Below the pieces are notes generated by a model. That model did not search any database, was not told where the DNA came from, and worked only from the letters and a program-made list of their open reading frames with translations. This document shows positions 1-21,703 of a DNA stretch of 21,703 nucleotides, piece after piece. The position numbers were made by a program, and so were the translations under genes. This stretch comes from Okeania sp. Its GTDB lineage: Bacteria; Cyanobacteriota; Cyanobacteriia; Cyanobacteriales; Microcoleaceae. The first letter of the stretch is position 1. Every line of letters begins with the position of its first letter. The stretch lies in the NCBI RefSeq assembly GCF_035285525.1, contig NZ_JAYKGW010000072.1, positions 1-21,703 of the forward strand, in the 5' to 3' direction.

Positions 1-45
1 TAGCCCCCCCTTCCATCTTAGCCCCCCCTTCCATCTTAGCCCCCC
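1..45. repeat. 18-bp tandem repeat inside the TPR protein CDS
   Basis: tagcccccccttccatct occurs at 1-18 and 19-36, and a partial third copy starts at 37. The repeat is in frame (6 codons) and gives GGAKME repeats on the minus strand. It may continue beyond the window edge. Confidence 0.8.
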
Positions 46-1684
46 TTTCAAAGGGGGGTTGGGGGGATTCATCAGAAGCTTCTGGCCACTTCATCACCGA
101 CTCTCGATACAAAGAAATCAAGCGATCGATATCTTCTGCCACCCCTAAGTCAATCATTTCCACCTCAGAAGGTTTTCCTTGAGCTAAAACAAACGCTAGA
201 TACCGCGCCTTCTGCCAACTATCATTCATAAAATCAAAGACTCGAAACCGCACGAACTCCAACAACTTCGCCCCCTCTGGTAACTCTGAAGCTACTGCCC
301 GTCTGTCGCCCATTTGTTGCTGCATGGCAATTTCTGGCACCTCTCGCGTTAACTGTCTTTCTAACTCATTACATTCTTTTTGCAGTTGAGCTAACTGTTG
401 TTTGTGAGCTTCCCGTTTTTCTGGTGGCGGTACTTGATAGGTAAATGCTAAAAGTTGGTCGCACTTTTCTCGCCACAGTCGGAAAATCTTTTGGAGTCGT
501 GGAGAACGATCGTGGAAGACTGCTTGGTTTTGAGCAGCAAGAGCAGTTGCAGTTAGAGCTTTCCGTTTGAGGACGAGATTTAATGCAGCTTGTTTTGCTA
601 CTTGGGAGTGGGGGAGATATTGGTAGACTAAGGAGAGGAATATTTCAAGGTTAGGTCTGACTTTTTCTTGAATGTGGGCAAGGCGATCGCTTTCGGAACT
701 AGAAGCAAAGATAACTTGGATAGTTTTATCTTGGATTTTGCTAGCTTTGAGCATTAGTTTGAATGCTTCTTTGGGGCGATCGGTTTTTGCTAGTAATCCT
801 GCCAGGTTGTTGAGGTGGGTGGCGAGTTGTGGATGATTGGCAGGCAGGGCGATTTTGTCGATTTCTATGGCTTGTTGGAACAATGGTTCCGCTGCCTCGT
901 ATCTCCCTTGAGATTCATATAGTCCTGCCAGGTTGTTGAGGTGGGTGGCGAGTTCTGGATGATTGGCAGGCAGGGCGATTTTGTCGATTTCTATGGCTTG
1001 TTGGTACAATGGTTCCGCTGCCTCGTATCTCCCTTGAGAACGATATAATTCTGCCAGGTTGTTGAGACTGGAGGCACGTTGTGGATGATTGGCAGGCAGG
1101 GCGATTTTGTCGATTTCTATGGCTTGTTGGTACAATGGTTCCGCTGCCTCGTATCTCCCTTGAGATTCATATAGTCCTGCCAGGTTGTTGAGGTGGGTGG
1201 CGAGTTGTGGATGATTGGCAGGCAGGGCGATTTTGTCGATTTCTATGGCTTGTTGGTACAAAGGTTCCGCTGCCTCGTATCTCCCTTGAGAACGATATAA
1301 TCCTGCCAGGTTGTTGAGGGAAGTCGCCACGTTGGCATGACTTTCTCCCCAGAGTTGTAGTGCTAATGTCGCTGCTTGTTCAGCAATAGGTATTGCTTCA
1401 TCATATTTGCCTGCGTTGTAGAGTTCAATCACTTCGTTATTTAGTTGTTCCCACTCCTCCATCATTTTTGCTAGTCCTTCAGCAAAGCTTTGCAACCATT
1501 CTGCATTGCTTTCCCCATTTTCTCCCATCTTAGCTGCTACCAATTTCATCACTTCTACAAAAGCTTCACCCAATAACTGGGAATTAGCGTGTAAAATTGC
1601 TTGCTCCTCCCCGTTAGGGCAAGTTAGCAGTTGTTTAATTAAATTTAGATCAGCTTCTAAGCGTTGTTGTTGCTCTTCGTTCAT
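1..1684 (-). CDS. TPR-repeat protein: N-terminal ~560 aa of a probable TPR-CHAT family protein (3' end lies left of the window)
   Basis: The ATG is at 1684-1682, 7 nt after AGGAGA (reverse complement of tctcct, 1692-1697). I checked the frame by hand at both ends and it is open to position 1. It is absent from the ORF track because it has no stop inside the window. The translation starts MNEEQQQRLEADLNLIKQLLTCPNGEEQAILHANSQLLGEAF. Five 42-aa TPR units follow (LNNLAGLY.SQGRYEAAEPLYQQAIEIDKIALPANHP), then a helical linker (..LVLKRKALTATALAAQNQAV..). This N-terminal layout is typical of cyanobacterial TPR-CHAT proteins. The CHAT domain itself is not in the window, so that part is inference. Confidence 0.8.
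   Translation of the reverse strand, partial: MNEEQQQRLEADLNLIKQLLTCPNGEEQAILHANSQLLGEAFVEVMKLVAAKMGENGESNAEWLQSFAEGLAKMMEEWEQLNNEVIELYNAGKYDEAIPIAEQAATLALQLWGESHANVATSLNNLAGLYRSQGRYEAAEPLYQQAIEIDKIALPANHPQLATHLNNLAGLYESQGRYEAAEPLYQQAIEIDKIALPANHPQRASSLNNLAELYRSQGRYEAAEPLYQQAIEIDKIALPANHPELATHLNNLAGLYESQGRYEAAEPLFQQAIEIDKIALPANHPQLATHLNNLAGLLAKTDRPKEAFKLMLKASKIQDKTIQVIFASSSESDRLAHIQEKVRPNLEIFLSLVYQYLPHSQVAKQAALNLVLKRKALTATALAAQNQAVFHDRSPRLQKIFRLWREKCDQLLAFTYQVPPPEKREAHKQQLAQLQKECNELERQLTREVPEIAMQQQMGDRRAVASELPEGAKLLEFVRFRVFDFMNDSWQKARYLAFVLAQGKPSEVEMIDLGVAEDIDRLISLYRESVMKWPEASDESPQPPFERGAKMEGGAKMEGGA
798..1427. repeat. 126-bp tandem repeat (5 units) encoding 42-aa TPR units
   Basis: Units start at 798, 924, 1050, 1176 and 1302, an exact 126-bp period. 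Units 1-4 are nearly identical at nucleotide level, with long identical cores (gatgattggcaggcagggcgattttgtcgatttctatggcttgttgg). Unit 5 is diverged. Confidence 0.9.
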
Positions 1685-1817
1685 ATTAGTTTCTCCTTAA
1701 TTTATTTGCATCATAATCTGATTAAACATTCCCGTGGTTGTAGTTGCCCATTAGCATCCTAACATAGACCTCTATTCCTTCAGCGCAACTAATAACCACC
1801 TGAGCGATCGCCATACC

Positions 1818-1852
1818 TAACTTATTGCTGTAAGCGTTTAACTCGAATCAAT
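1818..1852 (-). pseudogene. 3'-terminal remnant of a DUF5615 (PIN-like/Mut7-C) toxin gene
   Basis: ctaacttattgctgtaagcgtttaactcgaatcaat matches the last codons plus stop of the DUF5615 pseudogene at 4496-4530 (taacttattgctgtgggcgtttaactcgaatcaat). The rest of the toxin gene is missing between here and the DUF433 gene at 1902. Confidence 0.55.
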
Positions 1853-1901
1853 AATAAATCCGTGCATCCGTCGCAAAATCAGTGTCTAGCTCCCATCTAG
1901 C

Positions 1902-2198
1902 TCAAGCTTCCTCGTTTTCCTGAATAGCACGTTCGATTTCTTCTGCATTAGCCTCAGCATAAACCCAAGCATTAGCAATATCAGTAACCCGAAGAGTAGG
2001 ATAGTCTTGTAGCAACTCCGACTCACTCATACCCAAACGACGAGCATTAACTAATACCCACACAGGAATGCGAGTACCAGCAATACAAGCATCACCACCA
2101 CAAACACCCGGAGTTTTTTCAATACCAGAATAAATATTAGCCAAACTTTGAGCTAAAAGTTGGATAGCTTGAAGTTTTTCCGCTGGAGTTAATGCCAA
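1902..2198 (-). CDS. DUF433-type antitoxin-like protein (paralog 1, possibly decaying)
   Basis: This is a 98-aa ORF containing GVCGGDACIAGTRIPVWVLVNARRLG, the motif I associate with DUF433. It is highly similar to the paralog at 4845-5171. The paralog's start ATGAAATTAAAAGAT reads ATAAAATTAAAAGAT here (ATA at 2228-2226, in frame). About 12 nt carrying the paralog's GGAG Shine-Dalgarno are absent, so only a TTG start at 2198 remains. Confidence 0.6.
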   Translation of the reverse strand: MALTPAEKLQAIQLLAQSLANIYSGIEKTPGVCGGDACIAGTRIPVWVLVNARRLGMSESELLQDYPTLRVTDIANAWVYAEANAEEIERAIQENEEA

Positions 2199-2238
2199 AA
2201 GTTGGGGTTCTAAATCTTTTAATTTTATAGTATCTAAT

Positions 2239-2328
2239 GTAGGTTGGGTAGAACAAAGTGAAATTCAACAAAACCTTATTCTGATAAAAGGCTATTTTTG
2301 TTGGGTTTCGTTCCTCAACCCAACCTAC
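2239..2328. repeat. MITE-like or hairpin dispersed repeat (gtaggttggg ... cccaacctac)
   Basis: The arms gtaggttgggtagaac (2239-2254) and gttcctcaacccaacctac (2310-2328) form an imperfect inverted repeat. Related motifs (gtaggggtt(t)gg...ccaaaccc) recur at 6535-6562 and 14561-14612. Confidence 0.5.
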
Positions 2329-2443
2329 AGTTATTGAACTTCTACTCAAAGAACCTTAATTTGTTATAATGCCCATCTCAGGCAATTTTTTTCTCAATTC
2401 CTTTTTCGGGAAATAGAGGCGATCGCTTTTTTTTGGCAAACTT

Positions 2444-2472
2444 TTGAAAACACTATACAACTTATTTATATA
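2444..2472 (+). promoter_or_regulatory. Sigma70-type promoter for the Phd/YefM-like gene
   Basis: TTGAAA (2444-2449), an exact 17-nt spacer, then TATATA (2467-2472). The predicted TSS is about 30 nt upstream of the ATG at 2511. Confidence 0.55.
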
Positions 2473-2510
2473 TTAAAATCAGAATATCAAATCATTATCG
2501 CCGTGAAAGT

Positions 2511-2924
2511 ATGAAAAAATTGGACTTAAAGGAAACCAATATTGACCTAACAGTAATTATTGACGAAATTGCTGCTAACCAGTCTGAAGTTGTCATTACC
2601 CGCCAAGGTTTGCCAGTTGCTCGTATTGTTCCTTATACAATTTCTGACGCATCTACAAAAAATTATCCATTACGGGGAATGCCAATCAAAACTTCTGCTG
2701 ATTTCGATGAACCGATGTCTGAACTTTGGGATGCTTTAGGAGAACGAAAATTTGGTAGTGCGGGCATCTTGCCCGCGATGGGTGTACCTCATAACAGTCA
2801 AACCGCTGTATTATTGGGCAATCGGCTCAACCACAGTAAATGGAATATTTTCCAAAACTACCTGTGGCAAGTCGCCAGCACCCAAAACATTTTGGGCATC
2901 CAGAATTTCTACCCCAACCAATAA
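2511..2924 (+). CDS. Phd/YefM-family antitoxin-like protein with an abnormal 3' extension
   Basis: The N-terminal ~78 aa (MKKLDLKETNIDLTVIIDEIAANQSEVVITRQGLPVARIVPY...ADFDEPMSELWDALGE) look like a complete Phd/YefM-type antitoxin. The ORF then reads on for ~55 aa through a gcgggcatcttgcccgc hairpin repeat (about 2760-2776). It overlaps the convergent DUF2283 gene by ~110 nt, so the true 3' end is uncertain. No toxin gene follows. Confidence 0.6.
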   Translation: MKKLDLKETNIDLTVIIDEIAANQSEVVITRQGLPVARIVPYTISDASTKNYPLRGMPIKTSADFDEPMSELWDALGERKFGSAGILPAMGVPHNSQTAVLLGNRLNHSKWNIFQNYLWQVASTQNILGIQNFYPNQ

Positions 2925-3044
2925 TTCACCCTCACCGATATTGAGAGCTATTTCATCAGTTAAACGGAGAGTGCGACACTCATGTTTACCTTCTACTAAA
3001 CGAATGTAAACAGCATCAATTTCAGAATCATAACTAATTTTCAT
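2811..3044 (-). CDS. DUF2283-type small protein
   Basis: The ATG at 3044 is preceded by AGGAGA (caaggagaagacaATG). The 77-aa product is MKISYDSEIDAVYIRLVEGKHECRTLRLTDEIALNIGEGELLVGVEILDAQNVLG, a pattern I recognise as DUF2283. The 27 codons upstream in the ORF-track version run through a palindromic repeat and are probably not translated. Confidence 0.7.
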   Translation of the reverse strand: MKISYDSEIDAVYIRLVEGKHECRTLRLTDEIALNIGEGELLVGVEILDAQNVLGAGDLPQVVLENIPFTVVEPIAQ

Positions 3045-3054
3045 TGTCTTCTCC

Positions 3055-3104
3055 TTGTTAAAAAAACGATAACCCTGTAGGGACGTTGCATGCAACGTCC
3101 CTAC
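3055..3104 (-). terminator. Intrinsic-terminator-like element: 28-nt perfect palindrome followed by a T-run
   Basis: gtagggacgttgcatgcaacgtccctac lies at 3077-3104, 59 nt after the stop of the DUF4384 gene. On the minus strand it is followed by agggttatcgTTTTTTTaaca. Confidence 0.55.
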
Positions 3105-3162
3105 TTTATATTTTCTCCTCACCAATATTCAGTCATAAACTACCTCTGACTTGCGCGTAGCA

Positions 3163-3966
3163 CTAAACAACCTTATAATCCATATACCACAAAGTAGAAT
3201 CTGACTTACCCTCAAAATAGGCCAAAAATTCCTGCAAATGCTCTCCCTCCAAGTGTAAAGGTGGTTGATTTGGTTTCGGCAACCAATCTAACTTTGGGCG
3301 TTCGGGAGCGATCGCTACTATTATCTCCTCAACCCCTGGTTTACCTTTCAGCTTAAAAGATTTTATAGATGCTCCCTCCATTGGTAACAATACTGCACCC
3401 GCTTCATTAAAACTAGGAGAAGGCGCCAGAAACGAGGGCGACAAACAATAAAATTTGCCAGAAGTACCTTTTTCCAATAGAGTCAAATATCCCGGACGTT
3501 CCAACTGTACCTCAAATTTAATTTCACTGCCCAAAGGTACGCTACTAGGATAATCAGAATCATGTTGCCACATATCCATTGTGCTAACCTTTGGGATAAC
3601 GGGACCCATTTTATTAGTTGAAACAGCCATATTTTTCAACATATACCAACGATAAACTATTTCACGCAACCACCGTTTAGCAATTTCAACTTTATCTCTT
3701 TTCGCTCCCTCAAAATCACAACCTTCAGCCTCTAATTTTTTAAATATTGTTCTTAAAGAGTCACGCAAAATAATATCTGGCGTTGCTTTTTGACTAGCAT
3801 TTTCTAATAAATTCTCTGATAAAACATCAGCCAGTGCTGGATTATTACAATCATCATTATCTATTTTAAACCGTTGGATAAATACCAGCCTAGTTTTATC
3901 TTTAAGCATCAATATATCGGCTATTTTTTCTAGGAAAGTGTTGTAACTTTTCTCTAACATCATCAA
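3163..3966 (-). CDS. DUF4384-type protein with an unassigned ~110-aa helical N-terminal domain
   Basis: This is a 267-aa ORF with three consecutive ATG codons at the start. The C-terminal half (VPLGSEIKFEVQLERPGYLTLLEKGTSGKFYCLSP...LLPMEG...FKLKGKPGVEEIIVAIAPERP) fits the DUF4384 pattern as I remember it. I cannot name the N-terminal domain (KTRLVFIQRF...LRTIFKKLEAEGCDFEGAKRDKVEIAKRWL). Confidence 0.7.
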   Translation of the reverse strand: MMMLEKSYNTFLEKIADILMLKDKTRLVFIQRFKIDNDDCNNPALADVLSENLLENASQKATPDIILRDSLRTIFKKLEAEGCDFEGAKRDKVEIAKRWLREIVYRWYMLKNMAVSTNKMGPVIPKVSTMDMWQHDSDYPSSVPLGSEIKFEVQLERPGYLTLLEKGTSGKFYCLSPSFLAPSPSFNEAGAVLLPMEGASIKSFKLKGKPGVEEIIVAIAPERPKLDWLPKPNQPPLHLEGEHLQEFLAYFEGKSDSTLWYMDYKVV

Positions 3967-3994
3967 CTATTCCTTTTCGATAGGTTCGCCTACA

Positions 3995-4023
3995 ATTATA
4001 TTTCGATAAATTCAAACTAGCAA
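3995..4023 (-). promoter_or_regulatory. Near-consensus sigma70 promoter for the DUF4384 gene
   Basis: On the minus strand: TTGCTA (4023-4018), a 17-nt spacer (4017-4001), then TATAAT (4000-3995). The predicted TSS is near 3988, about 22 nt before the ATG at 3966, and aaggaa lies in that leader. Confidence 0.6.
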
Positions 4024-4030
4024 TAACAAT

Positions 4031-4158
4031 TCTACATATTTCTACATGACTCTATCTGGTTCTACATTGCTCTATTTTGATTCAAAACTTATCTTTTTTC
4101 TACTATTTTCAATTATTTCTACTTTAATCAAACTTCTATTTAACTCCTTTTTTTCTAT
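4031..4158. promoter_or_regulatory. Array of nine same-orientation TCTAY motifs, five of them at exact 10-bp phasing
   Basis: tctac/tctat occur at 4031, 4041, 4051, 4061 and 4071 (exact 10-bp spacing), then at 4099, 4118, 4135 and 4154. The array sits immediately upstream of the predicted -35 of the DUF4384 promoter, in the divergent intergenic region. Confidence 0.5.
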
Positions 4159-4193
4159 TTCCATATCCTAAATTTACTAATTAAGATAATAGT

Positions 4194-4397
4194 ATGGTTC
4201 AAAAAAATAAAGAGAATAAAATGTATAAGTCAACGAAAATATTATTAATCTCAATTATTGCTGGAAGTATTTTCAGTATTCTCTCAGTAATCAATAATCG
4301 GGATGCCCAACAAATTAGTCAAGCTATTGAAAGTGGAGTAACAATGACATCTAGTATTTCTGCTTTACTAATCAGCTTAAAAAATACCGAGGAATAG
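4194..4397 (+). CDS. Hypothetical small membrane protein (weak call)
   Basis: This is a 67-aa ORF with one hydrophobic stretch (ILLISIIAGSIFSILSV). I found no convincing RBS and no recognisable family. Confidence 0.3.
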   Translation: MVQKNKENKMYKSTKILLISIIAGSIFSILSVINNRDAQQISQAIESGVTMTSSISALLISLKNTEE

Positions 4398-4405
4398 TTA
4401 AATAG

Positions 4406-4495
4406 AAAGTCACGAAGATTAACAGTTAAAACAGCACGCTCATCTGCAACAGCTAATTTCATAGTTTATTCCTGGGTATCTATATAATATGTTAT
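4406..4495 (-). pseudogene. Remnant of a third DUF433/DUF5615 module (chimeric stub)
   Basis: catagtttattcctgggtatcta (from 4460) is homologous to the start and upstream region of the DUF433 gene at 5169 (catagttgactcctgagtatcta). The stub reads MKLAVADERAVLTVNLRDF. Its ERAVLT.N..DF matches the middle of the DUF5615 pseudogene (NERAVLTLNRVDFF). Confidence 0.4.
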
Positions 4496-4499
4496 TAAC

Positions 4500-4841
4500 T
4501 TATTGCTGTGGGCGTTTAACTCGAATCAATTGACCTTTTAACGTTTCTTGAGTACAAATTGCCTCATTAATTCTATTAGCCATCCTTTCTCTGTCAAAAT
4601 CATCCTTACAAGCAATAATACCCCCATGATTTGATGAAATACGATGCAGTCGAAAAAAATCAACTCGATTTAAAGTTAAAACTGCACGTTCATTTTGAGT
4701 AGCAAAAGCTAGTACCTCTGGATCGGGAATCTTTTGGTTAGCTAACCCCGCTTCTTACACTGTCAGAACATCGTGACCAAAAGTCCTGAGCAACTCCACA
4801 ACCCGTTTAGGAAACTGTTCGTCAGCATAGAGACGTGCCAT
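4500..4841 (-). pseudogene. DUF5615 (PIN-like) toxin gene with one in-frame nonsense codon
   Basis: The ATG at 4841 lies 3 nt after the DUF433 stop, a typical TA operon spacing. I translated the full 114-codon frame by hand: MARLYADEQFPKRVVELLRTFGHDVLTV*EAGLANQKIPDPEVLAFATQNERAVLTLNRVDFFRLHRISSNHGGIIACKDDFDRERMANRINEAICTQETLKGQLIRVKRPQQ*. The premature TAA is at 4757-4755 (codon 29). Confidence 0.75.
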
Positions 4842-4844
4842 AGG

Positions 4845-5171
4845 TTAAATCTCCTCATTTTCTCGAATAGCTAACTCAATATCCTGAGAATATACCTCAG
4901 TATAATTCCAAGCATTAACCAGATCCACTGCCTGGAGACTAGGATAGTCTTGCAACAACTCCGACTCACTCACTCCCAAACGACGAGCATTAACTAATAC
5001 CCACACAGGAATGCGAGTACCAGCAATACAAGCATCACCACCACAAACACCGGGAGTTTTTTCGATACCAGACCAAGTATTAGCTAAATTTTGAGTTAAA
5101 AGTTGGATAGCTTGAAATTTTTCTGTCGGAGTTAATGCCAAAAGTTGAGGTTCTAAATCTTTTAATTTCAT
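4845..5171 (-). CDS. DUF433-type antitoxin-like protein (paralog 2, intact)
   Basis: The ATG at 5171 is preceded by AGGAG (ctcaggagtcaactATG). The 108-aa product is MKLKDLEPQLLALTPTEKFQAIQLL...GVCGGDACIAGTRIPVWVLVNARRLG. The ORF-track version (to 5237) adds 22 unlikely N-terminal codons. Confidence 0.8.
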   Translation of the reverse strand: MKLKDLEPQLLALTPTEKFQAIQLLTQNLANTWSGIEKTPGVCGGDACIAGTRIPVWVLVNARRLGVSESELLQDYPSLQAVDLVNAWNYTEVYSQDIELAIRENEEI

Positions 5172-5347
5172 AGTTGACTCCTGAGTATCTACTATTATTT
5201 TATCTATCATATAATTTTCCCCATTAATTAACCACAATACAAAAATACGGCATAGATAATTTAGTCATCTAAAGATAACTTCAGCTATTAGCCAAGGATT
5301 TCAATTATTGGCGAACTTAGTGCATCGGATAGAAAATTATTCAGACA

Positions 5348-6247
5348 TCATATTACCTCTAGAAATAGTTGACTATTCAACCAATTCTCCACTTCTTCCA
5401 GAGTCTTGAAACCTAAAACTTCCTCTTCTAAAAGCTTAAATTGTTCCACAGATAAATCTTCCATTTTCATCTTAAATTCTCTAGGAATTTCTCCAAATTT
5501 ATGCTGAAGTTGAAGCAGAATTATTTCAGAATATGCCTTAGTTTGAGCAAAAATAATTCCTCCCTTATTGTCTTCAATAACCATTTCCTGCCTTTCCAAA
5601 AAATCTAATTCTTCTCTAGTTAAACTAGCGCGATTAGCAATATTTAAAGCCTCTTCTATTTCTGGCACTTCCCCTAAAGAATCGGGAATTACTTCTAAAT
5701 TAGGAGCATCTTTAAGAAAGTAAATCCACTTGTCGTTCAGGGTTTCTAATTCGGAAAGTTCCTTGTCAAATTTAGGTAATTCTAAAAAGATTAAGCTCAA
5801 TTCATCTCGGTAATTAAACTGCAGCTTGTCTTCTTTAAATCGAAATTTATTAATCATCTGAGAACTGTCTGGAAATAGCACAAAATCAGTAATCGTTAAA
5901 GCCAGATAAGGTCGTAAATTTGGATACTTTTCTCCTTTACCTAGTTGATTTCCGTAAGCTTTTGCTAAGTTATAAACTACTCGTTTCTCAAAAGCTTTGA
6001 CGTGAATTACCTGCATTTCTATAATGACGGTAGTACCATTATCTAATAATGCTTTTACATCCAGAAAGCTATCTTGAGAAACTTCAATTTTTCCTGGGTT
6101 GGCAGGGTCAATTATTGTTAGGGATTTAATAGTATTTGTGTTGTCGTAAATTATAGCATTGAGAAAGCTGATCGGGATGTTTTTATTCTTATCAGAAGCG
6201 AATATTTTTTTAAAAGCAAAGTCTGTTTTAGGGTCGATAAATCTCAT
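5348..6247 (-). CDS. Rpn-family recombination-promoting nuclease / PD-(D/E)xK putative transposase
   Basis: This is a 299-aa ORF. The N-terminus is MRFIDPKTDFAFKKIF, and the nuclease core is FLDV...VIIEMQV (D...E.Q). The helical C-terminal tail is as in the Rpn/Transposase_31 family. No terminal inverted repeats flank the gene. Confidence 0.8.
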   Translation of the reverse strand: MRFIDPKTDFAFKKIFASDKNKNIPISFLNAIIYDNTNTIKSLTIIDPANPGKIEVSQDSFLDVKALLDNGTTVIIEMQVIHVKAFEKRVVYNLAKAYGNQLGKGEKYPNLRPYLALTITDFVLFPDSSQMINKFRFKEDKLQFNYRDELSLIFLELPKFDKELSELETLNDKWIYFLKDAPNLEVIPDSLGEVPEIEEALNIANRASLTREELDFLERQEMVIEDNKGGIIFAQTKAYSEIILLQLQHKFGEIPREFKMKMEDLSVEQFKLLEEEVLGFKTLEEVENWLNSQLFLEVI

Positions 6248-6263
6248 ATTTATTTCTCCTTTT

Positions 6264-6307
6264 TTTGTGCAAAATCTTGAAAAGACTATACAACTTATTA
6301 TTATATA
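6264..6307 (+). repeat. Second copy of the ~45-bp promoter-like block seen at 2431-2472
   Basis: tttgtgcaaaatcTTGAAAagactatacaacttattattatata aligns with ttttggcaaacttTTGAAAacactatacaacttatttatata. No intact gene follows this copy on the + strand. Confidence 0.5.
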
Positions 6308-6313
6308 AATATT

Positions 6314-6489
6314 TTACTCATTAGTCATGTTTTTAATATGATTTATCAACCATTTATTGACTAAAATTTGTACGTCAGTTTTTCTCTGCCTTCGACATCT
6401 GGTTCGAGATAAATGGAGTAATTAAACTTAGCATCGGGATGGTAAAACTTGCCTGGTTTTGCTTGGGAAAAGTCGTATTCTAATTTCAT
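6314..6489 (-). pseudogene. Frameshifted remnant of a BrnA/CopG-type antitoxin (weak call)
   Basis: The ATG at 6489 gives MKLEYDFSQAKPGKFYHPDAKFNYSIYLEPDVEGREKLTYKF*. The (E)YDFS.AK.GKF...IYL.PDV pattern is typical of small RHH antitoxins. The expected C-terminal piece (ILVNKWLINHIKNMTNE*) is present only in another frame. Confidence 0.3.
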
Positions 6490-6659
6490 AATTACCTCTA
6501 TTGATAAACTTGAGTTTCAGTTCGTAGTTATCTGTAGGGGTTTGGTTTCCAAACCCAATAGACAGTATAAACAGTAAGCACAATAATTTCTGATGGTGCG
6601 TTAGCGACAACGTAACGCACCCTACTGGAGTGTTTCATCTAAAACTGTGCATTAGATAT

Positions 6660-7055
6660 TCTCCCTTATCTCCCTTGTCCTCCTTATCTCCCTTGTCCTC
6701 CTTATCTCCCTTATCTCCCTTGTCCTCCTTATCTACCTTGTCTCCCTTATCCTCCTTATCTCCCTTATCTCCCTTGTCCTCCTTATCTCCCTTATCTCCC
6801 TTGTCTCCCTTATCTCCCTTATCTCCCTTGTCTCCCTTATCCTCCTTATCTCCCTTATCCTCCTTGTCTCCCTTGTCCTCCTTATCTCCCTTGTCTCCCT
6901 TATCCTCCTTGTCTCCCTTATCTCCCTTATCTCCCTTATCCTCCTTATCCTCCTTGTCTCCCTTATCCTCCTTATCTCCCTTGTCTCCCTTGTCCTCCTT
7001 ATCTCCCTTGTCCTCCTTATCTCCCTTGTCCTCCTTGTCCTCCTTATCTTCCTTC
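6660..7055. repeat. Tandem array of a 9-bp unit TC(TC/CT)CCTT(A/G): 43 clean units plus 1 degenerate unit
   Basis: Units start at 6660+9n and I verified the register at 6732, 7020, 7029 and 7038. Only four unit types occur (tctccctta, tctcccttg, tcctcctta, tcctccttg), apart from one tctaccttg at 6732. The array ends 1-2 nt before the stop codon of the VOC gene (7057-7059). Confidence 0.95.
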
Positions 7056-7056
7056 T

Positions 7057-8073
7057 TTACTTACTAATTAAATTCCAAAAATAACCATCAGGAGCAACAA
7101 AAGAAAAACTCTGTTCCCCAAACTCATTATCAATAATATCTGTAATTTGTATCACTCCTGAATTTTTAATTCGCTCAAAATAATATTCTATATTATTAAC
7201 TCGATAAGTATACAAAGACATTCCTAAACAACCTGGTTGTGACTGATAATAACCAAACTCCAAATTAATATTTTCAGGAAACCGAATAATATACAATCTG
7301 CCAGATCGCGCTTTTTGCCAATCTGTGGAAGAGCGGGGATCGTCAAAAGCAGTCAGTGTAAATTTTTCCCCTGGTTGCAAATCAAAAATTTGTCTCGCTG
7401 CTTCCGAACTTTCATAAGAAGTTTCCGAGTTATCCCGCGATCGCAATAAACCCAACACATCCTCATAAAACTGCAAGGTTTCCTTACTATCATCCTGCAC
7501 TATCATCCCTACATGGGTAAATTGACTGGTTTTGAAAGTGCAATCAGGATTAATTTTGCCATATTCTGGCACTGTATAATTGAAACGTTGAAACAACACC
7601 TGGCGCGTCAATGGTTGCAACAACATCATTTCCCGGACTCCCACTGCGGGATCGATAAATGGGCGACCTTTATCTGTTTTATAAATTATCTCCCACTGGG
7701 GAAAAGTGTATTTGATTGGCAAACCTGCTAACTTGCCATCCTCAGCATGATTAAGAATATTCAAAACATCAGTAGTTAAACTTGTTGCCCAACGGTTGCC
7801 CAAAACTTTCATAGATGTCATTTGTAAACCTTGATTAATAGGTTTTTCCCAAACCATCAGGCGAATTAAACCATGATCGACATTTTGGTGATAGAGTCGA
7901 ATGGAACGCAAATTAGAATTGACTCCATATAAATTTTGAACCGTAGAAGCAGTTAATTCTCCTGTTTTGCCAATGCGATAACCAAATTGTTGCCAATATT
8001 GAATCATTGACAAAGGTTCAGTGGTACCGATACAGACTTCGTAGATACCTTCAATAGTGGGGTTATTATTCAT
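7057..8073 (-). CDS. Two-domain VOC (glyoxalase/bleomycin-resistance/dioxygenase) superfamily protein
   Basis: This is a 338-aa ORF. The second half begins FTHVGMIVQDDSKETLQFYEDVLGLL, a typical VOC beta-alpha-beta start. The first half (IEGIYEVCIGTTEPLSMIQYWQQFGY) looks like a second VOC module. Confidence 0.6.
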   Translation of the reverse strand: MNNNPTIEGIYEVCIGTTEPLSMIQYWQQFGYRIGKTGELTASTVQNLYGVNSNLRSIRLYHQNVDHGLIRLMVWEKPINQGLQMTSMKVLGNRWATSLTTDVLNILNHAEDGKLAGLPIKYTFPQWEIIYKTDKGRPFIDPAVGVREMMLLQPLTRQVLFQRFNYTVPEYGKINPDCTFKTSQFTHVGMIVQDDSKETLQFYEDVLGLLRSRDNSETSYESSEAARQIFDLQPGEKFTLTAFDDPRSSTDWQKARSGRLYIIRFPENINLEFGYYQSQPGCLGMSLYTYRVNNIEYYFERIKNSGVIQITDIIDNEFGEQSFSFVAPDGYFWNLISK

Positions 8074-8302
8074 ATTTTTTATAAATTTTATGGGAATTAG
8101 TTATAATCAAGCCTTAGTTTCTTTTTGGAAGTTTCAGAAGTGTTTCTGCTCTCACAAATTAGGGAGTGGTAGCTAACAACTGATAAAGCCATAATCCCAG
8201 AGTTTGATACTACTAAAAAAATGCTTTTATCCTGTTAAACATAATTCTCTCCTTTAATTTTATTAATGTGAAATAAACATCAATAAATCCGTATATCTGT
8301 TG

Positions 8303-8716
8303 TTAGGCAAAAGGGTTAATAATTCATGTCTTCTGTGCAACCAATTGATTATGCTGCAGATATTCTGAATAGAGAATAGTGCAGTTTTGCAGCAATGCTG
8401 CCCATAAAACTAAACTCTCCCAATCAGAATCACCGTAGTTATTATTAATTTCCAAAGCATTTCAAACAGTTATAGTATCAATTGCCCATACTTAAAAATT
8501 AGTTGAAAGTTCTATGATGATTTGTTTTGCCTCTTGCTAGGTTGTTAAATTCTTTTGAGTTAATACCTTGTAAAGTTCACCCAAAATCCGGGTACTAATG
8601 CTAATATAATCAAAGCGATCGCTGACTAGCTGTCTGGCTTTTGATACTTTATATTGGGGATTTTTAGCATATAAATAAACCCAAACATTAGTATCTATCA
8701 TTACCTTATATATCAT
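8303..8716 (-). pseudogene. PIN-domain (VapC-like) toxin gene with four in-frame nonsense codons
   Basis: I translated a single 138-codon frame by hand: MIYKVMIDTNVWVYLYAKNPQYKVSKARQLVSDRFDYISISTRILGELYKVLTQKNLTT*QEAKQIIIELSTNF*VWAIDTITV*NALEINNNYGDSDWESLVLWAALLQNCTILYSEYLQHNQLVAQKT*IINPFA*. The internal stops are at 8539-8537, 8494-8492, 8464-8462 and 8326-8324. No frameshift is needed to read the whole gene. Confidence 0.7.
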
Positions 8717-8920
8717 ATAATTCTCCCCGGTTAAATTGATAGTTATCTGGCCAAGCAAAAGAATATTCGTCTACTAACTGCCAAAATCTTTCCTTGTTAT
8801 CCTGAATAACATCTGCCTCTACTAAAATAACTTTAAGTTTTTTCCCTCTAATTCTGGACTAAGTTGTTCAGTAAATATCAGATTACCATTTTGACAAGTT
8901 GCTTGTAGAACTTTGTACAT
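8706..8920 (-). pseudogene. Cognate small antitoxin gene with a 1-nt frameshift in an A-run
   Basis: The ATG at 8920 follows AGGAG. Frame 1 gives MYKVLQATCQNGNLIFTEQLSPELEGKNLKLF*. Shifting one nucleotide at gggAAAAAAc (about 8837-8846) restores KKLKVILVEADVIQDNKERFWQLVDEYSFAWPDNYQFNRGELYDI*. That stop overlaps the PIN start (ATGATATATAA). Confidence 0.6.
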
Positions 8921-9055
8921 ATTAATTTACTCCTGCCATAATTTTAATTTTCTCTAACTTTTTAGTACAGTTATAGCCTAACTAATTATTTCATATCCAT
9001 AACACAAAATATAGAAATCCTATTTTATTTGTGTAGAAAAATCCTACTAATTTTA

Positions 9056-9109
9056 GGAAAAAGGGAATAGGGAGAAGTAATTTTTTTCCCCTACTCCCTA
9101 CTCCCTATT
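9056..9109 (-). terminator. Possible intrinsic terminator after the HtrA-like gene
   Basis: On the minus strand AAUAGGGAG (9109-9101) pairs with CUCCCUAUU (9074-9066), followed by CCCUUUUUCC. The loop is long at 26 nt. Confidence 0.4.
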
Positions 9110-9111
9110 TT

Positions 9112-10326
9112 CTAATAATTCATTTGTCCGCTAACAACAAATAACTGCTTTTCTCTACCATTTCGGAGGATTTTAAACTGCAATTTTTCACCTACACCAC
9201 TATTTTCAACTTTCCTCTGTAATTGTTCTGCACTAACTATTGATTGATTATCAATTTCCACAATTACATCTCCTATTCGGATCCCCGATTTTTCTGCTGG
9301 AGTACCAGACAATACTTTAGTAACTAAAACTCCTTCTACCTCTGGCAAAATTAAAACAGAATTAGGGTCACTATTATTTTCTTCAGCAACTTCTGGAGTT
9401 AAACTAATCATCTGAATACCAACAAAAGGATGAGGTACTTGTTCTCCACGAGCTAATACATCTTTAATTTCTTTAGCTTTATTGATAGGAATAGCAAAAC
9501 CAATTCCCATAGCATCAGCTCTAATTGCCGTATTAATTCCTATTACTTCTCCCTGAGAATTTAACAACGGACCCCCAGAATTTCCAGGATTAATTGCTGC
9601 ATCAGTTTGAATAAAATCTAATCTTTTATCAGGGATTCCTACTGCCGAACTAGGGCGTTTCAAACTACTAATAATTCCTAAAGTAACAGTATTATTAAAT
9701 CCTAAAGGATTTCCTACTGCTATTGCCCAATCTCCTACTTGTACTAAATCAGAATTACCTAAAGTTGCTACTGGTAAAATTTCTCCTTTAGTATCAACTT
9801 TAACTACTGCTAAATCTGTAATTTTATCTGTTCCTTTTACTTCTCCAACAAACTTTCTACCATCATTTAAACTAACAGTAACTTTGTCAGCTTCATCTAC
9901 TACATGAGCATTGGTTAAAATTATGCCTTTGGAGTCAATAATAAAACCAGAACCTTCACCTTTTAACAATTCTTGTGAAGGTGCCTGCATCCTGAAGTTA
10001 TTATCAAAAAAACGGTCAAAAAATGGGTCTTCAAAAAAAGCATTATTTGGACGAGTAATTAATCGTTCGGTGTCAATTCTCACTACAGCTAAACCAACTT
10101 TATTAACTGCTTCAGTAACAAAGCTATTACTATTTCTAGTATTAATATTTTCTGGTATAGCTTGCAATGCTAATAACTGAGGATTTGATAATCCGGCAAA
10201 TATTCTTGAAGTTGCCATTGCTGGTGACGTAGTTAAAGAAGCCACCATAAATGTAAAAGCTACAAAAGAGGCCAAAAATTGAGCTGTGATTTTGGTAGTT
10301 ATTCGACAAAAATTTAACAATCTCAT
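9112..10326 (-). CDS. HtrA/Deg (HhoA/HhoB-like) periplasmic serine protease with a PDZ domain
   Basis: This is a 404-aa ORF with a signal-like N-terminus (..FTFMVASLTTSPAMA). The S1C catalytic motifs are TNAHVV, DLAVVKV and GNSGGPLLN. A C-terminal PDZ-like segment is present (GVLVTKVLSGTPAEKSGIRIGDVIVEIDNQ). Confidence 0.9.
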   Translation of the reverse strand: MRLLNFCRITTKITAQFLASFVAFTFMVASLTTSPAMATSRIFAGLSNPQLLALQAIPENINTRNSNSFVTEAVNKVGLAVVRIDTERLITRPNNAFFEDPFFDRFFDNNFRMQAPSQELLKGEGSGFIIDSKGIILTNAHVVDEADKVTVSLNDGRKFVGEVKGTDKITDLAVVKVDTKGEILPVATLGNSDLVQVGDWAIAVGNPLGFNNTVTLGIISSLKRPSSAVGIPDKRLDFIQTDAAINPGNSGGPLLNSQGEVIGINTAIRADAMGIGFAIPINKAKEIKDVLARGEQVPHPFVGIQMISLTPEVAEENNSDPNSVLILPEVEGVLVTKVLSGTPAEKSGIRIGDVIVEIDNQSIVSAEQLQRKVENSGVGEKLQFKILRNGREKQLFVVSGQMNY

Positions 10327-10405
10327 AGTGTTAATATTGGATTGACTAAAGTGGTAAGTTTAGTGTTATAATATCACCAATGGTACAATATTATACTATA
10401 AATTT

Positions 10406-10774
10406 ATGGTAATATCTAATCAACAAAAAAAACAGGCAACTAATCACGAAGTTCAGGAGGATTTCAATTCTGAACATCACCATCATTCTTCTAGTCATCC
10501 TCATGTTCATAGCGAAGAATCTCTACAAAGTTTAATCAATAGATTATCAAGAATTGAAGGACACGTTAGAGGAATTAAAACTATGATTAAAGATAATCGT
10601 CCTTGTCCTGATGTCTTGATACAAATAGCAGCAGTTCGTGGTGCTTTAGACCGAGTAGCTCGCATGGTTTTGGATAATCATTTATCTGATTGTATTGCTC
10701 GGGCAACTCAAGATGGAGATATTGATGTAGAAATTGCTGCTTTAAAGTCAGCTTTAGACAGATTTTTACCTTGA
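10406..10774 (+). CDS. CsoR/RcnR-family metal-sensing repressor with a His-rich N-terminus (InrS-like)
   Basis: This is a 122-aa ORF containing LINRLSRIEGHVRGIKTMI..RPCPDVLIQIAAVRGALDRVARMVL.NHLSDC, with the C...H...C ligand pattern. An N-terminal tract SEHHHHSSSHPHVHSE is present. Confidence 0.85.
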   Translation: MVISNQQKKQATNHEVQEDFNSEHHHHSSSHPHVHSEESLQSLINRLSRIEGHVRGIKTMIKDNRPCPDVLIQIAAVRGALDRVARMVLDNHLSDCIARATQDGDIDVEIAALKSALDRFLP

Positions 10775-11023
10775 GGAAGGAAAAAGTAAGTAAGAAAAAA
10801 AAGACTTCAGTTATTCAGGAGAGAAGAAATAAATATGCTAAGTAGTTGTGCAAAATTACAGCGGATTCTAAGTTTATGTTATATAAATTGTAACACAGCC
10901 TTCTAGGCTGTTATATCTGTACCAGACTAAGATGGAATCCCCTGTAATTGCACATATTTAGAAATATAAATGTATAGTATAAAAGCCAAATACACTTTTA
11001 TAAAATATAGTCAAAAAAAAATT

Positions 11024-11701
11024 ATGTGGAAAAAAATAGCTTTTTGGTTACTTTGGATAGGGTTTGGTGTTTATGCTTTTGTACTTGCTCCACCCGATCA
11101 ACCAGATACTTTAGAATTAATCCAAAAACTCTCAACAGGTGAATGGGAAAATATTAATCCTTTGATTATTTCTCTATTCAATATTATGGGAATTTGGCCG
11201 TTAATTTATAGTTGTTTATTATTCTTTGATGGTAGAGAACAAAAAGTACCAGCATGGTTATTTTCTACTTTATCATTTGGAGTCGGAGCATTTGCGATTT
11301 TACCCTATTTAGGATTGCGTAAACCTAATCCAAATTTTTATGGAAAAAAGAATCTTTGGCTTAATATATTAGACTCTCGAATTTTAGGAATTGCTTTAAC
11401 ATTAGGTACAATTTTATTACTAATATATGGTTTAAAAAATGGCGACTGGGGAGATTTTATTCAACAGTGGCAAAGTAATAGATTTATTCATGTAATGAGT
11501 CTGGATTTTTGTATGTTGTGTTTATTATTTCCTACTCTATTAGGAGATGATATGAACAGACGAGGAATGGAAAAAAATCTCTGGTATTGGATAGCATTAA
11601 TTCCACTTTTAGGTCCGTTAATTTATTTGTCTGTGCGTTCCCCTTTATTAACAACTGATATCTCTACAATATCAGAACAAAAGCAAGTTATTGCCAATTA
11701 A
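11024..11701 (+). CDS. Multi-pass membrane protein of unknown function
   Basis: I prefer the ATG at 11024 (MWKKIAFWLLWIGFGVYAFVLAPP...) to the ORF-track start at 10970. Several hydrophobic segments are present. I cannot name a family. Confidence 0.6.
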   Translation: MWKKIAFWLLWIGFGVYAFVLAPPDQPDTLELIQKLSTGEWENINPLIISLFNIMGIWPLIYSCLLFFDGREQKVPAWLFSTLSFGVGAFAILPYLGLRKPNPNFYGKKNLWLNILDSRILGIALTLGTILLLIYGLKNGDWGDFIQQWQSNRFIHVMSLDFCMLCLLFPTLLGDDMNRRGMEKNLWYWIALIPLLGPLIYLSVRSPLLTTDISTISEQKQVIAN

Positions 11702-11755
11702 TAGGAAGTTCCGAAAAACAGATAAAAACAATTTCCTTTTTGGCAGAACAACCGT

Positions 11756-11783
11756 GTAGGGACGTTCCATGGAACGTCCCTAC
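11756..11783. terminator. 28-nt perfect palindrome between convergent genes (possible bidirectional terminator or dispersed repeat)
   Basis: gtagggacgttccatggaacgtccctac lies between the stop at 11701 (+) and the stop at 11796 (-). It is the same family as the palindrome at 3077-3104. Confidence 0.5.
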
Positions 11784-11795
11784 TTCCTCTATTAT

Positions 11796-12245
11796 TTAAC
11801 CTTTTTCACATTCTCGTTTTGTCACATCATGTCTGTACCGAAACATATCCTCCAGTCGAGAGTCTACCCACCAACCTAAAAAAGATTCTGCTAACCATTC
11901 TCCAGGTAAAGAGAAAGCGATCGCATCGGTTAATCTAGTTTGACCATTTTCCTCACTAAACTGATGACGATGAGTCCAACTTGCCATTGGACCTTCTTTC
12001 TGTTCATCAGTAAACAGATGATATTGTTCATATTCTGTATGTACGGCCACCCACTTCACAGGGATTGGACCGAGCCAAATCATAAATTCTGATAAGGCCC
12101 CTATTTCCAATCCCCCTTGACGACGAATAATTTGGACTGGTTGCCAAGGTGGGGTAAGTATTTGCAGAATATCGGAACGTTCGTGGAATTTCCAAACTGT
12201 CTCCACTGGAGCATTAATTAAAGTTGAATAGCGAAAGTGCAACAT
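11796..12245 (-). CDS. SRPBCC (START/polyketide-cyclase-like) family protein
   Basis: This is a 149-aa ORF. The sequence (MLHFRYSTLINAPVETVWKFHERSDILQILTPPW...WTHRHQF...GQTRLTD) is typical of SRPBCC ligand-binding proteins. Confidence 0.8.
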   Translation of the reverse strand: MLHFRYSTLINAPVETVWKFHERSDILQILTPPWQPVQIIRRQGGLEIGALSEFMIWLGPIPVKWVAVHTEYEQYHLFTDEQKEGPMASWTHRHQFSEENGQTRLTDAIAFSLPGEWLAESFLGWWVDSRLEDMFRYRHDVTKRECEKG

Positions 12246-12309
12246 ATTTAAACCGTTTACTTAATGTCAAAATTATCGTTTTTCTTTACAAATTTACCAA
12301 ACCATTAAC

Positions 12310-12440
12310 AGGACTTACCCATGGGCAAGGCAATTTTTCCGATACGAGCGACAGCGTTTCGCTCCGCGACATGAATGGGTCGCAGTCCGTCAGAATAGCA
12401 ATCTCAAACCCCTATTTTTCCTACCTCATGGGTAAATCCT
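12310..12440. mobile_element. MITE-like element with AGGACTTACCCATG terminal inverted repeats
   Basis: The left arm is aggacttacccatg (12310-12323). The right arm is catgggtaaatcct (12427-12440), matching 13 of 14 positions as an inverted repeat. The element is ~131 bp, non-coding and intergenic. Confidence 0.55.
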
Positions 12441-12510
12441 ATTAAATTTAAAACTAGGCATTTTATTAGGTGAATTTTCATTAGAGTTTACTTGTAGCTT
12501 CCAGCTATTG

Positions 12511-12701
12511 GTAGGGTGCGTTTTGCGTTCCGCAAAGCCGCGACATGAAAAGCGCAGCGTAACGCACCAATACTCTATATATAGTGCCTTTGCGTAATTG
12601 CTTATTAATTATAGGACTTACGCATGAAGCCTATTATTAGAGTGTGTTAGCGGTAGCATAACGCACCGACACGCTATATATGGTGCCTTTGCGTAAGTCC
12701 T
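12511..12701. repeat. Nested dispersed repeats, including an 89-bp MITE-like unit (12613-12701) with AGGACTTACGCA inverted ends
   Basis: aggacttacgca (12613-12624) pairs with tgcgtaagtcct (12690-12701). The block taacgcacc.a.ac.ctatatat.gtgcctttgcgtaa occurs twice, at about 12558-12598 and 12658-12698. A long gggtgcg...cgcacc hairpin lies at about 12514-12568. Confidence 0.6.
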
Positions 12702-12821
12702 GATTACAATTTACATGGCCACATGGAAAACTAGCGATCGCTCTCATCTATGATTGATCAGGGTTTTAGAGTTTTATAGTACACTTGGCAGGGGGAAGTT
12801 CAGATATATGGGATAATAGGC

Positions 12822-12847
12822 GGTGCGTTACATTTCATTAACGCACC
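12822..12847. repeat. ggtgcgtta...taacgcacc hairpin repeat overlapping the radical SAM stop codon
   Basis: ggtgcgttacatttcattaacgcacc has 9-bp arms. The same arm sequence recurs at 6596-6622 and, half of it, in the 12.5-12.7 kb cluster. Confidence 0.7.
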
Positions 12848-14463
12848 CTAAAAACTTCTTCCTTAGCTTCAGCTAAATGTTTTTTCAAAGTTGCCACAGG
12901 TAGAGGACCTTGAATATGATTCCAAGGCAAAGTTTGTTCTAATTCCCAATTATTAAAAACATAAAAATCTAACTCTGGCAACTTCCCATGCAATTCCTTA
13001 AAAGCTCTTTTATAACTACCTAAAGAATCTCCATAATTTCTCACCAATTCTAACAAATAAGATAACCTTCTATCCCCTCTCGAAATTAACCCTTGAATTA
13101 CCGACCATTTATAACTTTCTGGGCGAAAATCTATACCCTTTGAACGTAATTTTTTCTCCAAAAACTTCAATCTTTTTTCTGACTTATCATTTACCCCAAA
13201 CCATTGAAAAGGAGTATGAGATTTCGGCACAAAAGTGCTGCAACCTAAACTTAATCTCAACCCAGGAACAACTTTTTTCAAAGTTAACATCATCTCTACA
13301 GTCACCTCTAAATCTTCTTCCTCTTCTCCAGGTAAACCCACCATTCCATAAAATTTAATCCCTTTCAAACCACCAAGTTTAGCATTAATAGCAGCTTGAA
13401 TAATTTCCTCATTTTCTAACTTTTTATTGATAATTTTCCGGAGGCGATCGCTACCACTTTCCACAGCAATAGTAATTGACTTTGTATCTCGACTAGCTAA
13501 AATTTTTGCCAATTTTTCTGTCACTGTATTGGTTCTAACTGAGGCAATACTCAACCGAATATCATCATATTTTGCTTGGGATAAATAATCTAATAAACTT
13601 TCAAATTCTGGATGTTGAGTTACGGAAGCACCCAATAAACCTAAACGTTTAGTAACAGTTAATCCTCTTTCAATTGCTGGAATTAGAGACCCTTCTAAAC
13701 TAGCAGTTCTAAACGGTAAAGTCAGATAACTTGCCAAACAAAAACGACACATTTCGGGGCAACTTCTGACAACTTCAACCATAAAAATATTTTCCCAAGC
13801 AGCCTTTTCTGTAACCACAGTCGAAGCAGATAAAATATTACTTCGATAAGTTTGTTTTTGCACCACAGGAGGAATATCTTTATCTATAGGTTCAATAGAT
13901 TTAATCGCACCATCATTACTTTCATAAATTACTTCATAAAGACTAGGAATATAAACCCCAGGTACTTGAGCTAAATGTTTTAATTGTTCTAATTTTTCAG
14001 CAGTTCTCACTGTTTTATAATTATCAATAAAATCTGCCAATAAATTTTCCCCATCTCCCAATAAAATCACATCAAAAAAATCAGCAAAAGGTTCTGGATT
14101 AGCTGTTAAAACTGGTCCGCCACCAAATATTATGGGATAGTTTTTTCCCGAACGATTTTTAGTTCTAATCGGAATTTCTAGAGATTCTAAAATAGAGAAA
14201 ATATTGACATAATCAAGTTCCCAAGAAAGAGAAAAACCGAATAATTCTGGTTGTTGTGGCAGAGGTTCATTAATATCAGTAAATAAACGACTAACTTGTA
14301 GATCGGAACGCATTGCTAAAGTTGCCCAAACAATCTGATAACCAAGACTTGTTATTCCCACAGTATATTCATTGGGAAAAGCAAAAATAATTGGAATAGC
14401 ATTAGATTCAGGAATAGCTGGAGTAAAGAGTAAATTTTCAGTATTAAATAAATTATCAGACAT
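12838..14463 (-). CDS. Large radical SAM protein with an N-terminal B12-binding-like region
   Basis: This is a 541-aa ORF. The CX3CX2C cluster motif is VVRSCPEMCRFCLASY. The remainder looks like the conserved ~530-aa cyanobacterial radical SAM family (GGGPVLTANPEP, FYGMVGLPGEEEEDL). Confidence 0.85.
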   Translation of the reverse strand: MSDNLFNTENLLFTPAIPESNAIPIIFAFPNEYTVGITSLGYQIVWATLAMRSDLQVSRLFTDINEPLPQQPELFGFSLSWELDYVNIFSILESLEIPIRTKNRSGKNYPIIFGGGPVLTANPEPFADFFDVILLGDGENLLADFIDNYKTVRTAEKLEQLKHLAQVPGVYIPSLYEVIYESNDGAIKSIEPIDKDIPPVVQKQTYRSNILSASTVVTEKAAWENIFMVEVVRSCPEMCRFCLASYLTLPFRTASLEGSLIPAIERGLTVTKRLGLLGASVTQHPEFESLLDYLSQAKYDDIRLSIASVRTNTVTEKLAKILASRDTKSITIAVESGSDRLRKIINKKLENEEIIQAAINAKLGGLKGIKFYGMVGLPGEEEEDLEVTVEMMLTLKKVVPGLRLSLGCSTFVPKSHTPFQWFGVNDKSEKRLKFLEKKLRSKGIDFRPESYKWSVIQGLISRGDRRLSYLLELVRNYGDSLGSYKRAFKELHGKLPELDFYVFNNWELEQTLPWNHIQGPLPVATLKKHLAEAKEEVFRVR

Positions 14464-14496
14464 ACTTTAACAGTTATCAGTTATCAGTTATTAGTA

Positions 14497-14612
14497 CGCA
14501 AAGAAACCCGGTTTCTCCTAGAAACCGGGTTTCTGGGTTTCCGGGTATTGTAATCCAATCGTAGGGGTTGGCTCTCCAAACCCAATCGTAGGGGTTGGCT
14601 CTCCAAACCCAA
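14497..14612. repeat. Hairpin repeat (gaaacccggtttc type) followed by a 27-bp tandem repeat of about 2.3 copies
   Basis: The hairpin region is gcaaagaaacccggtttctcctagaaaccgggtttct at about 14497-14535. The unit ccaatcgtaggggttggctctccaaac occurs at 14555 and 14582, and a partial third copy follows. Confidence 0.8.
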
Positions 14613-14615
14613 TAG

Positions 14616-14870
14616 CTATTTATATTTAAGTTTAAAAAATAAAATTGGTGAAGCTAAACTCAAGGTCGCAATGTTAGTAAAAATTATCGGTAAATTGTTA
14701 ATAATAATGCCATAAATTATCCATAACAATACACCAGAACAAAAAATAGCAAACATTTCTAAAGAGATGTCTTTTGTCGAACGAGTCCGCCAAGTTTTGA
14801 TAACTTGAGGTAAAAATGAAATAGTTGTGAAAGTACCTGCTAATAGTCCTAAAACTGTTACTAAGTTCAT
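14616..14870 (-). CDS. SemiSWEET (PQ-loop) family transporter
   Basis: I prefer the ATG at 14870 to the TTG at 14882. The product is 84 aa with three hydrophobic helices and the PQ motif (TISFLPQVIKTW). Confidence 0.8.
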   Translation of the reverse strand: MNLVTVLGLLAGTFTTISFLPQVIKTWRTRSTKDISLEMFAIFCSGVLLWIIYGIIINNLPIIFTNIATLSLASPILFFKLKYK

Positions 14871-15002
14871 AAGAAATACCAATAATTGTGATTACTCTAT
14901 AAAATTCTGATAGAGTTTGGAAAATACAGCAGATTACACCTTTTTCATTTTAGTTATTCAGTTATCAGTACCTCCTGGAATAAGGAGGCTTTAAATACAG
15001 AA

Positions 15003-16113
15003 TATTCTTTTTTTATCCTCCTAAAAAAAAGGAGGCTTCAGACCTAAATTTTTCGGTGAAATAAAGCAACGCGGGCAAGATGCCTGCACTAGAAAAATTT
15101 AATTATATCACCTCAGCTTATCTTAGATTAACAGGACTTACGCAAAGAAACCGGGTTTTTAGGATAAATCGTTGTTTTTAACAATAAACATTGACGAAAA
15201 ACCCGGTTTCTAGGTTCGTTTGTGTAAGTCCTAATTAATTTTTTAGATATTTTTTAGCCCAAGCATATCTCCTTTCATCTTTTTTCAGCAAATATTCTAT
15301 AATTTCTCGTCGCTTATTCTTTTTGCTAGTCTCTTGAACTAATCGCTTAATTTCTTTATCAATATCTTCCGTCTTAGCTCCTCTTTTTCGTGCCTCTTCA
15401 AACCAATAATCTCCATCTCCATATTCTCCTAGACCATAACAAATAGCCCCCATTAAAGTACAAGGATGATGACTTTTAGAATCAATTTTATGAGCTTGTA
15501 AAGCCAGATGTTTGCCTTCATTTAATTGGCTAACATCTCTAAAAGCAGCACCTCTAGTTACAAGTATTCTAGCCTTAAGGTCTTTATCTTTTAATTTCTC
15601 TAAATTGACTTTACCTGTGATTTCTAATGCTTTTAATGGTTTCTTTGCCTTGCGCCAATAACTACTAATTTTAGGGATTAGCCATTTATTTTTAGTTCTC
15701 TTAAATTCTTCCTCAAAAAAATCAGCCTCAATCTGATAATAAGTAATGGCAATCTTACTACCAAGATACAGCAAATTCTCAGTTGTTAACTGAGTAAACA
15801 TTAATTTGTCTAATCGCTCTCCTTTATCTAGTCTGCTAAGAATATTGTAGAAAGGATCGAATTTTAATTTCTGGTCTGTAGCTAAATATTTATCTCGGAG
15901 TCTTTTCCAATCTTTATCTTTAGCTATTTTAACAATTTTATTCAAACCATGTGACTTTAACCAATCAATATCTACTTCTATTAACTGAGAAAATTGTTCT
16001 ACTTTTTGGAGAATTTCATACAAATTACTATCAGGTGATGAATCTTCAAACTCAGTAACTTTGTATTTTTTCTTGAGTCGAGTAAACTCTATTTTGTGTT
16101 TTTGTTTATCCGC
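15003..16113. repeat. Segmental duplication, copy 1 (gene tail plus 3' flank; includes the MITE)
   Basis: This segment aligns with 17001-18018 across ~880 nt of coding sequence plus ~115 nt of 3' flank. It contains an identical 73-nt run (15677-15749 = 17570-17642). Confidence 0.85.
15125..15232. mobile_element. ~108-bp MITE inserted 2 nt downstream of the 558-aa gene's stop codon
   Basis: The inverted ends are aggacttacgcaaagaaaccgggttt (15133-) and aaacccggtttc...tttgtgtaagtcct (-15232). The paralogous flank at 17121-17130 (atctt|aattaatt) is an uninterrupted empty site. Confidence 0.7.
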
Positions 16114-16911
16114 AATAGAAAATGTCTCAGTTAGTTTATTTTTTTGTAACCAATCTAACTCTGATTTTTCCAAAATAGTTTCTGTCTCTAGTTTTTTCAA
16201 TATTGAAAATAATTTACTAGAGATAGATTTATCCCAATATTTAGTAGCTTGATACTTATCTTTTAGTTCTGCAAATTTAGCTTCATCCTCTCTTTGTTTT
16301 TGTTTCTTACGCTCCGAATAAATTTCTAGAGTTTCCAAGAAACCATTATTTGATAACCAATTAGATTCTTGCTTATTTAATGTCTCCGCTGAGTCAATTT
16401 TTTTCAGAATACGAAACAATTTATCCGGGAAAAATCTTGATATGTTAGTAGCACGGTATTTAATTTTTAATTTGGCAAATTCTTGGATTTGATTAGCGAT
16501 CGCTAAAGTTTCCTTTAAATTATAATCTTTCAGTAATTTAATTTCTGAATCAGTTAATATATTTTCACTATCAAGTTTCAAAAGTAGCGGATGTAAAAAA
16601 TAAAATCCAAAATTTTTGGGTACTTTGTATCTTGTTTTGAGTTCCAAGAAGTCATATCCTAATCTTTTCAGCTCAGTTTTCTTGTATTGCTTTAAGTTCA
16701 GCTCTAAGTTAATTAGTTTGATAGTTTCAAAAAGTTGATTTGCTTCTAAATATTGAAATTCTATGTCTGTAATTGAAATACCTAAATCAACTCTTCTAAG
16801 TATAAGATATAGAAAGCTTAAAGGAGATGAATTTTGATATTTAGTTGCCTGATACTTAGACTTGAGAAGAGAAAAATGTTGCACCTGAATTTCATGTTCG
16901 TCTTTACCCAT
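15235..16911 (-). CDS. Helical repeat protein of unknown family (about six ~60-aa repeats plus a TPR-like C-terminal cap)
   Basis: This is a 558-aa ORF. A repeated pattern F..LK.KY(x7-12)L(F/Y).IL.K(x6-8)L...(E/D)..WL...(x)L.ET occurs at about aa 13, 88, 145, 213, 275 and 333. The C-terminus has two TPR-like 34-mers (ARILVTRGAAFRDVSQLNEGKHLALQAHKIDSKS / HHPCTLMGAICYGLGEYGDGDYWFEEARKRGAKT). Confidence 0.7.
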   Translation of the reverse strand: MGKDEHEIQVQHFSLLKSKYQATKYQNSSPLSFLYLILRRVDLGISITDIEFQYLEANQLFETIKLINLELNLKQYKKTELKRLGYDFLELKTRYKVPKNFGFYFLHPLLLKLDSENILTDSEIKLLKDYNLKETLAIANQIQEFAKLKIKYRATNISRFFPDKLFRILKKIDSAETLNKQESNWLSNNGFLETLEIYSERKKQKQREDEAKFAELKDKYQATKYWDKSISSKLFSILKKLETETILEKSELDWLQKNKLTETFSIADKQKHKIEFTRLKKKYKVTEFEDSSPDSNLYEILQKVEQFSQLIEVDIDWLKSHGLNKIVKIAKDKDWKRLRDKYLATDQKLKFDPFYNILSRLDKGERLDKLMFTQLTTENLLYLGSKIAITYYQIEADFFEEEFKRTKNKWLIPKISSYWRKAKKPLKALEITGKVNLEKLKDKDLKARILVTRGAAFRDVSQLNEGKHLALQAHKIDSKSHHPCTLMGAICYGLGEYGDGDYWFEEARKRGAKTEDIDKEIKRLVQETSKKNKRREIIEYLLKKDERRYAWAKKYLKN

Positions 16912-17000
16912 AGAAAATAGTTTTTTTTACGAAAAATAACCGATAATTACTTATATTAACCAATTATCATTTCTAACAGAGGCATCCTAACTATTATAGC

Positions 17001-18018
17001 TATTCCTCTTTTTTTATCCTCCTAAAAACAAGGATACTTCAGACCTAAACTTTTGGGTGAAATACACCCACACAGACAAAATACCCGCACTCGAAATATT
17101 TAATTATCTCACCTAAGCTGATCTTAATTAATTTTTTAGATATTCTCTAGCCCAAGCATATTTCCTGTCATCTTTTTTCAGTAGATATTCTATAATTTCT
17201 TTTCGCTTATTATTGTTGCTAGTATCTTGAACTAATCGCTTAATTTCTCGATCAATGTCTTTTATATAAGCTCCTCTTTTTCGCGCCTCTTCAAACCAAT
17301 AATCTCCATCTTGATATTCTCCTAGAGCAAAACAAGTAGTCCCCAATAAAGTACAAGGATGATGACTTTTATAATCAATTTTATGAGCTTGTAAAGCCAG
17401 ATTTTTGGCTTCATTTAAGTTGTAATTATCCCTAAAAGCACCACCTCTAGTTACAAGTATTCTAGCCTTAAGGTCTTGATCCTTTAATTTCTCTAAATTT
17501 ACTTTACTTGTAATTTCTAATGCTTTTAATGGTTCCTCTGCTTTGCACCAATAACTACTAATTTTAGGAATTAGCCATTTATTTTTAGTTCTCTTAAATT
17601 CTTCCTCAAAAAAATCAGCCTCAATCTGATAATAAGTAATGGTAATATTGCTGCTAGGAGTTAGCAAATTCTCAGTTGTTAACTGAGTAAACATTAATTT
17701 GTCTAATTGCTCTCCTCGATCTAGTTTACTAAGAATATTGTAGAAAGGATCGAATTTTAATTTCCGGTCTGTAGCTACATATTTATCTTGGAGTCTTATC
17801 CAATCTGTTTCCAAATATTTGTCTTCAGCTACTTTAATAATTTTAGTCAAATTATATGACTTTAACCAATCAATATCTGCCTTTGTTAGCCGCTCAACTA
17901 CCTCTATTTTTTGGAGAATTTTATACAAATTACTATCAGGTGATGAATCTTCAAATTCAGTCACTTTGTATTTTTCCTTGAGTCTAGTAAACTCTATTTT
18001 ATATTTTTGTTTCTCCGC
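17001..18018. repeat. Segmental duplication, copy 2 (forms the C-terminal third of the P450 fusion ORF plus its 3' flank)
   Basis: See 15003-16113. This copy lacks the MITE. Confidence 0.85.
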
Positions 18019-19416
18019 AATATAGTCTCTTTTTTGTTTTTGTTTCTCCGCAGAAGGCAATATTTCTTCCCCCTGCATACGTTTTCCAGTCATCACCATT
18101 TTTATTCCACCCGCAGGAGATAAAGTTATACTACGACGTTCTGTTTTAACTGGTTGTTTTTCTGCTAAAGCCAAATTATAGCGTCTGAGAATAGTTGCTA
18201 ATACCAGTTTCATTTCAAACATAGCAAACGCTGCTCCAATGCAACGCCGATTACTACCGCCAAAAGGTAAAAATTCGTAAGCAGAATATTGACGTTCTAA
18301 AAATCGTTCTGGTTTAAATTTCTTTGGTTCAGGATACAAATCTTCTCGGTGATGAGTTAAATAAATACAGGGAACTAAACCAGTTCCCGCTGGGTATTCT
18401 TGACCCATTATTGTGATCGGCGATTTTGTTTCTCGTGGAGATGTAATCAATACCACTGGATAAATACGCAGGGATTCACTGCAAACTGCATTCAGATAGG
18501 GTAGTTTCATGATTTCCATTGGGTTGGTATCGTCCCCAATAGTTGCTAATTCTTGTAATAGCTTGTCATAAATTTCTGACTGATGGTGACTCCAGTAAAA
18601 CGCCCAGGCTAAAGCAGTTGCAGTGGTTTCATGTCCTGCCAATAGTAATGTCATCAACTCATCCTGCAATTCTATATCGCTCATACCTTCCCCCGCTTCA
18701 TCCCGTGCTAATAAAAGCATTGTCAAAATATCAGAACGTTCGGGGTCTAAATTTTGACGACGTTCAGAAATTTCTGCACACAGTAACTCGTAAATCTCTT
18801 CCCTTTCTTTGGTAAATTTTCCCCAGGGACTCCAAGTACCTAGACCTATTTGTAGAAACTCGAAAAATAACATACTTGCTTTCGCCGGAGAACTCAATGA
18901 TTCCATAAGTGAACCCAAAAGTCGCTCTAATCTAGAGTACCTTTCTCCTTCATATAAACCGAAAACTGCTTGTAATATTACTTTTAAAGATATCTCTTGA
19001 GTAGATTTTCTCATCGAAAATACCCTATCCACTTGCCACTTGCTAGCTACCTGTTCAGTGATATTACAAATTAACTCTCCATAAGTTTGCATTCGTTCCC
19101 CATGAAAAGGTGGCATCAATAATTGACGTTGACGTTGATGAGGAGTACCATCTAATAATAATAATGAATAATCTCCCAAAAGTGGCTGCAAAAACTTATT
19201 ACCAGAACCACACTCAAACTGTTTTGGGTTAGTCTTGAAAATTTCCTCAATGGCCTTGGGATGGCTGATAAATACCATTGGGTAATTCAAGTTTATTTCA
19301 AATGAGTCTCCATATTGCCTTGCACATTTTTCCATAAATGTCAAGGGTTCAGTCACCCATTGGAAGAGTTGAATCAAACGTGGAGCTTTTGGACCAGGCA
19401 ATTGTGTCATAGTCAT
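17128..19416 (-). CDS. Cytochrome P450 (resembles the Nostocales CYP110 type) fused in frame to a ~296-aa helical-repeat/TPR-like module
   Basis: This is a 762-aa ORF. The P450 motifs are AGHETT (aa 260-265), ESLR (aa 314-317) and FLPFGGSNRRCIG, with Cys392 encoded at 18243-18241. The P450 fold ends near aa 446 (..GGIKMVMTGKR). Residues 467-762 are roughly 80-90% identical (by eye) to aa 267-558 of the neighbouring ORF. Confidence 0.8.
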   Translation of the reverse strand: MTMTQLPGPKAPRLIQLFQWVTEPLTFMEKCARQYGDSFEINLNYPMVFISHPKAIEEIFKTNPKQFECGSGNKFLQPLLGDYSLLLLDGTPHQRQRQLLMPPFHGERMQTYGELICNITEQVASKWQVDRVFSMRKSTQEISLKVILQAVFGLYEGERYSRLERLLGSLMESLSSPAKASMLFFEFLQIGLGTWSPWGKFTKEREEIYELLCAEISERRQNLDPERSDILTMLLLARDEAGEGMSDIELQDELMTLLLAGHETTATALAWAFYWSHHQSEIYDKLLQELATIGDDTNPMEIMKLPYLNAVCSESLRIYPVVLITSPRETKSPITIMGQEYPAGTGLVPCIYLTHHREDLYPEPKKFKPERFLERQYSAYEFLPFGGSNRRCIGAAFAMFEMKLVLATILRRYNLALAEKQPVKTERRSITLSPAGGIKMVMTGKRMQGEEILPSAEKQKQKRDYIAEKQKYKIEFTRLKEKYKVTEFEDSSPDSNLYKILQKIEVVERLTKADIDWLKSYNLTKIIKVAEDKYLETDWIRLQDKYVATDRKLKFDPFYNILSKLDRGEQLDKLMFTQLTTENLLTPSSNITITYYQIEADFFEEEFKRTKNKWLIPKISSYWCKAEEPLKALEITSKVNLEKLKDQDLKARILVTRGGAFRDNYNLNEAKNLALQAHKIDYKSHHPCTLLGTTCFALGEYQDGDYWFEEARKRGAYIKDIDREIKRLVQDTSNNNKRKEIIEYLLKKDDRKYAWAREYLKN

Positions 19417-19926
19417 ATTCTTAATAAGGAAGGGAACAGGGAATAGTTTTGACTATTTGTCACGGACAAATTTTCTGATAGTTAGGGTTTGCTGAAAAAG
19501 TATATATGGGTTAGGGTAGTCTTAAAAGTGAATGGCCATTTGCCATGAAGAATATAAAAGATTATTTATTATAGTGCAATACAGTTTCCTAGGAAATGCT
19601 GCACAAACAGATAATATCAAACCCGCTGGTTACGGTTCCCCATAAATTGGAGAATAAGGTTCTACCATTCCTAGTATGTAGAGGGTAAGGTTCCCGAAAA
19701 ATTGGAGACCAAACCCCTATAGGAAATGAATTTTAACGATACTACCGGATTTGATATAATACCAAAACTCATAAGGTATCTACCTATAAGACTCATGTAC
19801 TTTCCTTCCTTCTGCCTTCTTCCTCCTTCCTTCTTCCTTAACTAAAAGGAATTAACATCGATCCCCGAAGATGTTAAATTGTTCTTTAGCTAAAATAATT
19901 AAAGAGAAAAATATAGGAAAATTGCG

Positions 19927-21703
19927 ATGACTGCAACAACCCCAAAACCAACCACAGTCCCAGATTTTTGCGAAGGTATCCAATACTTCGGAGAAGCTTG
20001 GCCTGATTTTGAGACCCACGGCCAAACACCAGCAATACCAGAAGGTAGTAAAGCGATCGCCTCACCAAGCGATCCGACTGGAGTATATCAAACCCTCCTC
20101 TACGCTGACGCTCTCCGTTATTTAATGCTACAAGTAACAGGCAGCAAAGCATCAGGACACCCAGGCGGTTTTGCTAGTCAAGCTGAAGCTTATGCAGCTT
20201 TAGTAATGTTAGGCTATAAAAACATTCTCACAGAAGTCGGACACCACGCCCCCGGATTTTATAGCGCCGTATTTCTAGATCGCTCCCTAGAAGATATGGA
20301 AATCTTCACAGTCCAACAAATGCGTAGTCGCTTCCGGGAAATGCACGGACTCCTCGGACACCTATCCGGTTATATCCCTGGGTTGCTCAACCCCGCTGGT
20401 CCACTAGGTCAAGGGCAACATTTCGCCATGGCAGCAGCATTATTACATCGCGATACCCTATTTCCTTTCACCATGGGAGACGGTGGCATGGGAGAACCCT
20501 ATCCAGTCAGCAGTATGATGCACTTTAACACTGCCTATCCTGATGTCACTAACTTTTTACCAGTATTAGTGTGGAATGGTTATAGTCAAGAACACCATAG
20601 CATGGTTTCCACTAAAACCAGTGCAGAAATGATTGCTTATTGGAAAGGCAACGGTTTTGCTGAAGTCATCTTAGTAGATGCTAAAGATTTCGACGACAAA
20701 AACCAACCAGGAGACTATGTTGATAGCAGCGCCTTCTCCTTAGAAAAACGTTTGGAGTTTACCAAAGCAGTATTAGAAAATATTGACAAAGCTGCAAAAT
20801 CTGCACTCGGTGGCAAACTCACCATTTTTATTATCAAACAACTCAAAGGTGCAGGGGTTCATGCTAGGGGTTCTAAGTCTCATAACCTTTATCCCAAAGA
20901 CACCCTCGACAGTCCCCAAATTATAAATGCTCTCCAAGAACGCGCCCTACCAGTAGCAGCTTGGGAGTTAGTACGACAAAATTGCGAACGTGCTGGTGGC
21001 GGCCCTGCTGCTAAAACTGTTGTCACTGAATTTGAGTACCCACTAGCAGACTTAGGTGAACTACCTTTAGAAGAATATGCTGTTGGTGGCGATCGTAAAG
21101 TTGCCACAACTGCAATGGGAGAATTAATAGCTTATGTTGGTCAAAAAGACCCTCATTTCCTAGTTACCAATGCAGATGGTAACGCTGCATCAGGTATTAA
21201 TAATATTAACCAAGCATTGAAAATTATTCACCCCACCACAGATGACATTTATTTCCAGGGTCCCAAAGGTCAGGTCTACGAACCTTTGAGCGAAGATGCT
21301 TGTGCTGGTATGGCAGCGGGTTTAGCATTAATGGGAGCGCGGACAGTTTGGTGTTCTTATGAATCTTTTGCGATTAACGGTGTACCTATTTGGCAAACTG
21401 TTACCCAAGCAATGGCAGAATTACGTCATGCTACTCCTTCCACTATTACCTTATTTACTGCCGGAGCATTAGAACAGGGGCGCAATGGTTGGACGCACCA
21501 ACGTCCGGAAATTGAAGCTTATTTTGCAGCGATGCTCCGGAATGGAAATGTGTTCGCTCTGTTCCCACCCGATGCGAATAGTATTCAAGTTTGTTATGAC
21601 TGGGCGTTGACTACTAAAAATAAAGGTGTTACTATTACTGCTAGTAAGTCGCCTTTACCTATTAGAACTACTTTTGAACAAGCAAGACAAGGGTTGCAGG
21701 ATG
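19927..21703 (+). CDS. TPP-dependent enzyme of the phosphoketolase/transketolase superfamily (divergent phosphoketolase-like), 3' end outside the window
   Basis: The ATG is at 19927 and the frame is open to the window end. It is not in the ORF track because it has no stop in the window. The N-terminal part has transketolase-like motifs (YADALRYLMLQVTGSKASGHPGGF, MGDGGMGEP). The middle part aligns by eye with phosphoketolase (GQVYEPLSEDACAG...WCSYESFAI...GRNGWTHQRPE versus XFP GQVVEQLSEH...WSSYESFVH...DHNGFSHQDPG). Confidence 0.75.
   Translation, partial: MTATTPKPTTVPDFCEGIQYFGEAWPDFETHGQTPAIPEGSKAIASPSDPTGVYQTLLYADALRYLMLQVTGSKASGHPGGFASQAEAYAALVMLGYKNILTEVGHHAPGFYSAVFLDRSLEDMEIFTVQQMRSRFREMHGLLGHLSGYIPGLLNPAGPLGQGQHFAMAAALLHRDTLFPFTMGDGGMGEPYPVSSMMHFNTAYPDVTNFLPVLVWNGYSQEHHSMVSTKTSAEMIAYWKGNGFAEVILVDAKDFDDKNQPGDYVDSSAFSLEKRLEFTKAVLENIDKAAKSALGGKLTIFIIKQLKGAGVHARGSKSHNLYPKDTLDSPQIINALQERALPVAAWELVRQNCERAGGGPAAKTVVTEFEYPLADLGELPLEEYAVGGDRKVATTAMGELIAYVGQKDPHFLVTNADGNAASGINNINQALKIIHPTTDDIYFQGPKGQVYEPLSEDACAGMAAGLALMGARTVWCSYESFAINGVPIWQTVTQAMAELRHATPSTITLFTAGALEQGRNGWTHQRPEIEAYFAAMLRNGNVFALFPPDANSIQVCYDWALTTKNKGVTITASKSPLPIRTTFEQARQGLQD

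Follow-up and report, generated by a model that had tools for sequence, protein, structure and literature searches.

A conserved, helically phased GTAGA repeat array upstream of DUF4384-family genes in cyanobacteria: a probable operator for a transcription factor

What is a row of short words, spaced exactly one helical turn apart, doing directly upstream of a predicted cyanobacterial promoter? The question is raised by an intergenic region of Okeania sp. within the 21,703 nucleotides of DNA analysed here, which we call the window. A DUF4384-family gene and a small open reading frame (ORF) diverge from this region. Near the predicted promoter of the former, five copies of TCTAY begin on the plus strand at positions 4031, 4041, 4051, 4061 and 4071, i.e. 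each 10 bp after the last. Read toward the DUF4384 gene, these proximal units have the form (A)nRTAGAR. Four distal copies follow at spacings of 19, 17 and 19 bp, which brings the plus strand between 4031 and 4158 to nine TCTAY words in total; the opposite strand contains none between 3900 and 4300. A sequence-only reading of the same DNA had described nine words on one strand, five of them at 10-bp steps, and the positions of all nine were confirmed. The features of the locus are collected in Table 1.

Table 1. Coordinates of the repeat array and of the features around it (positions in the window).
Feature	Position	Strand	Basis or remark
Proximal array: five units in exact 10-bp phase	4031..4075	-	Motif scan, shuffles, orthologue conservation
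Distal copies (n = 4), same word and orientation	4099..4158	-	Starts at 4099, 4118, 4135 and 4154
Sigma-70-type promoter-like site, TTGCTA-17-TATAAT	3995..4023	-	10/12 consensus positions
DUF4384 gene (putatively regulated)	3163..3966	-	Pfam E=3e-9; likely start ATG 3963 or 3960
Divergent small ORF, 58 aa, two hydrophobic stretches	4221..4397	+	Conserved ATG at 4221; gene calls in relatives
TPR-CHAT (caspase-like) protease gene, 5' part	1..1683	-	Translation; runs off the left end of the window

The chance of such an arrangement was estimated from 20,000 dinucleotide-preserving shuffles of the 227-bp intergenic region, which has a GC content of 25%. The shuffled regions contained 2.3 TCTAY words on average and 8 at most, and none of the 20,000 reached the 9 that are observed. 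Chains at exactly 10 bp comprised three copies or fewer in every shuffle, whereas the locus has a chain of five. The enrichment beyond chance that had been expected from the letters alone is therefore borne out. The window as a whole has a mean of 0.39 TCTAY words in 128 bp, and even the runner-up among 128-bp stretches, both strands considered, is far poorer in the word than the array. The paired pattern RTAGAR-N4-RTAGAR was found four times in the 21.7-kb window, always within the array, against an expectation of 0.06. These results indicate that the array is non-random, far beyond chance. A scan of the window against Rfam detected no known RNA family.

The repeat unit was described with a matrix of 53 units taken from 13 promoter instances. 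Each of the core bases T, A, G and A is present in 52 or 53 of the 53 units. The base leading the core is G in 77% and A in 21%, so that one or the other stands there in about all units; the base following the core is R (A or G), and about 90% of the units have an A at position -2. The remaining positions carry about 0.2–0.3 bit. The unit can be written A-n-G-T-A-G-A-R, with eight constrained positions and about two free ones, and recurs once per helical turn. The spacers differ between lineages (AGTT, CCAG, AAAA or TCGAC) while the core is constant.

We compared the loci that encode homologues of the DUF4384 protein, each upstream region being read in gene orientation, in which the word is RTAGA. 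Three to five nTAGA cores in 10-bp phase were found upstream of DUF4384-family genes in six genera, namely Okeania, Trichodesmium, Dapis, Aerosakkonema, Oscillatoria and Symplocastrum (loci L001–L010, L012, L013, L015, L016, L018, L050, L139 and L141). Across the array-bearing loci, protein identity to the gene of the window falls from 87% to 40%. The Okeania group (L001–L007, 77–87% identity) keeps the whole array with 3, 4 or 5 phased proximal copies, and the orthologues differ in length by exactly 10 or 20 bp, with the phase preserved. At 73% identity (L008–L010), GGTAGAAGTT is present three times in tandem; by side-by-side reading, which is how we judged the relatedness of intergenic DNA beyond the array, the upstream DNA of these loci is otherwise unrelated at sight, and their divergent neighbour is a different gene, encoding a Cas4-like PD-(D/E)XK protein. 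Phased copies also occur in Okeania SIO3B5 (L015; 52% identity), in Dapis (L016; 47%), upstream of two Trichodesmium paralogues, and in Oscillatoria princeps (L139; 41%) and Symplocastrum torsivum (L141; 40%). Three TAGA words at 10-bp phase arose by chance in only 1–13 of 20,000 shuffles per lineage (250-bp upstream regions, seven lineages).

Within about 133 kb of related loci, arrays of at least three copies stand only before DUF4384 genes and before the Trichodesmium TPR-CHAT gene. The latter is a second array, seen in L018 and L012, and a promoter-like site lies behind it. One Trichodesmium paralogue (L011–L014) has no array and carries a MITE-like inverted-repeat element in its place; the array was apparently lost after insertion of this element. 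The distal copies behave differently from the proximal ones. Only close orthologues of the Okeania group retain them, and in distant orthologues they are differently placed or absent. Because the distal copies are kept only where the whole intergenic region is 86% identical, a function of these copies has no independent support. Taken together, the genera share the core word, the 10-bp phase and the promoter distance; the spacers and the copy number vary. Conservation in orthologous intergenic regions had been named beforehand as a check on the array, and the array withstood it in six genera.

We also scanned genomes by pattern only, using KGTAGAR three times at 10 bp. The scan gave at least 120 matches, mostly unrelated simple repeats; the taxa listed for these include Gemmatimonadota, Acidobacteriota, Bacteroidales, a Metamycoplasmataceae MAG and others. 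Among the matches listed, a DUF4384-family gene was present only at L050 and L072. The Aerosakkonema locus L050 (42% identity) was discovered in this way and only then seen to front a DUF4384-family gene. A stricter pattern applied to metagenomes returned at least 120 stretches. Those listed were all near-perfect simple tandem repeats, and none of the matches listed had a DUF4384 homologue beside it. The few metagenome matches inspected lay in coding-poor DNA.

The array is followed, toward the DUF4384 gene, by a promoter-like site. The sequence-only reading had placed a minus-strand TTGCTA-17-TATAAT at 4023–3995, where it is indeed present, and its distance of 8 nt from the array was essentially right, as 7 nt separate the -35 hexamer from the nearest core (8 nt from start to start). 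The position of this predicted site is conserved, and it is a plausible promoter of the DUF4384 gene. The arrangement core, 7 nt, hexamer, 17 nt, TAnnnT, with TAnnnT matching TATAAT in at least 5/6 positions, recurs in 10 of the 15 promoter instances, and it holds in L008, L018 and L141, where the flanks are seemingly unrelated. In L002–L007 the -35 is poor (TGGCGG, 2/6) and the -10 is perfect (TATAAT), and these predicted promoters have the look of activator-dependent ones. A clear -35/-10 at the standard distance is missing from L015 and L016, a good -10 at that distance is absent from L139, and L050 fits the geometry only with the inclusion of a copy that stands at a 9-bp step. With a transcription start site (TSS) at about 3988, a position inferred from the -10 hexamer alone (7 nt downstream of it), the five proximal cores would lie at about -47/-43, -57/-53, -67/-63, -77/-73 and -87/-83.

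Next to the array, the gene that had been called DUF4384-type does contain this domain according to Pfam. The AlphaFold model of the protein (pLDDT 90.5) consists of an N-terminal helical domain (residues 1–111), a low-confidence linker (125–134) and a C-terminal DUF4384 beta-sandwich. A conserved motif, T-[DN]-K-M-G-P, stands just upstream of the linker. The best protein matches are 87% identical in Okeania sp. KiyG1 and 64–75% identical in Trichodesmium MAGs. The N-terminal domain had no matches in Pfam or NCBIfam, profile searches of the PDB found no relative of the protein, and Foldseek gave no match for either the whole model or the N-terminal domain alone (best E=2). By eye, the N-terminus resembles a helix-turn-helix of the sigma-region-4 or LuxR type; we rejected this assignment on account of a 14-residue insert at the turn and the missing Foldseek or profile match.

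The gene directly after the DUF4384 gene is a TPR-CHAT protease gene in L005, L007, L008, L139 and L141. In the window, toxin-antitoxin-type genes (DUF2283, Phd-like and DUF433) are inserted between the two. Full-length TPR-CHAT orthologues have about 1,150–1,240 aa, with TPR_12/TPR_10 repeats and a C-terminal CHAT domain (Pfam), and a 126-bp tandem repeat within the gene of the window corresponds to TPR units of 42 aa. A role of this large TPR protein as a MalT/SARP-like regulator was considered and rejected, as it combines TPR with CHAT and has no DNA-binding domain. On the other side of the array, the small ORF had been proposed to start at 4194; its conserved start is instead the ATG at 4221. 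It is called as a gene in L002–L007, L015 and L018 with 67–74% protein identity (Okeania/Trichodesmium group), and a family search with it found no matches. The ORF is absent from L008–L010, where the array is still present. Further to the right follow genes for an HtrA-like protease and a CsoR-type repressor, both of which are neighbours in Okeania SIO3B5 (L015) as well. The locus is ordinary syntenic chromosomal DNA of a marine filamentous cyanobacterium, not plasmid or phage. No regulator gene was found to be conserved beside the array in the neighbourhoods compared.

What, then, is the array for? We consider it probable that it is a direct-repeat operator for a sequence-specific transcription factor that controls the DUF4384 promoter, most likely an activator of the OmpR/PhoB type. 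We read the array as a row of protein-binding sites because conservation falls on a G-containing word within AT-rich DNA, the spacers are free, the phase is exact, insertions and deletions come in whole units, and the distance to the promoter is fixed. An OmpR/PhoB-like activator that contacts RNA polymerase would fit because of the direct orientation, the 10-bp period, the coverage of about -40 to -90 and the weak -35. In this mechanism the factor, likely a winged-helix response regulator, would bind side by side along a single DNA face, directly adjoining the -35 on its upstream side, and would control the promoter of the DUF4384 gene as an activator; its proximal pair of sites, centred near -52, would adjoin RNA polymerase. 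We infer that a protein binds, of which type it is, and that it activates rather than represses, and likewise the position of the TSS. The sequence-only reading had suggested cooperative binding of a regulator to direct repeats, either iteron-like or of the response-regulator kind. The retention of array, core and promoter distance down to 40% identity strongly supports the binding of a regulator, for which direct repeats of the response-regulator kind fit better than iteron-like ones.

Several known systems resemble the array in format. OmpR boxes (ompF/ompC), pho boxes and tor boxes consist of tandem direct half-sites of 10–11 bp, on which the proteins are arranged head to tail along a single DNA face. 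The array likewise has tandem direct half-sites with a period in this range and on one DNA face. OmpR/PhoB operators cover about -40 to -100 and abut a weak -35, as the array does in the predicted promoters (7-nt gap; a 2/6 hexamer in L002–L007), but their word differs, and the copy number of the array is odd in several genomes. In Vibrio cholerae, ToxR binds an array of TTTTGAT heptads upstream of ctxAB. The ToxR array is alike in its tandem direct repeats upstream of the -35, its copy number that varies between strains and its short recognised core; in contrast, it has a 7-bp period and is not helically phased, and organism, word and factor differ. The general kind of element, a phased direct-repeat operator upstream of a -35, is known, and the word is new. 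When the literature was searched for GTAGA/TCTACA in the role of a cyanobacterial operator, nothing but primer sequences and unrelated matches came up, and to our knowledge the word of the array differs from those of the known cyanobacterial operators.

The closest comparison within cyanobacteria is with HLR1, the site of the global OmpR-type regulator RpaB; HLR1 consists of two 8-nt repeats, (G/T)TTACA(T/A)(T/A), with 2 nt between them (PMC6525291). When centred about 50 nt upstream, HLR1 activates transcription; repression goes with a position over the TSS, and a position of about -51 is an activating one (PMC6525291). The array has the HLR1 format of direct 8-nt repeats plus 2 nt, with a 10-bp period, and the two words have TAC(A)T in common. 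The array departs from HLR1, however, in the invariant C that replaces a T of the HLR1 word, in its 3–5 phased copies plus the distal ones instead of a single pair, and in having been seen to date at one gene module only. The array would work like an HLR1- or OmpR-type operator, and we do not class it as HLR1.

The shared format raises the alternative that RpaB itself binds the array as a set of variant HLR1 sites, which would tie the module to light/redox signalling. With a TSS at about 3988, the proximal pair at about -52 would be inside the activating range of -66 to -45 (PMC6525291); on the plus strand the unit YTCTACnT matches the HLR1 consensus at 6–7 of 8 positions, HLR1 sites have been reported on either strand (10.1101/443713), and the invariance of the core across genera would suit a highly conserved factor. 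The consensus is nevertheless missed systematically, with C at the T2 position of HLR1 in 52 of 53 units, and HLR1 has been described as a pair of repeats, not as 3–6 or more, which makes direct use by RpaB unlikely in our view. We judge it similarly doubtful that the module regulates itself, with the N-terminal helical domain of the DUF4384 protein binding the GTAGA repeats, possibly after the TPR-CHAT protease has cleaved the linker. The confinement of the array to genes of this module in the approximately 133 kb scanned is what would be expected of a module-encoded regulator, and the N-terminal domain is separate and confidently modelled, with the low-confidence linker and the T-[DN]-K-M-G-P motif next to it. 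There is also a precedent in type III-E CRISPR ('Craspase'), where the TPR-CHAT protease Csx29 acts on Csx30 proteins, which modulate transcription and of which one group ends in a DUF4384 domain (10.1101/2022.08.17.504292). This parallel concerns the pairing of a DUF4384 protein with a TPR-CHAT protease, i.e. the genes and not the array; CRISPR and Cas7-11 genes are absent here, and the N-terminal domain of the DUF4384 protein has no detectable solved relative. Against autoregulation, the searches with Pfam, NCBIfam, PDB profiles and Foldseek described above gave no sign of DNA binding in this domain, which by residue count is roughly neutral in charge. Moreover, the core word is invariant, whereas the N-terminal domain diverges to about 40% identity, and a slowly evolving housekeeping factor fits this better. 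A fuller version, in which the N-terminal domain would be a new DNA-binding fold that polymerises on the phased repeats and cleavage of the conserved linker of the DUF4384 protein by TPR-CHAT would rewire transcription of the module as a self-contained, CRISPR-independent, Craspase-like switch, appears to us improbable.

Readings that need no dedicated regulator fare worse than a transcription-factor operator. Intrinsically curved DNA or an UP-like element, which had also been put forward from the sequence, would account for a 10-bp periodicity directly upstream of the -35. Four A/T tracts (4074, 4084, 4094 and 4105) do lie roughly in phase between the proximal and the distal copies, and the spacers of L015 are A-rich. 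Yet what is conserved is a G-containing word, with two G per unit in DNA of 25% GC, and not an A/T-rich stretch from -40 to -60 or phased A-tracts. We judged curvature by parameter-free counts of A-tracts and autocorrelation: the proximal array has no A4/T4 tract, and the AA/TT autocorrelation at lag 10 is weak (0.09–0.15). Since the composition of the spacers also varies widely by lineage beside a fixed core, we regard this proposal as very unlikely. A neutral, functionless short tandem repeat that arose by replication slippage would explain why the copy number changes from 3 to 5 among close relatives in whole-unit steps. Perfect 10-bp GTAGA repeats are common in unrelated genomes and metagenomes (among the matches listed), short tandem repeats abound in the genomes of cyanobacteria, and several lie elsewhere in the window. 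Slippage leaves unexplained, however, why the same core, orientation and promoter distance precede orthologous genes in six genera, and why the spacers diverge beside a constant core. Near-identical whole units without positional conservation, as in STRR-like repeats, are not what is found, and we regard this origin as highly improbable. The least probable account, which we give hardly any weight, is that of replication-origin iterons or of arm-type sites for a recombinase or transposase. It would draw on the multiple direct repeats in AT-rich intergenic DNA and on the PD-(D/E)XK 'transposase'-family genes near some loci. Plasmid and phage iterons are repeats of 17–22 bp by an initiator gene and an AT-rich unwinding region, but the unit here is 10 bp long and the locus holds no replication initiator or integrase gene. 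The PDDEXK_2 genes are inconsistently present, and L015 and the window share a chromosomal synteny of metal repressor, HtrA-like protease, small ORF, DUF4384 and TPR-CHAT genes.

Filamentous cyanobacteria possess many TPR-CHAT and other caspase-like proteases, which reviews discuss in the context of programmed cell death and the collapse of blooms. Our literature search on the control of cyanobacterial TPR-CHAT and caspase-like proteases found nothing. By the parallel with Csx30 and Csx29, the comparison suggests that the regulated DUF4384/TPR-CHAT pair may be a substrate and its protease. If the Craspase-like switch were true, bloom-forming cyanobacteria, Trichodesmium among them, would have a protease-controlled transcription factor tied to caspase-like proteases. 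A conserved operator with fixed geometry, which is the reading that we prefer, would serve as bait for the regulator, as a search pattern for its regulon and as a target for mutagenesis of how the module is switched.

Besides the array itself, the promoter region of the DUF4384 gene contains a pair of direct repeats with 73% identity, 26 bp apart (coordinates of these and other features of the window are collected in the table below). Read in the orientation of the gene, the repeated word is GAAyyTATCGAAA. One copy is located within the spacer between the -35 and -10 hexamers and the other within the 5′ UTR, and Trichodesmium promoters carry a similar version of the spacer copy, TTTTGATTTTATTGAAATATCAT. 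The direct repeat may represent a second operator. We also found four A/T tracts at intervals of about 10 bp between the proximal and distal array copies, which could form a local bend.

The core word of the array also occurs in inverted orientation, as the palindrome ATAGA-GG-TCTAT; it lies in front of the gene of the TPR-CHAT protease, inside a conserved leader that spans about 110 nt. The palindrome is common to the window and the Trichodesmium locus L018 (about 4590-4605), where a -10-like hexamer lies about 60 nt upstream of it. It may offer the proposed array-binding factor a second type of site.

Trichodesmium promoter regions (upstream of the gene in loci L011-L014; about 2150-2270 in L012 and L013) carry a MITE-like insertion, the ends of which are the inverted repeats CAGGACTTACG...CGTAAGTCCTG. 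In one paralogue the element occupies the expected position of the array, and in the other it separates the proximal array from the distal copies. Among the matches listed from the genome pattern scan, two Streptococcus oralis loci (L058 and L097) contain 3 to 6 tandem AATAAGGTAG units directly upstream of a gene whose product, by eye, starts in the manner of a response-regulator receiver domain (MKHILVIEDE...). This phased GTAGA array is unrelated to the one in the window.

The module is flanked and interrupted by inserted genes of toxin-antitoxin type and their remnants, including two DUF433 paralogues. PIN or DUF433/DUF5615 pairs are found at the equivalent place in related loci.

Features of the window and their coordinates
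Feature	Window position	Remark
Insertions, left block	1830-3125	toxin-antitoxin type
Short ORF	about 1830-1900	resembles decayed DUF5615/PIN-type partner (by eye)
DUF433 paralogue	1902-2198
Phd-like ORF	2511-2924
DUF2283 gene	2811-3125
Insertions, right block	4319-5237	toxin-antitoxin type
Short ORF	4319-4462	resembles decayed DUF5615/PIN-type partner (by eye)
DUF433 paralogue	4845-5237
DUF4384 gene	3163-3966(-)
Direct repeat	3966-3987; 3992-4013
A/T tracts	4074-4109	ATTTT 4074; AAAA 4084; TTTTTT 4094; ATTTT 4105
Leader palindrome	1764-1775	minus strand
TPR-coding tandem repeat	794-1380	126-bp unit, 4.2 copies, 92% identical
Short tandem repeats	6630-7067	9/18/27 bp; ~22 copies of 18-mer
Neighbouring gene	15235-16911(-)
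P450 fusion gene	17128-19416(-)

Within the TPR-CHAT gene, the tandemly repeated unit encodes a 42-aa TPR unit in near-identical copies, which suggests recent repeat expansion or homogenisation. The short tandem repeats further along the window translate as an ORF of SPLS/SLS repeats; they are probably non-coding and not a gene. Two neighbouring genes encode proteins with similar C-terminal parts: the shared stretch measures about 300 aa, is by eye roughly 80% identical and gave no match in Pfam. The second gene joins this stretch to a complete cytochrome P450 domain.

Within the region of about residues 112-135, the DUF4384 protein itself carries a conserved motif, T-[DN]-K-M-G-P, in which T115 is invariant and P120 nearly so. 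The linker that joins the N-domain to the DUF4384 sandwich includes a low-confidence stretch (residues 125-134), and the motif lies shortly before it. By analogy with Csx30/Csx29, the substrate and TPR-CHAT protease pair of type III-E CRISPR systems, the motif may be where the adjacent CHAT protease recognises or cleaves the protein.

Follow-up and report, generated by a model that had tools for sequence, protein, structure and literature searches.

A purine-rich nonamer array immediately downstream of a VOC-family gene in an Okeania-like cyanobacterium, probably a non-coding simple-sequence repeat of the 3' UTR

Heterocystous cyanobacteria reportedly carry heptameric STRR sequences, an observation that goes back to Mazel and co-workers in 1990. 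These heptamers are arranged as head-to-tail units, are dispersed in the genomes of filamentous cyanobacteria, lie mostly in intergenic regions, and often form hairpins beside genes (PMC2670836, PMC4692102). GGGGA(C/T)T repeats of Nostoc sp. PCC 7120 comprise up to 26 units and are intergenic in 68% of cases, and they have been proposed to act through nucleic acid structure (Rehm et al. 2015; PMC4692102). TAACTGA heptamers are found in Beggiatoaceae and in cyanobacteria, where they reach up to 43 copies, and a post-transcriptional role has been suggested for them (MacGregor 2015; PMC4679880). The LSSR class with units of 5-11 nt is over-represented in some cyanobacteria, which has been attributed to polymerase slippage; as rendered in the citing papers, heptamers dominate in these surveys and other unit sizes are "normally represented" (Mrazek et al. 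2007, cited in PMC4679880 and PMC4692102).

The stretch of DNA analysed here (21,703 nt; hereafter the window) holds one array of a 9-nt unit, located directly behind a VOC/glyoxalase-family gene on the minus strand. As noted in a preliminary description of this sequence, it consists of 43 consecutive 9-mers without any indel; all of them lie in a single, perfect register (6660-7046; mRNA sense on the minus strand). A degenerate 44th unit at 7047-7055 (TCTTCCTTC on the plus and GAAGGAAGA on the minus strand), which is the first unit in the mRNA sense, extends the tract to 396 nt (6660-7055). On the plus strand TCTCCCTTA occurs 14 times, TCTCCCTTG and TCCTCCTTA 12 times each, and TCCTCCTTG four times, in addition to a single variant, TCTACCTTG; the corresponding minus-strand readings are YAAGGGAGA (26 units), YAAGGAGGA (16 units) and CAAGGTAGA (one unit). 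A point variant had been placed at position 6732: there is indeed exactly one variant unit (6732-6740, minus strand), but its altered base is the A at 6735. With 43 pattern matches in the window against 0.01 expected (two-unit pattern on 100 dinucleotide-preserving shuffles), the array is a real tandem simple-sequence repeat, far beyond chance. It falls within the definition of an LSSR (units of 1-11 nt) and, with its unit of 9 nt, outside the strict heptamer definition of an STRR.

Only two of four core types are present in the array, and single-step intermediates between them are missing. Neighbouring units are less often identical than expected by chance (lag-1 identity 0.095 versus 0.253, z = -2.5), and higher-order periodicity is weak (lags of 3 and 5 units, z = 1.8 and 2.0). 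If units are coded by their core (G for GGGAGA, E for GGAGGA) followed by the base at plus-strand position 9, the pair GG-EA and the triple GA-GG-EA recur along the tract, which is a sign of block growth, as are the periods of 18, 27 and 45 detected in the TRF call (6660-7054) and the longest exact internal repeat of 44 nt. The array would thus have grown by slipped-strand mispairing or unequal exchange, in blocks of one to three units. Mutagenesis of the DGR type was rejected as a source of the unit variants, since the variation is not adenine-specific.

The upstream gene (7057-8073, minus strand) encodes a protein of 338 amino acids, which is full length compared with homologues of 336-347 amino acids. 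It ends with the stop codon TAA at 7057-7059 (minus strand), and because its C-terminus (...WNLISK*) is the same in the orthologues of Okeania and Trichodesmium, this stop is ancestral. The best homologues of the VOC protein are found in Okeania (87-90%) and Trichodesmium (84%), both Oscillatoriales, and the earlier assignment of the sequence to the Nostocales has to be abandoned. The gene order radical SAM ... CsoR-like, HtrA, VOC is kept in Okeania SIO3I5, Okeania SIO2F4 and Trichodesmium; no nonamer array follows the VOC stop codon in any of these three genomes, and the DNA behind the stop is different in each. The array may well be lineage-specific.

A single base (7056) separates the VOC stop codon from the array, at the lower end of the 1-2 nt originally given. 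No terminator can fit into this space, and the array must consequently sit in the 3' UTR, so that the geometry supports the previous proposal that the VOC gene is read in the sense of the purine-rich strand, with the array in its 3' UTR. The array would be transcribed with the VOC mRNA and would stay untranslated. A terminator scan found none. A predicted hairpin 37 nt past the array in the mRNA sense (GGUGCGUUA-N9-UAACGCACC, 6595-6621, minus strand; -16 kcal/mol, z -3.3, without a U-tract) is a candidate 3'-end structure for the VOC transcript. Between the two, a five-codon mini-ORF (ATG CAC AGT TTT AGA TGA; 6635-6652, minus strand) starts 7 nt past the last unit and probably arose by chance. 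Several other small elements were seen in the window: a second predicted hairpin (GGGUUUGG-AAA-CCAAACCC, 6538-6556, minus strand; -14.6 kcal/mol, z -3.9) is one copy of a small hairpin repeat with further copies at 14555-14613 and about 19700-19720, a promoter-like site for the plus strand lies at 6559-6587, a TAACTGA heptamer array lies at 14467-14495, and a complementary downstream arm is present at the HtrA stop codon. There was no match in an Rfam gathering scan of the whole window, in a Megablast search of 5300-8400 against plasmids, or in a metagenome scan for the junction between VOC gene and array.

A search of other genomes for (TCYYCCTTR)n arrays, as suggested in the preliminary description, was run with four consecutive units over 185,579 species genomes and retrieved at least 120 stretches, almost all of them in filamentous cyanobacteria and often several per genome. 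Calothrix, Tolypothrix, Nostoc, Fischerella, Stigonema, Symploca, Caldora, Coleofasciculaceae and Okeania are represented among the matches listed, and in Calothrix anomala FACHB-343 and Caldora SIO3E6, for example, several contigs carry arrays. About 106 of the 131 arrays among the matches listed are situated outside long ORFs, short stop-free contexts being the rule for most arrays, and the remaining 25 lie inside long ORFs, where all six frames are used. Eight of these long ORFs are genuine multidomain genes according to Pfam, including those for a ClC channel, a CheA-like kinase, a GH38 mannosidase, hybrid histidine kinases, a PEP-utilising enzyme and an AcrB transporter; in these Pfam-confirmed genes the arrays are translated as KGD/KED, QGG/QGR or RGT/RET. 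The nonamer family, being mostly intergenic and otherwise read in all six frames, is thus defined by its DNA sequence. Within this family the window array is the longest among the matches listed (44 units versus 4-26), and its first unit position is T in 26 of 43 units (C in the other 17) compared with about 6% elsewhere among those matches. At the loci listed, G-rich heptamer arrays often adjoin the nonamer arrays directly. A second scan, of metagenomes with a T-variant pattern, mostly returned coding repeats in the KGD frame from unrelated, diverse organisms.

The array had been described as abutting a stop codon, and this turned out to be a family-wide rule and not a coincidence. Where the purine strand is co-directional with the upstream ORF, the median gap to the stop codon is 38 nt, compared with 128-149 nt in the other neighbour classes, and 17 of 53 such arrays have a gap of at most 15 nt, compared with 0 of 43 and 0 of 38 in the two right-hand neighbour classes (Fisher p = 1.5e-5 and 4.8e-5; all among the matches listed). 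Among the same matches, 19 of 21 ">>" and 17 of 21 "><" spacers have the array nearer to the upstream stop, and there is no position bias in "<<" or "<>" spacers. The genes upstream of stop-hugging arrays are diverse. Independent G-rich 7/8-mers at the loci listed follow the rule even more strongly than the nonamers, with a median gap to the stop of 7 nt (47 of 69 within 15 nt) versus 116-135 nt in their other neighbour classes, and the T-variant metagenome scan replicates it in part. An origin of the arrays by seeding from operon Shine-Dalgarno (SD) sequences was rejected because half of the stop-hugging cases are located between convergent genes. So strong a rule of position and orientation fits poorly with pure neutrality, which indicates that selection of some sort, or else a biased mutational process, is at work. 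With its purine strand in the mRNA sense, 1 nt past the stop, the VOC array has the position and orientation typical of the family. Nothing specific on a cyanobacterial nonamer family or on the stop-codon position rule was found in the searched literature, and relative to that literature both are new.

Taken together, we consider it probable that the array is a non-coding minisatellite of the purine-rich nonamer family (YAAGGRRGA)n, a slippage-driven simple-sequence repeat in the VOC 3' UTR that represents the 9-base counterpart of the heptameric STRR. Most likely it has no dedicated function at this locus, since it has no pyrimidine partner arm, with which about a fifth of the related arrays among the matches listed fold into long post-stop hairpins. 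In the window AAGGRRGA occurs nowhere on the plus strand, the duplex predicted between the array and the downstream 130 nt (-22.5 kcal/mol) has a z of +0.8, and the array RNA itself is predicted to be unstructured (fold z = -0.37). On these grounds the array was rejected as one arm of a hairpin in the window.

A different, though in our opinion unlikely, reading is that of a functional 3'-UTR RNA element, whose SD-like purine tract would capture 30S subunits or post-termination ribosomes through their anti-SD, or recruit a purine-binding protein, or would form a stable RNA:DNA hybrid, and would thereby protect the mRNA 3' end or aid termination in a host without Rho. Cyanobacteria are not known to possess Rho. 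The SD-like character of the units, pointed out before, is borne out by calculated pairing energies of -11.1 kcal/mol for GGAGGA and -8.5 kcal/mol for GGGAGA units with the 16S tail GAUCACCUCCUUU, an assumed tail and not the host's own 16S; over all units the values range from -5 to -11 kcal/mol. On the purine strand ATG, GTG and TTG are absent from all frames, and a 30S subunit bound there could thus not initiate. The only unit that precedes an ATG is the last one, in front of the mini-ORF, and in the family as a whole no co-directional ORF downstream begins closer than 21 nt, the nearest one having a median distance of 138 nt (among the matches listed); a role as SD of a downstream gene was rejected on these grounds. 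The STAB-SD of Bacillus thuringiensis cry3A might be a comparable element: this SD-like sequence is said not to serve initiation, and 30S binding and mRNA protection have reportedly been proposed for it. STAB-SD occupies just one site, in a 5' UTR, whereas here 43 tandem sites are found in a 3' UTR. The functional reading also draws on the stop-hugging sense-strand rule, which holds among the matches listed for nonamers and independent G-rich 7/8-mers in many genera and behind diverse genes, and on the earlier suggestion that STRR hairpins contribute to the stability of transcripts or to translational coupling (PMC2670836). However, most genes in the window lack any SD, and SD pairing is thus not dominant in this host. 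In addition, the closest relatives have no array at the VOC gene, stop-hugging arrays show no general enrichment of independent downstream hairpins (median z 0.04, 37 arrays), and the downstream arm of strong complementarity (about -38 kcal/mol or below) that about 20 of 103 related arrays among the matches listed possess is lacking here. A tentative and rather improbable broader idea is that filamentous cyanobacteria use purine- or G-rich tandem repeats right after stop codons, with the G-rich strand in the mRNA sense, as a general 3'-end signal that has so far not been formalised. Such repeats could mark ribosome-free transcript and might act via 30S/anti-SD capture, purine-rich RNA:DNA hybrids or hairpins built from repeats, either to end transcription or to stabilise mRNA; the VOC array would then be an extreme case without a partner arm.

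We give little credence to the possibility that the interior of the array, that is its copy number and the order of its variants, is partly an artefact of assembly. Many related arrays are located at contig ends of draft genomes, and in the one further read set that carries this locus (SRR19514071) two independent Logan contigs (k=31) stop 46 and 30 nt inside the array, so that the interior (6690-7009; 320 nt) rests on a single assembly. Yet the window contains both contigs without any mismatch (7010-11784 and 4975-6689), and both junctions are thus supported. Moreover, the four variants are interspersed and no exact internal repeat exceeds 44 nt, which allows reads of 100-150 nt to order the units.

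It is very unlikely that the tract functions as a DNA structural element, i.e. a homopurine-homopyrimidine tract that forms H-DNA, a triplex or a G-quadruplex and affects replication, recombination or transcription. The plus strand is indeed 8/9 pyrimidine by unit sequence, as had been stated, and an abundance of G4 and triplex motifs has been reported for cyanobacteria (PMC4692102, PMC4666352). The potential for H-DNA or triplexes that had been seen in this composition was not confirmed, however, as perfect mirror arms do not exceed 7 nt, the pyrimidine strand is broken by a purine once in every 9 nt, and its longest uninterrupted run measures 9 nt. The G-quadruplex reading is weak: G3 runs occur in 26 of 43 units and are lacking in 16, four consecutive G3-N6 are found within just one run of six GGGAGA units, and the predicted RNA energy drops by no more than 8 kcal/mol over 596 nt when G-quadruplexes are permitted. 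Finally, the array coincides with a synteny break, but this break lies between species and is not attributable to the array.

The array here is not a gene. The preliminary description had listed two open frames, K(G/E)D on the minus and SPL/SSL on the plus strand; both are open, but so are all three frames of the plus strand, and the continuation of the VOC frame (RRT/REI) is interrupted by a single stop (TAG), which is created by the variant unit at 6732-6740. These open frames result from unit composition and carry no information. The K(G/E)D frame was correctly said to lack a start codon, and it is directly preceded by TAG TAA. The mechanical SPL/SSL ORF (6630-7067, plus strand; 145 amino acids) was rejected as a gene and represents a by-product of the stop-free strand. 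A collagen-like or KGD protein was likewise rejected, for want of a start codon, because of the two upstream stops, and because 16 units encode Glu in place of Gly. It is true that the nonamer is translated inside genuine genes elsewhere, with KGD as the commonest frame, that the T-variant arrays from metagenomes are mostly inside ORFs in this frame (43, among the 120 loci listed), and that the KGD peptide reaches the Pfam Collagen cut-off (27.2 bits) without any single stretch passing. Translation as a low-complexity peptide, be it (KGD/KED)n appended to the VOC protein by frameshifting, an Arg-rich read-through tail, or (SPL/SSL)n from the plus-strand ORF, is nevertheless scarcely credible, as the junction AGT AAG TAA A is not a slippery site and is identical in the second assembly, Gly is not found at every third residue, the GTG of the plus-strand ORF has no properly spaced SD and the ORF overlaps the VOC 3' end in antisense, and no frame is conserved across the family.

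As a consequence, a false 145-aa SPL gene and a false C-terminal VOC tail are removed from the annotation of the window, and the tract is flagged as one that breaks short-read assemblies. It could also serve as a VNTR for strain typing, like STRR-PCR for Nostoc. The function of STRR-type repeats has been a question since 1990, and the stop-hugging sense rule in nonamers and G-rich 7/8-mers provides a concrete, testable hypothesis.

Compared with the described systems, the nonamer is most readily set beside the STRR heptamers, as both are arranged head-to-tail, exist in many dispersed copies and are mostly intergenic. The unit is 9 nt in the nonamer and 7 nt in the STRR, and nonamer arrays are for this reason tolerated in frame inside genes. 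STRR hosts are heterocystous, whereas the host here belongs to Okeania-like Oscillatoriales, and the window array differs from an STRR in its 44 units, its two core types and the lack of a hairpin partner. By its unit size the nonamer falls into the 5-11 nt class of LSSRs. With the repeats of Nostoc sp. PCC 7120 it shares a G-rich, strand-asymmetric simple sequence; those repeats form canonical G-quadruplexes, in contrast to the window array, for which little G4 energy is predicted, and 18% of them lie on the coding strand between aligned ORFs (PMC4692102), whereas the G-rich 7/8-mers of the present study hug stop codons in the sense orientation. Similar to the TAACTGA heptamers, finally, the nonamer is a short direct repeat with a fixed position at the boundary of coding regions, but TAACTGA is located just upstream of start codons and the nonamer just downstream of stop codons.

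Between positions 6660 and 7046, 43 nonamers lie back to back in a single register without indels: TCTCCCTTA (14 copies), TCTCCCTTG and TCCTCCTTA (12 copies each), TCCTCCTTG (4 copies) and one variant, TCTACCTTG, at 6732-6740. All of the consecutive units, the four types, the variant and the unbroken register reported in the preliminary description were thus recovered, together with a degenerate 44th unit (TCTTCCTTC, 7047-7055). The tract was also called by TRF, and the two-unit pattern matches 43 times in the window versus 0.01 times expected from shuffles. The four unit variants are interspersed and the longest exact repeat inside the array is 44 nt, a length at which ordinary reads could order the units. 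Read set SRR19514071 yielded two Logan contigs that match the window exactly along their whole length (7010-11784 and 4975-6689) and stop 46 and 30 nt into the array, so that both junctions are present in a second assembly; this support covers the junctions, and the interior 320 nt rests on one assembly. This is a real tandem array of nonamers. Identity between neighbouring units falls below the chance level (0.095 versus 0.253, z = -2.5). Certain pairs and triples of units recur, TRF detects periods of 18, 27 and 45 nt, and exact internal repeats reach 44 nt, which suggests that the array may have grown as blocks of one to three units slipped or were unequally exchanged.

Scanning 185,579 species, each represented by a single genome, with (TCYYCCTTR)x4 gave at least 120 stretches, which among the matches listed are nearly all from filamentous or pleurocapsalean cyanobacteria (Calothrix, Tolypothrix, Nostoc, Fischerella, Stigonema, Scytonema, Symploca, Caldora, Coleofasciculaceae, Xenococcaceae and Okeania), many genomes having several. 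The few non-cyanobacterial matches listed (Streptomyces, Clostridium, Olsenella and others) all lie in long ORFs, in the KGD frame. The matches listed hold 131 arrays, the majority in short stop-free contexts; 25 of the 131 are in long ORFs, with all six frames represented. Eight array-bearing ORFs were checked and all are genuine multidomain genes, among them a ClC channel with CBS and Usp domains, a CheA-like kinase, a GH38 alpha-mannosidase, CHASE2 and CHASE3 hybrid kinases, a PEP-utilising enzyme and an AcrB transporter; the in-gene repeat translates as KGD/KED, QGG/QGR or RGT/RET, often in loops or between domains. What defines the family is therefore DNA sequence and not a protein, and the window array belongs to this widespread DNA-level cyanobacterial repeat family. 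Outside the window, TCTCCCTTG is the most abundant unit among the matches listed, followed by TCCCCCTTG and then by TCTTCCTTG and TCCTCCTTG in similar numbers. About 94% of these units carry G at position 9, whereas 26 of the 43 window units carry A; the window array is also longer (44 units versus 4-26 in the other arrays listed) and departs from the family in having only two core types and in the low identity of its adjacent units. At four loci of the scan (L025, L094, L018 and L060), all within genuine genes, a pyrimidine repeat directly follows the purine repeat and in the proteins (QGG/QGR)n or (KGD/KED)n gives way to (SPL/SPP)n; the entire purine-loop-pyrimidine hairpin module appears to lie in frame within coding sequence.

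The intergenic arrays among the matches listed were oriented with the purine strand forward, ORFs of at least 100 aa serving as gene proxies. For the 53 arrays with a co-directional upstream neighbour, the median gap from its stop is 38 nt and 17 gaps are at most 15 nt, versus medians of 128-149 nt in the three other neighbour classes and 0/43 and 0/38 such short gaps in the right-hand classes (Fisher p = 1.5e-5 and 4.8e-5). The array is closer to the upstream stop in 19/21 co-directional spacers in purine sense and in 17/21 convergent spacers. No placement bias was found in the opposite orientation, an internal control that rules out short 3' spacers or ORF calling as the cause. The upstream genes are mutually unrelated, and in several arrays the stop codon is the YAA position of a partial first unit. 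A second control consisted of G-rich heptamer and octamer arrays at the same loci, each separated from every nonamer array by over 400 nt; in them the tendency is more pronounced (median gap 7 nt, 47/69 at most 15 nt; comparison medians 116 and 135 nt, Mann-Whitney p = 1e-13 and 4e-11), which may stem partly from the stop codons that many heptamers contain in every frame. The search for (TCYYCCTTR)n arrays in other genomes, proposed earlier as a check, hence revealed stop-hugging in the sense orientation, and the contact with a stop codon noted for the window array is the usual, family-typical position immediately 3' of a stop. This rule shows that either a selective filter or a biased mutation process operates on the family; we assign it to neither. 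A second case within the window lies at 9050-9114 (minus strand), where the stop of the HtrA-like gene (TAG, 9112-9114) and a 5-nt gap precede (AGGGAGT)x2.7, an A-rich loop, the pyrimidine arm CTTCTCCCTATTCCCT and TTTTT, a repeat-built terminator-like hairpin that folds at -28.8 kcal/mol (z = -4.6). Purine-rich (AAGGAAG)n heptamers are also found at 19805-19839 (minus strand), in an ORF-poor region about 46 nt after a 95-codon stop-free stretch.

The stop adjoining the window array, one base away, is the TAA (7057-7059) of a VOC gene (7057-8073, minus strand; 338 aa, Pfam Glyoxalase). By sequence identity its protein is nearest to those of Okeania spp. (87-90%) and Trichodesmium (84%), and Okeania belongs to the Oscillatoriales, family Microcoleaceae; the window is therefore not of the assumed Nostocales origin. 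The G+C content of the window is 36.5%. Both the gene order (radical SAM, cyclase, CsoR-like repressor, HtrA, VOC) and the VOC C-terminus, ...WNLISK followed by TAA, are shared with Okeania SIO3I5, Okeania SIO2F4 and Trichodesmium. A nonamer array behind the VOC stop is present in none of these three relatives, and their post-stop DNA is dissimilar in each: in Okeania SIO3I5 a G-rich 14-mer repeat occurs on the sense strand about 100 nt past the stop, and Okeania SIO2F4 has CTCCCTA heptamers. The shared VOC end and the differing 3' DNA indicate that the stop is ancestral and that the array was added directly behind it in a lineage-specific manner. A convergent 229-aa ORF of Okeania SIO2F4 ends inside its heptamers, at a TAG within the (GGGAGTA)n array (L002 3429-3450); three units of such a heptamer suffice to place a stop in each frame. 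Downstream of VOC the window carries a patch of small mobile or toxin-antitoxin-like genes not found in the relatives: two DUF433 genes (1902-2198 and 4845-5237), a Phd/YefM-like gene (2511-2924), a DUF4384 gene (3163-3966), a PDDEXK_2/DUF4351 (Rpn-type) gene (5348-6247) and a 42-aa ORF (6361-6489).

Since nothing can terminate within 1 nt of the stop, the array would be transcribed as VOC 3' UTR. Elsewhere, compound arrays are common, in which a stop codon, G-rich heptamers, nonamers, a short AT-rich loop and pyrimidine-rich repeats, often the complement TCYYCCTTG, succeed each other. The median array duplex energy is -26.5 kcal/mol with the next 130 nt versus -18.3 kcal/mol with the preceding 130 nt, and about 20 of 103 arrays, at about -38 kcal/mol or lower, are long repeat-built hairpins. 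A partner arm for the window array was not found: AAGGRRGA is missing from the entire plus strand of the window, and the array has a duplex z-score of +0.8. Shuffled sequences fold as well as the 596-nt VOC 3' region (z = -0.37), in which the array stays unpaired. Two local hairpins lie downstream of it (-16 and -14.6 kcal/mol, z = -3.3 and -3.9), neither followed by a U-tract, and an independent downstream hairpin was not seen as a general trait of stop-hugging arrays. The window also contains four copies of a small dispersed hairpin repeat, GGGGTTTGG-N3/4-CCAAACCCC (6538-6556, 14555-14613 and ~19700-19720), two of them as tandem 27-mers, REP- or MITE-like in look; a C-rich 18-bp repeat (TAGCCCCCCCTTCCATCT x2.7) at its first bases (1-49); and 126-bp (42-aa) tandem repeats (794-1319) within a TPR_12/TPR_10 gene (2-1696, minus strand) that extends past the left window end.

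Among the roles suggested for the array, a putative 30S 'sponge' or stabiliser is possible. Calculated pairing with an assumed 16S tail (-11.1 and -8.5 kcal/mol for the two unit types) confirmed the Shine-Dalgarno likeness; the array contains no start codon, arrays of the family among the matches listed never lie at Shine-Dalgarno distance before a downstream start, and about 3 of 14 window ORFs have a recognisable Shine-Dalgarno sequence within 25 nt of the start, most window genes being without one. A minus-strand mini-ORF of five codons (MHSFR, 6635-6652) begins 7 nt past the last Shine-Dalgarno-like unit. A G-quadruplex is a weak candidate, predicted to gain 8 kcal/mol, its motif fitting one run of six GGG units only. 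A low-complexity peptide had been considered as well, on the grounds that two frames stay open. The minus-strand KGD/KED frame is indeed open (7060 to 6638, 141 codons); the plus strand is open in all three frames and not in SPL/SSL alone, the SPL/SSL ORF being open because that strand cannot hold a stop codon, and its best Pfam match is under threshold. TAG TAA stands just before the KGD/KED frame, which lacks a start codon as originally described, ATG, GTG and TTG being absent from the purine strand of the array in every frame. The junction AGT AAG TAA A, identical in the second assembly, has no slippery site, and the frame continuing VOC contains one stop, supplied by the variant unit. Against Pfam Collagen the KGD peptide scores at the cut-off, no individual stretch passes, and Glu replaces Gly in 16 units. 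The peptide idea fails on these stops, starts, junction and Pfam results; the array is non-coding at the VOC locus and, we conclude from its sequence, probably untranslated there. H-DNA, finally, is not supported, mirror arms reaching at most 7 nt and pyrimidine runs at most 9 nt.

The array probably has no dedicated function at the VOC locus. In the literature searched, heptamers are described and units of 6-9 nt count as rarely reported (PMC4692102); the array is a new nonamer in the class of short tandemly repeated repetitive (STRR) or long simple sequence repeats. The nonamer unit and the stop-codon rule are unmentioned in the literature searched, in which subscription journals are thinly covered, so that earlier descriptions are possible. 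An STRR hairpin between hupS and hupL was proposed to act in transcript stability or translational coupling (PMC2670836), and the long repeat-built hairpins of the nonamer family match this published description. The window also has (TAACTGA)x4 at 14467-14495 (minus strand; TTATCAG on the plus strand), ending 4 nt before the start ATG of the radical-SAM gene (12838-14463); the repeat published for Beggiatoaceae and cyanobacteria (PMC4679880) has both this unit and this placement.

Follow-up and report, generated by a model that had tools for sequence, protein, structure and literature searches.

Natural C-terminal fusions of P450s to redox partners include P450 BM3 (CYP102A1) and the CYP116B/P450-RhF type. 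Filamentous cyanobacteria have stand-alone P450s of the CYP110 family (PMC1079853, PMC3411444), which has been described as the dominant cyanobacterial P450 family (PMC7014017). We analyzed a window of 21,703 bp, the whole of one Okeania sp. contig, in which a CYP110-type P450 runs in frame into a helical-repeat, TPR-like module. An earlier note, made from the letters of this DNA, knew of no P450 family with such a C-terminal module, and none turned up in the genomes, metagenomes, and protein clusters that we searched for other P450s fused to this tail. The Nostocales setting given in the same note did not hold, as NCBI assigns the contig to Okeania sp. in the order Oscillatoriales.

The fusion ORF and its two parts

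The ORF at 17128-19416 on the minus strand has 762 codons, comprising a P450 (aa 1-455) and then a 307-aa tail with no stop between them. NCBI product WP_324236007.1, on this 21,703-bp Okeania sp. contig, is the same 762 aa; the single product and the joint are predicted from the assembled sequence. The ORF, Pfam, and BLASTP results agree with the earlier description of a complete P450 running in frame into the C-terminal module of the adjoining paralogue.

The P450 part (18052-19416, minus strand) is a complete CYP110-type domain, minus only the last four native codons (VATV) and the stop. The Pfam p450 profile (PF00067) spanned aa 8-434 and profile positions 3-454 of 462 (E=1.5e-81; 274.9 bits vs. 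a curated cut-off of 22.8), making it a full-length member of the P450 superfamily. The heme-thiolate loop FGGSNRRCIG, the I-helix AGHETT, and the K-helix ExxR (ESLR), all claimed in the earlier note, were read in the translation and were conserved across the orthologue alignment. P450s of 457-459 aa from Okeania, Dapis, and Trichodesmium, which terminate in ...GKRMQAEKKSPSVATV and a stop, shared 75-87% identity with this part; the nearest relatives were unfused, with the native ...PSVATV and then the stop. By the nomenclature rule, P450s of the same family have >40% amino acid identity to named members. Our P450 was 58% identical to P0128 ('cytochrome P450 family 110' in JGI) and is assigned to CYP110 on that label, not on a curated CYP110 reference. 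Substitution analysis showed the P450 part to be still under purifying selection; omega was 0.21-0.24 vs. orthologues, and its own branch carried 19 synonymous and 24 nonsynonymous changes. Judging by other bacterial P450s, it presumably functions as an ordinary enzyme of this kind that depends on separate electron-transfer partners.

The tail (aa 456-762 and stop; 17128-18051, minus strand) consists of two ~70-aa helical repeat units followed by a C-terminal TPR-like domain. Next to it on the same strand, at 15235-16911, is a full-length 558-aa helical-repeat/TPR-like paralogue (WP_324236006.1, hypothetical protein). BLASTP matched the tail to the 558-aa ORF with E=2e-166 (241/330 identical), and in the family alignment it shared 76% amino acid identity with aa 262-558 of the paralogue. 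DNA identity was 88.2% over 896 nt. The 80-90% identity reported earlier is right for the DNA and slightly high for the protein. No redox domain (FMN, FAD, Fe-S, ferredoxin, flavodoxin, or reductase) was found in aa 456-762 with Pfam or NCBIfam.

The tail is a clear member of a helical-repeat/TPR-like family for which a profile search gave 901 representative proteins (about 900 clusters). Matches to 18 family members ranged from E=4e-142, for P0001 of Okeania sp. KiyG1, to 1e-39. The tail has the family's conserved C-terminal domain of ~200 aa (...SSYW(R)KA..P..AL..T...LVTRGGAFRD...HHP.TL.G..C...G.Y..GDYWFEEA.KRGA...), which follows ~70-aa 'F..LK.KY...' helical repeat units. All named members come from filamentous cyanobacteria, for example NPM_5912 (Nostoc sp. 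N6) and proteins labelled 'hypothetical' or 'tetratricopeptide repeat protein' in Microcoleus, Nostoc, Kamptonema, and Pseudanabaena. They are stand-alone proteins of ~300-730 aa with 1-6 N-terminal repeat units, and no catalytic domain was found in the members examined. In the fusion, by contrast, the N-terminal 261 residues are replaced by the P450. The family gene is decaying in relatives: L001 has an insertion, L003 has two in-frame stops, and P0001 has a frameshift.

The AlphaFold model of the 558-aa paralogue was all-helical, with a mean pLDDT of 88 and values of 88-96 in the C-terminal 150 aa. Foldseek matched this model only to TPR proteins, including designed consensus TPRs (TM-score 0.63-0.73 relative to target), MamA, and APC/C subunits; the best E values were 2e-3 to 3e-2, with none ≤0.001. 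TPR_2 in the fusion reached E=0.64 and 10.7 bits vs. a cut-off of 27. The 558-aa paralogue matched no TPR profile in Pfam and had no Pfam, NCBIfam, or PADLOC matches at all, and more distant family members gave sub-threshold or borderline matches to TPR_1, TPR_2, and TPR_8. The earlier view of the module as helical and TPR-like is supported by the predicted structure of the paralogue and its matches to generic TPR folds.

Two loci and their joint

The window unites two loci that lie apart in relatives, one with a phosphoketolase gene and the P450, the other with a helical-repeat gene, a PQ-loop gene, and a radical SAM gene. The border between them coincides exactly with the 3' end of the P450, and the switch is at ~18022-18048. 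On one side, 18048-21703 matched the phosphoketolase–P450 locus of Okeania and Dapis. The phosphoketolase-like gene (19927-21703, plus strand; Pfam XFP and XFP_N) has a 600-codon open frame, is divergent from the P450, and is cut off at the edge of the contig. This gene natively adjoins the P450 in Okeania and Dapis, and it was 91-92% nt identical to the P450 upstream region in five relatives' loci (L009, L012, L014, L018, L019). On the other side, 7328-18022 matched the helical-repeat locus L001/L003. That match comprised the PQ-loop gene (14616-14882), the radical SAM gene (12838-14463), and downstream genes to ~16950, with the fusion tail and flank at 17004-18022; the PQ-loop and radical SAM genes (together 12838-14882, minus strand) are syntenic with the relatives' helical-repeat locus. 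Such an arrangement requires no fewer than two events. Downstream of the P450, relatives carry a second P450 or Usp genes, and never the tail. The tandem second P450 is absent from the window, and the relatives' P450 is without an adjoining helical module altogether.

Comparison with the native ends of both parents placed the joint at 18049-18057 (minus strand), CCT TCT / GCG (Pro454 Ser455 / Ala456). Native P450 3' ends read CCTTCTGTGGC(A/G)ACTGT(A/G)TA(G/A) (L014, L090), unfused helical genes at the matching site read TTTTC(C/T)(G/A)TTGC(A/G)GA(G/T)AAA, and the fusion reads CCTTCTGCGGAGAAA across the joint. P450 homology ends at TCTG and helical-gene homology begins at GCGGAG, with the joint, CCTTCT/GCGGAG, at short imperfect homology. 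At the protein level this is ...PS/AEKQ vs. the native P450 end ...PSVATV and stop. Because the break is at a repeat boundary in the paralogue's AlphaFold model, where a helix starts at residue 261, the tail should be able to fold.

The K/Q/E-rich linker between repeat units contains a 33-nt tandem doubling (17986-18051, minus strand), which encodes AEKQKQKRDYI-AEKQKYK. The 15-mer GCGGAGAAACAAAAA is found at 18004-18018 and 18037-18051, 33 nt apart, and a 1-mismatch copy is in the paralogue at 16099-16113, coordinates that agree with the doubling and the single diverged copy reported before. Three matches to the 15-mer occurred in 0/100 shuffles, and both these repeats and the homology of the tail to the 558-aa ORF are far beyond chance. 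The same 33-nt doubling (AEKQKQKRDDIAEKQKQKR) was also carried by P0017/L089 of Okeania sp. SIO3H1, a homologue with no fusion, so the doubled 15-mer is not a recombination or slippage scar of the fusion as had been proposed.

Homology between the two copies extends beyond both stop codons, as the earlier note claimed, over about 120 nt at 84% identity (15006-15125 vs. 17007-17126). One 3' flank copy (17004-17127, minus strand), duplicated along with the tail, matched L003 10804-10930. The other (15003-15131, minus strand) is continuous with the downstream PQ-loop gene, and 14584-15131 matched L003 10804-11348. Directly 3' of the 558-aa gene's stop is a ~100-bp MITE-like insertion with 20-nt inverted ends (15133-15232), which is a gap in the fusion copy in the two-copy alignment; a related copy is in L012 at 9736-9838, and a terminal-repeat match is in the window at 12682-12701. 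The longest block common to both copies is a 73-nt run (17570-17642, minus strand) that encodes ITYYQIEADFFEEEFKRTKNKWL and, as noted before, is exactly identical to 15677-15749. Within this run both window copies read FFEEEFKRTKNKW, vs. FFEKEF or FFEDEF in orthologues of the Okeania/Dapis clade. Because these states are common to the window copies and not to the orthologues, the run is a plausible candidate for a gene-conversion tract between copies. The dS was 0.16 copy vs. copy and 0.15-0.21 vs. orthologues (Dapis and another Microcoleaceae genome), and informative quartet sites split 9/13/6, with neither measure placing the two window copies nearer to one another than to the orthologues. 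Because the copies differ from one another as much as they do from orthologues of other genera, and because their flanks are only 84% identical, the duplication of the helical-repeat gene is, by this sequence comparison, old.

Selection on the tail and origin of the fusion

The fusion is probably a real, one-off chimeric gene in one Okeania lineage, formed by at least two rearrangements, with the tail as a tolerated passenger. An older duplication would have produced two helical-repeat genes with their 3' flanks in tandem, with the PQ-loop and radical SAM genes downstream of them. Illegitimate recombination at very short imperfect homology (TTCTG..GC) may then have imported the phosphoketolase–P450 locus; this is the order and number of rearrangements that we infer. 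At the resulting joint the P450, four codons short of its stop, is in frame with ~codon 262 of the upstream copy, and the break would lie within the K/Q/E-rich linker that separates two repeat units. In the predicted product, a charged linker connects an intact 455-aa CYP110-type P450 to two helical repeat units and, at the C-terminus, a TPR-like domain; the tail may still have the same binding partners as the 558-aa paralogue.

The tail branch carried 9 synonymous and 33 nonsynonymous changes, with an omega of about 0.88 that was no different from neutral (p=0.43). The tail kept 75/81 family-conserved columns, and R572Q, R626C, and A695T were changes at residues invariant in the other 17 family members. 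Despite ~44 lineage-specific substitutions, its frame is open over 307 codons with no frameshift, and the absence of a stop had P=0.02-0.055 in a neutral simulation. Selection on the tail could explain the open frame and conserved residues, and so could a fusion recent enough that most substitutions predate it. The analysis gave no evidence of selection maintaining the tail for a new role, and because the substitution pattern is near-neutral, the scaffold, localization, or presenting roles suggested earlier appear weakened. The earlier note counted against itself the case of relatives keeping a stop between P450 and module while a single assembly is fused. This is essentially what we found; the fusion is a singleton, and we therefore make no claim of a conserved fusion.

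It is unlikely that the tail is a functional new domain, kept as a binding surface by which the P450 would recruit an electron donor or a substrate (protein or peptide), or would co-assemble with the 558-aa paralogue or with that protein's partners; this reading draws on analogy with the TPR domain of aspartyl/asparaginyl beta-hydroxylase (AspH). The near-neutral omega with its 33 nonsynonymous vs. 9 synonymous changes, the three altered residues that are invariant elsewhere in the family, and the decay of that family in sister genomes weigh against such a domain, even though the open frame is uncommon under neutral expectation and most conserved family positions are retained. The repeat-boundary break, by which the module should fold, the Foldseek matches to TPR folds (among them the AspH TPR domain crystallized with a substrate peptide), and an intact paralogue next door as a putative like-for-like interaction partner also favor it, but the closest P450 relatives are unfused and no other genome, metagenome, or protein cluster searched has the fusion. 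Less likely still is a young, already functional fusion in which the tail tethers the CYP110 enzyme to a partner or homo-oligomer of the 558-aa paralogue, whose gene is directly downstream. If this were true, the tail would guide the P450 to a given substrate (protein or peptide), complex, or place in the cell, and the specificity or location of the P450 would be set by a fused protein-interaction domain, not a redox partner.

We regard an assembly artefact as improbable. The contig would then come from a metagenome-derived or draft assembly, and the P450/tail joint or the tandem 88%-identical tails would have been put together chimerically out of reads of different loci or strains. Such an error could suit a ~1-kb repeat at 88% identity amid mobile-element debris, a fusion in one contig only, and a window that makes up an entire 21.7-kb contig, filed as unclassified 'Okeania sp.' The joint, however, is outside any repeat common to the source loci, and its homology (~5-10 nt, imperfect) is too short to have misled a k-mer assembler. 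It is also exactly in frame and falls in an inter-repeat linker, its two sides have diverged to a similar degree (~82-92% nt) from the reference Okeania and Dapis genomes, and the tail copies would not collapse or cross-assemble because they differ by 12%.

Very improbable is the earlier model of a recent tandem duplication of tail and flank, gene conversion, and a doubled 15-mer as fusion scar: its tail and flank homology is real and the 73-nt run fits its local conversion tract, but a simple duplication is contradicted in its specifics by copies as far apart as orthologues from other genera, by two novel joints (P450/tail and flank/558-aa-gene-upstream) that a single tandem duplication cannot make, by a P450 side from a different ancestral locus, and by the 15-mer doubling in an unfused gene.

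Comparison with known systems

As the evidence stands, the chimeric gene is a curiosity, not a new enzyme class, because it occurs once, on one draft contig, with no clear sign of selection on the tail. Confirmation of the junction would make it a cleanly dissectable bacterial gene birth by fusion, with both parent genes identifiable, the break point at nucleotide resolution, the donor paralogue next door, and unfused relatives for comparison. The helical/TPR-like family, with about 900 clusters, is arguably a more general question than the fusion.

The P450 resembles stand-alone CYP110 P450s in its complete domain, its full set of motifs, and its divergent phosphoketolase neighbor, as in Okeania and Dapis, and differs from them in that a 307-aa helical/TPR-like extension replaces the last four codons and the stop. 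AspH (PDB 5jqy and 6q9f, both Foldseek matches) also has an oxygenase and TPR-type helical repeats in one polypeptide, and its TPR domain, crystallized together with a substrate peptide, helps hold the enzyme's substrate. AspH is, however, a 2-oxoglutarate oxygenase with the TPR N-terminal to the catalytic domain and a conserved architecture, and the resemblance is at the level of the generic TPR fold only (TM-scores 0.19-0.25). Like BM3, whose heme domains were among the PDB matches, and CYP116B, the fusion is a soluble bacterial P450 with an extra C-terminal module attached via a flexible charged linker. Unlike CYP102 and CYP116B, it is a singleton rather than a conserved family, and its tail has no FMN, FAD, Fe-S, or flavodoxin domain and therefore cannot make the P450 self-sufficient. 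With a confirmed junction, a non-redox protein-interaction module would join the natural C-terminal fusion partners of P450s, which would be of some interest to engineers of P450 fusions or scaffolds.

The fusion gene and its joint

The fusion ORF (17128–19416, minus strand, 762 aa; WP_324236007.1, labeled cytochrome P450 by NCBI, source Okeania sp.) begins with a complete P450. Its Pfam PF00067 match (E=1.5e-81) covered profile positions 3–454 of 462 and the translation contained the motifs AGHETT, ESLR, and FGGSNRRCIG, in agreement with the full P450 described in an earlier note on this DNA. In its P450 part the protein is an ordinary enzyme of the CYP110 type, a family that is the most frequent among cyanobacterial P450s and mostly uncharacterized (PMC7014017, PMC3411444, PMC1079853). 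From residue 456 onward the protein is a copy of the C-terminal half of the paralogue downstream (15235–16911, minus strand, 558 aa; WP_324236006.1, labeled hypothetical protein, source Okeania sp.), matching its C-terminal 297 residues at a BLASTP E value of 2e-166. The proposed kinship of tail and paralogue held, while the accompanying figure of 80–90% identity fit the DNA (88.2%) but was slightly high for the protein (76% in the family alignment).

The P450 is joined in frame to the C-terminal module of its neighbor, as had been claimed, four codons before the native stop. Native P450 orthologues are 457–459 aa long and end in ...GKRMQAEKKSPSVATV*, where the fusion reads ...GKRMQGEEILPS|AEKQKQKRDYIAEKQKYKIEF... 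(...GEEILPSAEKQK... across the joint). The DNA at the native P450 3′ end is CCTTCTGTGGCAACTGTATAG, that at the equivalent site of the unfused helical-repeat gene is TTTTCCGTTGCAGAGAAA (TTTTCTATTGCGGATAAA in the window’s own paralogue), and the fusion joint reads CCTTCTGCGGAGAAA. The P450 has lost no more than its last four codons and its stop. The parents have in common at the break only the short, imperfect homology TTCYRTKGC, and this, together with the kept frame, is as expected from illegitimate recombination. On the tail side the break falls in a K/Q/E-rich linker directly before a repeat unit; a long helix begins at residue 261 of the paralogue as modeled by AlphaFold.

The earlier note had correctly placed a 73-nt identical run and a doubled 15-mer, and had taken the latter for a scar of the fusion. 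This does not hold, as the same 33-nt doubling, encoding FSVAEKQKQKRDDIAEKQKQKREF, was present in the unfused gene of Okeania sp. SIO3H1 (P0017/L089). Judged by these sequences, the doubling is a linker length variant already present in the gene family before the fusion, and the joint lies directly upstream of it.

The helical-repeat family of the tail

The tail belongs to a helical-repeat family without a Pfam, NCBIfam, PADLOC, or PDB sequence match; what the PDB sequence, NCBIfam, and PADLOC searches returned for the tail module was noise only. A profile of the family gathered 901 representative proteins (50% clustering), the listed ones being 123–730 aa long. The named members were all from filamentous cyanobacteria (Nostoc, Microcoleus, Kamptonema, Westiellopsis, Anabaena, Pseudanabaena, and Trichocoleus) and were labeled “hypothetical” or “tetratricopeptide repeat protein”. 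Members consist of a variable number of ~70-aa helical units, with the consensus F..LK.KY....SP.S.LY.IL.K......L...DI.WL in the family alignment, and end in a conserved C-terminal domain of ~200 aa. AlphaFold gave a confident, all-helical model for the paralogue (mean pLDDT 88), and Foldseek matched this model in the PDB only to TPR-type solenoids (APC/C subunits, designed consensus TPRs, MamA, LbcA, and the AspH TPR domain), none at E ≤ 0.001 and the best at ~2e-3 to 3e-2. More distant family members had borderline TPR Pfam matches. “TPR-like protein-interaction module” is a fair description of the tail as modeled, with sequence-level evidence that falls short of strict TPR membership for the family. 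Pfam and NCBIfam found no redox domain in the tail, and structure prediction of the whole fusion was uninformative (pLDDT 45).

Gene neighborhood was a poor guide to the function of the family. The Pseudanabaena context shared nothing with that in Okeania, and even within the Okeania/Dapis clade the gene varied in its placement with respect to the PQ-loop and radical SAM genes. The tail was unrelated to a TPR protein encoded upstream of the Okeania SIO1I7 P450. The TPR protein at window positions 1–1696 is likewise separate from, and unrelated to, the fusion tail: it is encoded by a minus-strand ORF, open at the contig start, with 42-aa (126-nt) TPR_12-like tandem repeats at 794–1380 (LNNLAGLY.SQGRYEAAEPLYQQAIEIDK...) of 92% copy identity.

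Two loci and their rearrangement

Comparison of the window by blastn with loci fetched from relatives resolved it into two loci. Positions 18048–21703 correspond to the phosphoketolase–P450 locus of Okeania and Dapis, with 81–89% identity over the P450 and 91–92% DNA identity over the phosphoketolase-like gene (19927 to the contig end, plus strand; Pfam XFP and XFP_N), which is open at the contig end and is a conserved, divergently transcribed neighbor of this P450. A 1.9-kb stretch upstream of the P450 that could pass for conserved non-coding sequence proved to be this same gene, and Rfam and tRNA searches of the upstream region had no match. Positions 7328–18022 correspond to the helical-repeat locus with its PQ-loop gene (14616–14882, minus strand, 88 aa), radical SAM gene (12838–14463, minus strand), and downstream genes, as in a metagenome-derived Microcoleaceae genome (L001) and Dapis sp. 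BLCC M172 (L003); the tail and its flank (17004–18022) matched the helical-repeat gene of both. The two loci were not adjacent in relatives, where the P450 was followed by a second tandem P450 or Usp genes and PQ-loop, FAA-hydrolase, psb, or other genes bordered the helical-repeat gene. The host had been assigned to Nostocales; its NCBI source is Okeania, of the order Oscillatoriales and family Microcoleaceae.

The second P450, with ~66–67% nucleotide identity to the first, was present in most relatives (L007 2132–3514, L006 1804–2376, L009, L012, L014, and L018) and missing from the window. The orthologous P450 of Okeania sp. SIO2F4 (L019) was broken by an insertion. The P450 of the fusion looks like a living enzyme, judged by an omega of 0.21–0.24 against seven orthologues and by 19 synonymous and 24 nonsynonymous changes on its own branch, compared with 12 and 13 for the nearest full-length orthologue.

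Homology between tail and paralogue continued ~120 nt past both stop codons at 84% identity, as the earlier note had observed, and was interrupted solely by a ~100-bp element right after the paralogue stop. This element (15133–15232) is MITE-like and has inverted ends of 20 nt (AGGACTTACGCAAAGAAACC...); the duplicated flank on the fusion side lacks it. Its terminal repeat had a match at 12682–12701, beyond the 3′ end of the radical SAM gene, and another cyanobacterial contig carried a copy of 79% identity (L012 9736–9838).

The region contains two novel joints, one between P450 and tail (~18051) and one between the 3′ flank and the upstream region of the paralogue (~17004/16956). One tandem duplication makes only one novel joint, so at least two events are needed. 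A recent duplication of the tail does not fit either: dS between the two tail copies (0.16) was as large as that to the L001 and L003 orthologues (0.15–0.21), informative quartet sites (9 vs 13 vs 6) did not support the window copies as sisters, and the flanks were only 84% identical. By these measures the two copies are not recent twins. Gene order was PQ-loop–helical-repeat–radical SAM in L001, PQ-loop–radical SAM–helical-repeat in L089, and helical-repeat–PQ-loop–radical SAM in the window and L003, evidently from long-lasting local shuffling and duplication of the helical-repeat gene. Dapis has an extra PQ-loop fragment upstream. The region at 14616–16911 appears to be a local hot spot of duplication and rearrangement. 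Within the 73-nt identical run both window copies encode FFEEEF, where Okeania/Dapis-clade orthologues have FFEKEF or FFEDEF; of the homogenization suggested earlier, a short, local gene-conversion tract between the two copies is therefore plausible. The earlier model, read as a recent duplication of the tail with a 15-mer scar, is contradicted in its details. We infer instead that the helical-repeat gene was duplicated long ago and that illegitimate recombination, by inversion, deletion, or translocation, afterwards joined the 3′ end of the P450 to the linker of the upstream copy.

Other features of the window include a group of mobile and addiction-type genes (2511–6247), with genes for a Phd/YefM-like antitoxin (2511–2924), a DUF433 protein (4845–5237), and a PD-(D/E)XK family transposase-like protein (5348–6247). 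At 6660–7054, an extended 9/18/27/45-nt tandem-repeat array (CCTTATCTCCCTTATCCT, ~22 copies) has strong GC and AT skew and overlaps a 145-aa plus-strand ORF whose only Pfam hit was spurious. The PQ-loop/radical SAM spacer contains a perfect 27-nt tandem repeat (14555–14613, 2.2 copies, CCAATCGTAGGGGTTGGCTCTCCAAAC).

Distribution, selection, and comparison with known fusions

The fusion was a singleton in our protein, genome-locus, and JGI metagenome searches. The 18 proteins found with the tail alone (223–550 aa) had no P450 domain (0/18), the best 120 P450 homologues were 374–470 aa long, and the 13 closest P450 loci in species-representative genomes had native stops or were pseudogenes. Among the loci compared, tail DNA matched helical-repeat loci only. 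Neither a degenerate pattern across the joint nor the tail protein had a match in JGI metagenome contigs. The closest relative of the P450 was a 527-bp ENA contig (L090) with 93% nucleotide identity, a dS of 0.17, and the C-terminus ...EEEKISPSVATV*. Positions 1–50 of this record resemble a Nextera adapter (AGATGTGTATAAGAGACAG), so the quality of its 5′ end is low. Apparent fusions elsewhere were rejected: ~3-kb matches at several loci came from P450 paralogues in tandem or from a P450 pseudogene with an interruption, and a read-through in Okeania hirsuta (query residues 1–478) was low-complexity AGGCAGA repeat sequence. The protein databases display one representative per cluster, with WP_324236007.1 itself hidden behind a 117-aa representative, so rare other fusions may be hidden likewise.

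We consider the ORF to be, probably, a genuine but private chimeric gene with the tail carried along as a passenger. The P450 would still work with separate electron donors, and the tail would fold as an independent helical module that may keep the binding properties of the paralogue. The fusion tail branch had 9 synonymous and 33 nonsynonymous changes and the highest omega of the four lineages compared (~0.88, p=0.43 vs neutral), within a clade where all pairs of the helical-repeat family had a pairwise omega of 0.5–0.7. R572Q, R626C, and A695T fall at positions where the other 17 aligned family members do not vary, and 75/81 conserved family columns were retained. In sister genomes the helical-repeat gene is decaying, with a truncating ~150-bp insertion in L001 (~11545–11690), two in-frame stops in Dapis (L003 ~9960 and ~10735), and a C-terminal frameshift in Okeania sp. 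KiyG1 (P0001); both window copies are intact. Between genomes, the helical-repeat gene (15235–18051) had an unusual pattern, with a dS of only 0.15–0.21 at an omega of 0.5–0.7, whereas neighboring genes (9112–14882) had a dS of 0.25–1.0 and an omega of 0.08–0.27 at similar overall DNA identity; this possibly reflects recent lineage exchange or nucleotide-level constraint.

An adaptive role for the tail is unlikely on this evidence, since its branch omega was not distinct from neutral, although its 307-codon frame, which has no frameshift, stayed stop-free in just 2–5.5% of neutral trials with 44 simulated random substitutions. The open frame may have been protected, or most substitutions may be older than a recent fusion. 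The nearest unfused P450 is a fragment (L090) at a dS of 0.17, too far to date the fusion before or after most tail substitutions. The nearest analogy for an adaptive tail is AspH, whose architecture combines an oxygenase with TPRs. Misassembly of the contig is more doubtful still, as the joint is neatly in frame and does not lie at a repeat common to the source loci.

No P450–TPR fusion was described in the literature searched, whose incomplete coverage makes this weak evidence. The gene is a natural P450 fusion to an unusual, non-redox partner of putative function, seen in a single draft contig. Its likeness to the reductase/ferredoxin-type fusions of CYP102 and CYP116B is one of topology only, the added part being C-terminal and attached by a charged linker; it lacks the redox domain that defines those fusions and is therefore not a member of that class.

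What the first reader, a model, noticed from the sequence alone, without database searches (positions are those of the whole stretch)
15235..16911. 558-aa protein built from about six degenerate ~60-aa repeats that I cannot assign to any named family
The translation shows a recurring module: (F).(L/E)LK.KY(K/Q/R)(A/V)T...(S)...L(F/Y).IL(K/R)K(x6-8)L...(E/D)(I/L).WL..(N/H).L.ET..IA. Examples are FAELKDKYQATKYWDKSISSKLFSILKKLETETILEKSELDWLQKNKLTETFSIA and FTRLKKKYKVTEFEDSSPDSNLYEILQKVEQFSQLIEVDIDWLKSHGLNKIVKIA.

The repeats are followed by a conserved block (YYQIEADFFEEEFKRTKNKWLIPKISSYW) and two TPR-like 34-mers. The composition is strongly Lys/Glu/Leu rich and predicted to be all-helical. I see no signal peptide, TM segment or catalytic motif.

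The two C-terminal repeats and the cap are exactly the part that has been copied onto the P450.
Basis: seen in the sequence. Interest (0 to 1): 0.5.

Follow-up and report, generated by a model that had tools for sequence, protein, structure and literature searches.

The report
Unnamed helical repeat protein with TPR tail
This gene encodes an all-helical protein made of six copies of a 58-residue repeat that matches no named family or solved structure, followed by a TPR docking domain; it belongs to an uncharacterised family found mostly in filamentous cyanobacteria, and its function is still unknown.

Summary
The ORF is on the minus strand (15235-16911, 558 aa). It carries six ~58-aa repeats with strong statistical support, then a conserved cap, two TPRs and a closing helical hairpin.

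The repeat has no significant hit in Pfam, NCBIfam, PADLOC, PHROGs or PDB sequences. A confident AlphaFold model of three repeats (pLDDT 91.7) has no Foldseek neighbour in the PDB or among viral models. Only the C-terminal domain belongs to a known family (TPR).

The protein belongs to a conserved family. There were 185 confirmed loci among 185,579 species genomes, and the best 80 are all cyanobacteria, nearly all filamentous. Members have 5-12 repeats, and individual repeats are orthologous between Okeania, Nostoc and Microcoleus.

A minimal core of one repeat, the cap and the TPR domain also occurs with other N-terminal parts. These include a UvrD/PcrA-like Tudor domain, other repeats, and here a P450. 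A large branch sits on proteobacterial plasmids and genomic islands.

My best reading is a cytoplasmic scaffold or adaptor: the TPR domain docks a conserved partner and the repeats form a rigid rod. This is inferred, not shown. The P450 fusion is unique to this contig. Interest is moderate: a new repeat type with no known function.

The parts
15235..16911 (-). Whole ORF: 558 aa plus stop codon. Six 58-aa repeats, then cap, TPR domain and C-terminal hairpin.
   Evidence: ORF list and translation. A 100% identical 'hypothetical protein [Okeania sp.]' is in the protein collection. AlphaFold model pLDDT 88.4, all helical.
16714..16881 (-). Repeat R1 (residues 11-66)
   Evidence: Repeat HMM domain E = 5e-23. 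57-62% identical to R1 of the Nostoc, Microcoleus and Kamptonema homologues.
16495..16653 (-). Repeat R2 (residues 87-139), with a shortened loop
   Evidence: Repeat HMM domain E = 1e-14. Alignment of the units.
16321..16485 (-). Repeat R3 (residues 143-197)
   Evidence: Repeat HMM domain E = 2e-18. Part of the three-repeat model with pLDDT 91.7.
16111..16284 (-). Repeat R4 (residues 210-267), the unit closest to the consensus
   Evidence: Repeat HMM domain E = 9e-24. Three-repeat model.
15922..16089 (-). Repeat R5 (residues 275-330). The homology to the P450 tail begins just upstream of it.
   Evidence: Repeat HMM domain E = 7e-23. Alignment to the P450 tail.
15772..15915 (-). Repeat R6 (residues 333-380), a divergent last unit that leads into the cap
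   Evidence: Repeat HMM domain E = 2e-10. 38-49% identical to the last unit of the homologues.
15616..15756 (-). Cap (residues 386-432): YYQIEADFFEEEF...WLIPKISSYWRKA..PLKALEIT, three helices carrying the invariant W-R pair
   Evidence: Helices 386-406, 409-421 and 425-432. Invariant columns A8, W31 and R32 in A6.
15385..15585 (-). Two TPR units (residues 443-509) with the invariant motif (T/V)TRG(G/A)AxRD and L.GA....G...F..A...G
   Evidence: Family profile against consensus TPR, E = 4e-5. Foldseek local match to CTPR proteins. TPR_2 above Pfam's cut-off in homologue P0008, and TPR_2 at E <= 0.001 in 41 of 57 relatives. Invariant columns.
15238..15372 (-). C-terminal helical hairpin and closing helix (residues 514-558) with the conserved motif YLL.KD..RY.WA..YL
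   Evidence: Helices 514-527, 531-544 and 550-555. Conserved L153, Y161 and W163 in A6.
17131..18015 (-). Paralogous tail of the upstream gene (its residues 468-762): R5, R6, cap and TPR domain fused behind a P450
   Evidence: 79% identical over 291 aligned codons. Alignment.
18076..19416 (-). CYP110-like cytochrome P450 domain of the fusion gene (residues 1-447); only about 13 C-terminal codons of the normal P450 are missing
   Evidence: PF00067 E = 1.5e-81. Nucleotide homology to a stand-alone Okeania P450 ends at 18076. All database relatives are stand-alone proteins of 430-470 aa.
12838..14463 (-). Downstream radical SAM gene (TIGR03960-like, B12-binding type), the most frequently conserved neighbour of the family
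   Evidence: Pfam and NCBIfam hits. Found on the same strand next to the family gene in 37 of 80 cyanobacterial loci.
11796..12245 (-). SRPBCC / polyketide-cyclase-like gene that follows the radical SAM gene in the conserved gene order
   Evidence: PF03364. Present in 30 of 80 loci.

Best explanation
What it is. The gene encodes a soluble, cytoplasmic, all-helical tandem-repeat protein of an uncharacterised family that is mostly confined to filamentous cyanobacteria.

Architecture (shown). There are six copies of a ~58-residue unit. Each unit is one long helix, a ~12-residue loop carrying 'DSSPxS', and two short helices. The long helix of each unit runs on from the previous unit, so neighbouring units are held rigidly. 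After the repeats come a three-helix cap, two TPRs and a closing hairpin.

Conserved core (shown). One repeat plus the cap plus the TPR domain, about 230 residues, is the constant part of a wider superfamily. The N-terminal part varies between members.

How it most likely works (inferred). The C-terminal TPR domain is a docking site for a conserved partner. Its invariant polar residues (W-R in the cap, TRGGAxRD in the first TPR helix) would bind that partner. The repeat array is an elongated scaffold or spacer. It offers several related but non-identical surfaces, each kept individually in evolution.

In relatives the same core carries other 'heads': a Tudor-like domain, other repeats, and in this contig a P450. 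That pattern suggests the core delivers whatever is attached to it to a common target.
For: Reality and order of the repeats.

Structure. The full model has pLDDT 88.4. The three-repeat model has pLDDT 91.7 and pTM 0.72, which indicates a fixed geometry between units.

The TPR domain is supported by sequence profile and by fold. Invariant residues of the C-terminal domain.

The family is conserved. There were 547 hits at E <= 1e-3; the 120 listed have E <= 7e-142, nearly all over the full length. There were 185 confirmed loci in species genomes, and the best 80 are all cyanobacteria.

Repeats are positionally orthologous across orders: 43-62% identity on the diagonal against 23-44% among this protein's own repeats. 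So each unit has its own conserved identity.

The same core sits behind variable N-termini.
- Single-repeat proteins of ~300-360 aa.
- Their N-terminal domain matches the UvrD/PcrA Tudor domain (E = 2.2e-4 and 3.4e-4).
- P0223 and P0226 carry a different repeat array.
- The P450 fusion in this window.

Cytoplasmic location: no TM segment in the hydropathy scan. I ran no signal-peptide predictor.
Against: No binding partner is known or predicted, and nothing here measures binding.

Gene neighbourhoods are not consistent enough to name a pathway.
- Radical SAM and SRPBCC genes in 37 and 30 of 80 loci.
- aroC upstream and crtW downstream in Nostocales.
- Between cpcE-like and cpcF-like genes in Microcoleus.
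- Unrelated genes elsewhere.

The gene evolves fast for a housekeeping scaffold. dN/dS is 0.55 against 0.07-0.22 for its neighbours.

Proteobacterial relatives ride on plasmids and islands. A simple 'cell-architecture scaffold' reading does not predict that.

'Scaffold' is also the default reading for any TPR or helical-repeat protein, so it is weakly informative.
Confidence: 0.5

Rival explanations
1. Mobile-element conflict or maintenance factor. On this reading the repeat-cap-TPR core is a stand-alone cargo function of plasmids and genomic islands, such as defence, anti-defence or plasmid establishment. The cyanobacterial multi-repeat proteins would be domesticated or still-active versions.
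For: tblastn finds the core on 31 proteobacterial plasmid records, 21 of them conjugative or mobilizable.

Contexts include repA or repB, type I and type II restriction-modification systems, toxin-antitoxin pairs and IS elements.

A Pseudomonas copy sits in an island with integrase, AlpA and YagK-like genes. One single-repeat relative lies near a Prim-Pol primase. Another lies next to HicAB and PIN genes.

The proteobacterial branch is large: 830 hits.

The gene evolves fast (dN/dS 0.55). Okeania loci hold tandem partial copies.
Against: There is no match to any PADLOC or PHROGs model. There are no relatives in phage genomes or viral contigs.

The cyanobacterial genes are chromosomal. They keep the same gene order in Okeania, its Microcoleaceae relative and Nostocales, and their repeats are positionally orthologous. 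That fits long vertical inheritance. No partner gene recurs.
Confidence: 0.17
2. Filament-associated structural protein. On this reading it is a cytoskeleton-like, self-assembling helical protein with a role tied to the multicellular, filamentous lifestyle, comparable to coiled-coil-rich proteins and to the TPR protein All4981 of Anabaena.
For: The best 80 genomic loci are all cyanobacteria and almost all filamentous: Nostocales, Microcoleus, Okeania, Coleofasciculus, Planktothrix, Oscillatoria.

A distant relative is in the filamentous Candidatus Vecturithrix granuli.

The protein is elongated and all-helical, with long connecting helices of 22-34 residues.

There is a precedent: a ~650-aa TPR protein, All4981, polymerises and localises to septa (PMC7002697).
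Against: Relatives of the core exist in unicellular Proteobacteria on plasmids.

All4981 is described as made of readily detected canonical TPRs. That is not the case for the repeat region here. I could not obtain its sequence to compare.

No self-association evidence exists. A few loci come from MAGs labelled Chroococcales or Waterburya.
Confidence: 0.15
3. Modular nucleic-acid-binding or transcription-associated repeat protein. On this reading each three-helix unit contacts DNA or RNA, as in PPR, TALE, mTERF or Pumilio arrays, or the protein docks on the transcription machinery.
For: Single-repeat relatives start with a domain matching the UvrD/PcrA C-terminal Tudor domain. From my own knowledge, that domain is those helicases' RNA-polymerase interaction domain.

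Two lysines in 'LKxKY' are conserved in at least 90% of units.

A 20-residue stretch, 'S..S.LYpILKKLE', resembles the recognition-helix region of a PadR winged-helix protein (weak PadR hits).

This protein's pI is 9.45.
Against: The family's median pI is 6.0 (5th-95th percentile 5.5-8.8), so a basic charge is not a family trait.

The PadR similarity is short and not significant (E = 0.073).

The three-repeat model has no Foldseek match to any PPR, TALE, mTERF, Pumilio or helix-turn-helix structure.

The protein in the window has no Tudor domain.
Confidence: 0.08
4. Artefact. On this reading the apparent periodicity is a by-product of biased Lys/Glu/Leu composition in an AT-rich genome, or the ORF is not a real gene.
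For: The region has the lowest G+C content of the window (0.28). Composition is strongly biased.
Against: Composition-preserving shuffles never approach the observed scores.

Hundreds of homologues of similar length keep the same units in the same order.

AlphaFold confidence is high.
Confidence: 0.01

Closest known systems
Tetratricopeptide repeat (TPR) proteins, e.g. consensus CTPR proteins (PDB 7obi, 8cqp) and TPR adaptor domains
   Same: The C-terminal ~170 residues are TPR-like. They contain two 34-residue helix-turn-helix units with the G/A/P pattern, flanked by helical hairpins. This is seen in the sequence profile (E = 4e-5) and the fold (rmsd 2.5 over ~120 columns). Relatives reach Pfam's TPR_2 cut-off. 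The likely role, docking a partner protein, is the same.
   Different: Only about 30% of the protein is TPR. The six N-terminal units are 58 residues long with three helices and a long loop. They match no TPR model and are unrelated to the protein's own TPR profile (hhalign 0.4%). The invariant W-R and TRGGAxRD motifs are, to my knowledge, not part of the TPR consensus.
Other helical tandem-repeat scaffolds (HEAT/ARM, Sel1-like, PPR, spectrin, oomycete WY/LWY effector modules)
   Same: The general design is shared: tandem small helical units joined into an elongated, rigid array. The unit size (~58 aa) and the conserved aromatic positions are reminiscent of WY-type modules.
   Different: No sequence relationship was detected. 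RXLR_WY scored E = 0.9-5, and no HEAT, Sel1 or PPR hit appeared. No structural match was found: Foldseek against the PDB gave four hits, all with E >= 5.5. The resemblance is one of design only.
All4981 of Anabaena sp. PCC 7120 (filament-forming TPR protein; PMC7002697)
   Same: A protein of ~650 aa with TPRs, reported as absent from the unicellular Synechocystis. It is helical and was picked up in a screen for coiled-coil-rich proteins.
   Different: All4981 is described as built from canonical TPRs that domain searches detect reliably, and as co-transcribed with all4982 and all4983. Here only the C-terminus is TPR, and the conserved neighbours differ. I did not have the All4981 sequence to compare directly.
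UvrD/PcrA C-terminal Tudor domain (PDB 6yi2, 7egs, 5dma)
   Same: The N-terminal domain of the single-repeat relatives, with consensus V.H..FG.G.I..V.....V.F, matches this domain.
   Different: The domain is absent from the protein in this window. In the relatives it is N-terminal and is followed by a charged coiled coil, not attached to a helicase.

Membership tests
TPR superfamily (C-terminal domain only) | 34-residue helix-turn-helix units that match TPR profile models | tested here: inconclusive
   The window protein itself has no Pfam TPR hit at E <= 1. Its paralogous tail has TPR_2 at E = 0.64. Homologues do match: P0008 TPR_2 at 29.4 bits against a cut-off of 27, and 41 of 57 relatives with TPR_2 at E <= 0.001, best 1.4e-10. 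The family profile hits consensus TPR proteins at E = 4e-5.
TPR superfamily (C-terminal domain only) | Right-handed superhelix of antiparallel helix pairs that superposes on solved TPR structures | tested here: met
   Foldseek local matches of the model to consensus TPR proteins: 7obi and 8cqp, 119-122 columns, rmsd 2.5-2.9, target TM 0.69-0.71. E-values are only ~1e-2, because the rest of the query does not match.
TPR / HEAT / Sel1 / PPR or any other Pfam repeat (N-terminal 58-aa units) | A significant match of the repeat region to the family's profile | tested here: not met
   No significant hit in the repeat region for this protein or for ten homologues. All sub-threshold hits are scattered and inconsistent. 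The repeat profile against the PDB gave a best E of 0.073. hhalign against the protein's own TPR domain gave 0.4%.
Any solved fold (N-terminal repeats) | Structural superposition with a solved or predicted viral structure | tested here: not met
   Three-repeat model with pLDDT 91.7 and pTM 0.72. Against the PDB: 4 hits, all E >= 5.5. Against BFVD: 29 hits, all E >= 3. AlphaFold DB was not available.
PadR-type winged helix-turn-helix | A full winged-HTH domain match (~75 residues) | tested here: not met
   Only 20-25 residues align ('S..S.LYpILKKLE'), at E = 0.073 against PDB 3l7w. The Pfam PadR hits are below the cut-off (25.6 and 24.7 bits against 27).
Known anti-phage defence systems and phage protein families | A match to a PADLOC or PHROGs model | tested here: not met
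   No hit for this protein or for six diverse relatives.
This unnamed family (multi-repeat, cyanobacterial) | At least five 58-aa units, then the cap with W-R, then TRG(G/A)AxRD, then a C-terminal Y.W motif, at full length | tested here: met
   The 120 listed homologues have E <= 7e-142, nearly all covering 92-100% of the query. They carry 5-12 units each, most often 7-8. The invariant columns are present in this protein, except that the first T of the motif is V in the Okeania protein.
Coiled-coil-rich or filament-forming proteins (e.g. All4981) | Self-polymerisation in vitro or in vivo | not testable with these tools
   This needs purified protein or fluorescent fusions. Only the literature description was available.

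The most novel reading that the evidence does not exclude
The 58-residue unit is a new helical-repeat fold. The repeat-cap-TPR core is a portable docking module shared by filamentous cyanobacteria and proteobacterial plasmids and islands. It brings interchangeable N-terminal heads (a Tudor-like domain, long repeat arrays, occasionally an enzyme such as a P450) to one conserved cellular target, possibly the transcription or replication machinery. The fast-evolving cyanobacterial arrays would then be multivalent versions of a factor born on mobile elements.
Probability: 0.25. Interest if true: 0.65.

Novelty: new variant of a known kind. Interest (0 to 1): 0.45.

Why it matters
The family is conserved mostly in filamentous cyanobacteria, is absent from every curated library I could search, and has a confidently predicted fold with no solved counterpart. 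That makes it a clean target for structure determination and for a new family definition.

Two aspects could lead somewhere. First, it is largely restricted to filamentous cyanobacteria, where few lineage-specific cytoplasmic proteins are understood. Second, the same core occurs on proteobacterial plasmids and islands next to restriction-modification, toxin-antitoxin and replication genes. Many such cargo genes turn out to act in conflicts between mobile elements and their hosts.

The variable N-terminal heads offer testable leads to the partner, in particular the Tudor-like domain and the P450 fusion. If the protein is only a generic scaffold, the result is a routine addition to the catalogue of repeat families.

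Tried and rejected
1. Named families. Pfam, NCBIfam, PADLOC and PHROGs scans of the protein and of relatives gave only TPR hits at the C-terminus. A precomputed 'PF26404' tag on three Nostoc homologues could not be resolved. That model is not in the local Pfam copy and nothing comparable scored.

2. PDB by sequence, with the single protein, the family profile and the repeat profile. The repeats had no relatives.

3. Fold searches of the full model and of a three-repeat fragment. Only the TPR region matched.

4. The idea that the repeat is a stretched TPR. Rejected by hhalign.

5. A conserved operon. The only recurrent neighbours are a TIGR03960-like radical SAM gene and an SRPBCC gene. The order varies even among close Okeania relatives, and other lineages have unrelated contexts. 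No pathway assignment was made.

6. The P450 as a functional clue. No other P450 fusion exists among 5.8 billion proteins, and the 762-aa product itself is not on record. Orthologous P450s stand alone at another locus. I therefore treat the fusion as a lineage-specific accident, or possibly an assembly join.

7. Identifying an Anabaena PCC 7120 orthologue through guessed locus tags around crtW. The tags belong to other genes. All4981 appears to be a different, canonical TPR protein.

8. Phage origin. No relatives in phage genomes or viral contigs.

9. Rfam, tRNA, promoter and terminator scans around the gene were uninformative.
Full report
**1. The observation**

The window has an intact 558-codon ORF at 15235-16911, on the minus strand. 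A motif search finds L[KR]x[KR]Y[KQR][AV]T six times.

Pairwise local alignment scores exceed 500 composition-preserving shuffles by z = 5.7-15.3 among R1-R5. R6 is weaker, linked mainly through R1 and R3.

I built a 58-position HMM from 824 units of other proteins, leaving this protein out. It scores 327 bits in six domains on the real sequence and at most 6.6 bits on 200 shuffles.

The units lie at residues 11-66, 87-139, 143-197, 210-267, 275-330 and 333-380. The periodicity is therefore real and is not a composition effect, even though the region is the most AT-rich of the window and the protein is 15% Lys and 13% Leu.

**2. Anatomy**

An AlphaFold2 model built on 40 homologues is confident (pLDDT 88.4) and entirely helical. 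Each unit has three parts:
- a long helix that begins in the last residues of the preceding unit and runs through 'F..LK.KY';
- a loop of about 12 residues ('xATxYxDSSPxS');
- two short helices ('LYxILKKLD' and 'ExExxWLxxN').

A separate model of R3-R5 has pLDDT 91.7 and pTM 0.72. Neighbouring units are therefore predicted in a fixed relative geometry, not as beads on a string.

After R6 come three further elements:
- a three-helix cap (residues 386-432);
- two TPR units (443-509);
- a helical hairpin with a closing helix (514-558).

There is no hydrophobic segment that could span a membrane. I did not run a signal-peptide predictor.

**3. What is known and what is not**

The repeat region matches nothing in Pfam or NCBIfam, for this protein or for homologues. 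It matches nothing in PADLOC or PHROGs.

PDB sequence searches with the protein or with a 41-unit profile also found no relative. The best hit was E = 0.073 over 20 residues of a PadR protein.

The three-repeat model has no structural neighbour. Foldseek gave four PDB hits, all with E >= 5.5, and nothing below E = 3 among viral models. Profile-profile comparison of the repeat with the protein's own C-terminal domain gives 0.4% probability, so the unit is not a recognisable TPR derivative.

The C-terminal domain, by contrast, is TPR-like.
- The family profile hits consensus TPR proteins at E = 4e-5.
- Foldseek superposes ~120 residues on CTPR structures at rmsd 2.5.
- Relatives reach Pfam's TPR_2 threshold.

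It was tested and not met.

**4. The family**

The protein is identical to a 'hypothetical protein [Okeania sp.]'. It has 547 relatives at E <= 1e-3. The 120 listed are mostly full-length proteins of ~590-700 aa with E <= 7e-142 and 36-77% identity. The named ones come from Nostoc, Microcoleus, Kamptonema, Tolypothrix, Coleofasciculus and others.

They carry 5-12 repeat units, most often 7-8. The extra units and half-units are inserted between R5 and the last unit.

A scan of one genome per species (185,579 genomes) with the motif [LF][TV]TRG[GA]A[FLY]RD found 185 confirmed loci. The best 80 are all cyanobacteria, nearly all filamentous.

Repeats are positionally orthologous. Each unit of the Okeania protein is most similar to the unit at the same position in the Nostoc, Microcoleus and Kamptonema proteins. 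Identity is 43-62% there, against 23-44% among the protein's own units. The array therefore appears older than the split of these lineages, and each unit keeps its own identity.

**5. The wider superfamily**

An exhaustive HMM search with the repeat profile over 1.84 billion representative proteins gave only 269 clusters at E <= 1e-3. Besides the multi-repeat proteins there is a class of ~300-360-aa proteins with a single unit.

Alignment shows that they share the same cap and TPR domain. The invariant residues are W-R, T-R-G-x-A-x-R-D, L-x-G-A, G...F..A...G and Y-x-W.

The N-terminal parts vary.
- In the single-unit class the N-terminus matches the C-terminal Tudor domain of UvrD/PcrA helicases (PDB 6yi2 at E = 2.2e-4, 7egs at 3.4e-4; one Pfam PcrA_UvrD_tudor hit). 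A charged coiled coil follows it.
- Other members put a different ~95-residue repeat array in front of the core (P0223, P0226).
- Still others iterate half-unit-plus-cap blocks (P0185 from Candidatus Vecturithrix granuli).

A tblastn search of plasmids found the core on 31 proteobacterial records: Aeromonas, Acinetobacter, Vibrio, Cupriavidus, Shewanella and others. One of these as a query recovers 830 relatives, the named ones from Beta- and Gammaproteobacteria. Their N-termini contain degenerate copies of the same unit.

Their contexts are typical of mobile-element cargo:
- next to repA or repB, restriction-modification systems, toxin-antitoxin pairs and IS elements on plasmids;
- in a Pseudomonas island with integrase, AlpA and YagK-like genes;
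- near a Prim-Pol primase.

None was found in phage genomes or viral contigs.

**6. Genomic context in cyanobacteria**

Clustering the neighbours of the 80 loci shows one recurrent arrangement:
- family gene, then a ~545-aa TIGR03960-like B12-type radical SAM gene (37 of 80 loci);
- then a 149-aa SRPBCC gene (30 of 80), all on the same strand;
- in Nostocales, aroC upstream and crtW downstream.

The window has this order too, with a SemiSWEET gene inserted.

The arrangement is loose, however.
- In two close relatives the gene sits on the other side of the radical SAM gene, or between it and the SemiSWEET gene.
- Other Okeania genomes hold several tandem partial copies.
- In Microcoleus one paralogue lies between cpcE-like and cpcF-like genes.
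- Kamptonema and other lineages have unrelated neighbours.

I draw no pathway conclusion from this.

**7. Evolutionary rate**

Against the Okeania SIO1I7 orthologue the gene has dN/dS = 0.55 (dS 0.22). The adjacent radical SAM gene has 0.15 (dS 0.46), the SRPBCC gene 0.07 and the P450 0.22. The protein evolves several times faster than its neighbours. That could reflect weak constraint on surface residues of a scaffold, or diversifying pressure.

**8. The P450 fusion**

The upstream gene (17128-19416) is a CYP110-like P450. Its homology to stand-alone Okeania P450s runs to about 13 codons before their stop. It then continues in frame into R5, R6, cap and TPR domain.

This tail is 79% identical to the gene studied here. 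It is equally close (80-82%) to orthologues in other Okeania. It therefore derives from an older paralogue, not from a recent copy of this gene.

No other such fusion exists in a 5.8-billion-protein collection, and the 762-aa product itself is not on record. All relatives are stand-alone P450s, and the orthologue in Okeania SIO1I7 sits at another locus.

The fusion fits the superfamily's 'variable head plus constant core' pattern. It is still a singleton. I cannot exclude an assembly join, because the reads were not available.

**9. Interpretation**

Shown:
- a new 58-residue three-helix repeat;
- a TPR-like C-terminal domain with invariant polar motifs;
- a conserved cyanobacterial family with ancient, individually conserved units;
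- a portable one-repeat-plus-TPR core with variable N-termini;
- a branch on proteobacterial mobile elements.

Inferred: the protein is a cytoplasmic scaffold or adaptor. Its TPR domain docks a conserved partner and its repeats form a rigid multivalent rod (confidence about 0.5).

The rivals each have some support but no decisive evidence:
- a mobile-element conflict or maintenance factor (0.17);
- a filament-associated structural protein (0.15);
- a nucleic-acid- or transcription-associated repeat protein (0.08).

An artefact is excluded.

**10. Verdict**

The finding is correct and modestly interesting. It is a new variant of a known kind, namely helical tandem-repeat proteins with a TPR domain. 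The repeat type is unnamed and structurally unmatched, and the function is unknown.

Noticed in passing
window 17128-19416 (minus strand): A CYP110-like P450 is fused in frame to R5, R6, cap and TPR domain of a paralogue of the studied gene. No other such fusion, and not even this 762-aa product, is in the 5.8-billion-protein collection. Orthologous P450s are stand-alone proteins of 457-459 aa at another locus.
   Followed up: partly
L017 3070-6510 and L019 3046-6543 (Okeania sp. SIO2B3 and KiyG1): The orthologous loci hold three to four consecutive ORFs that each match parts of the family protein. These are tandem partial copies or a fragmented gene, so the repeat-rich locus is prone to recombination in Okeania.
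   Followed up: partly
L005 and ten other Microcoleus loci (e.g. L063, L066, L072): In Microcoleus one family paralogue sits on the same strand between a cpcE-like and a cpcF-like HEAT-repeat gene, downstream of cpcB, cpcA and linker genes.
   Followed up: no
L012 (Scytonema sp. NIES-4073), 4074-11092: A single-repeat relative (Tudor-like domain, one repeat, TPR domain) lies 3-6 kb from two P450 genes and directly next to HicAB and PIN toxin-antitoxin genes. The nearby P450s may be a coincidence, given the fusion in the window.
   Followed up: no
window 15235-16911 compared with L018 4792-6510: The gene has dN/dS = 0.55 and an unusually low dS (0.22), against dS of 0.46-0.60 for the flanking radical SAM, SRPBCC and P450 genes in the same genome pair. 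This could reflect codon-usage constraint or gene conversion between paralogues.
   Followed up: partly
window 794-1380: A 126-bp tandem repeat of 4.2 copies at 92% identity, also readable with a period of 252 bp. The period corresponds to 42 residues and probably encodes a TPR-type repeat gene near the contig end.
   Followed up: no
window 6660-7054: A long microsatellite-like array with a CCTTATCTC-type unit (periods 18, 27 and 45 bp, about 22 copies of the 18-mer). It overlaps the 145-aa ORF at 6630-7067 (+), which has only a spurious low-complexity Pfam hit.
   Followed up: no
window 14555-14613: An exact 27-bp tandem repeat (2.2 copies) in the spacer between the radical SAM gene and the SemiSWEET gene.
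   Followed up: no
window 3071-3105 and 11750-11784; L016 9781-9815: A ~35-bp element occurs twice in the window. It occurs again, 94-97% identical, in intergenic DNA downstream of the stand-alone P450 of Okeania sp. SIO1I7. It is probably a small dispersed repeat of this genus.
   Followed up: no
window 19417-21703: There are 2.3 kb upstream of the P450 fusion with no ORF of 90 aa or more and no Rfam or tRNA hit, and the G+C content rises to 0.46. In Okeania SIO1I7 a 392-aa TPR gene lies at the equivalent position. No similarity to it was found here.
   Followed up: partly
window 14616-14882 (minus strand): An 88-aa SemiSWEET transporter gene lies between the family gene and the radical SAM gene. 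Its position relative to the family gene differs among the three closest relatives.
   Followed up: partly
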